Part shown: piece after piece, positions 1 to 64,000 of the stretch
How the letters are laid out: the number at the start of each line of letters is the position of its first letter
Numbering within the stretch: the stretch's first letter is position 1
From: Candidatus Thorarchaeota archaeon
GTDB lineage: Archaea; Asgardarchaeota; Thorarchaeia; Thorarchaeales; Thorarchaeaceae
Assembly (NCBI GenBank): GCA_018335335.1
Contig: JAGXKG010000002.1
Coordinates: forward strand, 87,239-151,238
Reading direction: 5' to 3'
DNA length: 64,000 nt
Notes under the pieces: model-generated
Databases searched by the model: none
The model's input: only the letters and a program-made list of their open reading frames with translations
Told to the model about the DNA's origin: nothing
Position numbers and translations under genes: made by a program

Positions 1-177
1 CTGGAACAGGTCATGATGGAGCTTCGATGGTCTGAAGATCACGTACGTCAGGTTTTGGGTAGTCTTGTAGAGGCTGGAATCGCGGTCGCAGATATCAAGT
101 TCAGTAGCGGAGGGAAGTACTATTTCCCTGGACTACGCTCTGACCACGAACATAATAATGGCAAAAAGGCGGGTTAG
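1..177 (+). CDS. 3' fragment of a winged-helix protein, possibly ESCRT-II Vps22/36 (EAP30)-like; continues upstream of the window
   Basis: Frame 1 reads LEQVMMELRWSEDHVRQVLGSLVEAGIAVADIKFSSGGKYYFPGL. The aromatic-F-P-hydrophobic C-terminal winged-helix ending resembles the EAP30/Vps22 C-terminus. It is convergent with Vps25 and their stop codons overlap. Confidence 0.35.
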   Translation: MEQVMMELRWSEDHVRQVLGSLVEAGIAVADIKFSSGGKYYFPGLRSDHEHNNGKKAG

Positions 178-890
178 GTCTTCAACTTGATTGTGGCGCG
201 TTCTTTGTCAACCCATTCTGCTCTTCCAGTTTGAACAACTATCTCTAGAATCTCCCTGATGACTTCCTGCGGCAAACCACCAAAATCGAATTCTTCTTGT
301 ATCACCAAACTCCTGAGGTCGAGATACCTCGTTCCTCCCTCCAGAGCCCAGTGATAGAGGTCATCTGCCACTTCAGTTTTCGATTTCCATATCAGTCGGA
401 GTTTCTTTCTTTGCTCATCTATCCACTCGGCTAATCCCTGTTGCACCATTGTTTCAGCTATCTCAGCGAATGCCTCTCTTTTGTTACGCATTTCACAAAA
501 CGGCGGTTCTCTCATGAATGTCGAGAACGAGAAGACATGCTGTTTGTTATGATACGCCCATTCTATCAAAAAATCATGCCATTCTCCGGCCCATTTTCTA
601 ATTCTCTCTTCGGTTGCAGGCACAAAATACATCCAAGGAGCGTGATCAGAGCTTCCCCATTCAGGCATGAATGTATTCGGGATTCGAATCTGTTGGATAT
701 CCTGAGTTTTCTGTTCTTCGCGAAATCTCAGTCTTTCAGCTTCTCTTTGTTGTTTCTTGGTTTTCTTGTCTAAAACCGGTGATGTTTCAGTATTCTCTTG
801 CTTCTTTTCTTTAACAGTTGTCTTTTCAGCCTCTTCTTCTTCTTCTCTTACTTTCTCTCTGACAGTCACCGGCTGTAATCCTCCGCCCAT
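174..890 (-). CDS. vps25: ESCRT-II subunit Vps25-like, tandem winged helix, with an N-terminal Lys/Glu-rich extension
   Basis: GLAEWIDEQRKKLRLIWKSKTEVADDLYHWALEGG and the C-terminal QTGRAEWVDKE match the conserved Vps25 WH1/WH2 signatures (compare yeast GRAEWIDKSKSRCLIYWRTPEEWADLIYQWVEDTG). The N-terminal aromatic/Pro patch TFMPEW...PWMYFVP resembles the Vps25 PPxY region. The gene overlaps the vps4 3' end by 25 nt. Confidence 0.65.
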   Translation of the reverse strand: MGGGLQPVTVREKVREEEEEAEKTTVKEKKQENTETSPVLDKKTKKQQREAERLRFREEQKTQDIQQIRIPNTFMPEWGSSDHAPWMYFVPATEERIRKWAGEWHDFLIEWAYHNKQHVFSFSTFMREPPFCEMRNKREAFAEIAETMVQQGLAEWIDEQRKKLRLIWKSKTEVADDLYHWALEGGTRYLDLRSLVIQEEFDFGGLPQEVIREILEIVVQTGRAEWVDKERATIKLKT

Positions 891-2089
891 GTGGAGTACT
901 TTTGGAGCTGATTTTGCTTTGCAGTTGGTTTGATTGTTTGGAGTGCTTCGATGAAATCTTGTTGTTTCACAGACCGGATTTTCGTTATGGTTTTCTCCTG
1001 TTCAAGCTTGCCTTGTCGTTTGAGCTCTCTTATTGGCTCCATTGAGGCTTCTCTGCAGACTACGCTGATATCTCGACCGCTGAACCCATCTGTTAATTCT
1101 GCCAATTCAGAGTATTCTACGTCTGGTGCAACTTCAATGTCTTCCATGTGAACTTGAAATATCCCTTCTCTTGCTTGTTCATCTGGAAGCGGTACCAGTA
1201 TTCTTTTCTCAAACCTTGATAGCAATGCAAAGTCGATTTCCCACGGAAGATTTGTGGCACCGATGAGTGTTACACGTTCATTAACCTCACTAGAAAGCCC
1301 CTGCAATTCAGTTAGCAACTGCGTTTTGAGCCTTCTTTCTCCGCCCAAATCGTTTGCACTTCGTGATACACCAATGGAATCTAGTTCGTCGAGAAAGATG
1401 ACAGAAGGTTGATTCTCTCTGGCCATTTCGAAGAGTGTCATTACTAGGCGTTCTGATTCCCCTAGCCACTTGCTTACCATGTTTCCTGCAGAGACATTGA
1501 AGAAAGTGGCCTCGGCTTCTGTCGCTACCGCCTTGGCTATCAGAGTCTTACCACATCCCGCAGGTCCATAGAGTAGAATCCCCTTCCAAGGTTGTCTTGC
1601 TCTCCCTTTGAATAGCTCCGGATGCTTTATTGGCGTAACTACTGCATCATGAACTGCGTTTTTCACTTCGTCGAGACCCGCGACATCCGACATTCTCACG
1701 TTGGGCTTTCTGGTTGTTATAGTTCTCTTTATCATATCCCGAAGCTTTGCCCTTTCTTCATTGATTTCTGTGGAGGCGGTTGTTGGTTTCTTTTTACTTT
1801 CAAGATTGCTGTTCTTTTCTTGATATGGTATAGCTCGCATCTCTTGCTTCCCAGAAGGCTCACTAATACCTGAAATCTCTCGAACCCTTTCTACACATTC
1901 CTGAGCTCGCTCGTAGTAATGCTTACGAATACTGGGAAGAGAAGCTGCTTTCGCAAGCTTGAGAAGGATTTTGCTACCGCTCAGGTAATATTCACTTGCC
2001 TCCTTGACCATGCCTTTGGCATCTAGATCTACCGCAGTCTCAAGTAATTCCTTGAGTTTCTCGTCTATATTGCTTACAGCACTTGGCAT
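866..2089 (-). CDS. vps4: Vps4/CdvC AAA+ ATPase with an N-terminal MIT domain
   Basis: N-terminal three-helix MIT-like region (EASEYYLSGSKILLKLAKA...YYERAQECVERVREI). Walker A GPAGCGKT, Walker B IFLDELD, second region of homology, and a Vps4-type C-terminus. Confidence 0.9.
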   Translation of the reverse strand: MPSAVSNIDEKLKELLETAVDLDAKGMVKEASEYYLSGSKILLKLAKAASLPSIRKHYYERAQECVERVREISGISEPSGKQEMRAIPYQEKNSNLESKKKPTTASTEINEERAKLRDMIKRTITTRKPNVRMSDVAGLDEVKNAVHDAVVTPIKHPELFKGRARQPWKGILLYGPAGCGKTLIAKAVATEAEATFFNVSAGNMVSKWLGESERLVMTLFEMARENQPSVIFLDELDSIGVSRSANDLGGERRLKTQLLTELQGLSSEVNERVTLIGATNLPWEIDFALLSRFEKRILVPLPDEQAREGIFQVHMEDIEVAPDVEYSELAELTDGFSGRDISVVCREASMEPIRELKRQGKLEQEKTITKIRSVKQQDFIEALQTIKPTAKQNQLQKYSTWAEDYSR

Positions 2090-2200
2090 ACGAACTCAAT
2101 AGGAGATTGCCTTGAACCTATTAAGAAGGTGTGTGTTTTCTTGCTGTCACCGCTGTTTGAGGTGTTACATGGTTCTAAAAATGATTAATCGAACCCTTCT

Positions 2201-2836
2201 GTGATAGACATGGTAAGAGTTCTCGATTCACTTAGGAAAGCATTATCCTGGGGCCGACATAAGCCGAACATTGCAGAAGTCAAAAGTGACCTTCGGGTGA
2301 TGGCAAAGCAGCTTGAGCGTCAGAGAAACAAACTCGAGCTGGAGGAACGAGAAACCAGAGCCAGAGCTATTAAAGCTCGGAAAGAAGGGAGAACCCCAGC
2401 TTATAAGACATACACTAAAGAAATGGTACGGTTTCGAAGGTATATTCTCTCTATTGAGAAATCCCGAATGCAAATGCTTCGCCTCCTTGCACACGTTACA
2501 AGAGCACAGACGAATGCAAAGGCCAATCATGCATTGGCTGACGTTTCGAAAGTGCTTAGCGTATTGGGAGATGCATTTGATATATCCAGCGTCATAGACC
2601 ATGCCGATGAAATCTCGAGGAGAATAGAGGAATACGAGATTGAAGCCCAAATTTCTGAAGATGCTCTTGGCGTGTCAGTAGGAGGGTCTGAAGGTTCAGA
2701 TGAATTAGCAGCGGCATTCAATGAAATAGACCATGCGGCTGGTATTGAAGGATCAAACACTGATTCGAGAGAGGCAACTGAGATCGATAGGTTGGAGAAA
2801 GATATTAGCTCACTTGAAAATGAGCTCGGTGTATGA
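2201..2836 (+). CDS. ESCRT-III (Snf7/CHMP family) protein
   Basis: 211 aa with a basic N-terminal helical hairpin, an acidic C-terminal half, and a C-terminal MIM-like EIDRLEKDISSLENEL. It is divergently transcribed from vps4. Confidence 0.8.
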   Translation: MIDMVRVLDSLRKALSWGRHKPNIAEVKSDLRVMAKQLERQRNKLELEERETRARAIKARKEGRTPAYKTYTKEMVRFRRYILSIEKSRMQMLRLLAHVTRAQTNAKANHALADVSKVLSVLGDAFDISSVIDHADEISRRIEEYEIEAQISEDALGVSVGGSEGSDELAAAFNEIDHAAGIEGSNTDSREATEIDRLEKDISSLENELGV

Positions 2837-2837
2837 T

Positions 2838-4433
2838 TCACCAACTGAAGAGGTCTCTATTTGAGTCTCTCCAATTGAATCGATGTCTATTCTCATAGGC
2901 TTGGCGCATGAGGCTCCGATATCTTCGTATAAAGTCCTCTGGAACTATCTGCCCATTTCGTAGCATTCTGATTGTTTCACGTATTTCTTCATTGAAATTC
3001 TGATGATTGTCTTCATATCTGTCACTTTCACGATTCCTTCGAGGTTCGTGATACCTATCTCGTATACTTCCAAAGGAATCGTCAGTTTGTCTTGAAGCAC
3101 CTCTAGTAATCGGGCTGGGGTTTCTGCGTTTCTGATAGTCATCACGGCTTGTATGAATGTCGGGTGAAATCTGCGTCCTTCTTGCGGGACTGTTTTCACC
3201 CTCTGTCTTCCGGTGTGTGTCTCTCCTCCCAGAAAGGAGTTGGTATACAAGCCTTTCAATCTGGAGTCTCACTTCACCGGAATTCGTTTTCTGTTGCTCT
3301 AACTTCCGTACGCGTTCCAAGTCCGTTTGTACATATTTATCGAATTGTTTCGCTATCTGAACATAGTCCGGAAGGACTTTCTCAGTTTGCTCTGAACAAT
3401 CGAGCTTTAGATCGCCCTGTTTGAGCTTCATTACCATTCGTTTCCTTATCCGTCCCTCTTCAGAGAAACCTGTATGATAGACAAGAGGAAAATCGAAAAT
3501 GACTTCCATACTCTTACGAATATGGCCAGTCTCGGCAATGAACACAAGACGCCTATTGGTGATGTATAGGGTACCACATGCTTTGTCATTTTTGAGAAAA
3601 TCACTTCCAGCTAACTTGATTTCAGGAAGCGCACACACCGGTAATTCTTTGACTGAGAGCTCTGCATTCTCGTAGAAACTGTTGAATCTTTTTCTGTAAT
3701 AGTTAAGCCCGTCTATTTGTTTCTTTACGTCATCCAATATACTCTTCACTTGGCCCAAAGCTTCGTCTACGCGATTCTTATAGCGCGATCCCAGTTCTTT
3801 GATTCTGTTACTCACTCCATCTATGAATGAGAACTGGGAGGGATTCCATTTTTCTGATGCCATCAAACCTTTGGTCTCTGCTGCTATCTGCTTTGCAACC
3901 ATTTCAGCATTGTTTCCAATCCTCCTCTTTATTGCAGGCATTTCTTCGTGAATCTGTTCGATTTTGCTTTCAAGCCACTTGTAATGAAGAAAGTTGGCCA
4001 TCCGGAGAGAGACAAGCTCTCTCTTGGTTTTGTCCAGTTCATTTCCAAATTCACGGAGTTTGGTGTGACCATATTGTAGGTTCATAACGGATTTTCGTAT
4101 TTCTCTGGAAAGTTCTCCTCGCCTTTTCTCAATAAGAATAAGTCGGGTGGAATGACAGTTGGGGCATCGCTCAATTTTTCTTAATCCCTTGTTCAGATTG
4201 TCAGAGCCACATTCTGGACACTGGCTAGGCTTTTCTTCAAAATCATTGTTATCGATAGTCTGATGGCAATTGCTACATACCATGTATTCTGCGCTATCAA
4301 TTTCAATACAATCAGCACAGATAGCTTCTGCACAATCCTTGCACATATGAGTGGCTTCTGCAGTACTACAATTCTCGCAACTATCTGACTCTGTCTGTCG
4401 ATTCAACGTTTGGCCTCCATGGTCATGTAGCAT
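2838..4433 (-). CDS. Multi-zinc-ribbon, coiled-coil, PH/GRAM-like domain protein with a disordered Arg/Asp/Ser-rich C-terminal tail
   Basis: N-terminus carries four or more CxxC pairs (CENC...CKDC, CADC, CSNC, CPEC...CPNC). A long coiled coil follows. The motif GTLYITNRRLVFIAETG is typical of PH-like GRAM/GLUE/bPH_2 domains. The C-terminal approximately 120 aa are low complexity. Confidence 0.55.
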   Translation of the reverse strand: MLHDHGGQTLNRQTESDSCENCSTAEATHMCKDCAEAICADCIEIDSAEYMVCSNCHQTIDNNDFEEKPSQCPECGSDNLNKGLRKIERCPNCHSTRLILIEKRRGELSREIRKSVMNLQYGHTKLREFGNELDKTKRELVSLRMANFLHYKWLESKIEQIHEEMPAIKRRIGNNAEMVAKQIAAETKGLMASEKWNPSQFSFIDGVSNRIKELGSRYKNRVDEALGQVKSILDDVKKQIDGLNYYRKRFNSFYENAELSVKELPVCALPEIKLAGSDFLKNDKACGTLYITNRRLVFIAETGHIRKSMEVIFDFPLVYHTGFSEEGRIRKRMVMKLKQGDLKLDCSEQTEKVLPDYVQIAKQFDKYVQTDLERVRKLEQQKTNSGEVRLQIERLVYQLLSGRRDTHRKTEGENSPARRTQISPDIHTSRDDYQKRRNPSPITRGASRQTDDSFGSIRDRYHEPRRNRESDRYEDNHQNFNEEIRETIRMLRNGQIVPEDFIRRYRSLMRQAYENRHRFNWRDSNRDLFSW

Positions 4434-4541
4434 TGTTACCGGGTGATGAATACAAGAAATACCGTTGTATCACGAGAGTAATAGCCGGTATGAGGCTACT
4501 ACGCCATAGTAGTTATAACACCGAAAAAATCAGAGCTAAGT

Positions 4542-5927
4542 ATGGAGCATTTGGCCCGCAAAGCTATAGAGGCTGCTCTCCAAGCGGGAGCTGATTTTGC
4601 AGACGCAAGAATTGAACACTCGCATCTGACGACTATTGAAATCAGCAATGGTGTTACGAAGAAATCTGCTACATCCCGACTGCGAGGAGCTGGTGTTAGA
4701 GCATTCAAGAACGGGGCTTGGGCCTTTGGCCAAGTAAATACGCTGACTCCCAAAACAATGCAGGAGCGCGGTAGAAGCGTTGCCAAGCTTGCCCTAGCCA
4801 TTGAGGAACGAGCTTCCGAGAAGTTCGAGCTGGACGCCCCGGTCTACCAGGATACGTGTAGGATGAAGGTGTCCGAGGATATCCAATATATTCCAATTGA
4901 AGAGAAAGTCGAACTTGCCAGGCGTATCGATAAACAAGCTCATGATTATGACGAACGTATCTCTAACTCAAGAGCTGTATATGGTGATTTTGCCTGTGAA
5001 CTTCACGTTGCTAATTCATTTGGCACTAGTGTTACGGTAGAAAACAGTCTACCACGAGTTATCTCCTCCGTAACAGCAAAAGGAAACGGCGATCGGCGGA
5101 CTGCTTTCAAGTCATATGGTGGTCGCGGTGGATTTGAAGAATTGGAGGACGATTTTCCACAGACCATCGGGACTGAAACCGCTAAACTAGCAGTACGAAT
5201 GCTAGATTCAAAGGCTGTTCAGGGAGGCATTTATGATGTCCTTCTCGATCCAATCCTGAACGGGGTTATGATTCACGAGGCTTTCGGCCATGCGTGTGAA
5301 GCTGATAACTGGCCAGCCCACACTACAGTATTGGAAGACAAATTGGGTGACCGCGTTGGTGCTGACAATCTGAATATAATTGATGATCCAACCTTGCCAG
5401 GAATGCGCGGATCGTTTGATTATGATTGGGAAGGAACAAAGGCAACCCGTCGTACACTCGTAAAAAAAGGTATTCTAACGGAACTCCTTCACAGTTTGGA
5501 GACTGCATCACGTCTTGGCAAGACTCCCAATGGAGCCGCGCGCTCACAGTCTTTCATGTACGCCCCACTCCCTCGAATGAGCAATACCTTCATGGAGCCT
5601 GGAGATTGGGACGTAGATGAGATGATTGAAGATACTGGTACCGGGTTACTTCTCTGTAGCTTCAACTATGGATACACTGATCCGGCAAAAGGGCAATTTA
5701 TGTTCCAAGCAAGTCATGGATTCGAGATAACAAATGGGGAGGTGGGACAAATGGTCCGTGATGTATCAATTGCAGGACAGATTCTCGATATCCTACCCCG
5801 GATTGACGCCATTGGGAAAGATTTCAAAATGGATGCTGGAACCTGTGGGAAATCGGGCCAGAAAGTTCCAGACATGAATGGCGGTCCTCATGCTCGAATA
5901 AGGAAAGTACCCGTGGGGGGAATGTAA
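4542..5927 (+). CDS. tldD: TldD-family metalloprotease
   Basis: HEAFGHACEAD metal-binding motif; typical TldD length and architecture. Confidence 0.85.
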   Translation: MEHLARKAIEAALQAGADFADARIEHSHLTTIEISNGVTKKSATSRLRGAGVRAFKNGAWAFGQVNTLTPKTMQERGRSVAKLALAIEERASEKFELDAPVYQDTCRMKVSEDIQYIPIEEKVELARRIDKQAHDYDERISNSRAVYGDFACELHVANSFGTSVTVENSLPRVISSVTAKGNGDRRTAFKSYGGRGGFEELEDDFPQTIGTETAKLAVRMLDSKAVQGGIYDVLLDPILNGVMIHEAFGHACEADNWPAHTTVLEDKLGDRVGADNLNIIDDPTLPGMRGSFDYDWEGTKATRRTLVKKGILTELLHSLETASRLGKTPNGAARSQSFMYAPLPRMSNTFMEPGDWDVDEMIEDTGTGLLLCSFNYGYTDPAKGQFMFQASHGFEITNGEVGQMVRDVSIAGQILDILPRIDAIGKDFKMDAGTCGKSGQKVPDMNGGPHARIRKVPVGGM

Positions 5928-7279
5928 TGCTGAAAGAAGACCTTTTAGATGTCGCCGAAGAAGCGGTAAAATTAGCTGAGAAAGAGGGTGCTGACCAAGC
6001 TGAGGCGTATACTGCCGCCTCTAAGTCGGTTTCTATTAAAGTAGAAAACAACTCAGTCAAAGCAGCAAGCCATGACCGCGACATGGGTTGTGGTATTCGG
6101 TCAGTGATTGGAAAGCGGGTTGGTTTCGCCTATGTAACTAATCTTGAGGCTTCTGATGTCCAAGAAATAGCTGCAGAATCCGTGGCACTCGCTTGTGCCT
6201 CATTACCCGATTCTGATTTTGAAACTCTCCCCTCTCCTGACAAGGACTATCCTACTATCAACGGTATTTTTGATTCATCCATCAAGAATCTGATGCCTGA
6301 TGATGCAGCTGGGTACATCCTTAGAGCCGTAGATGCCACATTAGATGCAACCGAATCCACGAAAACAGCGGTCGAAGCTTCTTTTACAGCAACATCACTG
6401 TCAAGAGCAATCGTCAATTCCTTGGGAATATCCGGCTTCGAGGAATCCACCGCTGCTTTTCTCTTTAGTTCTCCCACTATCAGAACCAAAAATGACCAAA
6501 ATTCCAGCTACGAGTATCAAATATCCCGGTCGTTAGATGACATAGACCCTGAATGGGTCGGTAGATCAGCAGGGAAGTTGGCATTAGAAGGATTGGGTGG
6601 AAAGACAGTTGATGAAGGACATATGCCTGTCATTTTCACACCGTTAGCAGTTGGACGGGTCATTGGATACGGTTTTGGCGGAGCAATCGATGCAGAGGAA
6701 GTACAAGATGGCCGTTCTTACATTAGTGACGACATTGGAAATCAAATTGCTTCGAAGAAACTTTCAATTGTTGATGATGCCACAATCACCGGGGGAATAA
6801 GTACCCGTCCTTTCGATGCTGAAGGTGTACCTTCTCGAAAGACTGTTGTTCTTTCTGACGGTGTACTGAAGAACCTGCTGCATAATTCATATACTGCTAA
6901 CAGAGCTGGCGTAGAGAACACTGCTAATGCTTCTAGGGACTCATACTCTGGAACACCCGCAATAGCAACGTCCAATTTCGTAATCAAGCCGGATCAAGAT
7001 ACACTCGACGATTTCATCTCAGAAATGGACCGGGCAATTGTATGTAGAAATACCGCTGACCGTCCTAATATGACAACTGGAGAGCTCAGCGCGATGATTA
7101 TGGAGGGTTTCTATGTAGAAGAGGGTGAAATCAAACACCCGCTCAAGAATACCCTTATCGGAATCAATATGCGAGATTTGCTCTCTCAGGTGATTCGCGT
7201 TGGTGATGATGTGAGAACCACTATGTCTGTTGTCTCCCCCTCAATTGTCGTAGAGAATGTCCGAGTTACCTCTGGCTAA
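5927..7279 (+). CDS. pmbA: TldE/PmbA-family metalloprotease partner
   Basis: PmbA/TldD superfamily features. Start overlaps the tldD stop, consistent with an operon. Confidence 0.8.
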   Translation: MLKEDLLDVAEEAVKLAEKEGADQAEAYTAASKSVSIKVENNSVKAASHDRDMGCGIRSVIGKRVGFAYVTNLEASDVQEIAAESVALACASLPDSDFETLPSPDKDYPTINGIFDSSIKNLMPDDAAGYILRAVDATLDATESTKTAVEASFTATSLSRAIVNSLGISGFEESTAAFLFSSPTIRTKNDQNSSYEYQISRSLDDIDPEWVGRSAGKLALEGLGGKTVDEGHMPVIFTPLAVGRVIGYGFGGAIDAEEVQDGRSYISDDIGNQIASKKLSIVDDATITGGISTRPFDAEGVPSRKTVVLSDGVLKNLLHNSYTANRAGVENTANASRDSYSGTPAIATSNFVIKPDQDTLDDFISEMDRAIVCRNTADRPNMTTGELSAMIMEGFYVEEGEIKHPLKNTLIGINMRDLLSQVIRVGDDVRTTMSVVSPSIVVENVRVTSG

Positions 7280-9187
7280 CTACATCTTATCGACTACTGG
7301 TATCCCCAGCAGCCTTAGTGCATTAGCCATTGTATTCTTGAAGGCAGAAACGAGTGCAAGCCGTGCATTCTTGGTTTTTGTGGGTGCTTGAAGCACAGGA
7401 CATGTATCGTAGAACTTGCTGAATCTATTGGCTAGATCAAAGGCGTAAGTCGCGATTATATTGGTTTGAAATGTAGTACCCCACACTTCCTTTTTCATTC
7501 CTTCTACAACTCTTAGCACTATATCTGGCAGCTTCGCTATTTTCTTGATTAAGGCTAGCTCATTAGGGGATGTAATCTTGCTGTAATCCACATCATCCGT
7601 AAGGTCTTGCTTTGCTTTCTCAAGGATTCTCTTAGCTCGTGCGTGTGAATACTGCAGATATGGTGCCGCATCTCCATTGAAATCCAAAGCATCCTCATAT
7701 CGGAAGGTTATCCTCCTGTCTGGTGAGGCCTTCAGCAAAAGATACCTTACAGCGCCGGTTCCCACCTGTGCAGCAGCTTTTCGCTTGAATTCCTCGGCTT
7801 CCTCAGGGTTTCGTTTCTCAACCTCTTCTAGCGCAAGGTTTGTTGCCTTGTCTAGGATATCATCACAGGTGTAACCAATCCATGTTCCTTTGCGTCCTGA
7901 GAAGTCAGCATCTTCTAATCCGACAAACTCGTACGCAACGTGATGCGAGTTACTAGCTTCTTTGTCATAGCCTAGAAGATGTAAAATGGTGTATATCAGT
8001 CGCTGAGGATGTGATTGTGCTGAACCGATGACATTGAAGACCAAATCCACATCCCTGATGTTCTTGTCTTCGCCCTCAAAAGATGTCCTGTAAACAGCTT
8101 CTCCGTTCGGTTGCTCTTCCAAGACTACATATTTGAATGGATCATTTACAATACCGAACTTCCACATTTGGAATGCAACGTCAGCACCCGTATATGTCCT
8201 TGTACCATCAGAACGGAAAAGAACCTTGTATGGATCTTTCATTTCTTGGAACTCTTCAATCGTGTCGAGTTTAGCGACAATACATCCTGCTTTATCGCCC
8301 TCTTCAAGCTTCATTATACTATCGCTTTTGAGCATCATTTCTTTTGCAACGTCAAGCAATCCGCTATGGGCAATGGTGCTTTCAAGTATCTTGTAATCCT
8401 TGTAAATGCCCAATCTATATGCTGTTTCATTCTGAGCTTTAACGCAGCGGAGAACCATCTCCAAACTATCCTTAGATGCTTTGGAATCTCTGTCTTCTAG
8501 CTGTTTTGAGATGACGCGTATCTCTTCCTCCACATCTGCACTTTCTTCAAATTCTTCTTGGACTTCTACATAGAGTTCACCTAGGAAATGATCGTACTTC
8601 TCCTTCGTCTCTTTTTCATCCCTCTCCTGTAATTTCCAAGTCAATTGTGCTATCTGCAGCCCTAGATCGTTAATATAGTCAAGTTGGACAACATCATAAC
8701 CTACTGCTTCTAACACCCTTCCTAGCGTATCGCCCAGAACTGCATTGCGTGCGTGCCCAATATGCCATGGTTTTGATGGATTCACAGCTGGCGATTCAAT
8801 CATGACACGCTTCCCTTCGTATTTATCAGACATACCATACTGAATGTCAGCATTCTGAACCGAATCTAGTGTCAATCTCGCGAATTCCCCGTTATCAAAG
8901 AAGAAATTAGTGTAGGGTCCTGCTGTTTCTATTCGCTCAATCACTGGGTGTTTGGCAATTTCTTCTTTCAGCTTCTTACCAAGCTTCGTGGCAAATTCTG
9001 CTGGGCTCCTTTTTTCCTTCTTGGCAAGAGTAAAAGCGACCGTTGAAGCCAAATCACCCATTTTCGGATTGGGAGGTACTTCTATGGACCCTCTGATTTC
9101 CTCTGCCTCCAAATCGGTAACGTTGACGATTATTTCAACGACTTCATCGAATGCGGATTTCCACGGGTTTACGCTCATCTCGGTCAC
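7280..9187 (-). CDS. argS: Arginine--tRNA ligase (class I)
   Basis: HIGHARNAVLGD HIGH motif, ArgRS N-terminal add-1 domain, DALR-like C-terminal anticodon-binding region. Confidence 0.9.
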   Translation of the reverse strand: MTEMSVNPWKSAFDEVVEIIVNVTDLEAEEIRGSIEVPPNPKMGDLASTVAFTLAKKEKRSPAEFATKLGKKLKEEIAKHPVIERIETAGPYTNFFFDNGEFARLTLDSVQNADIQYGMSDKYEGKRVMIESPAVNPSKPWHIGHARNAVLGDTLGRVLEAVGYDVVQLDYINDLGLQIAQLTWKLQERDEKETKEKYDHFLGELYVEVQEEFEESADVEEEIRVISKQLEDRDSKASKDSLEMVLRCVKAQNETAYRLGIYKDYKILESTIAHSGLLDVAKEMMLKSDSIMKLEEGDKAGCIVAKLDTIEEFQEMKDPYKVLFRSDGTRTYTGADVAFQMWKFGIVNDPFKYVVLEEQPNGEAVYRTSFEGEDKNIRDVDLVFNVIGSAQSHPQRLIYTILHLLGYDKEASNSHHVAYEFVGLEDADFSGRKGTWIGYTCDDILDKATNLALEEVEKRNPEEAEEFKRKAAAQVGTGAVRYLLLKASPDRRITFRYEDALDFNGDAAPYLQYSHARAKRILEKAKQDLTDDVDYSKITSPNELALIKKIAKLPDIVLRVVEGMKKEVWGTTFQTNIIATYAFDLANRFSKFYDTCPVLQAPTKTKNARLALVSAFKNTMANALRLLGIPVVDKM

Positions 9188-9609
9188 GTACTATTCTTTC
9201 TCTGTTCATCTGATAAATCAAGCGCTGCAAGTGTTTTATTGAAAACTATTGTCTCATCTGGCTGCTGCATTCATTTACATTACGAACAATTTTGATTAGA
9301 TATATTTTAATCATTCTAGATAATTTGTGGAAAGGTTTATTATGAATTACAGCTGATTTGTTTGTCGTTGGTTCCGCATACCAGTTATGTATCAAGAACG
9401 CGCTTAGATGATACATACGTTGAGATATACACCTTCAATAAACCGGCGTTTCTGGCAGCAGCCCAATATCTGCGTATTGGGTTGCTAGGGAGAGGATTGG
9501 ACTGGAGACCCCTAAAACCAATGAACTGAACCACAAAACAGATACCATCAAGTACATTTGCCCCTCCTGTAATTCAAAGGAAGTTCATATTGATCATCAA
9601 CGAGGCGAA

Positions 9610-10458
9610 GTGACTTGCGCCAATTGTGGTTTAGTGCTGTCTGATCATTCCATTGATTCAGGTCCAGAATGGCGAGCATTCGGCACTGAAGAACGTGATG
9701 CACGCAGACGTGTGGGTAGCCCAAGTGACTTGACCAAATTTGACCAAGGCCTCACTACGCTGATTGACCACAAAAACGTTGATGCTTCTGGTAAGAAACT
9801 AAGCTCTTCAAGGAGAGCACAAATTCATAGATTGAGAAAGTGGCAGATTCGGACCAAGGTTCACTCCTCAAATAAGCGAAATCTTGCTGTTGCTATGACA
9901 GACCTATCAAGAATAAGTAGCCAGCTCAGTATTCCATATTCAATACGCGAAACATCGGCCGTCATCTACCGAAAAATTCTTCGTCAACACCTTACCCGCG
10001 GCAGGACCATTCTTGGTATGGTTGCTGCATCACTATACTTGGCCTGTCGAGTACATAAAGTTCCACGGCCACTTGAAGAGGTCTGTGATCATATCCATAT
10101 AACAAGGAAAGAGTTGAGTCTTTGCGTTCGCCTTGTTCTCCAGCACCTTGACCTCAAAATCATAACCCAACCACATGATTATGTTTCACGGTTCGGAACC
10201 GATTTGAGGTTGCCAGCAAAGACGCAAAGGAAAGCAATTGACATTCTCAATGCGGCCAAGAAGAAGCACCTTACAGTTGGAAAAGATCCAAAGGGCATGG
10301 CGGCAGCGGCATTGTACGTGGCCGGAATTCTGACACAAAGCAGACGAACTCAACTTGAAATAGCAGAAACAGCTCGGGTTACGGAAGTCACAGTTCGCAA
10401 CCGCTATAAAGAAATGGTAGACCGGCTGAACATTTCCGCGCTTGGGGGGCGCAAATAG
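9610..10458 (+). CDS. tfb: Transcription initiation factor IIB (TFB)
   Basis: Two cyclin-like repeats and a B-finger region. The zinc-ribbon CxxC...CxxC continues in frame upstream (CPSC at about 9559-9570) with no canonical ATG, so the true start is likely upstream and non-canonical. Confidence 0.85.
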   Translation: MTCANCGLVLSDHSIDSGPEWRAFGTEERDARRRVGSPSDLTKFDQGLTTLIDHKNVDASGKKLSSSRRAQIHRLRKWQIRTKVHSSNKRNLAVAMTDLSRISSQLSIPYSIRETSAVIYRKILRQHLTRGRTILGMVAASLYLACRVHKVPRPLEEVCDHIHITRKELSLCVRLVLQHLDLKIITQPHDYVSRFGTDLRLPAKTQRKAIDILNAAKKKHLTVGKDPKGMAAAALYVAGILTQSRRTQLEIAETARVTEVTVRNRYKEMVDRLNISALGGRK

Positions 10459-10533
10459 TAGTTTGGATTTAGTGCGGACAGAATAATCTTAAGACTGAAA
10501 ATCCCAAGTGATTCTTGCGGAGATTGCCCTATA

Positions 10534-11367
10534 TTGCCTGCGAAACGAGACATACACGGCGTTTGGCTTCTTGAACGTGAAACCGGCCGTTATCTAGTTG
10601 CTAGAGCATACTCCGACATTGAAATCGATATGGATCTCATAGCACCATTTCTTTCAGCAACTCATACCTTCATCGATCGAGCATCTACAGAGGAACTTCA
10701 GACCATCGATACAGAAGGAAATCGCTATGTTTGGGTAGCTAATGACTATCTGTTATTCGTCATGGTAGTAGCTAAATCAACTAGGATTTCTCACATGCGA
10801 TTTCTTCTCAAGTATGCTTTGGATGAGTTTCAACGAAGGATGAAAGAGAAAGGAAAAGATGTTGCGACAGTACTGAGCAACTGGCATGGCACTCCTAGAG
10901 ATTTTGATGAATTCGGTTCCTTCCTTGATGAACTTGTGAGCCAATATGAGCAAAGTGATGAGCGCTTGGTGACCGGAAAAGCAATGGATTGCTTATCTGT
11001 CTATAGTCACTTGTATCATTCGATTCTTCAAGCAGAACAGGACAAGAAGAAGAGAAAGAATATCCTAGAGCGCATTATTCGCGAAATTAAGCCAATGCGC
11101 GAAAGTAGTTCTGTGTTGGATGAAATGAAAATCGACAAGAGTGGTATTGATGTATTCTGCCTAGATGTAGACAATATTGGCTATCGTACACTTCGAAAGG
11201 CGCTCGAAGAAATCCTCCAAGTGGTTGCAAACACCACCAGAGAAATGGTGGGAGAGGAACGATTCAAGCAGATGATTTTTGACCATGCGATGCCCTATGT
11301 CAAGCGAGATCTAGACCGTCTGGAAACTTATGCCATCGTTGATGATGTTATCAGGCATCTGTTCTGA
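10534..11367 (+). CDS. Hypothetical protein with an N-terminal Roadblock/LC7 (longin-like) domain and a helical C-terminal region
   Basis: The N-terminal approximately 100 aa (GVWLLERETGRYLVARAYSDIEIDMDLIAPFLS...YVWVANDYLLFVMVVAKS) follow the beta-alpha-beta-beta-alpha Roadblock pattern. Confidence 0.4.
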   Translation: MPAKRDIHGVWLLERETGRYLVARAYSDIEIDMDLIAPFLSATHTFIDRASTEELQTIDTEGNRYVWVANDYLLFVMVVAKSTRISHMRFLLKYALDEFQRRMKEKGKDVATVLSNWHGTPRDFDEFGSFLDELVSQYEQSDERLVTGKAMDCLSVYSHLYHSILQAEQDKKKRKNILERIIREIKPMRESSSVLDEMKIDKSGIDVFCLDVDNIGYRTLRKALEEILQVVANTTREMVGEERFKQMIFDHAMPYVKRDLDRLETYAIVDDVIRHLF

Positions 11368-11371
11368 AATT

Positions 11372-12715
11372 TTAGCTCTTGCTTAGCATCAGCACATCTC
11401 GCTGAACTACTTGTCCCCTCTTTCGCTCTGGCAGGGTCTCTCTGTTGGGATAGAGCTTAACCCGTTCATCGATTTTCTCTTGACTACCAAGCTGACTTCT
11501 CCTAAGCATTTTCCTTACAGTAAACGGCGTACCGTCTGTCATCTTATACACATCAACATTCACTTGGTTACCCACAGCGTTGATAACCGGTAATGTCATT
11601 CCCACCCGACCACCAGGCCTTAATCTCATAGCAACGACATTGAGAGTTTGTTTGTATAGTGTGGTGAGGTCATCAATGATAGATTTCGCCTTCTTTGGTT
11701 GTGGCGGATTATCGAAAACCGGCCCGAGTTCTGGTTCGAAGGCGATTGCGTCGACGGTTTCTTGAATCAGTTTATCGGTTTCTCTAGCGTCACCCTTAAC
11801 AACCTTGTACTCTAGTCTTTCACCCAAATCCTTACCAAGCCACTTAAGATTCGATCTTGCTCCTTGTGCTGTATTTCCATCCAGTTCAATTCCGATTACG
11901 CGCATACCTAACAAAGCACCTTCCATAAGCAAAGTACCAGTTCCACAGAATGGATCGAGTATGGTATCACCGCTACGAGCCCCTGCTAGGTTTAACAATG
12001 TCCTGCAAATCTTAGGGCTTGTACTGATTTCTGCTGCGACATATGGCCGCGATTCATCACGGTATTTCTGAAGCATTGAATCATAGAGCACAATCGTGTT
12101 TGCGATATACATTCTGTTTCTTGTGAGGAGGATGAGTATCTCCGAGTTGGGCGGCTTATAGAGTGTCTGTTCAGCAACTGTCTGGGGCCACAACGCCATA
12201 TTTGGCATATCCGGATTATTCGGGTCAGTGTCATCATATGCGAAATAGACCGCTCTCCTTGCCCCTTTCTCAGTCAGTTTCCTTTTGGTCCATTCATCAA
12301 GACCCAATGTGAGCTTCTTCAGATCTATCTCGCTTTCATAGTTCACCAACGGGTATGTGCTGAAGCCAAATTTGATTTTCTTACCCTTGATATTTTTCCA
12401 TATCTTGTCAACCCAAGGGCATTCCCGAAGCCGTCCCCTTGCATCTCTGTGGATATTTCCTGCTGCTGGAAATGCTCTGACAGCAAGATCCTTGTTGAAA
12501 TTAGATACTACCTTGCCAATCTTATAGCACCCCCCAAGGGCCTCCTGAATGTCACCTAGTTCACGTGGTTCGAAGTATCTATGCAAGTCGAGGATGATTG
12601 CAGTTCGCGAGTAGTCCACGATTTCATAGTCAATTGCTCTGTCTGTAAGGTATTCTAAGAGCTCTGCGATTGAAAGAGTCCAATTCTTTCCGAGGACAAA
12701 AGCGTATTCAGTCAT
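11372..12715 (-). CDS. THUMP-domain SAM-dependent tRNA (guanine-N2) methyltransferase, Trm11/Trm-G10-like
   Basis: ILDPFCGTGTLLMEGALLGMRVIGIELD is a class I methyltransferase motif I. The N-terminal THUMP-like region matches the Trm11 family. Confidence 0.65.
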   Translation of the reverse strand: MTEYAFVLGKNWTLSIAELLEYLTDRAIDYEIVDYSRTAIILDLHRYFEPRELGDIQEALGGCYKIGKVVSNFNKDLAVRAFPAAGNIHRDARGRLRECPWVDKIWKNIKGKKIKFGFSTYPLVNYESEIDLKKLTLGLDEWTKRKLTEKGARRAVYFAYDDTDPNNPDMPNMALWPQTVAEQTLYKPPNSEILILLTRNRMYIANTIVLYDSMLQKYRDESRPYVAAEISTSPKICRTLLNLAGARSGDTILDPFCGTGTLLMEGALLGMRVIGIELDGNTAQGARSNLKWLGKDLGERLEYKVVKGDARETDKLIQETVDAIAFEPELGPVFDNPPQPKKAKSIIDDLTTLYKQTLNVVAMRLRPGGRVGMTLPVINAVGNQVNVDVYKMTDGTPFTVRKMLRRSQLGSQEKIDERVKLYPNRETLPERKRGQVVQRDVLMLSKS

Positions 12716-12721
12716 TGTTTT

Positions 12722-13594
12722 TCACTCACTCAACTTATCGCGAAGTATCTTTGCGTATATGGCTCCCCTAAGTGGGTTTGGTGTTTCCGATATGAACGTC
12801 GGCTTGTAACCGTTTTCTAGCACAAGTTCCATTAATGGCATTATGTCTGGTCCCCAATTGTCTCCCAGAGGCCTATGTGATTTTTCACCTTTTTCGTCGA
12901 AAACAATACCACTAACGTGGAAATGCATATTGTCTGTGAAGGTATCTCCAAGCGCATCTTCGAATATCGCCAATACCCGGGAATAGCTGTCTTTATCTCC
13001 TATATCTCCGCCAGTACGAGCATAGAGGTGAGCCCAGTCGATACATGGTATCGTAGAGTCCAATTCTTGACATAAACGGATAATTTGACCTGGAGAACCA
13101 TACATGCTCTTCTTTCCTGCTATCTCTGGTGCTAGCACTGTATTACTAGCTTCATGTCCTGCTTCTTCAATTGCTTGTTGCATTCCGTCACGAATGACGG
13201 TGAATGCCTCTTCTGGAGGCAACCCTCCGTAGGTACCTGGGTGGAAAACTATTCTTTTCACACCCATCATAGGCGCAAATCGTAATGCTTTCACCAAACG
13301 AGCTTTCGATCGCCTGCGCGTTTTTTCTTTCTTTGATGCAAGATTGATGTAATATGCTCCATGTATACTCATTGCTATGTCATGTTTACTTGCTAAAGTT
13401 GCCAGCTTCAGAGCTTTCTTTTCTCCTATTCTAAGTCCGTATGTAGCTGCGTATTCAAGTGCACTCAATCCTCCTTCTGTGAGGATTTGAAAAACTTCAT
13501 CGAGTTTTCCCTTGGCGTCATCTGGATAGCCTGCAGGTCCGAACCGTATTCTACTCAGCGCTATCACTCTTCCAGGGTAAACTCCCACGCGCAA
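12722..13594 (-). CDS. nfo: Endonuclease IV (AP endonuclease family 2, TIM barrel)
   Basis: HGAYYINLAS and further His/Glu/Asp metal ligands typical of Nfo. Confidence 0.8.
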   Translation of the reverse strand: MRVGVYPGRVIALSRIRFGPAGYPDDAKGKLDEVFQILTEGGLSALEYAATYGLRIGEKKALKLATLASKHDIAMSIHGAYYINLASKKEKTRRRSKARLVKALRFAPMMGVKRIVFHPGTYGGLPPEEAFTVIRDGMQQAIEEAGHEASNTVLAPEIAGKKSMYGSPGQIIRLCQELDSTIPCIDWAHLYARTGGDIGDKDSYSRVLAIFEDALGDTFTDNMHFHVSGIVFDEKGEKSHRPLGDNWGPDIMPLMELVLENGYKPTFISETPNPLRGAIYAKILRDKLSE

Positions 13595-14082
13595 TACCAG
13601 TCGTCGGGATGATCATCCGGTGGACACGCAATACAACGAGTTTGAATCCGAGGATCTATAGTCTCTGCGAAGTAGCTGTATTCGATAATGCCGACTTGCT
13701 TACATGGAAACTCGGGCAAGTTTTTCCGTTTACGGGCTACTTGAACTCTGCACTCATGCATTTTGAAAATAAGTGTATTTTCATCTTTAAATTCAGAAGA
13801 CTGCTTGTTAAGTCGAGCATAAACCCTGTAGTCCAAGGCGTTTTTCAACGATTCAAGGCCACCATTTGGCTCGACATCAAACTCTCTCATGATTCGTTTT
13901 GCTTCGATAGGGGAGAATGTTTTCCACGCTTCTTTGTCCATCTCAATTGCTGTATCCATTCCGTACTTGTCTTCCAGTGCTAGAAAATAGGCACCATCCA
14001 TTGCCTGCCAAGCTTTTGCATAGGCGTCAATGATTTTGAGAAGCTCTTCTTTCGGTAGGTCTTCAAATTCCAAGGTCGCCAC
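13564..14082 (-). CDS. Hypothetical protein, possibly ATC-hydrolase-like (PF14196-like)
   Basis: 172 aa with a conserved Cys-rich, aromatic C-terminus (CIACPPDDHPDDWYCAWEF), shared with the paralog at 24799-25308. Confidence 0.35.
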   Translation of the reverse strand: MATLEFEDLPKEELLKIIDAYAKAWQAMDGAYFLALEDKYGMDTAIEMDKEAWKTFSPIEAKRIMREFDVEPNGGLESLKNALDYRVYARLNKQSSEFKDENTLIFKMHECRVQVARKRKNLPEFPCKQVGIIEYSYFAETIDPRIQTRCIACPPDDHPDDWYCAWEFTLEE

Positions 14083-14161
14083 CTACTTTGAAAGGACTAG
14101 CGAACCCTCATAAGAGTCATTGGGTGAGGAGGAATCACAGTAGATTCCATGTAAACAGGAA

Positions 14162-15157
14162 ATGGCAAAAATGGTCGAGAAACGATTTGGTGAACATCTC
14201 CGAGTCAGAACCAAACCGCACAAGATGACTTTCAACAATCATGAAGTTGGTATCAAGGCAGAGTTTAATCAAGGTCTTCTCCAAGAACACCTTCCTTTGA
14301 CGCAGGGTGTTGGGACGGGCGACCAGATGTTGGTTAAGACGCTGGGGAAAGTCATCCCCAAATCCACTATCGAGGCTCTAAGTTCAACAGAGTTTATTGA
14401 TGTCTTTGGAAGAGTCTTGGAAATGCCAGGTCCACGGGGAGGCATTTGTCTACAGTATCTCTATGTATGGGACTATCAGGCGGTACCTGCTCATGAGGCC
14501 GATTATGAACCGATATTTGTATATCTCAACGGGGATAAGAGACATGCAATCTATGATCTTGTCCACTACTGTGCACGCAGACTTGAGTTAGGATATTCCA
14601 AAGCAGATGGTCCTGGTCTGAGGATGATTCCCGGGTGGCATTCTTTTCTACCTGCTCCGCGATTGCGTCCTACTCAGGGGGATTCCAACTTAGAGGTTAA
14701 ACCCCTCTCGGATCAGCATCTTGATGCATGGTATTCAATTCCGGTTGAGTCAGCTCGATTCAAAATCCGCAGACACATGGCTAACCCTTTCTTGCTTGAA
14801 GCACCCGGTCATTTCCTAGAATCGCCCGATGAGAACAGCAAGACGATGTGCTGTACCTTCTTAGAAATAGAATCTGCACTAAGAGAATTCGAGGATCCCC
14901 GAAAAGGTGTTGTTGAAGGGGTGAAGCGAGCTTTGACGAAATGTGTTGGCATTTTTGGTCTCTACCGCCTAGGAGCATTAGTACAGCTACTGCTGGAGAT
15001 GAATCAGATTGGGTTGCTACAATTGGGTCAACCGCTAGGTGAGAGTCTCAATCTCGGAAGATTGAATGCCCTTTTGCAAGAAGGATTAATTTCACTAACA
15101 GATATGGGTAAAAACCTAATTCAGGGCTTGGGTGACCGAAGAGAATCTGCTGATTGA
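14162..15157 (+). CDS. Hypothetical protein
   Basis: Long ORF with coding-like composition; no recognised motif. Confidence 0.4.
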   Translation: MAKMVEKRFGEHLRVRTKPHKMTFNNHEVGIKAEFNQGLLQEHLPLTQGVGTGDQMLVKTLGKVIPKSTIEALSSTEFIDVFGRVLEMPGPRGGICLQYLYVWDYQAVPAHEADYEPIFVYLNGDKRHAIYDLVHYCARRLELGYSKADGPGLRMIPGWHSFLPAPRLRPTQGDSNLEVKPLSDQHLDAWYSIPVESARFKIRRHMANPFLLEAPGHFLESPDENSKTMCCTFLEIESALREFEDPRKGVVEGVKRALTKCVGIFGLYRLGALVQLLLEMNQIGLLQLGQPLGESLNLGRLNALLQEGLISLTDMGKNLIQGLGDRRESAD

Positions 15158-15230
15158 CAATTTCTGAGAATGGTATGTTGAAAGCCCTACTGCCGATAAG
15201 CTTTAATCAGAACCTAATTTCGGGCTATTA

Positions 15231-16187
15231 GTGGAGACCTTGTCAGGTATGACTGAGGACGATATTACCAACCAGACAGATTCAAGAAACCGTTTTGACC
15301 CTTTAGCACTTCTTGTAATCATTCGTCCACAGAACTGTATCATTGGAGGGTTGACAGTTTTGGCGGGGATAGCTATGGGATACAAATCCATGCCAGTACT
15401 TACCCCTCTTTCTTCGTTTTTGGACGCGTTTCTTTTCGGTTATTTAACTTACTTTTTTGTAGCGGCAGCCGGGAACGTCGTCAATGACATCTTTGATGTG
15501 GAAGTAGATCGAATAAACAGGCCTGAACGAGTGCTGCCTAGCGGACGAATGACAATCCGTCAAGCTTGGGCGTATGTAGTCTTTCTGGGTGCACTTGGTG
15601 TTTTGTTCGCGTGGTTGAATGGTCCACTTGGTACACTTATCGTTGTCATCTTCCAGATTGTTGGTTATGCATATGCATCCAAGGTCAAAGAGCTTGGACT
15701 TGCTGGTAATTTCATGGTTGCTTTCTCCTTTGCTTTTGGTGTTATCTATGGATCCTTTATCTATGGCGAAACAATAGGTCATATCTTCATACCGATTCCT
15801 TCGTGGTTGTTCTTCTTGACTGCTTTCATGATTCTTCAAGCCCGAGAGACAATCAAAGGCTCTGAGGATGTAGAGGGGGACAAGCTGAGGGATGTAAGAA
15901 CCATTGCACGAGTTTATGGATATTGGGTCGCAGCGGGCGTGGCTGCAGTAATGAATATGGTTGGTGTTCTCTGCTATTGTCTGATTTGGTTTTTGGGCTT
16001 CGCTAGCTGGGATTTGTGGCCTCTGCTTGTAGCTGGTGCAGCCGTTGTTACGGGCGCTGCGATTGCCCCCCTTACTGGTCCAAGTAATGATCGACGACTG
16101 CTTATAGGAAGTACGTTAGACAAAATTGGAGCCCTTATTGGCCTGATTGCGTTTGTCATTATTCCGTTGTATGGTGTCATCATCTGA
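15231..16187 (+). CDS. UbiA-family prenyltransferase, probably digeranylgeranylglyceryl phosphate synthase
   Basis: NVVNDIFDVEVDRINRPERVLPSG matches the UbiA NDxxDxxxD motif; multiple transmembrane helices. Confidence 0.75.
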   Translation: METLSGMTEDDITNQTDSRNRFDPLALLVIIRPQNCIIGGLTVLAGIAMGYKSMPVLTPLSSFLDAFLFGYLTYFFVAAAGNVVNDIFDVEVDRINRPERVLPSGRMTIRQAWAYVVFLGALGVLFAWLNGPLGTLIVVIFQIVGYAYASKVKELGLAGNFMVAFSFAFGVIYGSFIYGETIGHIFIPIPSWLFFLTAFMILQARETIKGSEDVEGDKLRDVRTIARVYGYWVAAGVAAVMNMVGVLCYCLIWFLGFASWDLWPLLVAGAAVVTGAAIAPLTGPSNDRRLLIGSTLDKIGALIGLIAFVIIPLYGVII

Positions 16188-16190
16188 AAT

Positions 16191-17006
16191 CTAATGGACT
16201 TGCCAGAAGGTCCAGCCAAGAACAATTATGCAAAGAACAGCCACAACGAACGCCCAGATCGTAGATGTTTCATGTGCTTCTCTAATTCCAAAAATGAGCA
16301 AGAACCCAACCCACACAAATGATGCAGTCGTTAGATAATCAAGGGTTGTCCATATCTCAGAATTGTAAATCTGTTGAACGATGGTACTCCAAGTGCTAGG
16401 ATTCTCTACGCTAATCGCAGGTATGAAAACCAGTATCAGTATCAACCCTATCAGCCTGATTAGCACCACCGGAAACATGCTGTATCCCACAATGGATACG
16501 GTCTCTCCTTTGCTACCTTTCCCTCCTGTAACCTTGAAAGCTAGATGGGCAAAGATTGAGCCAAGGACAAGGAATAGCATTCCAAGCAAGAGATTCGGTA
16601 GTATTGAAAATAGTGCTGTAGTTAGAAATGCCGTACCGACTTCGGTAAACAAGATGCTGGTTGCTACCGTTCTGCCCGTTGTCTGGTTTACAACCACACT
16701 CACAGTGAACTTGGATGATACTGCTAAGAAGAAACCTGCCATGACTAGTGCATTCATGATGATTATCAGAAATGGGCCAACTGTATCTGGTCTCTGAGCT
16801 ATGTCTCTGAATGCCGTTGCAGGTCTTCTGACTGTTCCATATAGACGTTTAAGTGGACCCATAGCCTTGACATCTGACGGTTCAGGCCGTTTCAACATGG
16901 GTAGAACTCTCTCAAGTGTTTCTACTGCGATTTCCTCGTGGCATATTGGACAGACAGTAGCATCTGCCGGTACAGGACTATCGCAGAATTCACAACGTCT
17001 CACCAT
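16191..17006 (-). CDS. Yip1-domain integral membrane protein with an N-terminal zinc ribbon
   Basis: CEFC...CPIC zinc ribbon followed by five TM helices in the Yip1/DUF1282 arrangement. Confidence 0.6.
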   Translation of the reverse strand: MVRRCEFCDSPVPADATVCPICHEEIAVETLERVLPMLKRPEPSDVKAMGPLKRLYGTVRRPATAFRDIAQRPDTVGPFLIIIMNALVMAGFFLAVSSKFTVSVVVNQTTGRTVATSILFTEVGTAFLTTALFSILPNLLLGMLFLVLGSIFAHLAFKVTGGKGSKGETVSIVGYSMFPVVLIRLIGLILILVFIPAISVENPSTWSTIVQQIYNSEIWTTLDYLTTASFVWVGFLLIFGIREAHETSTIWAFVVAVLCIIVLGWTFWQVH

Positions 17007-17108
17007 GCAAATGACCTCAACAATACCTGATTAACACCAAGTCATTCTGAAGTGACAGGTTTCCCTATTAAACAATTATTGGGTTGCCTATCATTTGTCG
17101 TGTTCAAT

Positions 17109-17735
17109 CTACCAAAGGCCAAATTCATCAAAAAGTGATGTCGGGTGGACTACTACATATGGTATGGTGATATCCCAGAATGCTTGAACTGCGTTCAGGA
17201 CTACCGTATATGCAATCAGGAAGGCTGTATCATCGAGTCCAAAGAACAGGGGGACTATGATGAGATTAAGTGGTATCATTATGATTAGTCGTACAATCGT
17301 AGCAACAATCATCAGCGTAACATATCTCTTCACATTTCCCAATTTTCTTCCCGCGGCTGCTTTATCTCCAAGCTTCACACCTAACCATGGTATGATAATC
17401 ATGGGAACAGTCGCGATAAGCTTGAGTAGTGTACCGATTGGCCCCGTCGGATCATAGAAAAGCAGTGCAATGGTTCCAACTGTCATGCTGGCCATTCCTA
17501 CTGCAAAACCGCCTATTAGAAATGCGATAATCCAGAATATTGATACTGGGTCGAATAATGCTATTCCCCATCCAGGTATTCTCGGAATGAATGCAACAAT
17601 AGGTGCTACTGCTACTGAAAGCGCTGCCAGCACCCCCGCAACTGCTATTTTCTTGGTTGTGAGAGTTGAATCGCTGCTTTCTATAAACTCATCATTCTCT
17701 TCACTTTCTTCCTTGGGGCGTTTCTGAGGTTGCAT
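17109..17735 (-). CDS. Membrane protein, ECF-transporter S-component-like
   Basis: Acidic N-terminal tail and five or six TM helices. Confidence 0.45.
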   Translation of the reverse strand: MQPQKRPKEESEENDEFIESSDSTLTTKKIAVAGVLAALSVAVAPIVAFIPRIPGWGIALFDPVSIFWIIAFLIGGFAVGMASMTVGTIALLFYDPTGPIGTLLKLIATVPMIIIPWLGVKLGDKAAAGRKLGNVKRYVTLMIVATIVRLIIMIPLNLIIVPLFFGLDDTAFLIAYTVVLNAVQAFWDITIPYVVVHPTSLFDEFGLW

Positions 17736-17861
17736 GTTCCATTCTGCTGCGGCCCAAGATATATAGTTTACCCAATGTAAATAAACTACTCATATATGAG
17801 TAATATTATATAGGCGTTTGATAATTTGCTTGGATACACAACACAGCTGGCTGAAAAATGA

Positions 17862-18311
17862 CTATTCATGTACATCATCAGATGGTGTTCTGTGATTCTC
17901 TCTTCGCTGGTCTAGTCTCCGCTGACGTCTACTCAGCATCTGAACGAGCTTTCTAGTAGGTCGTATCCAATCAGGATTCAGACGCCACTCGGCCCATTCA
18001 AACCCTGACGAGAGTGATGTACGGCTTAGAACAAGTCTGGAGGAAACGAGATCGTTTATGCTACTGAGAATGGTTCCAATGGTTACTGCACCGATTAGTG
18101 GTCTTGCTTTTCTAGCCGCCTTCAACAAATCAGTCGTACTGACCCAACCTCCATCCTCGATAAGAAGTCGCAGGACATTCGAACGCACAGGATCCGATTC
18201 GAGCATACCTTTGAGCGGTGCCAAGTTTATGCACTTCTGGCTTTCTCTCTGTCGATTTGTTTCATATTCTTGGTTTCTGCTATCTGGATTCACGACGCTA
18301 CGAAAGTCCAT
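17862..18311 (-). CDS. Hypothetical protein, possible winged helix
   Basis: ORF only; basic C-terminus. Confidence 0.3.
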   Translation of the reverse strand: MDFRSVVNPDSRNQEYETNRQRESQKCINLAPLKGMLESDPVRSNVLRLLIEDGGWVSTTDLLKAARKARPLIGAVTIGTILSSINDLVSSRLVLSRTSLSSGFEWAEWRLNPDWIRPTRKLVQMLSRRQRRLDQRRENHRTPSDDVHE

Positions 18312-18433
18312 TATGCAACCTCATTAAGAGGAAGCTGCAGCTTTCTTTTGAAAGCCAGTATTATACTCTCCAAATCGGCTGTGCCTGTTGTTGCACAACC
18401 CTTATCTTTGTTTCAATACAGAAGTTCCATGTT

Positions 18434-18817
18434 ATGCCTTTGAACAAATCATTAGAAGGTCTCTTTTCAGAAGCCTTTGAGCACCCCTCGGATTTTCTAT
18501 GTTGTGCGTTTGGCTTACGAGAAAGTGAAATCGATGTCTATTTTGCGCTGTTGACGGGACCAAAGAGCGTAGAAGAATTAGCAACAGATGAGACTATAGA
18601 CAGAGATAGAAGCACTGTTCAGAGAGTACTGACTAAACTGCTTGATGCAGGACTTGTGATGCGCGAGGAAAAACACTTGGCACGTGGTGGTTACTACTAT
18701 CTGTATCGTGCAGTTTCTGAAGAAACGGTGAAGCATGAAATACTGAAACAGTTAGATAACTGGTATGAACAGACCAGAAGGTTTTTGCTGGACGAATGGC
18801 CCGACCTCTCGGAGTAA
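18434..18817 (+). CDS. Winged-helix transcriptional regulator (ArsR/TrmB-like)
   Basis: An in-frame internal ATG at 18434 gives a 127-aa wHTH protein (ELATDETIDRDRSTVQRVLTKLLDAGLV). The longer ORF-track start overlaps the upstream gene. Confidence 0.55.
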   Translation: MPLNKSLEGLFSEAFEHPSDFLCCAFGLRESEIDVYFALLTGPKSVEELATDETIDRDRSTVQRVLTKLLDAGLVMREEKHLARGGYYYLYRAVSEETVKHEILKQLDNWYEQTRRFLLDEWPDLSE

Positions 18818-18824
18818 CTGGAAA

Positions 18825-19397
18825 ATGCCCCCAAATTCCATTTCCACCAATACGGTTATGTTAACAACTCTTGCAATACTTGCGGCAATGGGTGTTTGGG
18901 CCCGACTGTTTGTCAAAATACCTATTATTGCTGGCCTTCTAGAGCTGACTCCCGGCTTTATGTTTTCAGAACTGGGAGGTATTATAGGTGGTCTTGCAGG
19001 AGGCGTATTTGTTGGTGCAATTGTTGGGATTGGGGGTGCTGTAGCTGGAGGCGAGCCATTCCTCTTGCCCATGATTGGGAACATTTTTCTTGGCATTGGG
19101 ACCGGTTGGGTAATCAAAGTAGCCCATGACAGGGATTCTATCCGCTATAGGATTATGGTAATTTTGGGTGGTGCACTTATTGGCGGATTCTTTCCCAGTG
19201 TTACGATTTTTGCCTTCTTTACTGAATCATTGGAGGCGGCTATCATATTTGCTCTACTGGACGCTTTCCAGGCAGGATTATGGGCAGCTGTGGCTCTCTT
19301 CGTAGAGAAGATTATTCGCGAAATCATAGGCAATTATATCTATGAGAAAGCTAAAACGGACATTAGTGGGTCCAAAACACGAGATGACATGGGATGA
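18825..19397 (+). CDS. Gly-rich polytopic membrane protein
   Basis: An internal ATG at 18825 avoids overlap with the regulator. GxxxG-rich TM helices. It lies immediately upstream of hypB. Confidence 0.45.
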   Translation: MPPNSISTNTVMLTTLAILAAMGVWARLFVKIPIIAGLLELTPGFMFSELGGIIGGLAGGVFVGAIVGIGGAVAGGEPFLLPMIGNIFLGIGTGWVIKVAHDRDSIRYRIMVILGGALIGGFFPSVTIFAFFTESLEAAIIFALLDAFQAGLWAAVALFVEKIIREIIGNYIYEKAKTDISGSKTRDDMG

Positions 19398-20044
19398 AAG
19401 AACGTACAATCTCAATCAATATCAGCAAGGATCTCTTCGGAGCAAATGAAGAGGCAGCGGAAATCAACACGAGAACTTTCGAAGAGCACGGTGTACGAGC
19501 ATTTGATATCATGGGGTCGGTTGGGACCGGCAAGACCCAGCTTATTGAGGCAATGTGTGATGAGCTATCAGACAAATATAGAATTCTGATGGTTGCCGGA
19601 GATCTCGCAACACGGATTGACGCAAACAGAGTAGCTTCTCATGGTATCGACACTGTCCAAATCAATACCGAAACAGCGTGCCATCTTGATGCTAGAATGG
19701 TACGAGTGGCCCTTCGTGAAGTGGATTTGTCTAAGTATGATGTAGTTTTTATCGAGAACGTGGGCAATCTCATCTGTCCAGCTGGGTATCCGCTCGGAGT
19801 TGATAAGAAATTGGTCGTTGTGAGCATAACTGAAGGGCCATATATGATTCAGAAGCATCCACTCACAATCAAACGAGCCGACATGGTCATAATTAACAAA
19901 GTTGACCTTGCTGATGCCATTGGCTTTGATGTTGACGGACTAGTCAAGGATGTCAGAGAAGTTGATGCAAACATACCGGTATTCCGTGTAAGTGCGAAGA
20001 ATGCAGATGGCCTTCAAGAAGTCATACAAGCTCTCAATTTGTAG
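19394..20044 (+). CDS. hypB: Hydrogenase/urease-type nickel-insertion GTPase HypB
   Basis: P-loop GSVGTGKT and the HypB/UreG signature ENVGNLICPA; NKVD G4 motif. Confidence 0.8.
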   Translation: MKERTISINISKDLFGANEEAAEINTRTFEEHGVRAFDIMGSVGTGKTQLIEAMCDELSDKYRILMVAGDLATRIDANRVASHGIDTVQINTETACHLDARMVRVALREVDLSKYDVVFIENVGNLICPAGYPLGVDKKLVVVSITEGPYMIQKHPLTIKRADMVIINKVDLADAIGFDVDGLVKDVREVDANIPVFRVSAKNADGLQEVIQALNL

Positions 20045-20045
20045 C

Positions 20046-20774
20046 TCACGCTGCAGCTTCCCTCTCCAAGACTTTGATCAACTTCTCTTTCACTCCGTCA
20101 ATGTGTCCGGCCCCAAGAACTGCCACGATTTCACCATTGACATCTTCCAAGATGAATTCGAGTGCCTCGGCGACATATTCATCCCTTTCATCGATTAGGA
20201 CTTCTGCTAAACTCGGGAACTCTGACCGGAATTGTTCCATCATTTCTGGAATAGTACCCTCTTCTTTTAGGAAGGCAAGGATGTCAAATTCCCCTTCTTC
20301 TGACTGTAGTTCCTCCAAGTCTGGTACCATACTAGCAAAGCGATAAATCTCATCAAGTGGTACTTCTGCCAAGGAATTCATGATTGCCCTAAGCGGTCTA
20401 TCAACCAGCGCTATCTTGGCACCGATTTTCCTTCCTTCTTCAATAGCTGCTTTCATTTCCTCCCCTGCTCCGGACCCTGTTATCTGTCCGAGACTCTTTT
20501 CAAGAAGAGCTATTTGGTTCAGAAACCCTTCTGCCACGTTCATCTGATTTGGGGCTTCCTCATCAAGGGAGTCCTCGTTTCCCTCCATTAGTTGATTGTA
20601 GCGCTGTTTGTCAAGCTCAACAGCTACAACATCGGGTTGAACCCTCTGCACAATCTCACGAGCCTCATCTACACTTGCTTTATCCACGTGGATTACCGGC
20701 AGGAAATGTATCCGCTTGAGTTTATCAGTCACCGAGTGAGCCTCATTGCTAGAAAGGAATATACGGCTTTTCAC
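20046..20774 (-). CDS. TraB/PrgY-family protein
   Basis: C-terminal VAVLGAGHIDGV and overall TraB-family layout. Confidence 0.55.
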   Translation of the reverse strand: MKSRIFLSSNEAHSVTDKLKRIHFLPVIHVDKASVDEAREIVQRVQPDVVAVELDKQRYNQLMEGNEDSLDEEAPNQMNVAEGFLNQIALLEKSLGQITGSGAGEEMKAAIEEGRKIGAKIALVDRPLRAIMNSLAEVPLDEIYRFASMVPDLEELQSEEGEFDILAFLKEEGTIPEMMEQFRSEFPSLAEVLIDERDEYVAEALEFILEDVNGEIVAVLGAGHIDGVKEKLIKVLEREAAA

Positions 20775-20940
20775 CTTTCTGTTTCCTAGACCTTGTGGTT
20801 GATCTTTCCAAGTAAACGTTCAGAACCTCTTAACGCCAATTATCAAGCTTCGACGGATTCTTTCGATTTTGAGGAAGCTTTTTACTTGTCCTGCGTTTAC
20901 CTCGGGCAAGCAACTGAAATACTAAAGGAAGCGAGCGGTA

Positions 20941-21291
20941 TTGAGGTCAGATCTCGACTTAGCATTTGCCAAGTTAATGAATCCAAGGATGAGTGCTGGA
21001 CTGATGGTTCTCTATAGTCTTCTAGATCCTCTTCAGGGAGAGCCACAGGCTCCAATGGATGTACGCGATCAGGTGAACGAATGGTTCAAGGAGAGAAATC
21101 TTTCCAAGCAATCAATTACGAATGCTGCACGGCGTTTGGAAGAAGCTAAGATTATCAACCGTGAAGAAGGCTATAGCGCGAACTACGGTTACATAATTTC
21201 AGCTCTCCTTAATCAGCTTCTTGAGCTGTCTGATCGTGTGCGCGATCTCGAAGATGAGATCGAAGAAATGAAACACGAGGTTGATATCTAA
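20941..21291 (+). CDS. Small HTH/coiled-coil protein
   Basis: SKQSITNAARRLEEAKIINREEG is an HTH-like element; acidic coiled-coil C-terminus. Start is uncertain. Confidence 0.35.
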   Translation: MRSDLDLAFAKLMNPRMSAGLMVLYSLLDPLQGEPQAPMDVRDQVNEWFKERNLSKQSITNAARRLEEAKIINREEGYSANYGYIISALLNQLLELSDRVRDLEDEIEEMKHEVDI

Positions 21292-21293
21292 AT

Positions 21294-22490
21294 TCAGTCT
21301 GTTCCAAGAGACTTGGTGATTTCATTTAAATCTGTGAAGAAAGAATTGACCACTTTCTCAGTCACATGTGGCACAATCACCATCCTAAAACTCTCAGGGA
21401 GTGGAGAGCTCCCCATTCTCCAACCGCGCTTCTCCATTTCCCTAACAATCGTATCGATACTTATTCTCTGGCTTGTTATTCCAAGGATATTCAATACCGG
21501 TTCAATTGCACACTGTAGATGGGGATTCTCTCTAGTCCTCTCGTGTGCAAACTCTGTTACAGACATGCAATCCTTCACGATTGACTGGTATCCTTCTCTA
21601 CCAAGGTGCTTCATTATTGCCCAGGTTGCGACTACTGGAGCAGCAGGGCGCGTACCGAGTAGGGTGGGAATCTTAGAATCAAAGGGAATGTACGGAACGT
21701 TTCTTGTTATGGCTTGGAGGTGTTTCTCTTTCCGAAATAGGAGACACCCAGATGGAATCGGTGCTAACCCTGTTTTGTGCGGATCTACGCTGACACTTGT
21801 CACACCAGGTACTTCGAACCCAAAAGGATGCTTTCCAAGCCCCAAATCATCGAGAAATGGGATTACAAAACCTCCGAATGCAGCATCGACGTGAAGTGGT
21901 AGTCCGTTGTCGATGGCAATTGTCCCAATTTGATCAATTGGATCTATTTGACCCAGATATGTTGTGCCAGCAGTAACGAAGATACCTACTGTGCTTTCAT
22001 TGATAGCTTCTTCGATTTCTTCAGGTACAGCTCTGTACTGTGAATCGACAGATGTTTTGATCAGTTCTACTCCCAGAAGCCAGGCAGCCTTGTCCACAGA
22101 TGAATGCACTGTTTTTGGGGCAATGATTTCTGGTTTGTCTACTTGGGCTGTTTCCCTAGCGGCAACCATTGCGAGAATGTTTGATTCGGTTCCTCCTGAG
22201 GTTGTGGTCCCGTACGGGTTTGCAAGATGAACCAAATCACCAATCATCTGGACGACTTTTCTCTCAATTTTAGCTGAACCCGGAAATGTGTGCTTGCGCC
22301 CAAGATTTCTTTGCACATGTTGGGCCATGATTCTTGAAGATATTCTATGCGGTATTGATGACATTGAAGCAATGGGGGTCCCTGCTTCATAGCTTGTATC
22401 TGCTTCGAGTATCTCATCGAGTTCCTTGAATACCCGTTTTGCATCCAGACCTTCTTCTTCGAACATTTTCTTTACTCCGTAGAAGACCAC
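21294..22490 (-). CDS. mfnA: PLP-dependent L-tyrosine/L-aspartate decarboxylase (MfnA-like)
   Basis: Group II decarboxylase fold; GTTTSGGTESN motif; approximately 400 aa, archaeal MfnA-like. Confidence 0.75.
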   Translation of the reverse strand: MVFYGVKKMFEEEGLDAKRVFKELDEILEADTSYEAGTPIASMSSIPHRISSRIMAQHVQRNLGRKHTFPGSAKIERKVVQMIGDLVHLANPYGTTTSGGTESNILAMVAARETAQVDKPEIIAPKTVHSSVDKAAWLLGVELIKTSVDSQYRAVPEEIEEAINESTVGIFVTAGTTYLGQIDPIDQIGTIAIDNGLPLHVDAAFGGFVIPFLDDLGLGKHPFGFEVPGVTSVSVDPHKTGLAPIPSGCLLFRKEKHLQAITRNVPYIPFDSKIPTLLGTRPAAPVVATWAIMKHLGREGYQSIVKDCMSVTEFAHERTRENPHLQCAIEPVLNILGITSQRISIDTIVREMEKRGWRMGSSPLPESFRMVIVPHVTEKVVNSFFTDLNEITKSLGTD

Positions 22491-22675
22491 ACTTTTTCGA
22501 AGGAGATAGATTGGTATAATGCTTGTGGAATAGAGCGATTATCTCTCTCAGAACAGCATGGTTATTTCAAATTCGTTGCCTACCATTGGACCCACTATTC
22601 TGATATTGAAATTGTCTCATTGTGTATTCCGAAAGACCCATCACCTGAATAGAGTGTTAGATGTTGTAGCCGAAA

Positions 22676-23356
22676 ATGACGAGAATAGAGTTTCTAGGAA
22701 CGCGGGCGAATACTGATGTAAAAACTCCAAGACATTCGAAGCATTCTGGTGTACTAGTTGATAGTCGTATCCTTCTGGATGTTGGAGAATCCGAGTTCTT
22801 GGAAAATAATCCTGAAGCCATATTCATAACTCATCTTCATCCTGACCATGCATTCTTTGTTAACAACTCCGTGAATTCAATTGATGTACCTATCTATGCT
22901 CCTGAGGAGTCTGAAGAAATCGATATTGAGGTCATTTCTGAGGAAACGACTGTTGGACCTTTTACTGTCACCTCCATACCAACGATACACAGCAAGATTG
23001 TTGAGTCTACAGCATATCTGCTAGAAGACAAGAATCGTCTTCTGTATACCGGTGATATGGTTTGGATTGAGAAGAAGCATCACCACAGATTCGGCGATTT
23101 GGATCTTGTAATTACCGATGGAAGCTTCATTCGAGAAGGGGGAAGAGTATTCGGTGATAATCAAGGCAATGTGTGGGGGCATAAGGGCGTTCCTGATTTG
23201 ATAGATTTCTTCAAAGAATATACTGAGCGGATTATATTCACTCATCTTGGCAAATGGTTGCTTCAGGATGTTGAGACAGGAAAGAACAAGATGGAGCAAT
23301 TCTCTCAAGTAAATGTTGAATTAGCTTATGACGGTATGGTTGTAGAAATAGAATAG
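22676..23356 (+). CDS. Metallo-beta-lactamase-fold hydrolase
   Basis: THLHPDH zinc-binding motif. Confidence 0.65.
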   Translation: MTRIEFLGTRANTDVKTPRHSKHSGVLVDSRILLDVGESEFLENNPEAIFITHLHPDHAFFVNNSVNSIDVPIYAPEESEEIDIEVISEETTVGPFTVTSIPTIHSKIVESTAYLLEDKNRLLYTGDMVWIEKKHHHRFGDLDLVITDGSFIREGGRVFGDNQGNVWGHKGVPDLIDFFKEYTERIIFTHLGKWLLQDVETGKNKMEQFSQVNVELAYDGMVVEIE

Positions 23357-23421
23357 GGCGCATTCTAGCTGCCAAGAAGGAATAAGATAATAAGCCTTCC
23401 AGATTTTTCAGAATTAGTAAT

Positions 23422-23524
23422 GGCCGAGATGGGGTAGACTGCCTGATTCTATTAGGCAGGCCCTATGGCAACCTTGGGGATTGTGGCTCCCTAGCCGCGG
23501 GTTCAATTCCCGCTCTCGGCCCCA
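23422..23524 (+). tRNA. tRNA-His (GUG) with encoded G-1 and CCA, carrying an approximately 25-nt insertion (putative non-canonical intron) in the D-loop
   Basis: Acceptor GCCGAGA/TCTCGGC preceded by G-1 that pairs with C73. Anticodon arm GGGGA-TTGTGGC-TCCCT with U33, GUG and G37. T-arm GCGGG-TTCAATT-CCCGC. D-stem GGGT/ACCT encloses a 35-nt loop that contains the hairpin CTGCCT...AGGCAG. Confidence 0.7.
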
Positions 23525-23655
23525 TTACTTATACTCAGCTTCTTCCCTGCTACTAATTACTTCGAAAAAGCACTTTCTCTGATGCCGTTGGTACATTTGA
23601 AATTCCATATAACAAGAGGTTAATACCGCCGCTAAATGTTATAATCTGTCACTGG

Positions 23656-24795
23656 GTGAATCTTGTGAAACTTGAACCATTTGAACTTGAGAGGATTCAA
23701 AGCAAGTGGGAACATATTGTAGATGTTGTTTTGACTGAGAGCGGTGTTGAGCCGTTGAGTATCAAGGAGCTCATTTCTGAGAAGGAGCAACAGAAACTCC
23801 TTAGTATGAATTTGGGATATTCGCAGACCAACGGCACTATCCCACTTAGAGAGGCCATAGCTTCGATGTATGTTGGTGCAGATGCTGAGGATATTTTGGT
23901 CACAAATGGTGGGGCCGAGGCCAATTACCTCGCAGTTTGGAACTTTCTGAACGAATCTGATAGTGCTGATGAAATCATCATGATGCAGCCAAACTACATG
24001 CAAATTCATGGAGTGACCCGAACTCTTGGTGGCCGTGTTATACCTTGGAACCTCAAAATGGAGAATGACGAATGGAATCTGGATATTAAGGCCTTGAAGG
24101 AAGCTGTGGGCCCCAAAACCGTAGCGATAACTATCTGCAATCCAAATAATCCCACGGGCGCAACTTTCAATCGGGATGATTTGAAACCCGTAGTTGATAT
24201 TGCTGAGGATGCAGGTATATGGATTCTTTCAGATGAAATATATCAGGGTGCTGAGATGGATGGCGAACTGACACCAACGCTTTTCGATCAGTATGAAAAA
24301 GTGCTTGTTACAAACAGTCTGTCAAAGGCTTATGGCCTGCCAGGCCTTCGCTTGGGATGGATTGTTACTCATGATAAAGAACACGCTGATGAATTATGGG
24401 CTTACTCGGATTATACAACCATCTGTCCAAGCAAGATTAGTGATACATTGGCAACAATCGCATTACAGCCCGATAAAAGAGAATGGCTTCTAAAGCGGGC
24501 TACTCGAATTGTTCGTCAGAACTGGGGAACAATGCAGGATTGGTTTGATGCTCATAGTGACGTATTTGATTATGTTACGCCTGAAGCTGCAAGTATATGC
24601 TTCCCGAAGCACAATTTGCCACTTAGCTCACTTGAGCTGGTGGAGCGCCTACGCAAGGAGAAAGACCTGTTGCTTGTACCTGGCGAGCATTTTGGTTTCC
24701 AGAAGTATTTGCGTATCGGTTTTGGTGGCGAGAGAGAAGTCCTAGAGAAGGGTCTCAACTTGTTTGATGACATGATACAAGAGATTAGAGGATGA
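23656..24795 (+). CDS. Class I/II PLP-dependent aminotransferase
   Basis: SLSKAYGLPGLRLGW PLP-lysine region; approximately 380 aa. Confidence 0.8.
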   Translation: MNLVKLEPFELERIQSKWEHIVDVVLTESGVEPLSIKELISEKEQQKLLSMNLGYSQTNGTIPLREAIASMYVGADAEDILVTNGGAEANYLAVWNFLNESDSADEIIMMQPNYMQIHGVTRTLGGRVIPWNLKMENDEWNLDIKALKEAVGPKTVAITICNPNNPTGATFNRDDLKPVVDIAEDAGIWILSDEIYQGAEMDGELTPTLFDQYEKVLVTNSLSKAYGLPGLRLGWIVTHDKEHADELWAYSDYTTICPSKISDTLATIALQPDKREWLLKRATRIVRQNWGTMQDWFDAHSDVFDYVTPEAASICFPKHNLPLSSLELVERLRKEKDLLLVPGEHFGFQKYLRIGFGGEREVLEKGLNLFDDMIQEIRG

Positions 24796-24798
24796 GGA

Positions 24799-25308
24799 AT
24801 GAACATGGCCAACTCCAGGTTTCAACGGAAAATGGACATCACTGTTGAGGAGCACTTTAGCTCTATAGCCTCGAAACTTGTATCGTTGGTACATGCTTTG
24901 GAAGATGCTCTTGGTGAAGAACGAGCTCATGAAATTGTCTCTAACTGGGCGGAAAATCAAGCTGCTCAGGATGTTAGGAGTATCGTCGAATCGCTAGAAG
25001 AACCCATTGAAAGCTTCGAAGATGTAAAGAAATTACTCTATCAGTGGGTTGATGATCTCAACGAGAACAATATTGAAGAAGTTGAAATAACAGAAGAAGA
25101 CAACACCAAATCGGTTTGCATGGTTACTCAGTGCATACATGCCGCTGTTTTCGAAAAACTTGATGCCACGAAAATTGGCTATTTGCTTCACTGTAAACAG
25201 GATTTTCCTGCGGCTTCTGCAATCCATCCCAATGTTGGTTTGAGACGCTCAAAGACTCTCATGGAAAGTGATGATTGCTGTGATTTTGAGTACTACTGGA
25301 AAGAATAG
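24799..25308 (+). CDS. Hypothetical protein, paralog of 13564-14082 (ATC-hydrolase-like?)
   Basis: Shared C-terminal Cys/aromatic motif (CIHAAVF...CCDFEYYW). Confidence 0.35.
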   Translation: MNMANSRFQRKMDITVEEHFSSIASKLVSLVHALEDALGEERAHEIVSNWAENQAAQDVRSIVESLEEPIESFEDVKKLLYQWVDDLNENNIEEVEITEEDNTKSVCMVTQCIHAAVFEKLDATKIGYLLHCKQDFPAASAIHPNVGLRRSKTLMESDDCCDFEYYWKE

Positions 25309-25322
25309 ACCGGCGGTCAATA

Positions 25323-26084
25323 TTACTCTGATTTGAGATTCTCTTCCTCAACTTTCCTCCTAACCGGTAGTTTGTTTCCTAAGAAGGCCCTAATCCGCCA
25401 CCTGATAGATTTCGGAGCTGTTTTTATGCGCTTTTCAAGCAGATTGAGCTTCTTCTCAACGTCTTCTCTATCTGTCTTCTCCATCTCATAATTCGGTAGG
25501 AAGGACTTGCATTTCTCGATGGAAGCAAGGACATCTACGTATAATCCCCAGTCCTTTGCACACAAGCTTGCAAGATATCTCAGATTGAGCATATTCTCTT
25601 CATCGCTTTCACCAATCTGGAGGTCCTTCAGCAGTGTGAAAATATCCCGATAATCTTTCTCCGTCAGGTGGTAGATAATCAGCTTACCGAGGAGCAAATC
25701 GCTTACTGAAACTGTATACTCATTTGTTTTTAGTCGCTCTTTGAGATCTATTTCGTGTTCCATGCGAAGCTTGTCCAAGAATATGTCCACATGATTACCG
25801 ATTTGCGTGTTCTCGAAGAGGAGGCGATTCCCTCCCGAGGCGAAAGTTACCGTTCTTCTTTCCCGATACCCCATTGATTGCAGTATTTCGATGATTTCGT
25901 CAGAGTCCCGGCTGAGGCCTGCCAAATCAATATCGCCGTGTTCACGGTCACAGAATTTCAGCTCATTACAGTGTGAACGGACACCAAGTCCGCCAATCAG
26001 ACGTAGAGTTGCCCCTACATCTCTAGCTGCATCAATGATTCGCTTTGATTCATCCATCCATTTGGGAGGTGGTGGGTTACCCAT
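25323..26084 (-). CDS. Nucleotidyltransferase-fold protein
   Basis: GGLGVRSH...DIDLAG resembles the GS...DxD motif of the Pol-beta-type nucleotidyltransferase superfamily. Confidence 0.4.
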   Translation of the reverse strand: MGNPPPPKWMDESKRIIDAARDVGATLRLIGGLGVRSHCNELKFCDREHGDIDLAGLSRDSDEIIEILQSMGYRERRTVTFASGGNRLLFENTQIGNHVDIFLDKLRMEHEIDLKERLKTNEYTVSVSDLLLGKLIIYHLTEKDYRDIFTLLKDLQIGESDEENMLNLRYLASLCAKDWGLYVDVLASIEKCKSFLPNYEMEKTDREDVEKKLNLLEKRIKTAPKSIRWRIRAFLGNKLPVRRKVEEENLKSE

Positions 26085-26189
26085 CAGTAATGCACCATAA
26101 ACTCTCTAATTCTTCTGTATTTAGTTTTTGTACATAGTCTTGAGGATTAACGAGTCGTTTATTTGCGATTATGGTCAATATTACTCACA

Positions 26190-26486
26190 ATGAAGGGAAT
26201 CAAAATAGAAGTGGAAAAAATAGAAGGGATTTGCCCGGTTTTCGAGAAGGGTGATGAAATTATTATTGAAGGTGCATCACTGAATCTGGCGGATACAGAC
26301 GCATACTGTGTATGGGCCTCCACTTCTTGGATGCCATACCTTCACGCTATACGTGGTGGGGTACCTGCTGATGAGATTGGTCTTTCTCATGAGAAGGACA
26401 CATACTACGTTCAATGTCTAGATCCAGGTAAGCCGTACACACCGGGCGGGACTGTCGTCTTCAAGATAGAACTATTATCAGATTAA
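26190..26486 (+). CDS. Small conserved hypothetical protein
   Basis: ATG at 26190 (MKGIKIEV...) is preferred over the upstream TTG. Confidence 0.35.
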   Translation: MKGIKIEVEKIEGICPVFEKGDEIIIEGASLNLADTDAYCVWASTSWMPYLHAIRGGVPADEIGLSHEKDTYYVQCLDPGKPYTPGGTVVFKIELLSD

Positions 26487-26504
26487 ACTATCCCGAATAG
26501 TATC

Positions 26505-26936
26505 CTAATGGTGGTGCCTACCCTCTTCAACCAGTGAGTACACGAAAAGCTGTGATGCCACTATTCCCGGTAAGCCGGCTATCTTATCTGCCAATTCTTG
26601 GATGTGAGATTTCTTGCCTTCAATACTAAGAATCTCAAAACAATGTCTTTCTGTCAAATGAATGTGAACAGTGGAAAGCACATGTGCTTTTGCAGAATGT
26701 TGAACCTCAATCAATTTTGCCATTAATCTTGGCTGATGTTCGTAGACAATGTTAAGAGCCGCGGTTCTTCCTTCCTGTTCGTTTTCCCATTGCCACTGTG
26801 CGATGAATTGTCGCATTGCGTCTCGTATTGCCTCAGATCTGCCCACATAGTCTCTCTTTTCTACAATTGCGTCAAATTCATTTAGTAGGTCTTCTGGAAC
26901 CGATACACCAAACCTTTGAAGTGTCATGTTATCCAA
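26505..26936 (-). CDS. nikR: Nickel-responsive regulator NikR
   Basis: N-terminal ribbon-helix-helix (RFGVSVPEDLLNEFD...RSEAIRDAMR) and a C-terminal His/Cys-rich ACT-like metal-binding domain ending in HHH. Confidence 0.8.
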   Translation of the reverse strand: MDNMTLQRFGVSVPEDLLNEFDAIVEKRDYVGRSEAIRDAMRQFIAQWQWENEQEGRTAALNIVYEHQPRLMAKLIEVQHSAKAHVLSTVHIHLTERHCFEILSIEGKKSHIQELADKIAGLPGIVASQLFVYSLVEEGRHHH

Positions 26937-26988
26937 CTTCCTATATTGCGCCTTTATGTGCTACGACTCTATATCTATCATAGCACTT

Positions 26989-27094
26989 CGTGTTACAACT
27001 ATTTGATTAGAGTAGCAAATCTATCTATCGCTTTCGAAACCATTATAACCACCACACTATTTCTAGTAACACGAATTATAAAGGAGTAACACGA
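26989..27094. promoter_or_regulatory. Divergent nikR/cbiM promoter with three copies of the 9-mer GTAACACGA (one inverted) flanking a TATA-like AATTATAAA
   Basis: TCGTGTTAC at 26988-26996 is the reverse complement of GTAACACGA at 27066-27074 and 27086-27094. The TATA-like box at 27074-27082 sits between the two direct copies, just upstream of the cbiM ATG at 27101. Confidence 0.45.
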
Positions 27095-27100
27095 TACAAA

Positions 27101-27787
27101 ATGCATGTGCCTGATGGTGTTGTGCCGCTGTGGCTACAGCTCTTGCTTCTGGCTGTCAGTAGTTTCACATTGGTTCTTTCCGCAAAAATTATTCGTCGCA
27201 AGTACAGCGAACGACTGGTTCCCTATATTGGGGTAATGGCTGCAGTTATATTCGCTGCACAGCTGGTCAATTTCCCTGTGCCCCCAGCTTCAAGTGGGCA
27301 CCTTGTAGGCTCGACTCTCCTAGCCGTGATGCTTGGACCTTGGGCAGGGATATTGATAATGGCCCTAGTGCTATTTGTTCAAGCACTATATGGTGATGGC
27401 GGACTTCTTGCCTATGGTCTCAACCTGTTCAATATGGGTGTGTTCTCATGTCTATTTGGCTGGGTGCTGGCAAGAGGTTTGTTCAAGATGTTGGGAAATT
27501 TTGTAAATAAGGAGCGTGCAGTACTTTTTGCCACCGCAATAGCTTCATTTGTGACAACGATAGTTTCTGCTTTCCTACTTGGAATTGAACTCCTTACCGT
27601 TCAGGGCTTTGGAATCACCCCTCTGATTGTAATTACAAGTGTCCATGTGATTATCGCTGTGGGCGAGGCAATTTTGACCTTTGTCATTCTGCTCTATTTT
27701 GTCAGATCTAGACCTGAATTGGTTTCTTTCTTGGATTCAAGCAAACTGCATGAGATGTCGAATATACCTGGCATGGAGGATGTATAA
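27101..27787 (+). CDS. cbiM: ECF transporter substrate component CbiM/NikM (Ni/Co)
   Basis: N-terminal MHVPDG signature and seven TM helices. Confidence 0.85.
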   Translation: MHVPDGVVPLWLQLLLLAVSSFTLVLSAKIIRRKYSERLVPYIGVMAAVIFAAQLVNFPVPPASSGHLVGSTLLAVMLGPWAGILIMALVLFVQALYGDGGLLAYGLNLFNMGVFSCLFGWVLARGLFKMLGNFVNKERAVLFATAIASFVTTIVSAFLLGIELLTVQGFGITPLIVITSVHVIIAVGEAILTFVILLYFVRSRPELVSFLDSSKLHEMSNIPGMEDV

Positions 27788-27788
27788 C

Positions 27789-28082
27789 ATGGAAAAACGG
27801 AATACAATGAGATTTGTAGTATTGGCACTTGTAGTAGTTGTTGCAGCTGTTTCCGTTGTTATTCTGGGTGGACTAGCATCAGAAATGCCCGATGGTTTTG
27901 AATGGTCTCTCTTTGAATATGCAGGTGTGGAAGAGCCCCATTCAGTATTTGAAGGCATTTTCGCTTTTTTCGGGGAAGGAGCTATATTTGATGTCATAAC
28001 TGGTGCCATTGGAATAGTCGCTGTCTTCGGTCTGGGTTTTGTATTCTTCCGGCTCCTAGCCCGAAGGAATGAACAAGCTTAA
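27789..28082 (+). CDS. CbiN/NikN-like small membrane component
   Basis: Two TM helices and a PDGFEW motif; positioned between cbiM and cbiQ. Confidence 0.5.
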   Translation: MEKRNTMRFVVLALVVVVAAVSVVILGGLASEMPDGFEWSLFEYAGVEEPHSVFEGIFAFFGEGAIFDVITGAIGIVAVFGLGFVFFRLLARRNEQA

Positions 28083-28133
28083 CTGGTCAAATTGAACGAG
28101 TACTTACACGAATTGTGATTGGGAGCAGATTGT

Positions 28134-28922
28134 ATGGAGCAATTCCTCCTGCCATTTTCCGGTGCCAGAGAGAATCTAGAGCGCTTCTCTCCAGGAGGAA
28201 TGCTTCTGTTTTCTTTTCTTCTAGCTGCTATGGTCTCATTACAGAAGAGTATAGCAGCTGTGGTCTCCATCATGATTTGTATATTGATTATGGGGGCTAT
28301 TGCAAAAACGGAATGGCAGCGTGTCTTACCATTAGTGATGAGATTAGAGCTGGTTATTCTATTCTGGATTTTCTTTATGCCGTTCCTTTTTGGTCAAATC
28401 GAGATTTTTCGGGTTCCCATTCTAAACATCCCATTCTACAGGGAAGGACTCAGATTGGGGGTTCTGCTAGGACTCCGAATGATGACCTTGCTGCTTCTTT
28501 TCATGATAACATTCTCACACATGAGCCTGTCTGAGTTCACCGCAGGTTTGACAACTCTTCACGTCCCAAGCTCAATAATCGCCTCACTTCTTATTATGCT
28601 CAGATATATCCCCCTATTTGTTGAGGAACGAGAGAAAATGAAAGGAGCTCAATTATTGCGCGGATACCAAGAAGGAGAACGCTGGAGTAAGATACAATCT
28701 ACTGGTTTCATAGTAGGATCTACCATCAATCACGCATTGAGGCGGAGCGAATCTGTGTACGAAGCAATGCTTCTGCGAGGCTTTGGTAGAGCGAATATTG
28801 TGGATGCATCTGGATTCAAACGTGGGGATATGGCACTCTTATTTCTCGTAGTGTCTACTGGATTTTTCCTTAGATTCTTTCCATTCTTCATGGAGGTTTT
28901 CTATAATTGGATAATGCCATAG
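28134..28922 (+). CDS. cbiQ: ECF transporter T component CbiQ
   Basis: Polytopic membrane protein with a CbiQ-family arrangement. ATG at 28134 is preferred over the TTG at 28119. Confidence 0.7.
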   Translation: MEQFLLPFSGARENLERFSPGGMLLFSFLLAAMVSLQKSIAAVVSIMICILIMGAIAKTEWQRVLPLVMRLELVILFWIFFMPFLFGQIEIFRVPILNIPFYREGLRLGVLLGLRMMTLLLLFMITFSHMSLSEFTAGLTTLHVPSSIIASLLIMLRYIPLFVEEREKMKGAQLLRGYQEGERWSKIQSTGFIVGSTINHALRRSESVYEAMLLRGFGRANIVDASGFKRGDMALLFLVVSTGFFLRFFPFFMEVFYNWIMP

Positions 28923-29659
28923 ACATCAAAAATGTCTCATTCAGCTACAATGAATTTACTATGCGCGAAATTAGTCTACAGCTCAAGAGAGGGGAACTTA
29001 GAGCAATAGCAGGGTTGAATGGTTCCGGCAAGACGACTCTATTTCGACTGATAGTTGGGCTCTTATTCCCTGATTCGGGCAGTATAACGGTCATGGGCAG
29101 AACAGTCACACAAGAAAATCTGTGGAGAGTTAGGCAGGAGATTGGTTTTCTCTTTCAGAACCCGGAGAACCAGCTATTCGCGCCAACTGTCTGGGAAGAT
29201 ATTGCCTTTGGCCCCAAGAATCAGGGATTAACACATGAGCAAATAGTAGAGCGAGTTGAAAGCGCACTGGATTTGGTAGATATGGTGGGATATAGTGAAC
29301 GTTCAATCCATGAATTAAGTCATGGTCAGGCAAAACGCGTAGCTCTAGCCGGCATTCTTGCTATGAAGCCAAGAATACTGCTTCTAGATGAACCATTTAG
29401 CGGACTTGACAATCCAATGGTTGTTCAACTTGTGAAACTCGTACATGATTTGCGCAAACAATGCATCAGTGTCATGTATACGACCCATAATCAGTTCTAC
29501 TTCGAGAATTGGGCCGATTCCTTGACCATTCTGCATGAGGGAAATGTCATATTTGATGGGGAACCTGAGACTGCTTTGACATCCGAAGAGGTACTTGATA
29601 CGATCGGAGATTGGGAGTCCTTAAGCCAAACCTTGCGGAACGCTTCAAAGCATCTCTGA
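28907..29659 (+). CDS. cbiO: ECF transporter ATPase CbiO
   Basis: Walker A GLNGSGKTT, ABC signature LSHGQ, Walker B LLLDEP. Confidence 0.85.
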   Translation: MDNAIDIKNVSFSYNEFTMREISLQLKRGELRAIAGLNGSGKTTLFRLIVGLLFPDSGSITVMGRTVTQENLWRVRQEIGFLFQNPENQLFAPTVWEDIAFGPKNQGLTHEQIVERVESALDLVDMVGYSERSIHELSHGQAKRVALAGILAMKPRILLLDEPFSGLDNPMVVQLVKLVHDLRKQCISVMYTTHNQFYFENWADSLTILHEGNVIFDGEPETALTSEEVLDTIGDWESLSQTLRNASKHL

Positions 29660-29764
29660 TTCAATCCTTTTTCGTTATGCATCACCCAAAACCTGCAAAT
29701 ACCCTCTTTTACTTTAACAATAGTTAATATTTTAAGTGTTAAAACCTTAGTAAACATATCAATA

Positions 29765-30271
29765 TTGGAAGTGAATGATTTGCTATTACGTGAACGTAAC
29801 GTTTGTCTGACCGAGGGAGAGCAAGCACCAGATTTCTGTTTGCTGGATCAACACGGTGAAGAGGTTGAGTTGTCCGAATTCAGAGGAAAGAAGAATGTCC
29901 TTCTTGTCCTTCACCCGGGAGAGCTCAATGAAGCCTGTACAGAGTACATAAGATTCTACAAGAACCATCTTGAGGATTTTGAGCATTTGGATACCCAAGT
30001 CCTAGCTATCAACATGGATTCGGTGGAGAGTAACAGGGAGTGGATTGAGGAAATTGGTGGGCTTGGTTTTTCACTTCTCTCTGATTACGTTCCACTAGGT
30101 GACATCACCCTGAAATACGATTGCTTCGTACCAGAGAAAGGCTATGGAAAGCGTGTTATTTTCTTGGTTGATAAAGAGGGTGTATTGAGACACATAGAGG
30201 TCCTAAGTGGGAAGAAGGGTGTTTGCCCTGATTTGAGCTCGCTACTTAACGCGATTCGGAAGATACAGTGA
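29765..30271 (+). CDS. Thioredoxin-fold peroxiredoxin-like protein (Bcp/AhpC-TSA family)
   Basis: The motif APDFCLLDQHGEEVELSEFRGKK...LHPGELNEACTEY matches the Bcp pattern. Confidence 0.55.
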   Translation: MEVNDLLLRERNVCLTEGEQAPDFCLLDQHGEEVELSEFRGKKNVLLVLHPGELNEACTEYIRFYKNHLEDFEHLDTQVLAINMDSVESNREWIEEIGGLGFSLLSDYVPLGDITLKYDCFVPEKGYGKRVIFLVDKEGVLRHIEVLSGKKGVCPDLSSLLNAIRKIQ

Positions 30272-30334
30272 TTTTGAATCGGTCTGTTTCGAGCTCTTCT
30301 CTGGCTTGCTTGCGATACGATACCAGTGTGACAC

Positions 30335-31105
30335 TTACTCTCTCCGCTTATTGATTTCATGAAATTGCTTGCTTATCACGAAGAAAATCAGGCTAGTGAG
30401 TATGAGTGCCAGTACACTCGCAGCAGGGGGTATCGGGAAGGACTGGACGCCCATACCAAGTCTGACAAGCACGAGTGTATGAGTTAGGGGAGATATGAGG
30501 GATAGAATCTGACCTGCAATAGGTAGACTCTCAATGGGGATGAATATGCCGCTTATGAACAGTAACGGAATGCGAATGAAGTTCATTGGCATCATGATGT
30601 TTCCCACATTCTCTGTTGGCACACTGGCAAACATTATTCCCATGGCTGCAAATGTTACACAAGAAAGGAGAATTCCCGTCGAGAATAGAAGAATGTCTGC
30701 AATCTGCAGCGAGAAAAACAGGAATCCAATTGCTAGCGGAACGATTGAAACCATTAGCCCAAAGGCAATGCCAGCCAGTGATTTACCAATGATAACCGAC
30801 AGCAAGGACATCGGTGCTGAGAGATAACGATCGAATGTTTTCATCCGACGTTCTAACGGGATGACAACTGGGCCAACAGTGGAGGAGGCCCAGAAGACGG
30901 TTTGCGAAAACAGCACTGGCAGCATTTGTGTGATATTAAGATTGCGTCCAACCGTGAAAGTGAAGAATAAAGCAAAAGGAAACATCACGCCAAACATCAG
31001 TGTTGGTGGCGAAAGATAATAGACCCGTATGTCTTTCCATCCTATTGCCCATGCTCGCGAAGCTTCTTTTCTAATACGATTTAGTAACCCATCTCTGTCT
31101 TCCAT
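30335..31105 (-). CDS. ABC-2 type transporter permease
   Basis: Six TM helices, ABC-2 family layout; lies next to the ATPase gene. Confidence 0.65.
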   Translation of the reverse strand: MEDRDGLLNRIRKEASRAWAIGWKDIRVYYLSPPTLMFGVMFPFALFFTFTVGRNLNITQMLPVLFSQTVFWASSTVGPVVIPLERRMKTFDRYLSAPMSLLSVIIGKSLAGIAFGLMVSIVPLAIGFLFFSLQIADILLFSTGILLSCVTFAAMGIMFASVPTENVGNIMMPMNFIRIPLLFISGIFIPIESLPIAGQILSLISPLTHTLVLVRLGMGVQSFPIPPAASVLALILTSLIFFVISKQFHEINKRRE

Positions 31106-31108
31106 TAA

Positions 31109-32143
31109 TCATCTCCTCCTTTTGGGTGGTCCTCTTCCACGACCCTTTCCTTTGCCTTCTTCTTGTCTTTTCACAATTTTTTCTCCTGTAAGCTCAAGAA
31201 AGACATCTTCAAGGGTGGGACTTAGGGTGTTTACGCTTATCAACTTCAGATGCCTTTCTTTCGCAAATGAGAAAGCTTCGGAGAGTGTTGCAGAAGGTTC
31301 TGTCGTGTACAATCTTATCTTATCTCCCCGTTTCTCAGCTTCACGTACACTACTCAAGTGACTCAGATTTTCAACTAGGTTGGGACTATGGTCTTCAAAG
31401 GCAACCTCCACAGAATGCATTTTCTGCATAGCCTGTTTCAGCTTCTCGGGAGTACCAATAGTTCCGATTCGCCCTCGATTTATAATGGCTATCTCTGTAC
31501 ACAACTCGTTTGCTTCTGCCATGTTATGAGTGGTTAGGAAAATGGTCTTTCCCTGCTCATTGAGCTCTCGAATGAGATCTCGAATCGTTCTCACGCTCTG
31601 AACATCCAATGCTGTAGTTGGCTCGTCCAAGAAGAGGACGTTAGCATTGTTGATGAGCGCCATTGCAATAGTTAGCCGACGTCGCATACCGCCCGAAAAT
31701 TCCCGTACGTTTTCTTCTCTGACCTGTGCCAGGCCGAACATATCGAGCAATTCGTGTGCCCTTTCTTCTCGCTCATCCCGATGAAGGCCGTAGAGTTTGG
31801 CTGTGAAAATGAGGTTCTCCCATGCTGAAAGGTCATTGTATACATTCGAGATGTCTGTTACAACGCCCATCTGTTCCTTGGCACGGAACGATTCTTTCTG
31901 GATGTCATAGCCCATTATCCGAGCCGTTCCCGCGGTTGGTGTTGATATCCCTGTAAGCATACGCGTAGTTGTTGTCTTTCCTGCCCCATTCGGCCCTAGG
32001 AAACCGAATATAGCTCCCTTCTCCACTTCAAAGCTGATTCCATCGACCGCTGTAAAGTCATCGAATTGCTTTGTTAGATTCTCTACTTCAATAGCATTCA
32101 CCATTATTCTGTGACCTCGGGAGCTGTTTTCTGAATGAATCAA
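31109..32143 (-). CDS. ABC transporter ATP-binding protein with a basic C-terminal tail
   Basis: Walker A GPNGAGKTT, signature LSGGMRRRL, Walker B LFLDEP. Confidence 0.85.
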   Translation of the reverse strand: MIHSENSSRGHRIMVNAIEVENLTKQFDDFTAVDGISFEVEKGAIFGFLGPNGAGKTTTTRMLTGISTPTAGTARIMGYDIQKESFRAKEQMGVVTDISNVYNDLSAWENLIFTAKLYGLHRDEREERAHELLDMFGLAQVREENVREFSGGMRRRLTIAMALINNANVLFLDEPTTALDVQSVRTIRDLIRELNEQGKTIFLTTHNMAEANELCTEIAIINRGRIGTIGTPEKLKQAMQKMHSVEVAFEDHSPNLVENLSHLSSVREAEKRGDKIRLYTTEPSATLSEAFSFAKERHLKLISVNTLSPTLEDVFLELTGEKIVKRQEEGKGKGRGRGPPKRRR

Positions 32144-32286
32144 TACTCATTCTTCAATGTAGCGATAGTGTATAACCTGCAAGCTTTCGCCAAAGAATCG
32201 GTGTTTCTACTCGCCGCTAAAAAATCTAAAAGACTTAAATTCAGATGGATGACGAAGAAACCTTCAGTTCTCTTTTGGATTCATGA

Positions 32287-32610
32287 TCTAGTGGTTCACT
32301 GAGTATTGACGTGACCGACTTGGAAAACGGTACATACTACTTCCGTGTTCGTGCAGTCGACAGCTTCGGCGTCTCTGGAGCATGGAGCAACGTGGAAAAC
32401 ATCACGGTGTCAATCCCGAGCACCACAACAACAACGACTACCACCGAAACAACTACAGAGACTACTACAACTACAACGACCACCGCACCAACAACTGGTA
32501 CTGGGCCTTTTGGACTCCCTGAGACAATCTTTGGCATCGATACATGGCTCGTTTTGGCCGCTGCAGGCATCGTCGTGGTCCTGTTACTCGTAGTACTAGT
32601 CGAACGATGA
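32287..32610 (+). pseudogene. 5'-truncated remnant of a surface protein: last FnIII strands, poly-Thr linker, PGF-CTERM-like archaeosortase anchor
   Basis: The open frame starts right after a stop with no credible start. GTYYFRVRAVDSFGVSGAWS is an FnIII F-G strand pattern. It is followed by a TTTTTTTETTTETTTTTTTT linker, then GPFGLPE plus a TM helix plus basic ER. Confidence 0.45.
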
Positions 32611-32775
32611 TAGCTTAGAACGTGAGGCGCCGTCCACCCAGCGCTTCCCCCCTTCTTCTTTTTCACTCTTAGACATCAACAACTGCAGTGCTATCTCAAC
32701 AGTACCTTCGATTATCGAAAAACGTAAAAAGAAGAGCGTCTCTCCAAGGCTAGACAACCATTCTTGGTGCAACAT

Positions 32776-32893
32776 GCGGAGGTTGCCAAGCCCGGTTAAC
32801 GGCGCTAGACTCAGACTCTAGACCGCTGGAACATTTTTCCAGTGGGGAAAATCTCGTAGGAGTTCGCGAGTTCAAATCTCGCCCTCCGCACCA
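32776..32893 (+). tRNA. tRNA-Leu (CAG) with encoded CCA and a 30-nt insertion (putative non-canonical intron) between the anticodon stem and the variable arm
   Basis: Acceptor GCGGAGG/CCTCCGC, discriminator A, CCA. Anticodon arm CTAGA-CTCAGAC-TCTAG. Class II variable arm TCTCGTAGGAGTTC. T-arm GCGAG-TTCAAAT-CTCGC. The extra segment 32822-32851 forms the hairpin CTGGAA...TTCCAG. Length without it is 88 nt, typical for tRNA-Leu plus CCA. Confidence 0.75.
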
Positions 32894-32895
32894 TT

Positions 32896-33324
32896 TTATT
32901 CAAGAATAAGCAGGCTTTCGTAACTTTTGATTCCATCCATCTTCTGAAGGCTATTTTCTAGGAAATCAGTGAGTGATTTCATGTTTCTGGCCCGCACTAA
33001 ACAAAGCACATTCACAGAACCACTAGTTCGATATGTATCATGTACATTCTCGTGTCCCTCAAGTTCTGATAGAACTGAGTCTACTTTCTTTGGTGTCGCC
33101 CGAACAAGTATCATCATCTGGATATCAAAGCCCATCTTGCGATGGTCAACCGAAACGGTGTATTTCTTGATGATGCCTTCTTGTTCTAGCTTCAGCATCC
33201 TATTGCGGATCGAACTGGCACTAAGATTGACACCCTCCTTATCTGCCATATCTCTTAAAGAGCTACGCGCGTTGTTCTTGAGAATCTCAATGATTCTTTC
33301 ATCTGTAGAGTCCAAATCGTGCAT
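32896..33324 (-). CDS. Lrp/AsnC-family transcriptional regulator
   Basis: N-terminal HTH (DERIIEILKNNARSSLRDMADKEGVNLSASSIRNRMLKL) and a C-terminal RAM domain. Start taken at MHDLDS. Confidence 0.8.
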   Translation of the reverse strand: MHDLDSTDERIIEILKNNARSSLRDMADKEGVNLSASSIRNRMLKLEQEGIIKKYTVSVDHRKMGFDIQMMILVRATPKKVDSVLSELEGHENVHDTYRTSGSVNVLCLVRARNMKSLTDFLENSLQKMDGIKSYESLLILE

Positions 33325-33606
33325 GAGACAGAATGGCACCTGCCTTGTATCTGATTAAGTACCGGTAGAACATGCATCTGATAAATGAATATCGACTGAA
33401 CACCCGTTTACAGATACGTTACACAGAAGAGATACCTATCTACTTCGCGGCGAAGGTTGATTCAATCCATTGTGACTCCTTACGAGTCAAAGGAACTACT
33501 GCATTAATCTTTGAAGCCAAATATGGGCCGAGTAGTTTAGATTCGTATCGAGCCCAGAACTCCCCCTCCTAGAAGGCTAGTAGACTATCTTGACAAACGA
33601 ACTTGA

Positions 33607-34008
33607 TTAACTCTTGACGCGCATGATAACTTTTGTACCCATGACATCCCAGTATTCGACCGTGCAGTTGCTCTCGATTTGAGAGGCCACCTCTTCATCA
33701 TCTGGCCGGGACACCTCATAGGTTTCATAGCTCTCCGTGTCCATGATGTTCAACCTTTCGCCTTGATCGGCGATTACTGTTGCTGTTCTTTTATCGATGA
33801 TTGGCACTTCTGCCATCCGGTCTGCCGGCATAACCACATTTCGCTTCCTATTATCGAAGAAACCCACGGCCATTATATTCGCCTTTGCGGAACCATGTTT
33901 TCCTGGCTTTGACTTATCAATAGAGACAATTCTGCATGGCTCTTCGTCTATCAGCATGTATGACCCTTCTTTCAATGACTTGACTTCAGTACGTTTTATT
34001 GACAACAT
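33607..34008 (-). CDS. Translation initiation factor 5A (aIF5A)
   Basis: Hypusination loop SKPGKHGSAKA, with an N-terminal SH3-like domain and a C-terminal OB fold. Confidence 0.85.
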   Translation of the reverse strand: MLSIKRTEVKSLKEGSYMLIDEEPCRIVSIDKSKPGKHGSAKANIMAVGFFDNRKRNVVMPADRMAEVPIIDKRTATVIADQGERLNIMDTESYETYEVSRPDDEEVASQIESNCTVEYWDVMGTKVIMRVKS

Positions 34009-34153
34009 AATTCACTCCTGTGAAATCTTGCAGACCGTTTCTTATCTGGAGTGGACAATTGCATTCAAATAACTTTTGGCTTTGCAATATCATCGACTAA
34101 CAATAAGAATAAAGAGGCGAGCATGCCATCGACCACGACGGGAAGGAGCGAAA

Positions 34154-35023
34154 GTGATAGAGCGAAATCCCCAGATAACGAGTGACCAACCAGCTGTGGG
34201 AATAGTTTGCAAACCTGGTCGCCCTGATACACGGAAAATTGCAGAACGGATTGCCGACTTTCTGATATCACAAGATGTTGCCCTACAAGTGGATGAAGGG
34301 TCGTGTGTTGGGATACATTCTGTTGCGGAGGAGCGCCCAATCTCTGGATTTGAAGCGGATTTTGTTATCACGATTGGTGGTGATGGTACCATCCTCTATA
34401 CACTTTCCAAGCTTAAGGATCGCGAAACTCCTTTATTCTGCGTGAATCGTGGGAATGTTGGTTTCCTAACAGAAAGCAGCACAACCACAGCTGTGAGTTC
34501 TTTGAAGAAAATACTGCATAATGATTGCATTATTGACAAGAATATCAATCTAATTTCCGGTGTTGGTGAAAGGGAGTTCGGATATGCCCTGAACGAGGTC
34601 TATGTTGCTTCATCTATACCGGGAAGACTGCTCACTTTTCAAGTGTACGTAGATGGCGTACGAATAGATTATGGACGAGCTGACGGGGCCATGCTATCTA
34701 CGCCTGTAGGCTCAACAGCTTACGCACTTGCTGCAGGAGGCTCTATCGTAGCTCCTGATGTGGACGGCTTGATATTTGTTCCAGTCTGCCCCCCTCGTTT
34801 TGAACTGAAATCAATTGTTGTGTCTGATGATAGTACGGTTGAGCTGGAACTGGTGAAATCCGGGGCCCATGGGCTTGCCATAATTGACGGCCAGAGAAGG
34901 CTGGATGTCAAACCTGGAGAAGCAGTATGGATTAAGAAGTCAGACGTGATTACCCGCTTCATACGCATGTCTGATAACTACTATGACCGCCTCAATACCA
35001 GAATCGTACCCCGAACGTTATAG
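34154..35023 (+). CDS. nadK: NAD(+) kinase
   Basis: GGDGT motif (TIGGDGTILYT), NEV motif, conserved C-terminal DGQ. GTG at 34154 is preferred over the TTG at 34076, which adds an Arg-rich extension; the start is uncertain. Confidence 0.8.
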   Translation: MIERNPQITSDQPAVGIVCKPGRPDTRKIAERIADFLISQDVALQVDEGSCVGIHSVAEERPISGFEADFVITIGGDGTILYTLSKLKDRETPLFCVNRGNVGFLTESSTTTAVSSLKKILHNDCIIDKNINLISGVGEREFGYALNEVYVASSIPGRLLTFQVYVDGVRIDYGRADGAMLSTPVGSTAYALAAGGSIVAPDVDGLIFVPVCPPRFELKSIVVSDDSTVELELVKSGAHGLAIIDGQRRLDVKPGEAVWIKKSDVITRFIRMSDNYYDRLNTRIVPRTL

Positions 35024-35029
35024 CTTCAG

Positions 35030-35548
35030 GTGCATATGATGGATGGGCTTTTTGTACTCGATACTGGGGCGTTACTGGGTACTTGGACGGAAGCACGACA
35101 AGATGCACAGTTCCTTACAACTCATAGTGTGATTGAGGAGCTACATAATCGCCCAAGTAGAACAAGAGCTCAGAGGCTGATAGATATCGACAGATTATCT
35201 ATTCAGGACCCTCTACCTGAGTATCTGAAGAAAGCACGAACAGCCGCTTGTAAAACTGGTGATCTTACTGTCTTATCAGACGCGGACGTGGAGTTACTTG
35301 CCCTAGGAATTTGGAAAGATGACCAAGGGTCAGATGTTAGCATTGTATCAAGCGATTTTGCTCTTCTCAATACTGCGAAATCGATTGGTTTGTCTGTAGA
35401 AGAAATCGGAAAGCGGATGACCCATCAAATCAAATGGATGCTTCACTGTCCTGGATGTGGACACCAGAGCTCCTTATCCGCATCACGACAATGTCCGGTG
35501 TGTGGTACGGAGATGAAACGGATACCAAGAGACAGAGAGCGGATATAG
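35030..35548 (+). CDS. Nob1-like PIN-domain endonuclease with a C-terminal zinc ribbon
   Basis: PIN acidic residues (LDTGAL..., SDAD) plus CPGCG...CPVCG. Confidence 0.65.
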   Translation: MHMMDGLFVLDTGALLGTWTEARQDAQFLTTHSVIEELHNRPSRTRAQRLIDIDRLSIQDPLPEYLKKARTAACKTGDLTVLSDADVELLALGIWKDDQGSDVSIVSSDFALLNTAKSIGLSVEEIGKRMTHQIKWMLHCPGCGHQSSLSASRQCPVCGTEMKRIPRDRERI

Positions 35549-35611
35549 TATCTCATAGGCTACTGATGTTCTGTTTGTGCTGTTAGCAATCTGCTAAACC
35601 TCTCACGGTTC

Positions 35612-36130
35612 CTAAAAATCACCTTCCTCTGATTTTGGCTTCTGAACACCTGTTGCAATGGATGAAAACTCGATCAGCTTCCATTGTCCATTTTTGTTCT
35701 TTGCAAGCTGGGTTGGCGTGTCGAAATCCTTGCCTGCAGAATCGATGAAGATTTTCTTCTTGTTATCAGCTAGATTCTGCCTTCTCACTACAGTCATCGT
35801 GAGATGGTTCTCATCATATACATAGTTATTGTCGGGCGAACCCCCAACATAAGATTTCGCGATGTTTGGATTCTTTTGAATTTGGCCCAGCATGTACTTG
35901 GCTGACCTCCCCAGTTTCAGGCCTGAGGGTGACGAGGAGTCATCATAGCACTCATTTTTGCTGACGATCAAGCTCATCATCGCATCGGCTAGTTTGGGAT
36001 TCTCTTCAGCTAGCAGGGCAGCATTTAGATAGTGTAGAATGGTTTGTTCTGGTTTTGCTGCGTTTTTCTCCCAAGAAGCTTTGAATTTCTCATAATTGCG
36101 GATTAGCGGCATGGCGATTTTATCTGACAT
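35612..36130 (-). CDS. Hypothetical protein
   Basis: ORF with coding-like composition only. Confidence 0.35.
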   Translation of the reverse strand: MSDKIAMPLIRNYEKFKASWEKNAAKPEQTILHYLNAALLAEENPKLADAMMSLIVSKNECYDDSSSPSGLKLGRSAKYMLGQIQKNPNIAKSYVGGSPDNNYVYDENHLTMTVVRRQNLADNKKKIFIDSAGKDFDTPTQLAKNKNGQWKLIEFSSIATGVQKPKSEEGDF

Positions 36131-36547
36131 CTACAAAGACACCCAGATGTGTTCTACTTTAATGATAAAAAGTCATTCGCTGTTTTTCTACTTGCTTTAT
36201 CCTATGTCTGCCCTGTATTACTCACTTTTCTATTCTCTTCTACCATGATTATTTCGACGCACTCGGGGTAGTGAATCATGAAAGATAGAGAGCGATTCTT
36301 GATAAGCCGAGACTTGGAAAACGTAAAGGCTCAAGTCAAGAAGGAATTGGATAACGTGCGTGAACTCATGGCAAGCACCGAGTATCGCAATAGCCCTGTT
36401 GGATGGAATGCACCTTTCCAGCTTCATCGATTACGCAGATCCCTTCGTATGAAGTATTTGGCAGCCAAGATTTTGGACTCAGCAGATGAAACACATGATT
36501 TGCGGGAATTGAAATGGGATTCACCAAGCGATGCTGCACTACCATGA

Positions 36548-36979
36548 TCATTCACCAATGAGCATTATCTCAAGAGTTCTGTTTCTGGCCTTGTTGTCAA
36601 AGTCAACAAAGGCTATTTGCTGCCAAGTCCCCAAAGTCAGCTTCTTGTTCACGAATGGTATAGTTAGCGATGGACCAACTGTCGAGGCTCTACAGTGGCT
36701 ATGTCCATTACCATCATGCCATCGTAAATGATGTTTGTATTCTTCATCCTTGGGAGCAATCCGTTCCATTGTGGCAGGGAAGTCTTCCAGTAAACCCTCC
36801 TCGTACTCAATCGTTATGACAGAGCCGGTTGATCCCGGGCAGAAAACTGTACATATCCCATTCTGAAGTTCGCTGGATTCTACCTTCTTGCTCACTGCAT
36901 TTGTGATGTCAATCATATCACAGTGTCCTTCTGTCGAAACCGAGATTGTTTCATGCTGTGTTGCCAAGATATTCACCAA
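36548..36979 (-). CDS. YjbQ/UPF0047-family protein (secondary thiamine-phosphate synthase-like)
   Basis: Conserved TGSVITIEYEEG and HLRWHDGNGHSHCRA regions. Confidence 0.7.
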   Translation of the reverse strand: MVNILATQHETISVSTEGHCDMIDITNAVSKKVESSELQNGICTVFCPGSTGSVITIEYEEGLLEDFPATMERIAPKDEEYKHHLRWHDGNGHSHCRASTVGPSLTIPFVNKKLTLGTWQQIAFVDFDNKARNRTLEIMLIGE

Positions 36980-37008
36980 GATTAATTTCGCAATGTAGGC
37001 CTAACGAA

Positions 37009-38874
37009 CTACGCGATTCTGCCATATTTCTTCACGGGTGTCCTATGTCCTATCCTGTCCCCCGGAAGACTATCTAACAACCGTCGTATTCGCTCAGATT
37101 TATCCATCAAATCATCCTCATTCTCTTGAAATGCCATGAGCGCAGTTGTGAAGTTCTTCTCTTTCAGTGCCTTCAGCACAGGAATCAGAGCAGTAATCTC
37201 ATCTTTGTTTTCAGCTCGTGCAATTTCCTCCAGTGCTTGTACTGTCTTTTCGATATCCTCTTCCCTTTCGGAAAAATGAAGGAAAAGCCCCTCGAAGACA
37301 CTAAAGAGATCCTCGAATGCGTCAGCCTTCTCACCGATGCGGTTGAAAGTTGAAGAAGATTCCTGTAATAATTGAATCCCTTGTTCAATTGTTTCCGAAT
37401 TTCCGGAACGAAGTGCTTCTCTACCCGCAGTCCTGTTCCAAATGGCGCTGAGCTCAGAAACGCCCAGTTCTTCATACATATTTGCTGCTTCTTTTGCTTT
37501 TTCACTGGCCTTCACATGGAATGAAGAGGCATCTTTTTCAGATTCAAGTCTATTTGAGCACTCAGCAGCCTTACTGAAATACTCCGAAGCTTCACCCGGT
37601 TGGCCCGTTTCAGATGCTGTCTCAGCAAGCTCGACATAGATTCCAAGTGCTTGAGCTAGCGTTTCCTTAGCTTTCTCTTCTTGGTTGGCTTCTCGCATTA
37701 CCTTGGCAGCTTCCTCGAATGATGTGGCTTGTCTTTCCTTCCGACCTCTTTCCTTCTCTATCTGAGCCCTTTTGAGATAGAAATCAATGACTTTCGCGTA
37801 GATTTCATTGGCCTTCTCTTCCTTCCCCCATTCCCTTAAGCACATAGCTCTATAGCGACGATATTTGTTCTCAGTTTCGTCGTCCTCTTCGAGCGCTGCG
37901 GCATCAGCAAGCTCGCCGAATAGGTTACCTGCACGCTTGTATGCCCACCTTGCTTTCATAATTCGTCCAGCTTTCCGAAAGAGCTCACCTGCTCTAACCA
38001 AAAGAGGTGCTACAACGTTAGGGGCACCAGTCATTTTTGTATATGCTTCTGCAGCTTTTGTTGCTGCCTTATTCTGACCACTTGAAAGCCGCTCAAAACC
38101 GTATGCCTCTTGGGCTGCATCATAGATATTGCCTGCCTTTTCGAATAGCTCTGCTTTTTCGTATTTCTTTCCTGCTTTCATCATCAGCGGAATAGCCTCA
38201 GCAGTCTCATCTTCGCTTTGCATGATTTGAGCTGCTTCTGCGAGAGCGTTTCCTGCTGCAAGATAATCTCCCTTAGATTCTGAGATATCTGCCCATTGGG
38301 AAGCTAACCGAATTGCCCTCTCATGGATTCTGTTCCCCAGATCTTCATCATCTACAGTGTAATAGAGACGGCCCACTTTCTTGAGAAGTTCGACTGCTTT
38401 GTCTAATTCCTTGTTATCCTCATGAATATCTGCAAGATTCTCTAGAGCGTCCGCTGCTCTTATGGTGAGTCTATCCTTCACCTCATCGTCAGCTGCGAAA
38501 TCTTTGCTTCGAAAGTAGAAATCAGCCGCTTTCTTATATTCCTCTAGTTGTTCAGCAATCATTCCTCCGTTCTCGTTCAGTGCTACGATTGATTCGTGTA
38601 TTTCGGGATCTGAGTCCTGACGAATGAATGCTAACGTAGCCTTCTCTACGAGATTAAAGCAGGCCTCCTTTTTTCCCTCCTCGCTATAGATGTTGCTAGC
38701 TTCGATATAGAGATTTTTTGCCCATTGTGGTTTTTGGCTTGATACCAGCTGGTTGGCTGCCTCTTCAAGCAATTCCGCGGCATGTATTGACTTTCCATTT
38801 CGAATTGCTTCTCTTGCTGCTTTTACTGTTTCTTCAGCTGACTTCATGGGTCCTCTCTCGTGAGGTGGATGCAA
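37009..38874 (-). CDS. TPR-repeat protein
   Basis: Repeated 34-residue A/Y/L-rich helical motifs throughout its 621 aa. Confidence 0.75.
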   Translation of the reverse strand: MHPPHERGPMKSAEETVKAAREAIRNGKSIHAAELLEEAANQLVSSQKPQWAKNLYIEASNIYSEEGKKEACFNLVEKATLAFIRQDSDPEIHESIVALNENGGMIAEQLEEYKKAADFYFRSKDFAADDEVKDRLTIRAADALENLADIHEDNKELDKAVELLKKVGRLYYTVDDEDLGNRIHERAIRLASQWADISESKGDYLAAGNALAEAAQIMQSEDETAEAIPLMMKAGKKYEKAELFEKAGNIYDAAQEAYGFERLSSGQNKAATKAAEAYTKMTGAPNVVAPLLVRAGELFRKAGRIMKARWAYKRAGNLFGELADAAALEEDDETENKYRRYRAMCLREWGKEEKANEIYAKVIDFYLKRAQIEKERGRKERQATSFEEAAKVMREANQEEKAKETLAQALGIYVELAETASETGQPGEASEYFSKAAECSNRLESEKDASSFHVKASEKAKEAANMYEELGVSELSAIWNRTAGREALRSGNSETIEQGIQLLQESSSTFNRIGEKADAFEDLFSVFEGLFLHFSEREEDIEKTVQALEEIARAENKDEITALIPVLKALKEKNFTTALMAFQENEDDLMDKSERIRRLLDSLPGDRIGHRTPVKKYGRIA

Positions 38875-38997
38875 CTTCCTTGCTGCGTTAGGTCAAGTAG
38901 TTCTCATAATACTTGTTATCGTGTGTTCTAGAGAAGATTCTTATTGTATCATGACAACCCTTTGATTGGTGTTGAGTTGGCCTTGCAAAGGATCAAC

Positions 38998-40077
38998 GTG
39001 GGGTTGGTTGGCGTAGGCAACATTGGCAATATTCACCTCATCAGCTTGGCAGCCCTGAAAGATTCGCACCTTCTTGACTTGGATATTACTGCCCTTTGCG
39101 ACATTGATGAAGAGGCGCTGGACAGAGCTGCTAATCTCTATGATGTACCAACAACGTATGGTAACTATGACGATATAGTCTTGGATGATGATGTGGATGT
39201 GATTTATGTCTGTACACCCACAAATCGTCATAGTGATATCGTGAAAACCGCTGCAGAACAAGAAAAGGACATATTTTGTGAGAAGCCATTAGCACATAGT
39301 GCCCCCCAGGCCCGACATTTGTTGGGTCACGTCAATGGGCATAATATCAGAAACGGTGTTGGTTTGGTTCTCCGATATGATCAGCTGTGTCTCTATGCGA
39401 AACAGCTTATCCAAGATGAGAGCCTCGGAAAGCCTATGTTGGCTCATATCCGTGATGATCAACACTTTCCTATTGATTACATCTACTACAGCAAGTGGAG
39501 AGGAGACAAATCAATAGCTGGAGGCGGGACACTGATTGAGCACAGTATCCATGATTTGGACCTGTTGCGATGGTTATTTGGCGACGTTCAAGATGTTTTT
39601 GGCCGAGTGAGCTTCTTTTCTGAACGCGAAGTCGAGGATCACGCCTCAGTAACTCTCACGCATACTAACGGTGCAGTAAGCACACTGGATTCCCTATGGC
39701 ATTGGATAGACCGTCCTAACGAGCGTTTCATAGAACTGTTCTTCCAAGAAGGTTACATTGCTATTGACCTTGGTTCTGACGAACGTTATCTGAAGTATCA
39801 TTTGAAGGACGAAAGACCAGCCAGAGTCTCTGTGGAGGATGCAAATAGCGTTCTCCTAGAAGAGTTGGGCCTAGAGGAAGAAGAACTGAACAAGGAACAA
39901 CTTCAAGCAATTACAGATGTTGGTCCTGAGAGATACTCCGCTCTCAGCTATGCATTTCTGAAATCGGTAACGGAAGGTGAAGACACAGCTCCTTCCTTCA
40001 TTGATGCCATCAAAGCACATCAGCTCGTTGATGCCGCCTACAAGTCAGCTGACAATGACCGGCTGATTACGCTTTAG
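38998..40077 (+). CDS. Gfo/Idh/MocA-family NAD(P)-dependent oxidoreductase
   Basis: Rossmann motif GLVGVGNIG and the EKP catalytic motif. GTG at 38998 is preferred over the TTG at 38944. Confidence 0.75.
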   Translation: MGLVGVGNIGNIHLISLAALKDSHLLDLDITALCDIDEEALDRAANLYDVPTTYGNYDDIVLDDDVDVIYVCTPTNRHSDIVKTAAEQEKDIFCEKPLAHSAPQARHLLGHVNGHNIRNGVGLVLRYDQLCLYAKQLIQDESLGKPMLAHIRDDQHFPIDYIYYSKWRGDKSIAGGGTLIEHSIHDLDLLRWLFGDVQDVFGRVSFFSEREVEDHASVTLTHTNGAVSTLDSLWHWIDRPNERFIELFFQEGYIAIDLGSDERYLKYHLKDERPARVSVEDANSVLLEELGLEEEELNKEQLQAITDVGPERYSALSYAFLKSVTEGEDTAPSFIDAIKAHQLVDAAYKSADNDRLITL

Positions 40078-40138
40078 TATGATGGCTCATTGGAAATATT
40101 TACTAACCTCAGCAATAAGCGGATGCTCGTGACCACCC

Positions 40139-41503
40139 ATGGATGAAATAACGATTGACGAAGTCAACCCATCAGAGTATGATGCTATTATCGCTGGTGG
40201 CGGGGCAGGTGGTCTCCTAACAGCCCTTTCATTGACATCGGAAGACATGAACGTACTTGTTATCGAGAAGCAACGTCACCTAGGTGGAGTTTGGCACGGA
40301 TATCATGTTGACGGTTATCGTGTGGACAATGGTCTTCATGTAATTACTCGTGTCAAGAGAGGCGCTTTTACAGAGTTTCTCAGAGAGCATCTTGATCCGC
40401 CGCCCGAGTTTGTATTGCATGACGGATGGTTTTTCCGGGTCCATGACAAGGTTGGAACAATACCAACCAGTGTTGGTGAAACCCTACGGTGGCCCTTGAC
40501 CCCCCTTCGCGGCCGTCTGACTCTGGCCAGAATAGGTGCAAAAATCAAGACAATGGGCCTTGAGGAAATGAAGGAATACAAGGATATCTCGTTCCAGGAA
40601 TTCATGGAGAAGCATAACGCTGACAATCAGGTGATACTGGATGTCATGGAGAGTGCAATCTACATGGCAGCAGGTGTTCCGGTTGAAGAAGCATCTGCAT
40701 ACGAAGCCCTTAGGACTTTGAAGGATACAGATAAAGAAACCTCGAAGCTGGAATCGTTGAAGAAGCTTCTTTTTGGTTCTGACGAATATGATGAAGGATA
40801 CGTTATCGGAGGAATGCTTGGCATCCGTCAGCGGGTTACAGATAATATCAGGGGCAACTATGTGCTTGATACCCCTGTAGAACGGATTCGCATTCAAGAT
40901 GGGAAGGTAAGAGGCATTGTTGCTGGGGGGAGGAACATCAAACACGAACGAATTGTGAGTAATATTCCCTTGTGGTCTATGCCTAACATAGTAGATACTG
41001 ACGATGAACACATACACAATTACTTCCAACGGTGGAGCGATTTCAGAGTAACCGAGGGGATGACTCTTTGGCTAGGTCTTGATGAAGTCGTCATCGGAGA
41101 CCGAAAATCCAGGGTCATAGTCCATCCACGACCAGCGACATGGATTGTGTCGATATCTAGTTTTGACCCCTCGTGTGCTCCCGAAGGGAAAGAGCTCCTT
41201 GGATTGGCAACTATTGTAATCGATGACTCCCCCGAGGAACTGGTTGAGCGGGTGAAAACAGACATTCTGGCTGAATATTTCCCGGATGTTCTGGACCACA
41301 TAGAGATGGAACATATGCAGTCTTCATATGCAACACGTGCGGCCCTTATTCCTGGACAGACGGATTTGGACCGACCTGGACCTAGAACGCCTGCAAAAGG
41401 ACTCTATATCGTAGGTACAGATACAGCTGGAAGTGGTGTTGGGCTCCAACAAGCTTCTCGTTCGGCTCAGGGCGTGAAAACAGCTCTACTCGACGACCTC
41501 TGA
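40139..41503 (+). CDS. FAD-dependent oxidoreductase (phytoene desaturase/amine oxidase superfamily)
   Basis: N-terminal dinucleotide-binding motif DAIIAGGGAGGL. Confidence 0.7.
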   Translation: MDEITIDEVNPSEYDAIIAGGGAGGLLTALSLTSEDMNVLVIEKQRHLGGVWHGYHVDGYRVDNGLHVITRVKRGAFTEFLREHLDPPPEFVLHDGWFFRVHDKVGTIPTSVGETLRWPLTPLRGRLTLARIGAKIKTMGLEEMKEYKDISFQEFMEKHNADNQVILDVMESAIYMAAGVPVEEASAYEALRTLKDTDKETSKLESLKKLLFGSDEYDEGYVIGGMLGIRQRVTDNIRGNYVLDTPVERIRIQDGKVRGIVAGGRNIKHERIVSNIPLWSMPNIVDTDDEHIHNYFQRWSDFRVTEGMTLWLGLDEVVIGDRKSRVIVHPRPATWIVSISSFDPSCAPEGKELLGLATIVIDDSPEELVERVKTDILAEYFPDVLDHIEMEHMQSSYATRAALIPGQTDLDRPGPRTPAKGLYIVGTDTAGSGVGLQQASRSAQGVKTALLDDL

Positions 41504-41573
41504 TGTGTGTCACAGCGAAAAGGTTTTACTATACCCTTGCTCCCCTCATCATGACTCCTTTGAGGATTCAAAA

Positions 41574-42125
41574 ATGATTCAAGTCAGGTGGCATGGTCGA
41601 GGTGGCCAAGGTGGCGTTACTTCTGCAGAACTTTTAGCCAAGGCGGCTTACAAAGATGGTTACAAAGGTGTGCAGGCTTTTCCACATTTCGGGGCTGAAC
41701 GTCGAGGTGCACCTGTAAGGGCCTTCACGCGGATTTCAGACGAACCGATTAACGTTCGAAGCCAAGTATACGAGCCTGATATAGTTACGGTGCTTGACCC
41801 GACGATAATCGATTTGGTAGAAGTAAGTGAAGGCTTGAAGAAAGACGGAAAAGTCATAGTCAACACTCAGAAAGAACCCGACGAACTCGGAATTAAACGT
41901 GGAAGAATTTACACTTTTGACGGAACAGGCATTGCTCTGAAATTGGGATTGTTGGTTTCTGGACTCCCTGTTGTTAACACTCCTGCACTTGGTGCATTCT
42001 CAAAAGCCACCGGGTTGATCAAACTTGAGACCATACAGGAAGTAATCAAGGAGAATTGGCCCGGCAAAGTAGGAAAGCGTAACGCCGAAGGAGCAGCACT
42101 AGCCTACGAAGATTGCAGTGAATAA
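41574..42125 (+). CDS. 2-oxoacid:ferredoxin oxidoreductase gamma-subunit-like protein
   Basis: GRGGQGG motif of POR/KOR gamma subunits. ATG at 41574 is preferred. Confidence 0.65.
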   Translation: MIQVRWHGRGGQGGVTSAELLAKAAYKDGYKGVQAFPHFGAERRGAPVRAFTRISDEPINVRSQVYEPDIVTVLDPTIIDLVEVSEGLKKDGKVIVNTQKEPDELGIKRGRIYTFDGTGIALKLGLLVSGLPVVNTPALGAFSKATGLIKLETIQEVIKENWPGKVGKRNAEGAALAYEDCSE

Positions 42126-42251
42126 TCTCAAATGTCACAATCTCACAGTATGGCTTAGTGGGGGCGCTAGGCTACTATCTCTAGCAACCCATGCTCAGGT
42201 GTATGCTTGAACTTGCTTTGCTCACGTGTGAAGCGATTTGCAATGAGCTGA

Positions 42252-43031
42252 TTAGGCGTAAATCCTATCGAAGCCTGGGTGTTCAACACCTGGCTGTTTT
42301 CTGCGCATACCTTCTACCTGTTCAGCCATTTCCCTCATTTTCTTCCGGATATTTTCAGCGCTCTCTTTTAGATCCGCTGTATCGATATCTATCTCATAAT
42401 GTCTGTTAAGGGTCTCTAGGAGCAAAGCCGCAGCTTCAGGATCTGGCACAACGGCGATAGCCGGTGTTAGAAATGCGAATCCAACCATTGGTCTGCAAAG
42501 CGTTTCTGATAAGATAGAGCCTGCAATGCCTGTTATGATACCCTTTTGGAGCATCGCGATGTTATCATCGGCTTCAAACTCTTGGAGCTTCTCTTCTTCA
42601 GTTGCATACAGTACTTTCCGTTTTGATGGAATCCCTTGCACGGGGATACCATCCAGTATTACGGTTTCTCTTACGCCGACACCAGCAGCCCAATCCAAGA
42701 TTGCGCTACTAACCTCATACATCCCTTCTTCGGCAATGGGGAGCTCCGTCGTTAATACAAGTAGATTCTCATTCTTGCTTGCGTATACTCTGAATGGATG
42801 TCTCAGTCTACCATCAAAAAATACGGCTGCTGATGGAAGGTGTCTGGAACGAAGATGGGCAACTTCTTTCATATCTAGTTGTTCCATTATGGTGTTTGCA
42901 GCTATAGTCCCAACGACTCCTGCTGATGGAAAACCACATACCAGCAGTGGTTCCTCCATATCGAGTTCTTCAGTCTGTACCATTTTTGCACTGGGTGCAC
43001 CTAGGGCCTTGGCTTCACATTCCTCACTCAT
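42252..43031 (-). CDS. PAC2-family proteasome assembly chaperone
   Basis: LVCGFPSAGVVGTIAANTI matches the PAC2/PbaA-B GFP-G-VG motif. Confidence 0.65.
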   Translation of the reverse strand: MSEECEAKALGAPSAKMVQTEELDMEEPLLVCGFPSAGVVGTIAANTIMEQLDMKEVAHLRSRHLPSAAVFFDGRLRHPFRVYASKNENLLVLTTELPIAEEGMYEVSSAILDWAAGVGVRETVILDGIPVQGIPSKRKVLYATEEEKLQEFEADDNIAMLQKGIITGIAGSILSETLCRPMVGFAFLTPAIAVVPDPEAAALLLETLNRHYEIDIDTADLKESAENIRKKMREMAEQVEGMRRKQPGVEHPGFDRIYA

Positions 43032-43117
43032 CTTCGCGAACCTCTTTGAACATATGTATGCTCAGCAATATTAACGTTGAGTCTGTGCCAAGCAAGCGAT
43101 GAACGAAGGCTAGCATT

Positions 43118-44425
43118 CTAGGCTTCTCTATAATGTCGCCATTCGAAATCGGTCACACTGCGGTTCACGTAATCCAACCACTCATTCCTCTTCAGGGTAA
43201 TGAACTCTTCTGCAATTTCATCACCAATAGCCTGCGTAATAGCTTCATCCTCTTCTAGGTGATCAAGTGCAGATCCCAGCGTCGAAGGTAGAGAACCGAT
43301 ACCAATCTTTTCCCGCTCTGCGTCAGACATTCTGAATACATCTCTTGATACGGGTGTGGGTGCTTCCAGTTCCTTTTCTATACCGTCCATACCAGCTGCA
43401 ATAAGCGCTGAGAATAGGAGATACGGATTTGTCGAGGGGTCTGGAGATCTAAATTCTATGGCAGCATCATTCTTGTCCTTGAATAGTGGAATTCTGATTA
43501 ATGCTGTACGATTTCTGTCACCCCATGAGATATACACTGGTGCTTCCTGATGTGGTACAAGTCGCTTATACGAATTTACAGTTGGATTTGCAATTGCAGT
43601 GATCGCTGGGGCATGTTCAAGTAGACCCGCGATGAACATCTTGGCTGTTTCTGAAAGACTACCTGAATCATCCGAACCAAAAAGATTGTCTCCACCTTCC
43701 CACAGCTGAAGGTGACAATGTAATCCGTTTCCTGCTTCCCCTTCAAATGGTTTTGGCATGAAAGTCACATCTATTCCTTGTTCAAGTGCCACAGCCCTAG
43801 TGAGATTCTTGAAGAGAAGCAGTGTATCCGCCATATGTCTCGCATCGCTGTAGCTGATTTCGATCTCTTGTTGACCTGAACCAACTTCGTGATGAATGAC
43901 GCGTAAGTCCATGCCTACGAATCTTAGCGCATTGGAAAGACTGAGAAGATACGATTGAGTTGGGCTTTTTGGATAGATATCGGCATATTGTCCTTCATCG
44001 AAAGGTTGTCCTTCTGGTGTCAATGCGTAGAACTCAGGTTCCGTCTTGACCATGAGCTGCATATTGTCCTTCAATTGTTCTTCACAAACTTGATGAAGCC
44101 GACCGCGGGTATCTTTAGGGTAGTATTCGGTTTCTCTGTCCTGAACCATTTTTTCCCTGACAAAACACATTACTGCTGCAGTACGAGCATCGGAATAGGG
44201 TAGCTCCACAGCTGTAGCAGGCTCTGGCTGCAGACGTATATCAGAGGATTCTACCCTTGAAAGTCCTGCAATGGAACTACCATCCACGCTAGTGCCCTTC
44301 TGCATTATTGGATCGTTCAGGAGTTCTTCAACAGATTTTGCTGGTTCACAAGGTACAGTCATACCCTTGAGCTGTCCATAGATATCAGCTAAGCGGAACT
44401 CTACGTATTCAATCCTATCCTGCAA
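43118..44425 (-). CDS. glnA: Glutamine synthetase (type I-like)
   Basis: N-terminal beta-grasp, catalytic domain with conserved Glu/His ligands; approximately 435 aa. Confidence 0.75.
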   Translation of the reverse strand: MQDRIEYVEFRLADIYGQLKGMTVPCEPAKSVEELLNDPIMQKGTSVDGSSIAGLSRVESSDIRLQPEPATAVELPYSDARTAAVMCFVREKMVQDRETEYYPKDTRGRLHQVCEEQLKDNMQLMVKTEPEFYALTPEGQPFDEGQYADIYPKSPTQSYLLSLSNALRFVGMDLRVIHHEVGSGQQEIEISYSDARHMADTLLLFKNLTRAVALEQGIDVTFMPKPFEGEAGNGLHCHLQLWEGGDNLFGSDDSGSLSETAKMFIAGLLEHAPAITAIANPTVNSYKRLVPHQEAPVYISWGDRNRTALIRIPLFKDKNDAAIEFRSPDPSTNPYLLFSALIAAGMDGIEKELEAPTPVSRDVFRMSDAEREKIGIGSLPSTLGSALDHLEEDEAITQAIGDEIAEEFITLKRNEWLDYVNRSVTDFEWRHYREA

Positions 44426-44483
44426 AGTAGTACGCTCCCAGTTGTGTGTTTTGTCGGACTAATGGTTGATATAAAACTGTCTT

Positions 44484-44792
44484 TTACCAAATCTCTTCAT
44501 ACCATTTCTCAGCTTCGTTACCCAATTCCAGGCGAACTGCTCCACTGACAACGCTTGGTTTATCATCTTCCGTAACTTCGAAGTTCATACCGCTGATTCT
44601 AAGCGCGTCCTTCTCAAGATGTGCGTTGTTTATGTTTCTGGCATGCAGTCTTACCCTTCGTTTGTCGCCTTCCAAAACGAGCATCAAATCATCGTACGAG
44701 GCATCGCATTTCATTTTGAAGCTGGAATCGCTGAAGTCTCCTTGATGTGTGACAAGATTCTCCAACTTGACCTTGATATTGGAAGCTTTCAT
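44484..44792 (-). CDS. Hypothetical protein
   Basis: ORF only. Confidence 0.3.
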   Translation of the reverse strand: MKASNIKVKLENLVTHQGDFSDSSFKMKCDASYDDLMLVLEGDKRRVRLHARNINNAHLEKDALRISGMNFEVTEDDKPSVVSGAVRLELGNEAEKWYEEIW

Positions 44793-44899
44793 TCAAAACC
44801 CCTTATACTGTTTCATTGCTAGACGACCTTATGAATTTCGCCTTCAGTGCTGTAACTCGTCCGCTCATAAGAAAGATTAGGGACCTATCATGAATAAAT

Positions 44900-45724
44900 A
44901 TGAATGCAATGATTGAAGGTCTTCATATCGGAACAAGTGGTTGGTCTTACAAAGATGACTGGAAGGGTATATTCTACCATTCAGGCTCTGCGCTACTGAG
45001 GCAGTATCTCTCCTATTTTGATACCGCAGAGATTAACTCTACGTTCTATGCTCTTCCGAAGCCTTCCTTCATTCGATATCTTGCAGACGCAATCCCGGAA
45101 AACAAATTCTTCACTGCTAAACTGCCTAGGGATGTAACACACGACCATCGGTTGCGATTGGAGGGGGCGGCTGGTGAGGTTTTGCAACGTTTCTTCAAAT
45201 TAATGGAACCATTGAACAATAAGTTACAGGCACTTCTCATTCAGCTGCCCCCGTGGAAGAAGTCCTCGATGGGTAATTTGGAAACTTTTTTGACTGCACT
45301 GGATGAATCCTTTCGATACGCCATAGAATTCCGCCACAGAAGTTGGTTAGAAAAGAAGATTTGGTCCTTGTTGGAAGACTACAATATCGCGAATGTTGTG
45401 GTAGATGAGCCAAAACTGCCAATCGACCTTCGTGTTAGCACAGATTTTACGTATGTCCGATGGCATGGCCACGGTCAGAATCCGTGGTACGATTATCTCT
45501 ATTCGGTCGAAGAACTGAAAGATTGGGTTCCAAGACTTCACGAGCTTCAAGAAAAAACTGATTCCGTCTTGGGATATTTCAACAACCATTTTGCGGGAAA
45601 TGCTCCTCTCAATGCTTTTCAGATGATGAAACTTTTGGGAGAAATCAACAAACGTCAAGAAATGAAATTGGAACGAATGCTCCAACATACTTCTTTAGAA
45701 CAAACCTCTATTGACGATTTTTAG
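44900..45724 (+). CDS. DUF72 (YecE-like) family protein
   Basis: GTSGWSYKDW N-terminal motif and the conserved TAEINSTFY region. Confidence 0.75.
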   Translation: MNAMIEGLHIGTSGWSYKDDWKGIFYHSGSALLRQYLSYFDTAEINSTFYALPKPSFIRYLADAIPENKFFTAKLPRDVTHDHRLRLEGAAGEVLQRFFKLMEPLNNKLQALLIQLPPWKKSSMGNLETFLTALDESFRYAIEFRHRSWLEKKIWSLLEDYNIANVVVDEPKLPIDLRVSTDFTYVRWHGHGQNPWYDYLYSVEELKDWVPRLHELQEKTDSVLGYFNNHFAGNAPLNAFQMMKLLGEINKRQEMKLERMLQHTSLEQTSIDDF

Positions 45725-45797
45725 GCTTGTTTTCAGTGTAATGAAACATATAATAGGCACAGTTATCTGTACCATGACAAATTAGGAGATTTCGATA

Positions 45798-46004
45798 ATG
45801 AGTTTTGAAGATAGCGCCAGACCAGTTGTGAAATCCCCTGGCTCTGAGAATCTGAGAACAGGTCGAGGGTTCAGCCGAAAGGAGATTTCCAAAGCAGGGC
45901 TTACGGTATATGAAGCTCGCTCCGCAGGTCTCGTTGTTGATTTACGACGACGAACTGAATACTCTGAGAATGTGGAAACGATAAAACAATACACAGAAGG
46001 ATAG
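45798..46004 (+). CDS. Ribosomal protein eL13-like (68 aa)
   Basis: TGRGFSRKEISKAGL...LVVDLRRR matches the eL13 core (compare RAGRGFSLEELKAAGI...IAVDHRRRN). Confidence 0.5.
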   Translation: MSFEDSARPVVKSPGSENLRTGRGFSRKEISKAGLTVYEARSAGLVVDLRRRTEYSENVETIKQYTEG

Positions 46005-46045
46005 AATTAAGGCCTTTCAAACCGCTGTCAATCTACGTTTCGGGG

Positions 46046-47146
46046 GTGACAAGGCTGGAAGTTGATGAGTTACTGCGAATTTTATCTGATTCCTTCGATT
46101 TTGGTCGCCCAGTTGTATTGCCCGATTTTTTTGTGGATCACTTTGTAGTCTATCCTTCATATAGTGAATTCATAGAAGGCTTGAATCGCTTGGCAGCTCA
46201 AGGTGGAGGGAATCTCATGGAGACCGAGCAGTTCATCCGCCGGGGAGGGAATGCGGTCAATACTGCTTCTGCGTTATTGGCACTTGGTGTTTCGCCCCAT
46301 CTTATTGTAAAAACGAGTAGATGGGGAAAGGTGCTTATGAAAACTCTTGTTCATCCAGACCTTGAATTGGGCCACGTTCACACAGGCGGCAGGCTTTCAC
46401 ACACGGTATCAATTGAAACAACCCATAACCAACGAAATGTCAATCTAATGGTGAGCGATAGTGGGGCTGCAGCTGATTTTCGATTTAGTGACCTGACGAG
46501 TGAGGACCTTGAGTGTATCTTTACAAGCCCGCTTGTGGCGCTTGTTTGTCTAAACCACAATCGTAGGGCACCTGATTTGGCTGAAGAACTCTATAGTGCT
46601 ATTAGAGAACACTCCGATGCGCTGACTTTCATGGATATGGGTGATCCTTCTAGTAATCCATCCATTGTTGAACCGCTTGTCGAACGCGTGCTACTGAAGG
46701 GACTCGTAGATGTTCTGAGTGCAAATGAGAATGAAATCTGCTATTTTGCTGACAATCTACCCTCAAGTGATCTTGATTGGATGAATGCTAAGAACGATCA
46801 GAGCAAGTGGTTGAAGGCCGCCAGATTGGTCGCTTCTGAGTGTGGAGTTCGAGTTGATTTACATACTCCTTATTACAGCGCCTCTGTCACCCCCAGTTCG
46901 GAGATTAGCGTTCCTGCTTTTGAAGTGAAAAGCCAAGTCTCTTGTGGGGCCGGAGATGCTTGGAATGCTGGATCAATTGTTGGAACCCTCTTAGGTCTTG
47001 ATCCGAAGCGGCGCTTGCTGTTGGCAAATTCGGTCGCAGCTCTTTATGTGAAATCACCAACTACTGAACATCCTTTGCTTTCTGACGTTATCTCTTTCCT
47101 TCAGAATCCCCCACCTATGCAAGAACCAATCAGAAAAGCTACTTAA
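46046..47146 (+). CDS. PfkB/ribokinase-family carbohydrate kinase
   Basis: C-terminal GAGDAWNAG motif and an NXXE-like region. Confidence 0.55.
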   Translation: MTRLEVDELLRILSDSFDFGRPVVLPDFFVDHFVVYPSYSEFIEGLNRLAAQGGGNLMETEQFIRRGGNAVNTASALLALGVSPHLIVKTSRWGKVLMKTLVHPDLELGHVHTGGRLSHTVSIETTHNQRNVNLMVSDSGAAADFRFSDLTSEDLECIFTSPLVALVCLNHNRRAPDLAEELYSAIREHSDALTFMDMGDPSSNPSIVEPLVERVLLKGLVDVLSANENEICYFADNLPSSDLDWMNAKNDQSKWLKAARLVASECGVRVDLHTPYYSASVTPSSEISVPAFEVKSQVSCGAGDAWNAGSIVGTLLGLDPKRRLLLANSVAALYVKSPTTEHPLLSDVISFLQNPPPMQEPIRKAT

Positions 47147-47206
47147 ACAAAGAACCGCAATATACCTTACCAGTAGTCTATTCTTACGGATGGAAGTGAA
47201 ACGCCT

Positions 47207-48088
47207 TTGGATTTGGATCACGTCTTTGGAAAGCTGCGGTTCGATGAATCGGTCAGTGCATATTCTCTTTTTACCAATGATGGTGAGCCATTCCTATCCT
47301 TCTCGATGCCCGAGACCATAGTACTGCAGCTCAAGGGAACTATGAAGGCCCATTCATCATCATTAACGCTCGTGAATGTTCTTACAAGTGCTGGTACGGT
47401 TGTCCTTTCGAGGGTTGACCCACATTGGGTACTGGCTGTTCTCTTTGAACCTAAGACTCCCCTTGGCGCATCGCTTCAAAGCACAAGGGATGTAGTTGAG
47501 GACCTACAGAAAACCGACCTTCCGGAACCTCCCAAATCCTCTGTAGATTCTACTCATGAAACGTCCAAGGCTGATGTTGAGGTATCCGAAGCTGAGGAAC
47601 CTCGGGATATTGTGGTTCGCCATGGTTGCATTGTTCGCAAAGATGAACAATATAGCCAAGCTATGATGAGTGATTCTGAACTCCGAATAGCAATGACGGA
47701 CCGTTTCGGCAATTTAGCATTGGACGTTCTCCTCATGGTAGATGAGAAAAGGACCATATTTCAGATAGCTGAATTGCTTGACAAACAAGTTGACAGGATT
47801 ATTCCTTTAGTTGAATGGCTTGTGTCAAAACGAGTAGTCAGGGTACAGTGCCCATCAGAACAGGAGACGGGAACTCGTGAAATCGTAGAATGTCCTGTTT
47901 TCAGTGGCGATTCCGGAAAAACGAATCGGGAACATCGAGAGGTTCTTGAGCTTTGTGATGGTACTCGTACAGTTCAAGAAATCGCTGAAGAATTGAACCT
48001 GCAGTACTTTCAGGCCTTGCAGGCTATCGTTCCTTATCGTGGCAAGAGCGTGAAGTTCGTCCGCACGAATAGAATACAACAGAGATGA
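47207..48088 (+). CDS. Roadblock/LC7-domain protein with a C-terminal tandem wHTH-like region (module 1)
   Basis: N-terminal approximately 105 aa follow the Roadblock pattern. An acidic/Pro linker is followed by a C-terminal region containing LELCDGTRTVQEIAEE. Paralog of 51775-52776. Confidence 0.6.
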   Translation: MDLDHVFGKLRFDESVSAYSLFTNDGEPFLSFSMPETIVLQLKGTMKAHSSSLTLVNVLTSAGTVVLSRVDPHWVLAVLFEPKTPLGASLQSTRDVVEDLQKTDLPEPPKSSVDSTHETSKADVEVSEAEEPRDIVVRHGCIVRKDEQYSQAMMSDSELRIAMTDRFGNLALDVLLMVDEKRTIFQIAELLDKQVDRIIPLVEWLVSKRVVRVQCPSEQETGTREIVECPVFSGDSGKTNREHREVLELCDGTRTVQEIAEELNLQYFQALQAIVPYRGKSVKFVRTNRIQQR

Positions 48089-48609
48089 ATGAGGTTGATA
48101 TTATGGGGTTGAAAGGAAGACTGGCTTGGGCCTTGAAAATCGATAAAGTTGCTAAACCACTGTTTCAATCAGTGTATAGGGAATTGCTGAATTATCTGAT
48201 TCAACATGCTGCAAGCGTGGAAGTAATCAATCACCAACTGAAAGAAATTGGTTTCCGAGTTGGCGAACATTTGCTGATGGATTACGCGGAAAAAATACGT
48301 GAACATGCAGGAGAGTTTCATGAATTCGCGTCAACACTTGATTTAGCGTACAAGGTAAATTCAGGCCAGGATTTTTCTGATATTTGGATTAGCGATGATA
48401 AGCAAATAATCAAGTTCACAGACAACAACTGTCCAATCTGTCAAGATGTTGAAATAACCGACATGCCTGGGCTGCAGTATTGTAACCTCGTGAGTGGCGT
48501 GTTTCAGGCAGTACTTGATTTACGGGGTTTCAAGGGGGATTCATACCAAGAGTCTTGTCAGGCTGTAGGTGATGAAACATGCACTTGGACAATCAAAGCT
48601 ATTGAATAG
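48085..48609 (+). CDS. V4R-domain (Bet3/TRAPP-fold) protein (module 1)
   Basis: The C-terminal region NNCPICQDVEITDMPGLQYCNLVSGVFQAVLDL...DETCTWTI shows the 4-vinyl-reductase Cys pattern. Start overlaps the stop of 47207-48088. Confidence 0.7.
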   Translation: MNEVDIMGLKGRLAWALKIDKVAKPLFQSVYRELLNYLIQHAASVEVINHQLKEIGFRVGEHLLMDYAEKIREHAGEFHEFASTLDLAYKVNSGQDFSDIWISDDKQIIKFTDNNCPICQDVEITDMPGLQYCNLVSGVFQAVLDLRGFKGDSYQESCQAVGDETCTWTIKAIE

Positions 48610-48728
48610 ACGATGCTGTTCCCAACGCGTGATTTCGTAATTCTTGCATTTTCCAATTAAGGCCGTATAGAATAAGCCTAAATGTGTAGGTGTTGGAAGA
48701 ATCTCTGTAAGCGCGGAGGACCTCAATT

Positions 48729-49247
48729 TTGGGACAGAAACTTGGCATACTCATTGGTCTTGTAACAGCTTATGCAATTGTGTTTGCTATCCTTGCTTTC
48801 GGCACCTTCATACCCGAAGATGTAATCGATTCAGTAGTAGTCACAGATTTCTTGACGCGAAATGACCTTGAACTAAAGATTGCCATCACAAGCACCGTTC
48901 TTTATCCAAGCGCTCTAGGCTCAACCAGCTTAGGTTCCTATCTTGGTTTCGGATCTCAAGGGGCTAGTGTACTCATGTTTCTGGCATGGGGTACTGCCGG
49001 ATTGGTGGCTGGTCTTGTAGCACGTGGGATTCCAGATGGGGTTATGGCGTCAATTTTCGCGGTTGTTGTCGGAGCTGTTCTGAATTGGTTGCTTGTTTTC
49101 TTTATATCTCCGGGTGTTGATTTTACCGCTATCTTTGGAACAGCTTCTCTAATCATCCTTCAGATTCTCTTAGAAGCAACAATCTACCCAATAATTGGAG
49201 CAACTATTGGCGGTGTCTTGGGAGGAGCAATCACTCGAAAACGTTAG
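48729..49247 (+). CDS. Gly-rich polytopic membrane protein
   Basis: Four or five TM helices. Confidence 0.45.
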   Translation: MGQKLGILIGLVTAYAIVFAILAFGTFIPEDVIDSVVVTDFLTRNDLELKIAITSTVLYPSALGSTSLGSYLGFGSQGASVLMFLAWGTAGLVAGLVARGIPDGVMASIFAVVVGAVLNWLLVFFISPGVDFTAIFGTASLIILQILLEATIYPIIGATIGGVLGGAITRKR

Positions 49248-49846
49248 GAATGCATTTCTTTTTGTTTTGGTACATCAGTATCTGAACCATGGAGAACTCG
49301 TCCACATTCTGCACACAGCATAGGTTTCGATTTGTAGACGGCACCACACTCGCATATAGTACGAATTTGCTCAGGTGGCTCAGGTTCGGCTTCAGTTAAC
49401 AATCTTCCCTTAATATGGACTACAGGTACAGCAGTTGGAACCGACAGAAGTGCAGTGGGTATAGCTTGAATGAACTGAGATAAAAGAAACGAATTTCGTT
49501 CAACCATGTCACCAAACCACATTGACGGATTCTGCAAGAATACTGATAAAACTGACAGGACGCCAATAATCCCCCCTATCCATAAAGCGGTCCTGATACT
49601 ATTGCCTTCTGATACCGAAAAAATACCTGCTATGATTCCAGTGGTTAACCAGATGGAAATGTAGGTTATGATCATATTTGAATTCAGGATAACCGATATT
49701 GCTGAATTGAGCGTAGCTCCTCCAGCAATAAGAAACCCGATAATATCAAATGGTGAAGGATATGCGGGAACACCTACTTGCATGAGTGCGACTGCCAAAT
49801 ACGACCCTAGTAGAACAGAGGTAATCGCCCCCATTAGGTTTCTCAT
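49244..49846 (-). CDS. Membrane protein with a C-terminal zinc ribbon
   Basis: Five TM helices followed by CECGAVYKSKPMLCAECG. Confidence 0.5.
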   Translation of the reverse strand: MRNLMGAITSVLLGSYLAVALMQVGVPAYPSPFDIIGFLIAGGATLNSAISVILNSNMIITYISIWLTTGIIAGIFSVSEGNSIRTALWIGGIIGVLSVLSVFLQNPSMWFGDMVERNSFLLSQFIQAIPTALLSVPTAVPVVHIKGRLLTEAEPEPPEQIRTICECGAVYKSKPMLCAECGRVLHGSDTDVPKQKEMHS

Positions 49847-49899
49847 TCTGTGATATCCACCTTCTCTGGTACTACCTGAGTGACTATTGCCCCCTCTTA

Positions 49900-50063
49900 A
49901 TCTTTTGTCAGTATGACATTACCGTTTTACTGATAACACGTTTCTTACAGTTGAATGAGTGAACCCAACTGCGGAAACTTCTGTGTTCCACCCTTCCCCT
50001 GCCCGGCGTCACCACCATACCGAGGCGCTACCCCCAGCCAAGCAAGGGCTTTGGCCGTCATCA
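49900..50063 (-). ncRNA. Candidate TnpB-associated omega-RNA (reRNA) scaffold / IS right end
   Basis: GC-rich, structured region immediately 3' of the tnpB remnant on the minus strand. Plus-strand ORFs here are antisense and unconvincing. Confidence 0.25.
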
Positions 50064-51123
50064 TCAGGACACGGTCCCTCCTCCGGTCTCGGCTTCTGTC
50101 TCCTGCCCGTGTCCAGGTACATCACACCCGGGGGCAGTGAGGTTTTCCACAGCTTTTGCCACGGCGGAGTTATTATCACTCGGTCCAGTCTCGTCACCGA
50201 AGCTGGACAGGTCCAGTTGAACAAAGCGAACAGCCGCGGACTCTCCCCGGCCTGATGGAGGACCGTTATGGGAGAGTGAGGACTTCTGCTTAGAAGAACA
50301 AGTCTTCCTCACAGCCTTCGGGGCTGAACCGTTCCCCCGTTTGGGGGTGGCCCACCGCCCTAGTCCGGTCTCATCCTTAAGTGAAGGAATGAGCGTGAGT
50401 AAACGACGTGCGATATTCAGGGAGCCGTTGCGGTCAGCATTGGTGCGGAAGCCGCACGTGTGGCACACGAACAACGACTGCTTAGGACGTACTCCCTTGT
50501 TGCCACACTTCCAGCACATAATCGAGGTCCAGTTCTCAGGTACCGCGTGAAAGTGGCTCTCCTTGCCTTCCACTTCCCACCCGAGCTGTTCGAGTCCGTG
50601 TTTGAGGCCCTCGGTGATACGCGAAAAGCTCCACCTGTGCACCATGCCCCTGAACTTGGAACCTTTGTAATTGCCGCGTCTAGCAGCATTCCGGATTCCC
50701 TTGAGCCTGCCAGTCATGACTCTGAGTACGTATGGATTTTCCTCCTCGGATTTCCTTGGGGCCATGAACTCGCTGAAATCATCTGAGTCCTTGTCATCGC
50801 TCATGATGAATTCCTTCCCTTAGAAAAAGTTCGCGATTTTCATGGCTTGAAACTGGATTGACGATAGATGGAGTTATCAAGCCGTTGAGTCCACATTGAG
50901 CCCGGGAACGTTGGCGGTTTGATGCAAGACTCACCTCTCCCTGATACTGTTGGGGCTTTCGGTGTCCATATCGTTTCGTAATCGCTTGAGCAGTTCTCTG
51001 GGTTGGTTGTTTCAGCATAGGTAGCCCGTTCATAGGACATATCCTCCCGTAAGCTACTAGGATATCGTTGACATCAATCTTTCGTTTTTTTGCCCGGGAT
51101 ATAGGAGGGCTTTGAGAGTCCAT
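50064..51123 (-). pseudogene. tnpB: Frameshifted, N-terminally truncated IS200/IS605-family TnpB (OrfB) remnant, on a GC-rich island
   Basis: The C-terminal ORF carries RuvC-II/III and the zinc ribbon (CWKCG...CHTCGF...NADRNGSLNIARR). An upstream ORF in another frame carries the RuvC-I-like KIDVNDILVAYG and a GEVSLASNRQRSRAQ helical segment. GC is about 58-60% against about 45% in flanking DNA. Confidence 0.6.
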
Positions 51124-51774
51124 CTGAGCAGTTATACTAGTTTCTACAAATTCATTCCCCTTTAGAAATTCTAGATTTCGTCAATCAGGGCTATAGATGC
51201 CCAGATGAAAAGTCCTTTGCCGTAGGTTCCCGGTCTTTATGGTTTTTAGTCACCATTTTCGGCATCATCGTAACAGACATTCATATTATGCTCAGAGATC
51301 GGCAATGCTCATGACTCTATGGTCTGTCAAACAACCATTTCATACGAGCAGTAATGGGAGCTGCACCTTGACGAATCCAGCTCAGCTTGTTTGCCGCTGA
51401 TATAGGAACTTTCATCGAAGCTTGCTGGAGGTTTGACCTTAAGAAACAGACGGGCCCTTTCTGAAAATATCTATTCCAGCACAACAAGACAAATAGACTT
51501 TCTTTCACCCCGCCAGCTTGATTACTTTTGTGGGGTAGATGGAAATTTTACAATTATTTTACACTTGAGAGTGTTGATTTATTTAGGATTATGTAAAATT
51601 CGCTGCTCTCCTGATGTTGATATTCGGTATATCACCTTTACATTGATTAGGACAGATTGAAGCTGTTATCATGGCGAGAACTTGACCGCAATGCTTTTCA
51701 GATTGCCGCCGATGCATTGCAATGCAGAGCCGGGTTGATGTCTGTCCTACTGCCCCCGAAGAGGTGCACATAAA

Positions 51775-52776
51775 ATGGCTAGTGATTTAGAGCGAGCTCT
51801 ATCCAAGCTTAGGTTTGACGAACAGGTGCTTGGCTATTCCTTAATGACGAAGGTTGGCAGACCATTTGTTAGCTTTTCATTCCCTGACGAGCTTTTCCCA
51901 CGAGTAAAGGACAGTATTGCCCTCTACGAGTCTGATTTGCGTCTTATGACCATTGATACCGAACGAGGGCTTGTTGTATTATCCCCAGTTGATAGTAACT
52001 GGATTCTTACAGTTCTCTACGAACCTGAACTACAGCTTGGGCTTGCAATAGCTAAAACAAAGAATGTGCTTCGATTACTAGAAGGTATTGAGCTCCCCCC
52101 TCCACCTGATGAGTTTGAAGAATCTGCAGAATCCAATTTAGAGGTTTTGGAGAGTATTGCAATACAGGCAGCTTCCACGGAAACGGAACCAACCGTGTCC
52201 GAAGCGCAACCTCAGCCAGCTACTCGAGCAGAACCTGTAGAAAAAGAACCCAAAAAAGAAGCAGAACCAGAACCTGAAGAGGAGATAAAACCACGAGATT
52301 TCAATGTTAAGCCAGATACTGTACCAGAGCGTCACAACCAATACTCTAGTGCATTGTCTCTAGACTCGGACTTATACAAAGAGATGAAGGACAAGTATCG
52401 TAATTTCGGTTTTGATGTCTTGATGCTTGTTGATAACAGAACCAGTGTCGAAGATATTGCTGATGCTATGCTGCAGCCCCATGAGAGAATCATGGAATTA
52501 TTGCGTTGGGCAGCCACAAAGCGGATTATTGATTTGCCTCGCGCAGAGAGAACTGAAGGTGCCGACCGCACACTGGGTCGTTTCGTCAAGTGCCCCCATT
52601 ACAAAGGGAATGAATCGAAAGTTGATTCAGACGATCGGAACATAATTAGTCTTTGTGATGGAACTCATACACCAGAACAGATTGCTGAGATGACTGAAGA
52701 GCCTCTCAACAAGGTTATTCGGGTAATTGCTAAATATCGGAAAGAAGGTCTTGTCATGATTGGCAAAACTCTGTAA
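51775..52776 (+). CDS. Roadblock/LC7-domain protein with a C-terminal tandem wHTH-like region (module 2, paralog)
   Basis: Colinear with 47207-48088: N-terminal KLRFDE...VVLS..D..W.L.VL.EP, an acidic Pro-rich linker (PPPPDEFEE), and the C-terminal LCDGTHTPEQIAE motif. Confidence 0.6.
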   Translation: MASDLERALSKLRFDEQVLGYSLMTKVGRPFVSFSFPDELFPRVKDSIALYESDLRLMTIDTERGLVVLSPVDSNWILTVLYEPELQLGLAIAKTKNVLRLLEGIELPPPPDEFEESAESNLEVLESIAIQAASTETEPTVSEAQPQPATRAEPVEKEPKKEAEPEPEEEIKPRDFNVKPDTVPERHNQYSSALSLDSDLYKEMKDKYRNFGFDVLMLVDNRTSVEDIADAMLQPHERIMELLRWAATKRIIDLPRAERTEGADRTLGRFVKCPHYKGNESKVDSDDRNIISLCDGTHTPEQIAEMTEEPLNKVIRVIAKYRKEGLVMIGKTL

Positions 52777-52805
52777 CTAACAATTATTGTCGAGGTAACC
52801 CCAAA

Positions 52806-53282
52806 ATGGTTAGCGTCAGAAACCCCTTATTGGTAACTTTGTACTCTCGAATCGTTGACAAGGTTTTGGCCACGACTGAAAGTATTGAAGAAGCCAACGA
52901 CGAACTCCGCGAAGTGGGCCGAAGTATATCAACCAACTTATATCTTAACTCTGAAATCGCCCAGAACACAAAGGAAACTATCCAAACTAGGGAAGACGTA
53001 TCAAAGCTAGTAGAGGTAGTTTTCAGAGAGCTTTACGACAGAAAGCCCGACGATATCGATATGGATACCGCCCGTGGAAGTGTGCGAATCACTGACGAAG
53101 AATGTGTATGGTGTCAAGATGTTCATCTTGAAGGGATGAGGGGATTTGGATACGGCGAGATTTTCAGTGGTATTCTGGAGGCAATTTTGGAGCTCAAGGG
53201 CGTCGATGCTAAAGTCTTCCAAGAAATGTCTCGAGCAACTGGCTCTGACCGCTGCATATGGAATGTGCGGCTCGTCTGGTGA
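52806..53282 (+). CDS. V4R-domain (Bet3/TRAPP-fold) protein (module 2)
   Basis: EECVWCQDVHLEGMRGFGYGEIFSGILEAIL...DRCIWNV Cys pattern. Confidence 0.7.
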   Translation: MVSVRNPLLVTLYSRIVDKVLATTESIEEANDELREVGRSISTNLYLNSEIAQNTKETIQTREDVSKLVEVVFRELYDRKPDDIDMDTARGSVRITDEECVWCQDVHLEGMRGFGYGEIFSGILEAILELKGVDAKVFQEMSRATGSDRCIWNVRLVW

Positions 53283-53343
53283 TGTCTTAAGTGTGGTAAT
53301 CACAATAAAGCACATATGAGATGCCAGTATCATTTAGTAAGGA

Positions 53344-53895
53344 GTGCTCCCGATGTCAAATGAAGTCATTGAATGGTGGAAAGGTCGACTTGATTCTAAT
53401 GAACTTATGAAGGCCTTCTTCGCGAAAACTTGGACAAAACTTGGTGCTAGAATTGAGGTTCTCTTCCCTGATCGCGTTAGGGATCTTTACTACAGCGCTG
53501 GAAGGTTAGCAGGCTTGGAGGCACAAAGGGAGTATTTCAAGATAGGAGAGCAGACACCTCCTGGTGATTTCAAAGGTATAATTGAATTCATCACAATGGC
53601 CTTAGAACGTCTCATAGTGCCTTTTGGAGAAATTGAGATTGCTAAACTCTACAAGCTATTTCTCGATGAGGAAGCTATCATCGAAATCAAGGAAAACCCA
53701 TACGCTTCTGGTATGGATTCAGAGGAGCCAGCCTGTTATTACTTGCGAGGTTTCATTGAATCAATTATGGAGTACCTTACGGACTACAATCGAATAGATT
53801 ACGAGACACTGGAGATTGAAGAAGAAACGTGTATGGCAATGGGCGATGAAGCCTGTAGTTTCCATATCAAGATGAGCTACCCTCCGCGGGGATAG
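53344..53895 (+). CDS. Second V4R-domain protein (module 2)
   Basis: PACYYLRGFIESIMEYL...EETCMAMGDEACSFHI. Confidence 0.6.
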   Translation: MLPMSNEVIEWWKGRLDSNELMKAFFAKTWTKLGARIEVLFPDRVRDLYYSAGRLAGLEAQREYFKIGEQTPPGDFKGIIEFITMALERLIVPFGEIEIAKLYKLFLDEEAIIEIKENPYASGMDSEEPACYYLRGFIESIMEYLTDYNRIDYETLEIEEETCMAMGDEACSFHIKMSYPPRG

Positions 53896-53971
53896 GCATC
53901 CATATGTATAGCAATGTAACAAACATATCGCTTAATTGCAGATACTCCTATTTGCTACTTGGTTAAAAGCA

Positions 53972-54733
53972 ATGAGTGTTGGAACAAGGACTAAAGGACT
54001 TCTGGCTGCGACGGTAATGGCTCTCATGATGTCGGGGCTTGCAGTCTTCTTGATTTTCACTGTTCAGAACGGATCGACAGCAATTTCAGCTAATGAAGTT
54101 AGTGAGGCTGCAAGTGTACATCAGGCAACCGTTGACTGTGATTTCAATTTGTCCTCGGTGAAGATGGGCACATCGGTGATACTGGAAGATACCATAACCA
54201 ACACTCTTGGCAGTATCATCCCATCTATACTGATTATAGGAACAATTTCAGTTGATACAGGAGAAGACAAACATGACACTCTGCGGGCTAGAATTCTCCA
54301 TGAAATTGAGAGTTTCCCTGGTATTCACCTTCGAGAACTCAGGCGACATCTAGATTGTGCTATGGGTGCACTTCAATACCATCTTTCCAATCTAGAAGAA
54401 GCAGAATTGGTAGTCTCCCATAGAATGGGTAACACTCGCCATCTATTCATTGACGGCTTCACATCCGAAGAACGGAATATGGAACTTGCATCTTTGATTC
54501 GCAATCCAACAGTAGGTTCTATTATCCAACAGTGCCTAGCCGAATCTGAAATCACACAAGCAGAACTCAGTCGAGTTCTCTCATTGGATAAGAGCTTAGT
54601 TTCATACTATGTTAGTAGTCTCTTAGATGCGGATATCGTTCAGAAGCTCAAGGTATTTGGCAGAGAAAAGCCATTGGTTGTCAAAGAATGGGCGGCAGAA
54701 GCTATATCCGACTTGGGCCTCGCTTTGGAGTAA
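53972..54733 (+). CDS. Membrane-anchored winged-helix (ArsR-like) regulator
   Basis: N-terminal TM helix, then the wHTH HEIESFPGIHLRELRRHLDCAMGALQYHLSNLEEAELV and a second HTH-like repeat. ATG at 53972 is preferred over the TTG at 53936. Confidence 0.5.
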   Translation: MSVGTRTKGLLAATVMALMMSGLAVFLIFTVQNGSTAISANEVSEAASVHQATVDCDFNLSSVKMGTSVILEDTITNTLGSIIPSILIIGTISVDTGEDKHDTLRARILHEIESFPGIHLRELRRHLDCAMGALQYHLSNLEEAELVVSHRMGNTRHLFIDGFTSEERNMELASLIRNPTVGSIIQQCLAESEITQAELSRVLSLDKSLVSYYVSSLLDADIVQKLKVFGREKPLVVKEWAAEAISDLGLALE

Positions 54734-54804
54734 TCTTTGGTTATATGCAGTAATGGTATACAGATGAATTCAATTCAACTGCAGACCGTTGGGATGGAAT
54801 AACA

Positions 54805-55554
54805 ATGCATGAAGACACTATACTTGGAAGCGATGAAACCGATATTGAACTTGACTTGGATGATTTGGAGGGTGCCAAGCATGCGATTAGGCTAGACAAG
54901 GTCTCTAGGATCTACGAACTCGATGGGCACGAAATTCAAGCAGTACAGGATGTAACTATGCAAGTTACCCCTGGTGAATTTGTCGCGATTAGTGGACCTT
55001 CAGGCTCGGGGAAAACAACCTTACTCAATATTATAGGTTGCATCGACTGTGCCTCCTCTGGCAGAGTATATGTAATGGATGTACCAATAGGTGATTATGA
55101 TGAAACTTTCAGAGCCACTTTCAGACTGACTTATACTGGTTTCATTTTTCAAAGCTACAATTTGATTTCAACACTAACTGCGCTTGAAAATGTGATGTTT
55201 CCCATGCAGCTGTCTGAGCGAAAACTCAGGACAATACGGTCTGAAGCTTCTGATCTTCTCAAGCGGGTAGGACTATCTGAACGGGAAGAACACCTTCCTT
55301 GGCAGCTAAGCTCAGGAGAGCAACAGAGAGTAGCTATAGCACGGGCAATGGCAAATAATCCCCCTCTGATTCTTGCAGATGAACCTACTGCTAACCTTGA
55401 TGCGGAAAGCGCAACGATGGTAAGAGACTTGCTAACCGCTTTGAATCGTGAAGGCAAAACGGTAGTTACAATGACTCATGATGAGCGGCTATTGTCTCTT
55501 TCCGATGCTCACAGATACGAAATGAAAAATGGGGTGTTGAGACCTCATGAGTAA
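54805..55554 (+). CDS. ABC transporter ATP-binding protein (MacB/LolD-type)
   Basis: Walker A GPSGSGKTT, signature LSSGEQQRV, Walker B ILADEP. Confidence 0.85.
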   Translation: MHEDTILGSDETDIELDLDDLEGAKHAIRLDKVSRIYELDGHEIQAVQDVTMQVTPGEFVAISGPSGSGKTTLLNIIGCIDCASSGRVYVMDVPIGDYDETFRATFRLTYTGFIFQSYNLISTLTALENVMFPMQLSERKLRTIRSEASDLLKRVGLSEREEHLPWQLSSGEQQRVAIARAMANNPPLILADEPTANLDAESATMVRDLLTALNREGKTVVTMTHDERLLSLSDAHRYEMKNGVLRPHE

Positions 55555-57421
55555 GCAGGACTATGCATCACAGGATCTAAAGCGGAGACCTCTCCGTACC
55601 GCTCTTGTTATGGCAACCATGACCACGGTTGTCGCAGCCACCGTCTTCTTGTTCCTTTTTGGTAATGTGTTGCTAGATATCACCTTTTTGATAACTTCCG
55701 AAGCTTCAACGTCCTCTCTAATAGTGTTTTTTGAAGGATTCATATGGACATCATTGATACTTGTCCTCCTTCTTGGTGCTGTAGTAGTGACCAGTACTGT
55801 TTCATTAGAAATGAGCAGTAGACGGAAAGATATTGGACTAATGAAATCAATTGGAACCTTGATGGATACAGTTTTCGATCATTTCATGGCTCAGGCAATG
55901 ATTCTGGTAGTCAGTAGTCTTGTTCTTGGATTTTCCTTTGGTACCATTTTTTACTTGGCTGGAATGATGTGGCTGGGAAGTGTTGTACCTAATGTCCAGT
56001 TTACTTTCAACTTCCCCTGGGTTCAGTTGTTAATCTTGGCGTTAATCTACATTGCTGGTGGCTACTTTGCTGCCCAGAAGCCAATCTATGACGCTGTCCA
56101 TGAATCGCCTATTTCCGCAATGAATCCCAATGCAGCTACAACGGTTCATAAGAGAGGATTTTTTGATTCCTTCGGTCTATCGTTCAGAGTGGCAACAAGG
56201 AGTGTTGGCAGAAAAATTGCGGGTTCGAAGAAGACGTTGGTTGCAGTTGGCTTGAGTATCGCACTTGCGTCATTGCTGTGGGTTGGCGGCGGTGTTGTAC
56301 AAACAACCACAGACGCCTATGTATCAAGGGCAATGGGAACCAACGTAGTTGCAATTGGAAATCCAAGTATGCTAGATAGGTATTATTCTGCTTATTCATT
56401 TTCCGGTGATACCCTAAATGATTCCTTCAGTTATTTGGATGAAACAGATTTGATACCGAATGAGTTGGTAACTGAACTTGAGAATATGACCGGAGTTATT
56501 CACTCAGAATCTCGGCTTGTTGACTATACTGCTGTCTCTGAGGGACCGGCTTACATTTGGAATCCTGAAACGAACGAGTATGAACGCATTGGTGGAGATA
56601 GAACTGGTTCTGCACTAATCATGGGCGTGGAGTGGCAGAATAGCATATCCGATTGGTATTTTGAAGGAGAGGAGGAACAGCTTTCTCTTGACGAATTCGC
56701 TGGCACGAGAAAGACTGCAATCGGTGGAAGAATGGCGAATACTCTATTTGAAGATCCTATGATTCAAAGTTTGGGCGTTGCAGGTGCATCATTCGATGTA
56801 GGCGCAATTGCCTTTGATATACTGAATGGGGGCATGGTAGCGATGATTTCTTTTTCGGAGATGCAAGAAATCTGGGACGTGTCTGGTCCCAATCTCTTTT
56901 TGGTGCAGCTTGATGAATACGATTCAACAATTCTCTCTCAGCTTGAGGATATCGCTTCTGATTATGGATTCGCTGTTCATCATCAACAAGAGACACTTAA
57001 AGGCAATATTGACTATATTGCCGGTCTTTGGAATCTTCTACAACCCTTGGCAATAATGGCCTTAGCTAGCGCGTTTCTGAGTCTAGTAAACTACTTGCTT
57101 GTCTCTATATTTGGCAGATTGAGAGACTACATCATCATGCGGTCTGTTGGTGCCAAACCAAGTTTCATTGCTCGCACGATGATTGCTGAGGGTCTAGAAA
57201 TCGGCATGAAATCAGGCGTTCCGGCCATATTTGGCGCAATTCTCTTCAGCATATACCTTCTCGTTCCAGAAGCTGCAGTTCCAACGGTGCTCTATCTTCC
57301 TGTCTCTGTTGCAGTAATGTTATTAGCGGTGGGTTTGGTGGTCGTTTTGGCCGCCATTCCCGTGTATCTCCTATTTACTTCTGAATCCCGAAATCTGAGG
57401 GTATCCGAATTTTCTATTTAG
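55547..57421 (+). CDS. FtsX/MacB-type ABC permease with a large extracytoplasmic domain
   Basis: N-terminal TM helix, approximately 250-aa periplasmic-like domain, and a C-terminal FtsX TM bundle. Start overlaps the ATPase stop. Confidence 0.75.
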   Translation: MSKQDYASQDLKRRPLRTALVMATMTTVVAATVFLFLFGNVLLDITFLITSEASTSSLIVFFEGFIWTSLILVLLLGAVVVTSTVSLEMSSRRKDIGLMKSIGTLMDTVFDHFMAQAMILVVSSLVLGFSFGTIFYLAGMMWLGSVVPNVQFTFNFPWVQLLILALIYIAGGYFAAQKPIYDAVHESPISAMNPNAATTVHKRGFFDSFGLSFRVATRSVGRKIAGSKKTLVAVGLSIALASLLWVGGGVVQTTTDAYVSRAMGTNVVAIGNPSMLDRYYSAYSFSGDTLNDSFSYLDETDLIPNELVTELENMTGVIHSESRLVDYTAVSEGPAYIWNPETNEYERIGGDRTGSALIMGVEWQNSISDWYFEGEEEQLSLDEFAGTRKTAIGGRMANTLFEDPMIQSLGVAGASFDVGAIAFDILNGGMVAMISFSEMQEIWDVSGPNLFLVQLDEYDSTILSQLEDIASDYGFAVHHQQETLKGNIDYIAGLWNLLQPLAIMALASAFLSLVNYLLVSIFGRLRDYIIMRSVGAKPSFIARTMIAEGLEIGMKSGVPAIFGAILFSIYLLVPEAAVPTVLYLPVSVAVMLLAVGLVVVLAAIPVYLLFTSESRNLRVSEFSI

Positions 57422-57466
57422 GAACGTATTTAGGCGAATCTTAAAGCCTGAACATGAGGACGAAGA

Positions 57467-59140
57467 ATGCCCCCGCAAGCCGAAGAAGAATTCTCAATTC
57501 ACTGGATTGATGATGTTGTTTCAGACGTGTTAGAACGCGATACCGACGAATACTTGGTTTCTACAGGCAAGAGTCCAAGCGGTAGTATCCATATTGGATT
57601 CATGCGGGAATTAGTCATCGCTGATGTTATTACAAGAAGACTTCAAGATTTGGACAAGAATGCAAGAATGATGTTTGTTGTTGATGATTATGATCCAATC
57701 CGCTCATTTCCTGATGGAGTGTCTCTCCCGATAGATGAATGGTCTGGCATTCCATATTCTCGCATCCCTGATGAATTTGGATGTTGCAAGAGTTTCGGTG
57801 CTCATTATGCCAATGAATTGATAGAATCTTTCCCTGATTTTGGGGTCGATCCAGATGTTGTTTGGACAAGCAAAATCTACGAAACTGAAGAAATGCTGGA
57901 TGCTGTGAGAATATGCCTTCGTCATACTGAGACAATAAGGGAAATAATGGTTGAATACGTAGCTAGTGACTTTGATGACGAACAACGTGAGGAATACCTG
58001 AAAGGTATGGAATCATGGTTTCCTGCTTCAGTTGTCTGTCCCAAATGTGGGCATCTTCAGTCTGGTACGAAAGGTGCAATCGAACCAAATAGGGTAACAG
58101 ATTATGATGCAGAGAAAGACCTGATAACTTTCGAGTGTCAGGAATGCGGCTATTCGGACACACTGCCACTTGATGAACTCAAGATTAAACTCACTTGGAG
58201 AGTTGATTGGCCCGCGAAGTGGTATATCTATGATGTTACATGCGAGCCGGCTGGAAAGGACCACTCAGTAAAAGGTGGCTCATATGATACAGGTCTAGAA
58301 GTCTCCCGTCGGGTCTTTAATGAACAAGGGCCTGTGAAGGTCGCCTATGAATGGGTTCGGATTGGCGGTCGCGATATGGCCACTTCTGAAGGGATTGTTT
58401 TCACACCTGACGCATGGACCAAAATTGCTCCCCCCGAGGTCTACAGATACCTTATGCTCAAGACCGATTTAAGGCGTGCGATAAACATAGAACCTGAAAG
58501 ACTGCCTGAACTTATCGATGAATATGATAGATTCGAGCGGATTTACTACGGGCTTGAAGAAGGTACTGAAGAAGAAATAGAGGTAGCCCAATTGGTATAT
58601 CCTCTAACTCAGGTTCATCCTGTAAGAGATACCTATTGTCCCAAGCTTCCGTTCAAGTTCGCAAAGGAAGTATCTCAACTTGAAGATTTCCTAGGTCCAG
58701 AGGTTGTTATGAATCGATGCAAGGAAGCTATCAAAAAGCAATATGACCTCAATCAGGTATCTGAAGAAGCTATCTCACATATCCGAGTGAGGTTGCAAAG
58801 AGCAAAGAATTGGGTAAACCAATTTGGTTCAGATAGTGACAAGCTGACAATTAGAGATACTGTGCCAGATGAATTCAGCATGAAGTTATCTCCAGAGGAA
58901 AAGGAGTTTTTGGAAAAAATGCTGGACCTACTTCAGAGTGGACCGCTGGAAGACGAAGAGATTCAAAGTGCAGTTTTTGAGAATGCACGAGATATTGGTA
59001 TCAAGGTAGGAAAAGCATTCGGTGTGTTCTACAAACTTCTGATTTCACGTAGACATGGACCTAGACTGGGCCCATTCATAAATCTCTTGGGTCGAGAGTG
59101 GGTAGTTGAGCGATTGGAGGCTGTCTTACAGAGGAAGTAA
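57467..59140 (+). CDS. lysS: Lysine--tRNA ligase, class I
   Basis: HIGH-type motif GSIHIGFMRE and a Cys cluster (CPKCGH...CQECG) typical of archaeal class I LysRS; approximately 557 aa. Confidence 0.8.
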   Translation: MPPQAEEEFSIHWIDDVVSDVLERDTDEYLVSTGKSPSGSIHIGFMRELVIADVITRRLQDLDKNARMMFVVDDYDPIRSFPDGVSLPIDEWSGIPYSRIPDEFGCCKSFGAHYANELIESFPDFGVDPDVVWTSKIYETEEMLDAVRICLRHTETIREIMVEYVASDFDDEQREEYLKGMESWFPASVVCPKCGHLQSGTKGAIEPNRVTDYDAEKDLITFECQECGYSDTLPLDELKIKLTWRVDWPAKWYIYDVTCEPAGKDHSVKGGSYDTGLEVSRRVFNEQGPVKVAYEWVRIGGRDMATSEGIVFTPDAWTKIAPPEVYRYLMLKTDLRRAINIEPERLPELIDEYDRFERIYYGLEEGTEEEIEVAQLVYPLTQVHPVRDTYCPKLPFKFAKEVSQLEDFLGPEVVMNRCKEAIKKQYDLNQVSEEAISHIRVRLQRAKNWVNQFGSDSDKLTIRDTVPDEFSMKLSPEEKEFLEKMLDLLQSGPLEDEEIQSAVFENARDIGIKVGKAFGVFYKLLISRRHGPRLGPFINLLGREWVVERLEAVLQRK

Positions 59141-59208
59141 TACCCCTCCGTAAGATGTATATTACTTATTCAAATGGCGCCCCGTACGATAGAGGATAGG
59201 AATAACAA

Positions 59209-59904
59209 ATGGTACTAGGAAAACTTCGAGAACAGTATAAGCGAGCTATGGCACCAATAGGGAGGGCTCTTGCAAGAACTGGTATCACACCAAACATGAT
59301 CACTGGTCTGACTGTTCTTGTGGCCCTGATTAGTACTTATTTCTTCTATCTGGGATCACTGCTCATTGGTTTGGCAATAATGCTCTTCGCGGTCGTGCTT
59401 GACATGTTTGATGGTGCCGTTGCCAGGGCCGCGGATTTGGCAACTCCATTTGGAGCTACCTTTGATCATACCTTAGATAGATATGCAGAGTTTCTTTTCA
59501 TTCTGGGGCTCATATTTGGTCCGGTGGGTTCGACAGACAAGTACGTACCTTGGTTCTGGGGATTTTTCACATTATTCGGTATGATAATGGCAAGCTTCTC
59601 CCGTGCAAAAGCTGAATCCGTTGGTGGCATGGACAATTGTGCTGTAGGTCTTGCAGAACGACAAGAGAAGCTCATCCTAGTAATGGTTGGAATACTCCTG
59701 TTAGCTATACCTGAAACCAATCTCTGGGTGCAACTTCTGGCGCTTTTCCCTTCTTCCATTGCTGATTTCATAGTCTTAACGCTAGATATTCCGAACATCT
59801 TGGCATTATTCGTTGTCATAGCTGGGATTCTCTCTCATATTACTGTCGGACAAAGACTGAGCTATGCAAAGAAACAGATCGAAGCACGCATCGCGACTTC
59901 GTAG
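59209..59904 (+). CDS. CDP-alcohol phosphatidyltransferase family protein (archaetidyl-serine/inositol-phosphate synthase-like)
   Basis: DMFDGAVARAADLATPFGATFDHTLDRYAE matches D(x)2DG(x)2AR(x)8G(x)3D(x)3D. Confidence 0.75.
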   Translation: MVLGKLREQYKRAMAPIGRALARTGITPNMITGLTVLVALISTYFFYLGSLLIGLAIMLFAVVLDMFDGAVARAADLATPFGATFDHTLDRYAEFLFILGLIFGPVGSTDKYVPWFWGFFTLFGMIMASFSRAKAESVGGMDNCAVGLAERQEKLILVMVGILLLAIPETNLWVQLLALFPSSIADFIVLTLDIPNILALFVVIAGILSHITVGQRLSYAKKQIEARIATS

Positions 59905-59979
59905 ACCTGAATTTGGTGGATTACACAGGGTGTAGATAGATTGTGAACCGTTTCACTTGATAGAACGTGTGTATGCAGA

Positions 59980-60324
59980 CTACTCTTCATCTAAAGATGT
60001 CATATCAAAAACAGTCTCAAGAGTCATTTGAAAGAATCTCTTAGCTTCTTTCATGGCCTGACTACCTCTGTTGGTAATCCCGTAGTATTTCCTCGTGCTT
60101 TCGTTTCCTTCTTGCTCCTCGATTAATCCATCTCTTTTGAGCCGGTAGATAATCGCGTATCCACTTACGGTAGCGGGCGAGAATCCGAACCTCTCCGTTA
60201 CGAGCTCCTTTATCTCATATCCGTAATGTGGTCTTTCTTGCAACAGACGAAGTATATAGATCCAGAGCATTCCTTTCGTATTGGAGTCCACGAGCCTATC
60301 AATTGCTTTTGGTGGATTTTTCAT
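59980..60324 (-). CDS. PadR-family transcriptional regulator
   Basis: LWIYILRLLQERPHYGYEIKELV...ATVSGYAIIYRLKRDGLIE. An internal ATG gives a 115-aa protein and removes the overlap with the next gene. Confidence 0.75.
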   Translation of the reverse strand: MKNPPKAIDRLVDSNTKGMLWIYILRLLQERPHYGYEIKELVTERFGFSPATVSGYAIIYRLKRDGLIEEQEGNESTRKYYGITNRGSQAMKEAKRFFQMTLETVFDMTSLDEE

Positions 60325-60340
60325 TTCTACAAGGTCTTCG

Positions 60341-60931
60341 TCAGACACTGTTCTTCCTCCTTTCTGCTTCTGCGATAACAGTAGCAATACAATGACTACC
60401 CAGATACGGTAGCGGCCCGATTGAAAGGTCGGGAATACCACACTCTCTTACTCTTTTGAGACAGTGTGAGTCAAAACCTTTGTGGTCACCTAAGATGAAG
60501 CTGTTCTGCGAAGCGGGATTCCAGGTTTTGATGCTGTTCTCACTGTTTTCATGCAAAAGCCATACACTTGTTGGCAAATCATTGACCAACTGTTGCAAAT
60601 TCTGTTCAAAGTCCAAATCATCAATGGAGATGTATTCTGGAGGAGTACCCTTCAGACCTTCTCTGATGTCTCTTGCCCAATCAGTTTCTCCCATATCTTC
60701 TGCTTTCTCGGGCCTATGAAATCGCAAAGTGAGCTTATCTGAAAGAACTGCACGAAATTCTATTTCGTTGGACGGGATTATTGTTGGTGCCCAACCGAAA
60801 CAAGCAGAAAGACACCTACAGAGCACATCTATTCTATTGCCTGAACCCGGAAGGTCCCGAAGCAGGAAATCTTCGTTGGTCGGTATGTGTGGAAAATCTA
60901 GGAGAAACCTGAGGAAAACAGCATTCGACAT
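60341..60931 (-). CDS. SPOUT-class methyltransferase, possibly tRNA (pseudouridine54-N1)-methyltransferase TrmY-like
   Basis: ILGDHKGF and SIGPLPYLGSHCIATV motifs resemble the DUF358/TrmY family. Confidence 0.45.
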   Translation of the reverse strand: MSNAVFLRFLLDFPHIPTNEDFLLRDLPGSGNRIDVLCRCLSACFGWAPTIIPSNEIEFRAVLSDKLTLRFHRPEKAEDMGETDWARDIREGLKGTPPEYISIDDLDFEQNLQQLVNDLPTSVWLLHENSENSIKTWNPASQNSFILGDHKGFDSHCLKRVRECGIPDLSIGPLPYLGSHCIATVIAEAERRKNSV

Positions 60932-61008
60932 ACGGCATACCCACTGTCAATCGGGGCATTATATGTTTAAAGCTGGTTCAGACGCAAATAGCATTGTGGA
61001 TTTGAAAT

Positions 61009-61305
61009 CTATCGCCTGTGGTATCTATCGTTCAGATCTCTTCGATCTTCTTCAGAGCGAATATTCACCTTGCCATAATGGACAGCACAACTAATGCAAT
61101 AATGTTCGGTTCTTCTGCTTGTCCGTATGTATGCTCCCTGTTTTCGCAGCTCACGAGCGAGCTGAGGATCTACAGGAGATACCGTTCTTGTATACTTCTT
61201 CGCTTTATCAGCAGGAACAACTGCTCCACACTTAGAACATTGAACTGTTCCTGTTCTGCCCGACTTGTTCTTACTTCTTCCGCCGGATCGTCTTTTCTTT
61301 GCCAC
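61009..61305 (-). CDS. rps26e: Ribosomal protein eS26
   Basis: MAKKRRSGGRSKNKSGR...VQCSKCGA...HYCISCAVH matches the eS26 zinc-binding pattern. Confidence 0.8.
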   Translation of the reverse strand: MAKKRRSGGRSKNKSGRTGTVQCSKCGAVVPADKAKKYTRTVSPVDPQLARELRKQGAYIRTSRRTEHYCISCAVHYGKVNIRSEEDRRDLNDRYHRR

Positions 61306-61393
61306 TATTACGTTCCTCTGTTAAGTTGTTCTGCGGACGACCTCTTAAAATCTTTGACGTTCAGCTAAGATGGTGTGATCTTCCAGAAGCTAG

Positions 61394-62476
61394 CTACGCG
61401 TGTAATTCGACTGTTTCCTGAACAACATCTATGATGTCTCTGTTTCGTTTGATTACGTCATGATCTACTGTCCTTTCTATCTGGTCTCTGAAAACCGGCA
61501 TCCTTTCCCCCTTAAGGCCGCGCAAACTTGCCTCGACGCAAAGTCCAAGTACAAGGGGGTTATAACCGCCCTCTAAGACCCAGAGAGAGCCCATTGCACC
61601 TGTTGATTCAGTAAGATAATCTACCTTCTCTCCGAAGCGCCAAAAAGTGCTTGAATCCACATTCATGTTGCCCACAGGATCTGCATAGTGTGGATCGTAA
61701 CCTGCCGAGATTGCGATTAGTGACGGTTCGAATCTCTCAATAGCTGGTATGATGATTCTTTCAATTGCCTCTTCATATGAAGCATCGGGGGATCCATCAA
61801 CGAGCGGGATGTTGACATTTGTTCCGACGGCTTCACCATGTCCTACCTCGTTGTAGTGACCAGTACCGCACATATCATAATCATATTCATGCAAAGAGAT
61901 GTACTGTACCTTGTCTTCGGAATAGAATATCTCAGAGGTTCCATTGCCGTGGTGATTATCGAAATCAAGTATAGAAACCCGTTCTATCTCTGGATTTCGC
62001 AATGCCTGCTTGATTGCAATAGCTGCATTGTTGAAGAAACAGAGCCCCATCGGTGATGACGTTGAAGCATGGTGACCTGGTGGCCTTATGAGCCCAAATG
62101 CATGAGTTGTTCTCTCCTCAGTTACCATTTTCATTGCTCCAATAGCCCCTCCTACTGCACCAAGAGCACTTTTTAGTAGCCCTGGACTGGCGTATGCTGA
62201 TTCTCCCAGTACACCGCTGCCGAGATCACTCATGATTGCAACGCTGTCCAGCACATAAGGTGTATGAACATCAAGCACATCCTTCGGTGACGCCCGAGGC
62301 ACTTCGATAATTTCTGAACCATTTACGAATTTGCTGTTGAGCAAATGGTTCTCGATAACATCTATCCTAAGTGGTGTTTCGAACGCCTCCAAGTGTGGCT
62401 TTGGGAATGGGGCTTGATGAAGGTCGATGTCTCTATTTGTTACAATCCTCACATTTTCTTTGGCCAATGCTATCAC
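61394..62476 (-). CDS. Histone deacetylase/acetoin-utilization (HDAC) family protein
   Basis: ILDFDNHHGNGT and the conserved HHA..G...GFC catalytic region. Confidence 0.8.
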   Translation of the reverse strand: MIALAKENVRIVTNRDIDLHQAPFPKPHLEAFETPLRIDVIENHLLNSKFVNGSEIIEVPRASPKDVLDVHTPYVLDSVAIMSDLGSGVLGESAYASPGLLKSALGAVGGAIGAMKMVTEERTTHAFGLIRPPGHHASTSSPMGLCFFNNAAIAIKQALRNPEIERVSILDFDNHHGNGTSEIFYSEDKVQYISLHEYDYDMCGTGHYNEVGHGEAVGTNVNIPLVDGSPDASYEEAIERIIIPAIERFEPSLIAISAGYDPHYADPVGNMNVDSSTFWRFGEKVDYLTESTGAMGSLWVLEGGYNPLVLGLCVEASLRGLKGERMPVFRDQIERTVDHDVIKRNRDIIDVVQETVELHA

Positions 62477-63951
62477 CGCTTTTCAACTGGGAAGTCCTCT
62501 ACTTGCATGACATAACGATAGAGCGTATTCAAAACTCTATCTGACACAGTGGATTTCTGCACCCGTTCGAGCCCATCTATGCTCTCCTCTTTTATCAAGT
62601 GCTCTAAGAACGCATCTGCAGACTTGAATTCTCTCTTTTCTTTGGACCACAGATACCCCTGCTGTTCAAAGACATTGGAATTCGCTTTGGAAAACTCCCT
62701 ACAAGCTTCTTCCATATCTACTGGTGGCCCTTTTCGGTCATATTCGGATGAAATACTGTCTCTTTCAACCAAGAAACCAATGGCGTAACGATTCTTCTCG
62801 AAATACAACTCTCCTATTGTCTTTCCGAACCGTTTTTCACCTGTTCTTTCGTTTTCCATCCGGATGACGATTTTGCTCGTAACCTTGTACAACTTATCTC
62901 TTAGAATTGTGTAGTGTACCGTCTGTTTGGACTGAAACTCGACAGCAAGAGAGTGTGGCTTGAGCCAATCTGGCAATGGTTCTATAGGGATTTTTTCTTC
63001 AAGTAGAAATTGTATCAACCTGTTCTCTTCGATTTCTTCTGCAGCCTTGGTCAACTCTTTACAGCGCAGCTTCAGCCACTTGTAGCCTCTGGAATCAAAA
63101 CTTGATGCTACATTTCTGTTGAAATCGGTTGGGTCAATGATGAAAATGTAGTCATCATGGAATTCCTGTTTTCCCCTCAGTTCATGGAGGGATCTATTTG
63201 CCGGGTCGACGGGATTCTTCTCCAGAATTCTTATTCGTTCTACTGCTCCTTCGAAATCACCAAACTCCGTGACCAGGAGCTCAAGGGCATAACCTGTGAA
63301 CCCCATTCTTCCAACTGCACATTTGTCTCCGTAGACATGTGCAGCCCTAACAAATGACTTGAGTATCCGAATATCTGAACGCATGTCTCCCTTCAAATGC
63401 TGGAGGATATAGTCGGTATGATGAAGTGTTCTGTCTACTGCTGTTATTGGCCCTTCTGAGGCAATCTCCTCTTTTGATAATCTGAAACAAGAAACAACAT
63501 CAATCTCTTGTCCCTGCAACTGGAGCGAAAGATAAGGATGATCTGAGTAAGTCTTTTGAATTTTAGTTGGTTCAAGTTTCTCTAATGCTGGATAAAACCA
63601 GTTGTCAACAAATCCATCTAATAATTGGGAAATTTGTCTGTCTCGTTTATCTTGGGGCATAGAGATAATCCGGCGGTAATCGTCCGGATTCAGAATCACG
63701 AATAAATCAATATCTGAAGAGCCTCTAAGTTGTGTCTGTTTCTTCCCCGTGGAGCCATGGGCTTCTATTGATTCATAGTCTATTCCTAGTCTCTTGCTAT
63801 ACCTTCTCAGTTGTGTAGATAGTTTCGCTATCATCTCTTCCTGATTACGTATTTCTTCGTCTGTGGGTGTTATTTCCTTCAGAACTTTTTCTCTAACAGA
63901 TTCGTTCAGTAGATTACCCACTATTGCGACCCGAGAAAACAAGATAGCCAA
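62473..63951 (-). CDS. cca: Archaeal class I CCA-adding tRNA nucleotidyltransferase
   Basis: GSTGKKQTQLRGSSDIDLFVIL (GS...SDID) nucleotidyltransferase motif; archaeal Cca-like length and tail. Confidence 0.7.
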   Translation of the reverse strand: MAILFSRVAIVGNLLNESVREKVLKEITPTDEEIRNQEEMIAKLSTQLRRYSKRLGIDYESIEAHGSTGKKQTQLRGSSDIDLFVILNPDDYRRIISMPQDKRDRQISQLLDGFVDNWFYPALEKLEPTKIQKTYSDHPYLSLQLQGQEIDVVSCFRLSKEEIASEGPITAVDRTLHHTDYILQHLKGDMRSDIRILKSFVRAAHVYGDKCAVGRMGFTGYALELLVTEFGDFEGAVERIRILEKNPVDPANRSLHELRGKQEFHDDYIFIIDPTDFNRNVASSFDSRGYKWLKLRCKELTKAAEEIEENRLIQFLLEEKIPIEPLPDWLKPHSLAVEFQSKQTVHYTILRDKLYKVTSKIVIRMENERTGEKRFGKTIGELYFEKNRYAIGFLVERDSISSEYDRKGPPVDMEEACREFSKANSNVFEQQGYLWSKEKREFKSADAFLEHLIKEESIDGLERVQKSTVSDRVLNTLYRYVMQVEDFPVEKR

Positions 63952-64000
63952 ACCGCTTTGAATCTTGGCTTTGTGTTATAGCACATTGCTTAACGAATAT

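Follow-up and report, generated by a model that had tools for sequence, protein, structure and literature searches.

Non-canonical introns of the BHB and HBh' types were reportedly described in crenarchaeal and nanoarchaeal tRNA genes by Marck and Grosjean in 2003 and by Sugahara in 2008. In the canonical bulge-helix-bulge (BHB) motif, as set out in a review (PMC4090602), a 4-bp helix takes one of its strands from the 5' exon, and cleavage occurs in the 3-nt bulge next to it, after the second base. BHB and HBh' introns at non-canonical positions are the classic property of Thermoproteales, and reviews place them in crenarchaeal and nanoarchaeal tRNAs (PMC4090602, PMC6379350). Relaxed motifs are efficiently removed only by enzymes of the (αβ)2 and ε2 types, and D-loop locations are among those reported for introns of archaeal pre-tRNAs (PMC6379350). 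Asgard archaea, including one represented by a Thorarchaeota genome, possess an (αβ)2 EndA with an L1 loop and broad specificity (PMC5829648). In Atabeyarchaeia and Freyarchaeia, 92-95% of tRNA genes bear introns, in many cases more than one, and non-canonical positions are frequent among them (PMC11291895); a tRNA-His(GTG) gene of Atabeyarchaeia-2 has a single 39-nt intron in the region of the D-arm, with gene base 14 as its start (PMC11291895, Supplementary Data 4). According to Kaneta et al. 2018, incomplete Asgard tRNA sets point to undetected disrupted genes.

Here we describe a tRNA-His(GUG) gene with an enlarged D-loop in a 64-kb window (the whole stretch of DNA that was analysed, 64,000 nucleotides), and we conclude that it is very probably a functional, single-intron gene of a Thorarchaeota-like Asgard archaeon, the transcript of which would be spliced. 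Its predicted intron resembles the crenarchaeal and nanoarchaeal BHB/HBh' introns in being short, presumably protein-spliced and located outside 37/38, in combining a 4-bp helix with a 3-nt bulge, and in having one bulge open. It differs from the crenarchaeal introns in its host, which is not a hyperthermophilic crenarchaeon but an Asgard archaeon whose tRNA stems are moderately rich in G+C, and position 15/16 does not appear among those (20/21, 22/23, 25/26 and others) that the consulted passages of the review text name (PMC4090602). With the introns of other Asgard archaea, including those in a survey of Thorarchaeota SMTZ1-83, it shares the superphylum, in which non-canonical positions are abundant (PMC11291895, PMC5829648). 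Compared by description, it is unlike the tRNA-His intron of Atabeyarchaeia-2 in lineage, in length (28-29 versus 39 nt) and, slightly, in where it starts. The D-arm and T-arm introns in tRNA genes of nucleomorphs and of the Cyanidioschyzon merolae nucleus, as portrayed in PMC4090602 and PMC3728597, likewise include short, ectopic introns of the D arm, in C. merolae with BHB-like determinants; unlike the present case, these have eukaryotic hosts and a eukaryotic endonuclease, and no relationship is implied.

Results

Gene Architecture and Detection

The window holds a complete tRNA-His(GUG) gene with 28 surplus bases in its D-loop (Table 1), which lies inside a 299-bp intergenic gap and is overlapped by no ORF of at least 80 aa. 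The locus has the features by which a tRNA-His is recognized, namely a cloverleaf that fits the general covariance model for tRNAs, a GUG anticodon, and G-1 opposite C73; every orthologue and the two intron-less outgroups likewise have the latter three (GUG, G-1 and C73). Each of the elements listed in the original prediction, made from the letters of the window, is found when the gene is read base by base: the G-1:C73 acceptor, the GUG anticodon arm, the variable loop, the T arm and the CCA are all there, the D-stem GGGT/ACCT does enclose 35 nt, and the hairpin CTGCCT/AGGCAG lies within them. Its estimate of about 25 nt for the insertion was too low, since the insert, which separates tRNA position 15 from 16, comes to 28 nt both in the alignment to the Rfam tRNA model and on excision.

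Table 1. Coordinates of the tRNA-His(GUG) gene, its predicted intron and splicing motif, other features of the window, and comparison loci.
Feature	Coordinates	Strand	Description
RNA methyltransferase-domain protein	11372-12715	-	447 aa; UPF0020/RMKL-like domain
MBL-fold hydrolase	22676-23356	+	226 aa; ends 66 nt before tRNA-His
Upstream block	23369..23396	+	CTGCCAAGAAGGAATAAGATAATAAGCC, 28 nt; -53 to -26 from G-1; A/T-rich TATA-like core
tRNA-His(GUG), whole gene	23422-23524	+	GGCCGAGATGGGGTAGACTGCCTGATTCTATTAGGCAGGCCCTATGGCAACCTTGGGGATTGTGGCTCCCTAGCCGCGGGTTCAATTCCCGCTCTCGGCCCCA
Exon 1	23422..23437	+	G-1, acceptor 5' strand GCCGAGA, U8 G9, D-stem GGGU (23432-35), A14 G15; 16/16 columns invariant in six lineages
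G-1	23422	+	opposite C73 (23521)
Acceptor stem	23423-29 / 23514-20	+	read from sequence
D-stem	23432-35 / 23471-74	+	GGGT / ACCT; encloses 35 nt
Central helix H, 5' strand	23432..23435	+	GGGU; doubles as mature D-stem 5' strand; pairs with GCCC in minimum-free-energy fold
5' bulge	23436..23438	+	AGA, 3 nt; unpaired in single-sequence and alignment folds; invariant
Intron (predicted)	23438..23465	+	28 nt, ACTGCCTGATTCTATTAGGCAGGCCCTA; between tRNA positions 15 and 16
Inner helix h'	23439-44 / 23454-59	+	CUGCCU / AGGCAG; 6 bp, 9-nt loop 23445-53
Central helix H, 3' strand	23460..23463	+	GCCC; intronic partner of D-stem 5' strand
3' splice site (predicted)	23464..23466	+	UAU; loop, not strict bulge (no closing outer helix)
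Exon 2	23466..23524	+	D-loop remainder UGGCA, D-stem ACCU, anticodon arm, variable loop, T arm, acceptor 3' strand, C73, CCA; 59/59 columns invariant in six lineages
Anticodon arm	23476-92	+	anticodon GTG 23483-85; read from sequence
Variable loop of tRNA-His		+	4 nt; read from sequence
T arm	23497-513	+	read from sequence
C73	23521	+	
Encoded CCA	23522-24	+	
tRNA-Leu(CAG)	32776-32893	+	118 nt; anticodon arm intact (32805-32821); insertion roughly 32822-32851
SNAP-like protein	37009-38874	-	621 aa
L023			Thorarchaeota MAG; intron-bearing, locus syntenic with window
L145			JGI; intron 28 nt
L151			NCBI Promethearchaeia MAG; intron 28 nt
L155 = L156 = L157			Logan, JGI; intron 29 nt, one additional loop base
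L158			JGI; intron 28 nt
L153 tRNA-His, intron-less	3384-3457	-	adjoins orthologous aminotransferase
L160 tRNA-His, intron-less	2766-2839	-	about 3 kb from MfnA

Automated detection of this gene is poor. Run over the whole window, default ARAGORN called no tRNA and Rfam at gathering scores returned no match, a silence that would also suit a tRNA pseudogene broken by an insertion. On a tight slice with permissive filters, the Rfam tRNA model RF00005 (gathering score 29) matched at full length over 23423-23521 with 35.5 bits (E=1.7e-6, model positions 1-71); 33 nt stand where the model has 5 D-loop positions, hence the 28-nt excess. The intron mode of ARAGORN wrongly labels the locus tRNA-Ala(ggc), and its calls were disregarded; this mode models anticodon-loop introns only, and the labels that it gave to these genes were tRNA-Ala, Lys, His(atg), Ile and Pro. 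Nor can ARAGORN locate the junction, since in a scan of 735 deletions 533 passed and the anticodons that it assigned to them varied. A scan for sigma-70 promoters and intrinsic terminators gave nothing relevant, as expected for an archaeon.

Removal of the predicted intron changes this picture. Deleting 23438-23465 leaves a 75-nt sequence that default ARAGORN calls as a canonical tRNA-His(gtg) of 74 bases. The restoration of a canonical tRNA by excision at the predicted sites is a feature expected of an intron of the relaxed kind. After excision the D-loop reads AGUGGCA, its 7 nt being the same as in intron-less haloarchaeal tRNA-His genes found by genome scan; the D-loops of intron-less relatives are also 7 nt long (AATGGCA in L153, AATGGTA in L160).

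A Predicted Relaxed Splicing Motif Built on the D-Stem

Unconstrained folding recovers the AGA bulge, the inner hairpin and the GGGU/GCCC helix, as does RNAalifold on the six orthologues. When the remaining arms are constrained, the energies are -43.1 kcal/mol for the BHB conformer and -38.9 kcal/mol for the mature-D-stem conformer, favoring the former by 4.2 kcal/mol. In the minimum-free-energy and alignment folds the UAU of the 3' site (U64-A65-U66) pairs weakly with A7-U8-G9; in L023 the middle base of this site is C (A in the other five lineages), and one of these pairs is broken. No outer helix h could be drawn by manual parse, as A29 U30 G31 cannot pair with G67 G68 C69. Of the elements of a strict BHB (hBHBh'), the 4-bp central helix and the 3-nt 5' bulge are present and the closed 3' bulge is absent; the motif is not a strict BHB because its 3' bulge has no closing outer helix. 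What is found is the relaxed HBh'/bulge-helix-loop (BHL) geometry as defined in PMC6379350 and PMC4090602, with an intact bulge between H and h' and the other site 4 bp away in an open loop. Folding around the insertion, which had been put forward as a check, does yield a motif, in its relaxed form. A second helix-bulge-helix match, with H formed by GCCG 23423-26 and UGGC 23466-69, was rejected; cutting there deletes the D arm.

Following the canonical BHB geometry outlined in PMC4090602, the 5' cut is predicted to fall after 23437 (AG↓A), and the 3' cut would lie after 23465 (UA↓U). An alternative 5' junction one base later (AGA↓...↓UGGCA), judged by the same letters, is conceivable and would give an 8-nt D-loop. 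How much weight can the motif bear? On both strands of the window there are 354 helix(4)-bulge(3)-hairpin motifs, equivalent to 2.8 per kb, a density that falls to 1.1 per kb when an inner helix of at least 6 bp is required, and because the bare motif is so frequent by chance, the motif alone proves nothing. The probability of meeting it in the one register that restores the tRNA is of the order of 10^-3. The exact register on the D-stem, taken together with conservation in six lineages, is not chance.

Conservation across Six Intron-Bearing Lineages

Six distinct sequences were compared: the window, L023, L145, L151, L155 (identical to L156 and L157) and L158, five of the six lineages having been located via flanking proteins, independently of the tRNA sequence. 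The insert occupies the identical site in all six. Their exons are identical at 75 of 75 positions, against a mean pairwise identity of 73% within the intron and of 53% within the 3' flank. All variable columns are intronic (17 of 29 intron columns versus 0 of 75 exon columns), and they are distributed over the loop (8/10), the inner helix (7/12), helix H (1/4) and the intronic bases of the 3' bulge (1/2). The variable base 23465 lies just inside the predicted 3' boundary. Conserved exons, with an intron that varies except where pairing is needed, are again the pattern of a relaxed intron.

Pairing is maintained throughout this variation. Helix H is paired in 24 of 24 cells, with two G-C to G·U changes, and the inner helix in 35 of 36 in spite of variation in five of its six pairs. 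The two-sided changes in the inner helix are G:C to A:U in L151 and, with the window as reference, U:A to C:G in L158; wobble changes from C-G to U·G and from U-A to U·G occur several times. Overall, 99.4% of cells are paired, as compared with at most 61% when the partners are slid by 1-3 columns. Formal statistics give the covariation weak support, with 123 of 500 shuffles reaching the observed score, as is to be expected of six close sequences, and against the consensus a two-sided change affects one pair only. By our own tally, about 8 of 9 helix substitution events keep pairing (P ~0.02 against a crude null of 50% neutral expectation). Because this count is our own and its null is crude, covariation is taken as supportive only, and the main argument, as drawn from the alignment, is the contrast between exons and intron.

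This contrast bears directly on the pseudogene reading, in which the default searches miss the gene for the simple reason that it is broken. Decay would also alter the exons; these are identical at all 75 positions in six lineages whose flanks are only 53-80% identical, the upstream block is invariant in the same six, and substitutions are confined to the insert, where those in helices keep pairing in all but one case. We regard a pseudogene as exceedingly improbable. The Rfam scores of the genes compared are 59.4 and 59.7 bits for the intron-less outgroups, 42.4 for L023, the exons of which are identical to those of the window, and 35.5 for the window.

Could the insert be retained, in a tRNA that functions with an enlarged D-arm bearing an extra hairpin? 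The structural conservation of the hairpin is in keeping with this idea, and the strong purifying selection on the exons speaks for function and is not proof of splicing. In an unspliced molecule, however, the intronic GCCC would disrupt the D-stem, the 3' strand of which it outcompetes by the above 4.2 kcal/mol, and the helix-bulge-helix register is exactly the one from which excision leaves a D-loop of 7 nt, the same as in intron-less homologues. It also counts against retention that a functional tRNA with a 35-nt D-loop is not known. On balance, a retained insert is very unlikely, and a spliced intron is the reading that we prefer.

We lend almost no credence to a third alternative, which would see in the insert a trace left by a mobile element or repeat, or an error of assembly; no observation was found to speak for it. 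The 28-mer is unique in the window even allowing 3 mismatches, a short-word BLAST found no significant similarity elsewhere in the window, and comparison with the tRNA-Leu insertion revealed neither similarity nor a repeat in the window. Being unique and unrelated to that insertion, the 28-mer is not a repeat. Assemblies of NCBI, JGI and Logan, independent of one another, all contain it, and it is therefore not an assembly artefact; group I and group II introns are much longer than 28 nt.

Host, Outgroups, and Distribution of the Intron

Judging from its encoded proteins, the host is an Asgard (Thorarchaeota-like) archaeon. Genes of the window include archaeal MfnA (above the NCBIfam cut-off), HypB, CbiM/Q and TFB; its MBL-fold protein and its MfnA are each 100% identical to a protein of a MAG named 'Candidatus Thorarchaeota archaeon', and the L023 locus is syntenic with the window, the DNA of the two being about 75% identical across 6.4 kb. 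Identities of MfnA run from 100% through 87% and 77% to about 60% for other Thorarchaeota, a drop which indicates that the window belongs to a small, distinct clade. Where measured, MfnA of the intron-bearing lineages is 77-100% identical.

The two intron-less tRNA-His genes, L153 and L160, come from lineages whose MfnA is 56-59% identical to that of the window, and their acceptor and D stems differ (GCCCGAG; GTGT). They were compared by eye, the MAFFT alignment including intron-less genes having misplaced the gap. Their state suggests that the intron was gained within the clade of the window, or lost elsewhere. As far as sampled, the intron occurs in a single small Thorarchaeota-like clade only, and the two outgroup lineages lack it. 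Several other loci were set aside: around homologues of the MBL protein at about 60% identity (L146-L150) and of the aminotransferase (L152) synteny is lost and there is no tRNA-His nearby, and L154 is uninformative, its contig beginning within the T arm. A metagenome scan with the pattern GGGGTAGN{20,50}TTGTGGN{12,13}GGGTTCRANTCCC, which proved ill suited, returned 120 loci, each of them a bacterial tRNA-His gene, another tRNA gene (archaeal tRNA-Leu, it appears) or a match by chance upstream. An example of an anchored tRNA-His DNA pattern for Thorarchaeia is GCCGAGATGGGGTAG...ACCTTGGGGATTGTGG.

Upstream Block and Other Features of the Window

The block CTGCCAAGAAGGAATAAGATAATAAGCC upstream of the gene is invariant in all six intron-bearing lineages, where sequence farther upstream and the 3' flank diverge. 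From its composition and placement, with the core where a TATA box is expected, it is probably an archaeal promoter (BRE/TATA). The element AGATTTTTC, at about -22 to -14 from tRNA-His, is likewise conserved.

The MBL-fold hydrolase encoded upstream has weak similarity to RNase Z and PhnP, far under the family cut-offs, and its homologues are named 'ribonuclease BN (tRNA processing enzyme)' by JGI. Its gene adjoins tRNA-His in four of the five other intron-bearing lineages, two short ORFs taking its place in L151.

A second disrupted tRNA gene in the window, for tRNA-Leu(CAG), carries an insertion of about 28-30 nt with a 9-bp hairpin (CCGCTGGAA/TTCCAGTGG), which separates the anticodon stem from a variable region of 14 nt that looks normal. 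It too is missed by default ARAGORN and by Rfam at gathering scores; ARAGORN in intron mode places its intron approximately, at i(41,21), and a candidate central helix has three of four pairs in either register. Both tRNA genes of the window, for tRNA-His and tRNA-Leu(CAG), thus have insertions at non-canonical positions.

Two further proteins deserve mention. Soluble NSF attachment protein (SNAP) is a eukaryote-type family, and the 621-aa protein has an N-terminal match to it (PF14938, E=1.7e-16) and, in addition, TPR repeats; by this domain content it may be a protein of the Asgard 'eukaryotic signature' kind. The 447-aa protein with the UPF0020/RMKL-like domain may be a tRNA or rRNA modification enzyme, to go by the domain.

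Discussion

Our analyses of the tRNA-His(GUG) locus revealed a D-stem strand shared between the mature tRNA and a relaxed splicing motif, a product of excision that is canonical, and exons that are invariant in six lineages. In conjunction with what has been described for other Asgard archaea, we infer the following pathway, from the role of the promoter and the enzymes to the exact cut sites and splicing itself. Transcription would start from the conserved, promoter-like upstream element. In the precursor, the D-stem strand GGGU would pair with the intronic GCCC in place of its mature partner ACCU, and the resulting 4-bp helix, the AGA bulge and the 6-bp inner hairpin would form a relaxed BHB (HBh'/BHL). 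An EndA of the (αβ)2 type with an L1 loop would cut after 23437 and after 23465, and an RNA ligase, which in archaea is RtcB, would join the exons at G15-U16, giving the spliced junction ...GGGGUAG followed by UGGCAACC... The D-stem would then re-form with ACCU to yield a 75-nt tRNA, from G-1 to CCA, with the D-loop AGUGGCA. None of the 30 scanned ORFs of the 64-kb window encodes EndA or RtcB.

The original prediction of an archaeal BHB intron at a non-canonical D-loop position is borne out by the register of the fold, the canonical product, the recurrence in six lineages and the Asgard host, with the reservation that the motif is of the relaxed HBh'/BHL type and not a strict BHB. Its further view, that outside Thermoproteales-like lineages introns of this sort are seldom met, has been overtaken, as Asgard genomes are rich in them (PMC11291895). 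The intron is well supported but ordinary for the Asgard group, and it changes no current concept.

How might the intron have arisen? Its 3' part, AGGCAGGCCCU, is loosely like the start of exon 2, UGGCAACCU (23454-23474 (+)), with about 7 of 10 aligned bases in common, a likeness that is without statistical support and partly forced by pairing constraints. It is conceivable, if unlikely, that the intron is a recent, clade-specific gain, perhaps via local duplication of the D-loop and the 3' segment of the D-stem, of which AGGCAGGCCCU and UGGCAACCU would be the two copies. Such a duplication would automatically create an alternative helix with the 5' strand of the D-stem. If this scenario were true, the origin of a BHB intron could be dated here, and in those archaea that stand closest to eukaryotes.

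What is the relevance of the gene for its group? With both tRNAs of the window missed by default tools, genomes of this clade would seem to be without tRNA-His and tRNA-Leu(CAG). Missed tRNAs distort estimates of completeness and of decoding, the same gap that Kaneta et al. 2018 flagged for Asgard archaea. The predicted intron adds a clade-restricted D-loop example to the growing catalogue of non-canonical tRNA introns in Asgard archaea and, with a relaxed motif in which the D-stem serves as central helix, would provide a compact natural substrate for examining the specificity of the Asgard (αβ)2 endonuclease.

Follow-up and report, generated by a model that had tools for sequence, protein, structure and literature searches.

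A tRNA-Leu(CAG) gene of an Asgard archaeon with a probable 30-nt protein-spliced intron at the non-canonical position 43/44

The segment from 32776 to 32893 of the DNA under study (a stretch of 64,000 nucleotides, called the window below) is a real tRNA-Leu(CAG) gene of an Asgard archaeon. It is very probably functional, and the 30 nt that interrupt it at tRNA position 43/44 are very probably an intron spliced by proteins (endonuclease/ligase type). We hold this reading with high confidence, and the comparative and structural support for it is strong; cleavage, ligation and the enzyme are the parts of it that we infer.

Identification of the tRNA-Leu(CAG) Gene

Positions 32776-32890 of the plus strand match the Rfam tRNA model RF00005 with 48.6 bits, against a gathering score of 29, and an encoded CCA extends the gene to position 32893. 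The match (E = 2.5e-7 in a permissive scan of the whole window) covers the model full-length, from 1 to 71, and leaves a 42-nt block in the variable region unaligned. Uninterrupted orthologs score 49.7-55 bits with the same model. As read, the gene has the form GCGGAGG-UU-GCCA...GGC-G-CUAGA-CUCAGAC-UCUAG + 44 nt + GCGAG-UUCAAAU-CUCGC-CCUCCGC-A-CCA, where the anticodon CAG (32812-32814) lies in the anticodon loop CUCAGAC (U33, C34-A35-G36, A37).

When positions 32822-32851 are deleted, 88 nt are left that ARAGORN calls as a class II tRNA-Leu(cag) with an encoded CCA, so that removal of the insert restores a canonical tRNA. The predicted fold has an acceptor stem of 7 bp, an anticodon stem of 5 bp, a 3-bp variable arm and A73. 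The spliced variable arm UCUCGUAGGAGUUC is arranged as U-CUC-GUAG-GAG-UUC with the stem CUC/GAG; a long variable arm with its own stem and the discriminator A73 are the marks of a class II tRNA-Leu. The 5′ exon (32776-32821, plus strand, from the Rfam alignment) comprises the acceptor 5′ strand, the D arm and the complete anticodon arm. The 3′ exon (32852-32893, plus strand, from the ARAGORN cloverleaf of the spliced sequence) consists of the variable arm (32852-32865), the T arm (32866-32882), the acceptor 3′ strand (32883-32889), the discriminator A (32890) and the encoded CCA (32891-32893). An earlier note on this DNA had proposed both a tRNA-Leu(CAG) gene at 32776-32893 and an 88-nt class II product with a typical variable arm and CCA; the Rfam score and the ARAGORN call on the spliced form bear out both proposals.

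Default ARAGORN returned 0 tRNAs for the whole window, and the Rfam gathering-mode scan with fast filters likewise returned 0, the Leu gene being missed both times. These misses are due to the filters and to searches unaware of introns; a local Rfam search overturned them.

The Insert and Its Boundaries in Related Genomes

The insert, ACCGCUGGAACAUUUUUCCAGUGGGGAAAA (32822-32851, plus strand), occurs once in the window. Its edges were confirmed independently of folding by comparison with related loci, which were obtained by exact-protein look-up and aligned (alignment A1). These relatives share with the window the syntenic order aIF5A - AsnC-type regulator - tRNA-Leu. The neighbouring aIF5A of the window (33607-34008, minus strand) matches a protein from a “Ca. 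Lokiarchaeota archaeon” MAG at 96% identity, one from “Promethearchaeia” at 85% and many from Thorarchaeota at ca. 70%.

In one syntenic locus of a sister lineage, L003 (GCA_053582745.1, aIF5A 85%), the tRNA-Leu(CAG) gene is 88 nt long and lacks exactly the 30 bases of 32822-32851. The left and right edges of this gap coincide with the predicted 5′ cut (32821/32822) and the predicted 3′ cut (32851/32852). There is no sliding ambiguity at the boundaries, since the first intron base is A where the 3′ exon begins with U, and G43 stands against the last intron A. The span 32822-32851 given in the earlier note thus matches the gap to the base; the position number 44/45 given there has to be changed, because the insert follows G43, the final base of the anticodon stem, and therefore lies at 43/44.

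Two groups of relatives carry an insert at the same site as the window. It is 32 nt long in L007/L008/L009 (aIF5A 99%) and 35 nt long in L002 (GCA_014730275.1, aIF5A 96%), so that three distinct Leu intron sequences (30, 32 and 35 nt) were found. The insert bases are absent from L003/L014 and from L011-L013. When one genome per species was scanned for the anticodon arm, four copies besides L003 were retrieved, all of them uninterrupted: two Thorarchaeota MAGs, one Heimdallarchaeota MAG and one uncultured archaeon are their sources. The intron-bearing lineage seems to be absent from this species-representative set, which gave intron-less copies only. Metagenome scans returned 0 matches for any 20-50 nt insert between the exon ends and 0 matches for a pattern of intron tail plus exon.

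Comparison of exons with introns shows where the gene has changed. Among the intron-bearing copies there are 0 differences in 88 exon positions (the 5′ exon, 32776-32821, is 100% identical in L007/8/9 and L002), while the aligned introns differ at 5 of 33 positions between the window and L007 and at 16 of 35 between the window and L002 (Fisher p = 1e-3 and 9e-11, respectively). Intron-less L003 agrees with the window throughout the anticodon arm and the 3′ exon; its exons differ from those of the window by 6 substitutions, all of them in the D arm. The D-stem pair G10-C25 (32785, 32803) is A10-U25 in L003, a compensatory change.

The intron-less genes bear on the possibility that the extra bases are a canonical 37/38 intron seen through another fold of the precursor. 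ARAGORN, when run with introns enabled, does return solutions of this kind. For the window it proposes a 21-nt intron with the anticodon CAG, an A.C mismatch in the anticodon stem and a poorly paired 23-nt variable region; for L007 and L002 it proposes introns of 37 and 40 nt and reads the anticodon as CAA, which leaves a U.C mismatch and a non-class II variable region of 9 nt. The solutions therefore disagree between orthologs in both extent and anticodon, and each has a mismatched anticodon stem. The intron-less orthologs, in turn, run through CUAGA-CUCAGAC-UCUAG and on into UCUCGUAGGAGUUC uninterrupted. We rejected these folds because the orthologs do not agree on them and the intron-less genes contradict them, and regard a 37/38 intron as scarcely credible. 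The earlier note had named such a fold as something that would overturn its reading, and only these inconsistent solutions came up. The intron is thus taken to lie at 43/44, outside the canonical 37/38 location, and belongs to the non-canonical subclass.

The Intron Hairpin

Within the insert, RNAfold predicts a 9-bp hairpin (helix h′, 32823-32845, plus strand, -14.1 kcal/mol) formed by CCGCUGGAA/UUCCAGUGG, with strands at 32823-32831 and 32837-32845 and the loop CAUUU at 32832-32836. Among 100,000 shuffles of the intron, only 15 gave a helix of 9 bp in this register. The earlier note had seen this hairpin as CTGGAA-CATTT-TTCCAG; the hairpin stands, while its extent was stated too short.

All three inserts share this architecture. 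In each, the hairpin runs from intron nucleotide 2 to 6 nt before the intron 3′ end, with 9 bp, 10 bp or 5+5 bp and -13 to -15 kcal/mol. The first intron base is a purine in every case, and the tail GGGGAAAA is invariant in the three variants.

Two other types of element were considered for the insert. A group I or group II intron has a ribozyme core of hundreds of nucleotides, and a self-splicing intron was ruled out given an insert of only 30 nt and the Rfam result for 32500-33200, where at E <= 10 nothing but the tRNA was retrieved and no group I or group II intron matched. An intron-encoded box C/D guide, as known from Haloferax tRNA-Trp, was ruled out since neither box C (RUGAUGA) nor box D (CUGA) can be read in ACCGCUGGAACAUUUUUCCAGUGGGGAAAA.

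Flanking Sequences and the Functional State of the Gene

Upstream of the gene, at 32714-32736 on the plus strand (-62 to -40 of tRNA-Leu), lies the A-rich element ATCGAAAAACGTAAAAAGAAGAG. In alignment A2, this element is nearly invariant in five orthologous loci, both intron-bearing and intron-less, whereas the flanks diverge. From this conservation we take it to be probably a BRE/TATA-type promoter element; if so, the transcript would have a leader of some 20-30 nt. Directly after the CCA, a run of T (32894-32897, plus strand) can be read, and in every ortholog of alignment A1 the CCA is followed by T-rich sequence. The T-run probably serves as a transcription stop.

Further upstream, 32239-32610 (plus strand) holds the C-terminal ca. 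113 aa left of a gene for a 943-aa secreted/surface protein, with a Thr-rich linker and a hydrophobic anchor; the remnant is 83% identical to L007 6398-9229. The 943-aa gene is intact beside tRNA-Leu in L007/8/9 and L002. Since the window has a remnant where the relatives have the intact gene, ca. 2.7 kb directly upstream of tRNA-Leu must have been deleted in the window genome.

One can ask whether the tRNA gene itself is a pseudogene, inactivated by the small insertion and no longer used. Standard tRNA finders do fail on it, and with ca. 2.7 kb lost from the adjacent gene the neighbourhood is not pristine. Decay would not, however, leave exons 100% identical over three lineages while the introns have diverged by 15-46%, nor a conserved promoter-like element upstream and a T-run downstream, nor a cloverleaf that is perfect once the insert is removed, nor an insert whose structure is kept through compensatory change. 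Because exon identity, the promoter-like element, the cloverleaf and the insert structure are all preserved, we consider a pseudogene highly unlikely. The frozen exons, the kept hairpin, the invariant tail, the conserved upstream element and the T-run together indicate that the Leu gene is in use, with an insert that appears to be constrained only in its structure and at its ends.

Splice Motif Geometry

In the archaeal splice motif, a helix of 4 bp separates two 3-nt bulges in which the splice sites lie, and relaxed forms of this motif (HBh′ or hBH) are found at non-canonical positions (PMC4090602, PMC5829648), where many archaeal tRNA introns have them (PMC4090602). The Leu junctions were examined with the following geometry: the cut falls after the second bulge base, and the central helix H joins exon positions -6 to -3 with intron positions -6 to -3. 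We derived this register ourselves from the A-I pair rule for eukaryotes, and it is in line with the review, which places the first two anticodon bases in H. The geometry was evaluated at the boundaries fixed by comparison and set against 100,000 shuffles of the intron. An unrestricted enumeration of bulge-helix-bulge (BHB) motifs with capped h′ length had let chance motifs outrank the true one, and was replaced by these shuffles at fixed boundaries.

With this geometry, the 5′ strand of the predicted central helix is CUCU (32816-32819, plus strand; tRNA 38-41) and the 3′ strand is GGAA (32846-32849, plus strand), which is part of GGGGAAAA. The geometry script scores 3 of 4 pairs between them (U-G, C-G and U-A, plus a C.A mismatch), one being G.U. 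The predicted 5′ splice site falls in the bulge AG|A (32820-32822, plus strand), directly 5′ of the intron hairpin, and the predicted 3′ site falls in AA|U (32850-32852, plus strand). Since no exon-exon helix closes the 3′ splice-site region (h = 0 bp), the motif is classed as HBh′. At the fixed positions, H of at least 3 pairs combined with h′ of at least 9 bp arose in 6 of 100,000 Leu intron shuffles.

The Leu intron thus lacks the strict hBHBh′ motif, having 3 of 4 pairs in H and 0 bp in h; what it has is a relaxed HBh′ motif, with h′ of 9 bp, the bulge AG|A, H formed by CUCU x GGAA, the AA|U region, and cuts at the edges that the ortholog defines. The earlier note had called for BHB folding around both junctions, and the outcome is this relaxed motif rather than a strict BHB. 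The modelled junctions fit a relaxed bulge-helix-bulge of the HBh′ type, weak by strict standards.

In this model, tRNA positions 39-41 would serve as a strand of the central helix in the splicing conformer and as anticodon stem in the mature tRNA. Formation of H requires the 5-bp anticodon stem to open, so that the two compete. In computed energy, the two conformers lie close together. With the rest of the molecule optimised, the HBh′ and cloverleaf conformers come to -47.4 and -46.4 kcal/mol, respectively; for a hand-built pair with the rest fixed, the values are -40.5 and -45.1 kcal/mol. The three intron variants give no covariation signal for H, because neither H nor the splice-site bulges vary among them.

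A Second Interrupted tRNA Gene in the Window

A partial Rfam match to a T arm at 23496-23513 led to a second interrupted gene, a tRNA-His(GUG) with encoded G-1 and CCA at 23422-23524 on the plus strand. ARAGORN missed this gene as it stands, and Rfam matched its T arm only; the assignment comes from ARAGORN on the spliced form (a 74-nt tRNA-His), from the splice geometry and from an ortholog, L016. A 28-nt intron (23438-23465, plus strand) is predicted in the D-loop, after G15, at position 15/16. For its boundaries, an ARAGORN deletion scan proved too permissive, and the BHB geometry was used instead. The intron is laid out as AG|A - CUGCCUGAU-UCU-AUUAGGCAG - GCCC - UA|U, with a 9-bp hairpin and a central helix in which GCCC pairs with the D-stem strand GGGU at 4 of 4 positions, again an HBh′ motif. 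This combination (H 4/4, h′ 9 bp) was equalled by 1 of 100,000 shuffles. The L016 ortholog (3748-3851; neighbouring protein 80% identical) keeps the intron, and all 6 of its substitutions lie within it.

A crude search of the window for acceptor stems plus T arms found no other credible tRNA. Each of the two tRNA genes of the window (2/2) is therefore interrupted by a non-canonical HBh′ intron, and the two introns are built alike, from AG|A, a hairpin of 9 bp, a pairing tail of 4 nt and NA|U. No resemblance in sequence was seen between the introns of the Leu and His genes, and the Leu intron is not repeated elsewhere in the window. The earlier note had mentioned another tRNA intron at an unusual position in this DNA; it corresponds to the D-loop intron of tRNA-His(GUG), upheld by the geometry, the ARAGORN call on the spliced form and L016.

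The gene for an MBL-fold hydrolase (22676-23356, plus strand) ends 66 nt upstream of tRNA-His, and this pairing is syntenic in L016. Some sources annotate the hydrolase as ribonuclease BN, a tRNA-processing enzyme.

With the His gene in hand, one can weigh the possibility that the 30 nt of the Leu gene are simply retained, giving a mature tRNA with a 44-nt variable region and two hairpins. The insert adjoins the class II variable arm, where extra length is most tolerable, and a cloverleaf with the extra hairpin is stable at -45.1 kcal/mol. Against this, the tail GGGGAAAA does not vary, and in every variant the hairpin is set 1 nt behind the 5′ junction and 6 nt ahead of the 3′ junction, which suits splicing and not tRNA structure; sequence drift is free in the hairpin, whereas the exons do not change; and close relatives work with a 14-nt variable arm. 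The same architecture, moreover, occurs in the D-loop of tRNA-His, where a retained insert would destroy the G18-G19 elbow contacts. Retention is, in our estimation, quite improbable. The earlier note had preferred a non-canonical intron, and this preference is strengthened by an intron-less ortholog that has the predicted spliced sequence, by the HBh′ geometry and by the structure kept in two relatives.

Proposed Splicing Pathway

For a Leu intron removed by proteins, we propose the following course of events. The gene would be transcribed with the intron included. In one conformer of the precursor, the intron would form its 9-bp hairpin (h′), and the GGAA of the intron tail would pair with exon C38-U41 into the short helix H, temporarily displacing part of the anticodon stem. 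This would place the 5′ splice site in the 3-nt bulge AG|A and the 3′ site, AA|U, unpaired between H and the variable-arm hairpin. A broad-specificity (alpha-beta)2 EndA would then cut at 32821/32822 and 32851/32852, and a ligase of the RtcB type would join the exons into the 88-nt class II tRNA-Leu, including the encoded CCA. The predicted junction reads ...CUCUAG|UCUCGUAG..., i.e., ...GACUCUAG|UCUCGUAGGAG....

Cleavage of relaxed motifs needs an (alpha-beta)2 or epsilon2 endonuclease with a specific loop (PMC5829648, PMC4033280), and (alpha-beta)2 EndA with an L1 specificity loop has been reported for Asgard archaea (PMC5829648). No EndA was found among the window ORFs of at least 150 aa, for which Pfam scans covered 1-12.7 kb and 37-64 kb and the gene calls of the fetched loci covered the stretch in between. 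The endonuclease step thus rests on the literature for the phylum, because the window has no EndA gene, and a broad-specificity endonuclease is the enzyme that we would presume for this genome.

Host and Gene Content of the Window

Several genes of the window (174-2836, 37009-38874, 48085-48609 and 52806-53282) belong to membrane trafficking: an ESCRT-II subunit, a Vps4-type AAA ATPase and Snf7/ESCRT-III. The same set includes a SNAP-like TPR protein and two TRAPP-domain proteins, and is eukaryote-like. The trafficking genes are consistent with an Asgard origin. An MBL-fold hydrolase of the window has a 100% identical counterpart that is listed at NCBI under “Ca. Thorarchaeota archaeon”. By these genes and by the aIF5A matches, the host is an Asgard archaeon.

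Other genes of the window touch on tRNA. A CCA-adding enzyme with a tRNA_NucTransf2 domain is encoded at 62473-63951 (minus strand), although the 3′ CCA is already part of both tRNA genes. A putative SAM-dependent RNA methyltransferase (PF04013; 60341-60931, minus strand) lies near the genes of lysyl-tRNA synthetase (57467-59140) and of the CCA enzyme, and an arginyl-tRNA synthetase gene is found at 7280-9187. A 246-aa ORF at 50064-50804 (minus strand) has only the Cas12f1-like/TnpB TNB domain and looks like a truncated nuclease of a TnpB-type transposon.

Discussion

The Leu intron resembles the relaxed-BHB introns described in other archaea (Marck & Grosjean 2003; Sugahara et al. 2008; reviewed in PMC4090602 and PMC4033280). 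Like them, it is short (30 nt) and lies outside 37/38, has its predicted splice sites in or beside a 3-nt bulge with a 4-nt central helix and h′, restores the cloverleaf upon removal, and belongs to a host lineage in which an (alpha-beta)2 endonuclease has been reported. It differs from them in that only 3 of the 4 pairs of its central helix form, that this helix is in competition with the anticodon stem, and that an outer helix h is absent. It also differs in position: it follows the last pair of the anticodon stem, at 43/44. The non-canonical positions listed for archaea include 20/21, 22/23, 25/26, 29/30, 30/31, 45/46, 53/54, 56/57, 59/60 and 3/4, of which 45/46 is in the variable region (PMC4090602); 43/44 is absent from these examples, which form an open-ended list and are no proof of novelty.

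Interrupted tRNA genes are common in at least part of the Asgard superphylum. In three complete genomes, two of Atabeyarchaeia and one of Freyarchaeia, 92-95% of tRNA genes bear introns, often non-canonical and multiple; standard tools miss introns in these genomes, and R2DT was needed on top of tRNAscan-SE (PMC11291895). The window is similar in that both of its tRNA genes are interrupted non-canonically and that standard tools miss the introns. It belongs, however, to a different Asgard lineage (its proteins match ones that the sources name Thorarchaeota, Lokiarchaeota or Promethearchaeia), its tRNA genes have one intron each, and for the Leu gene a presence/absence polymorphism is documented among close relatives. 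The tRNA-His intron can be compared with an experimentally studied HBh′ intron of the D-loop, efficient cleavage of which requires an (alpha-beta)2 EndA that has the specific loop; that intron lies in another tRNA, position and organism. Earlier work has described both non-canonical tRNA introns and a permissive (alpha-beta)2 endonuclease in Asgard archaea (PMC5829648, PMC11291895). The genome-wide tendency and the permissive enzyme that the earlier note suggested are therefore not new for this group, and the present case adds an example and leaves the current picture unchanged.

The distribution of the insert suggests that the Leu intron was gained recently in the small clade of the window, because one gain is more parsimonious than several losses. 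Large-scale transposition and gain of tRNA introns have been described in Thermoproteales (Fujishima et al. 2010, as summarised in PMC4090602). Compared with that summary, the Leu intron is similar in that its presence or absence differs among close relatives, which would imply a recent gain; it differs in that the Leu and His introns of the window are dissimilar and no other copy of the Leu intron is found there, so that the window gives no sign of transposition.

It is possible, though we would stop short of calling it probable, that the Leu intron represents a recent lineage-specific gain at a position, 43/44, that is off the usual published lists. Together with the empty-site sister lineage and the His intron of the same build, it may then provide a natural before-and-after pair and reveal a preferred “cassette” form of intron, with a tail that mimics the exon strand it displaces.

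For annotation, the consequence is that genomes of this lineage would appear to be without tRNA-Leu(CAG) and tRNA-His under default ARAGORN and fast-filtered Rfam unless the search is intron-aware. For biology, the Leu gene offers a well-documented relaxed-motif intron in Asgard archaea, with an intron-less sister allele, three diverged alleles and frozen exons. Asgard archaea are the closest archaeal relatives of eukaryotes, and their tRNA-splicing system is homologous to the eukaryotic one. Should the reading as a recent gain be true, the interrupted and empty sites would form a before-and-after pair for the study of how introns of the endonuclease type are inserted in Asgard genomes. The case is thus of value for annotating such genes correctly, and because an empty site and three diverged alleles make up a natural series in which intron gain can be studied in Asgard archaea.
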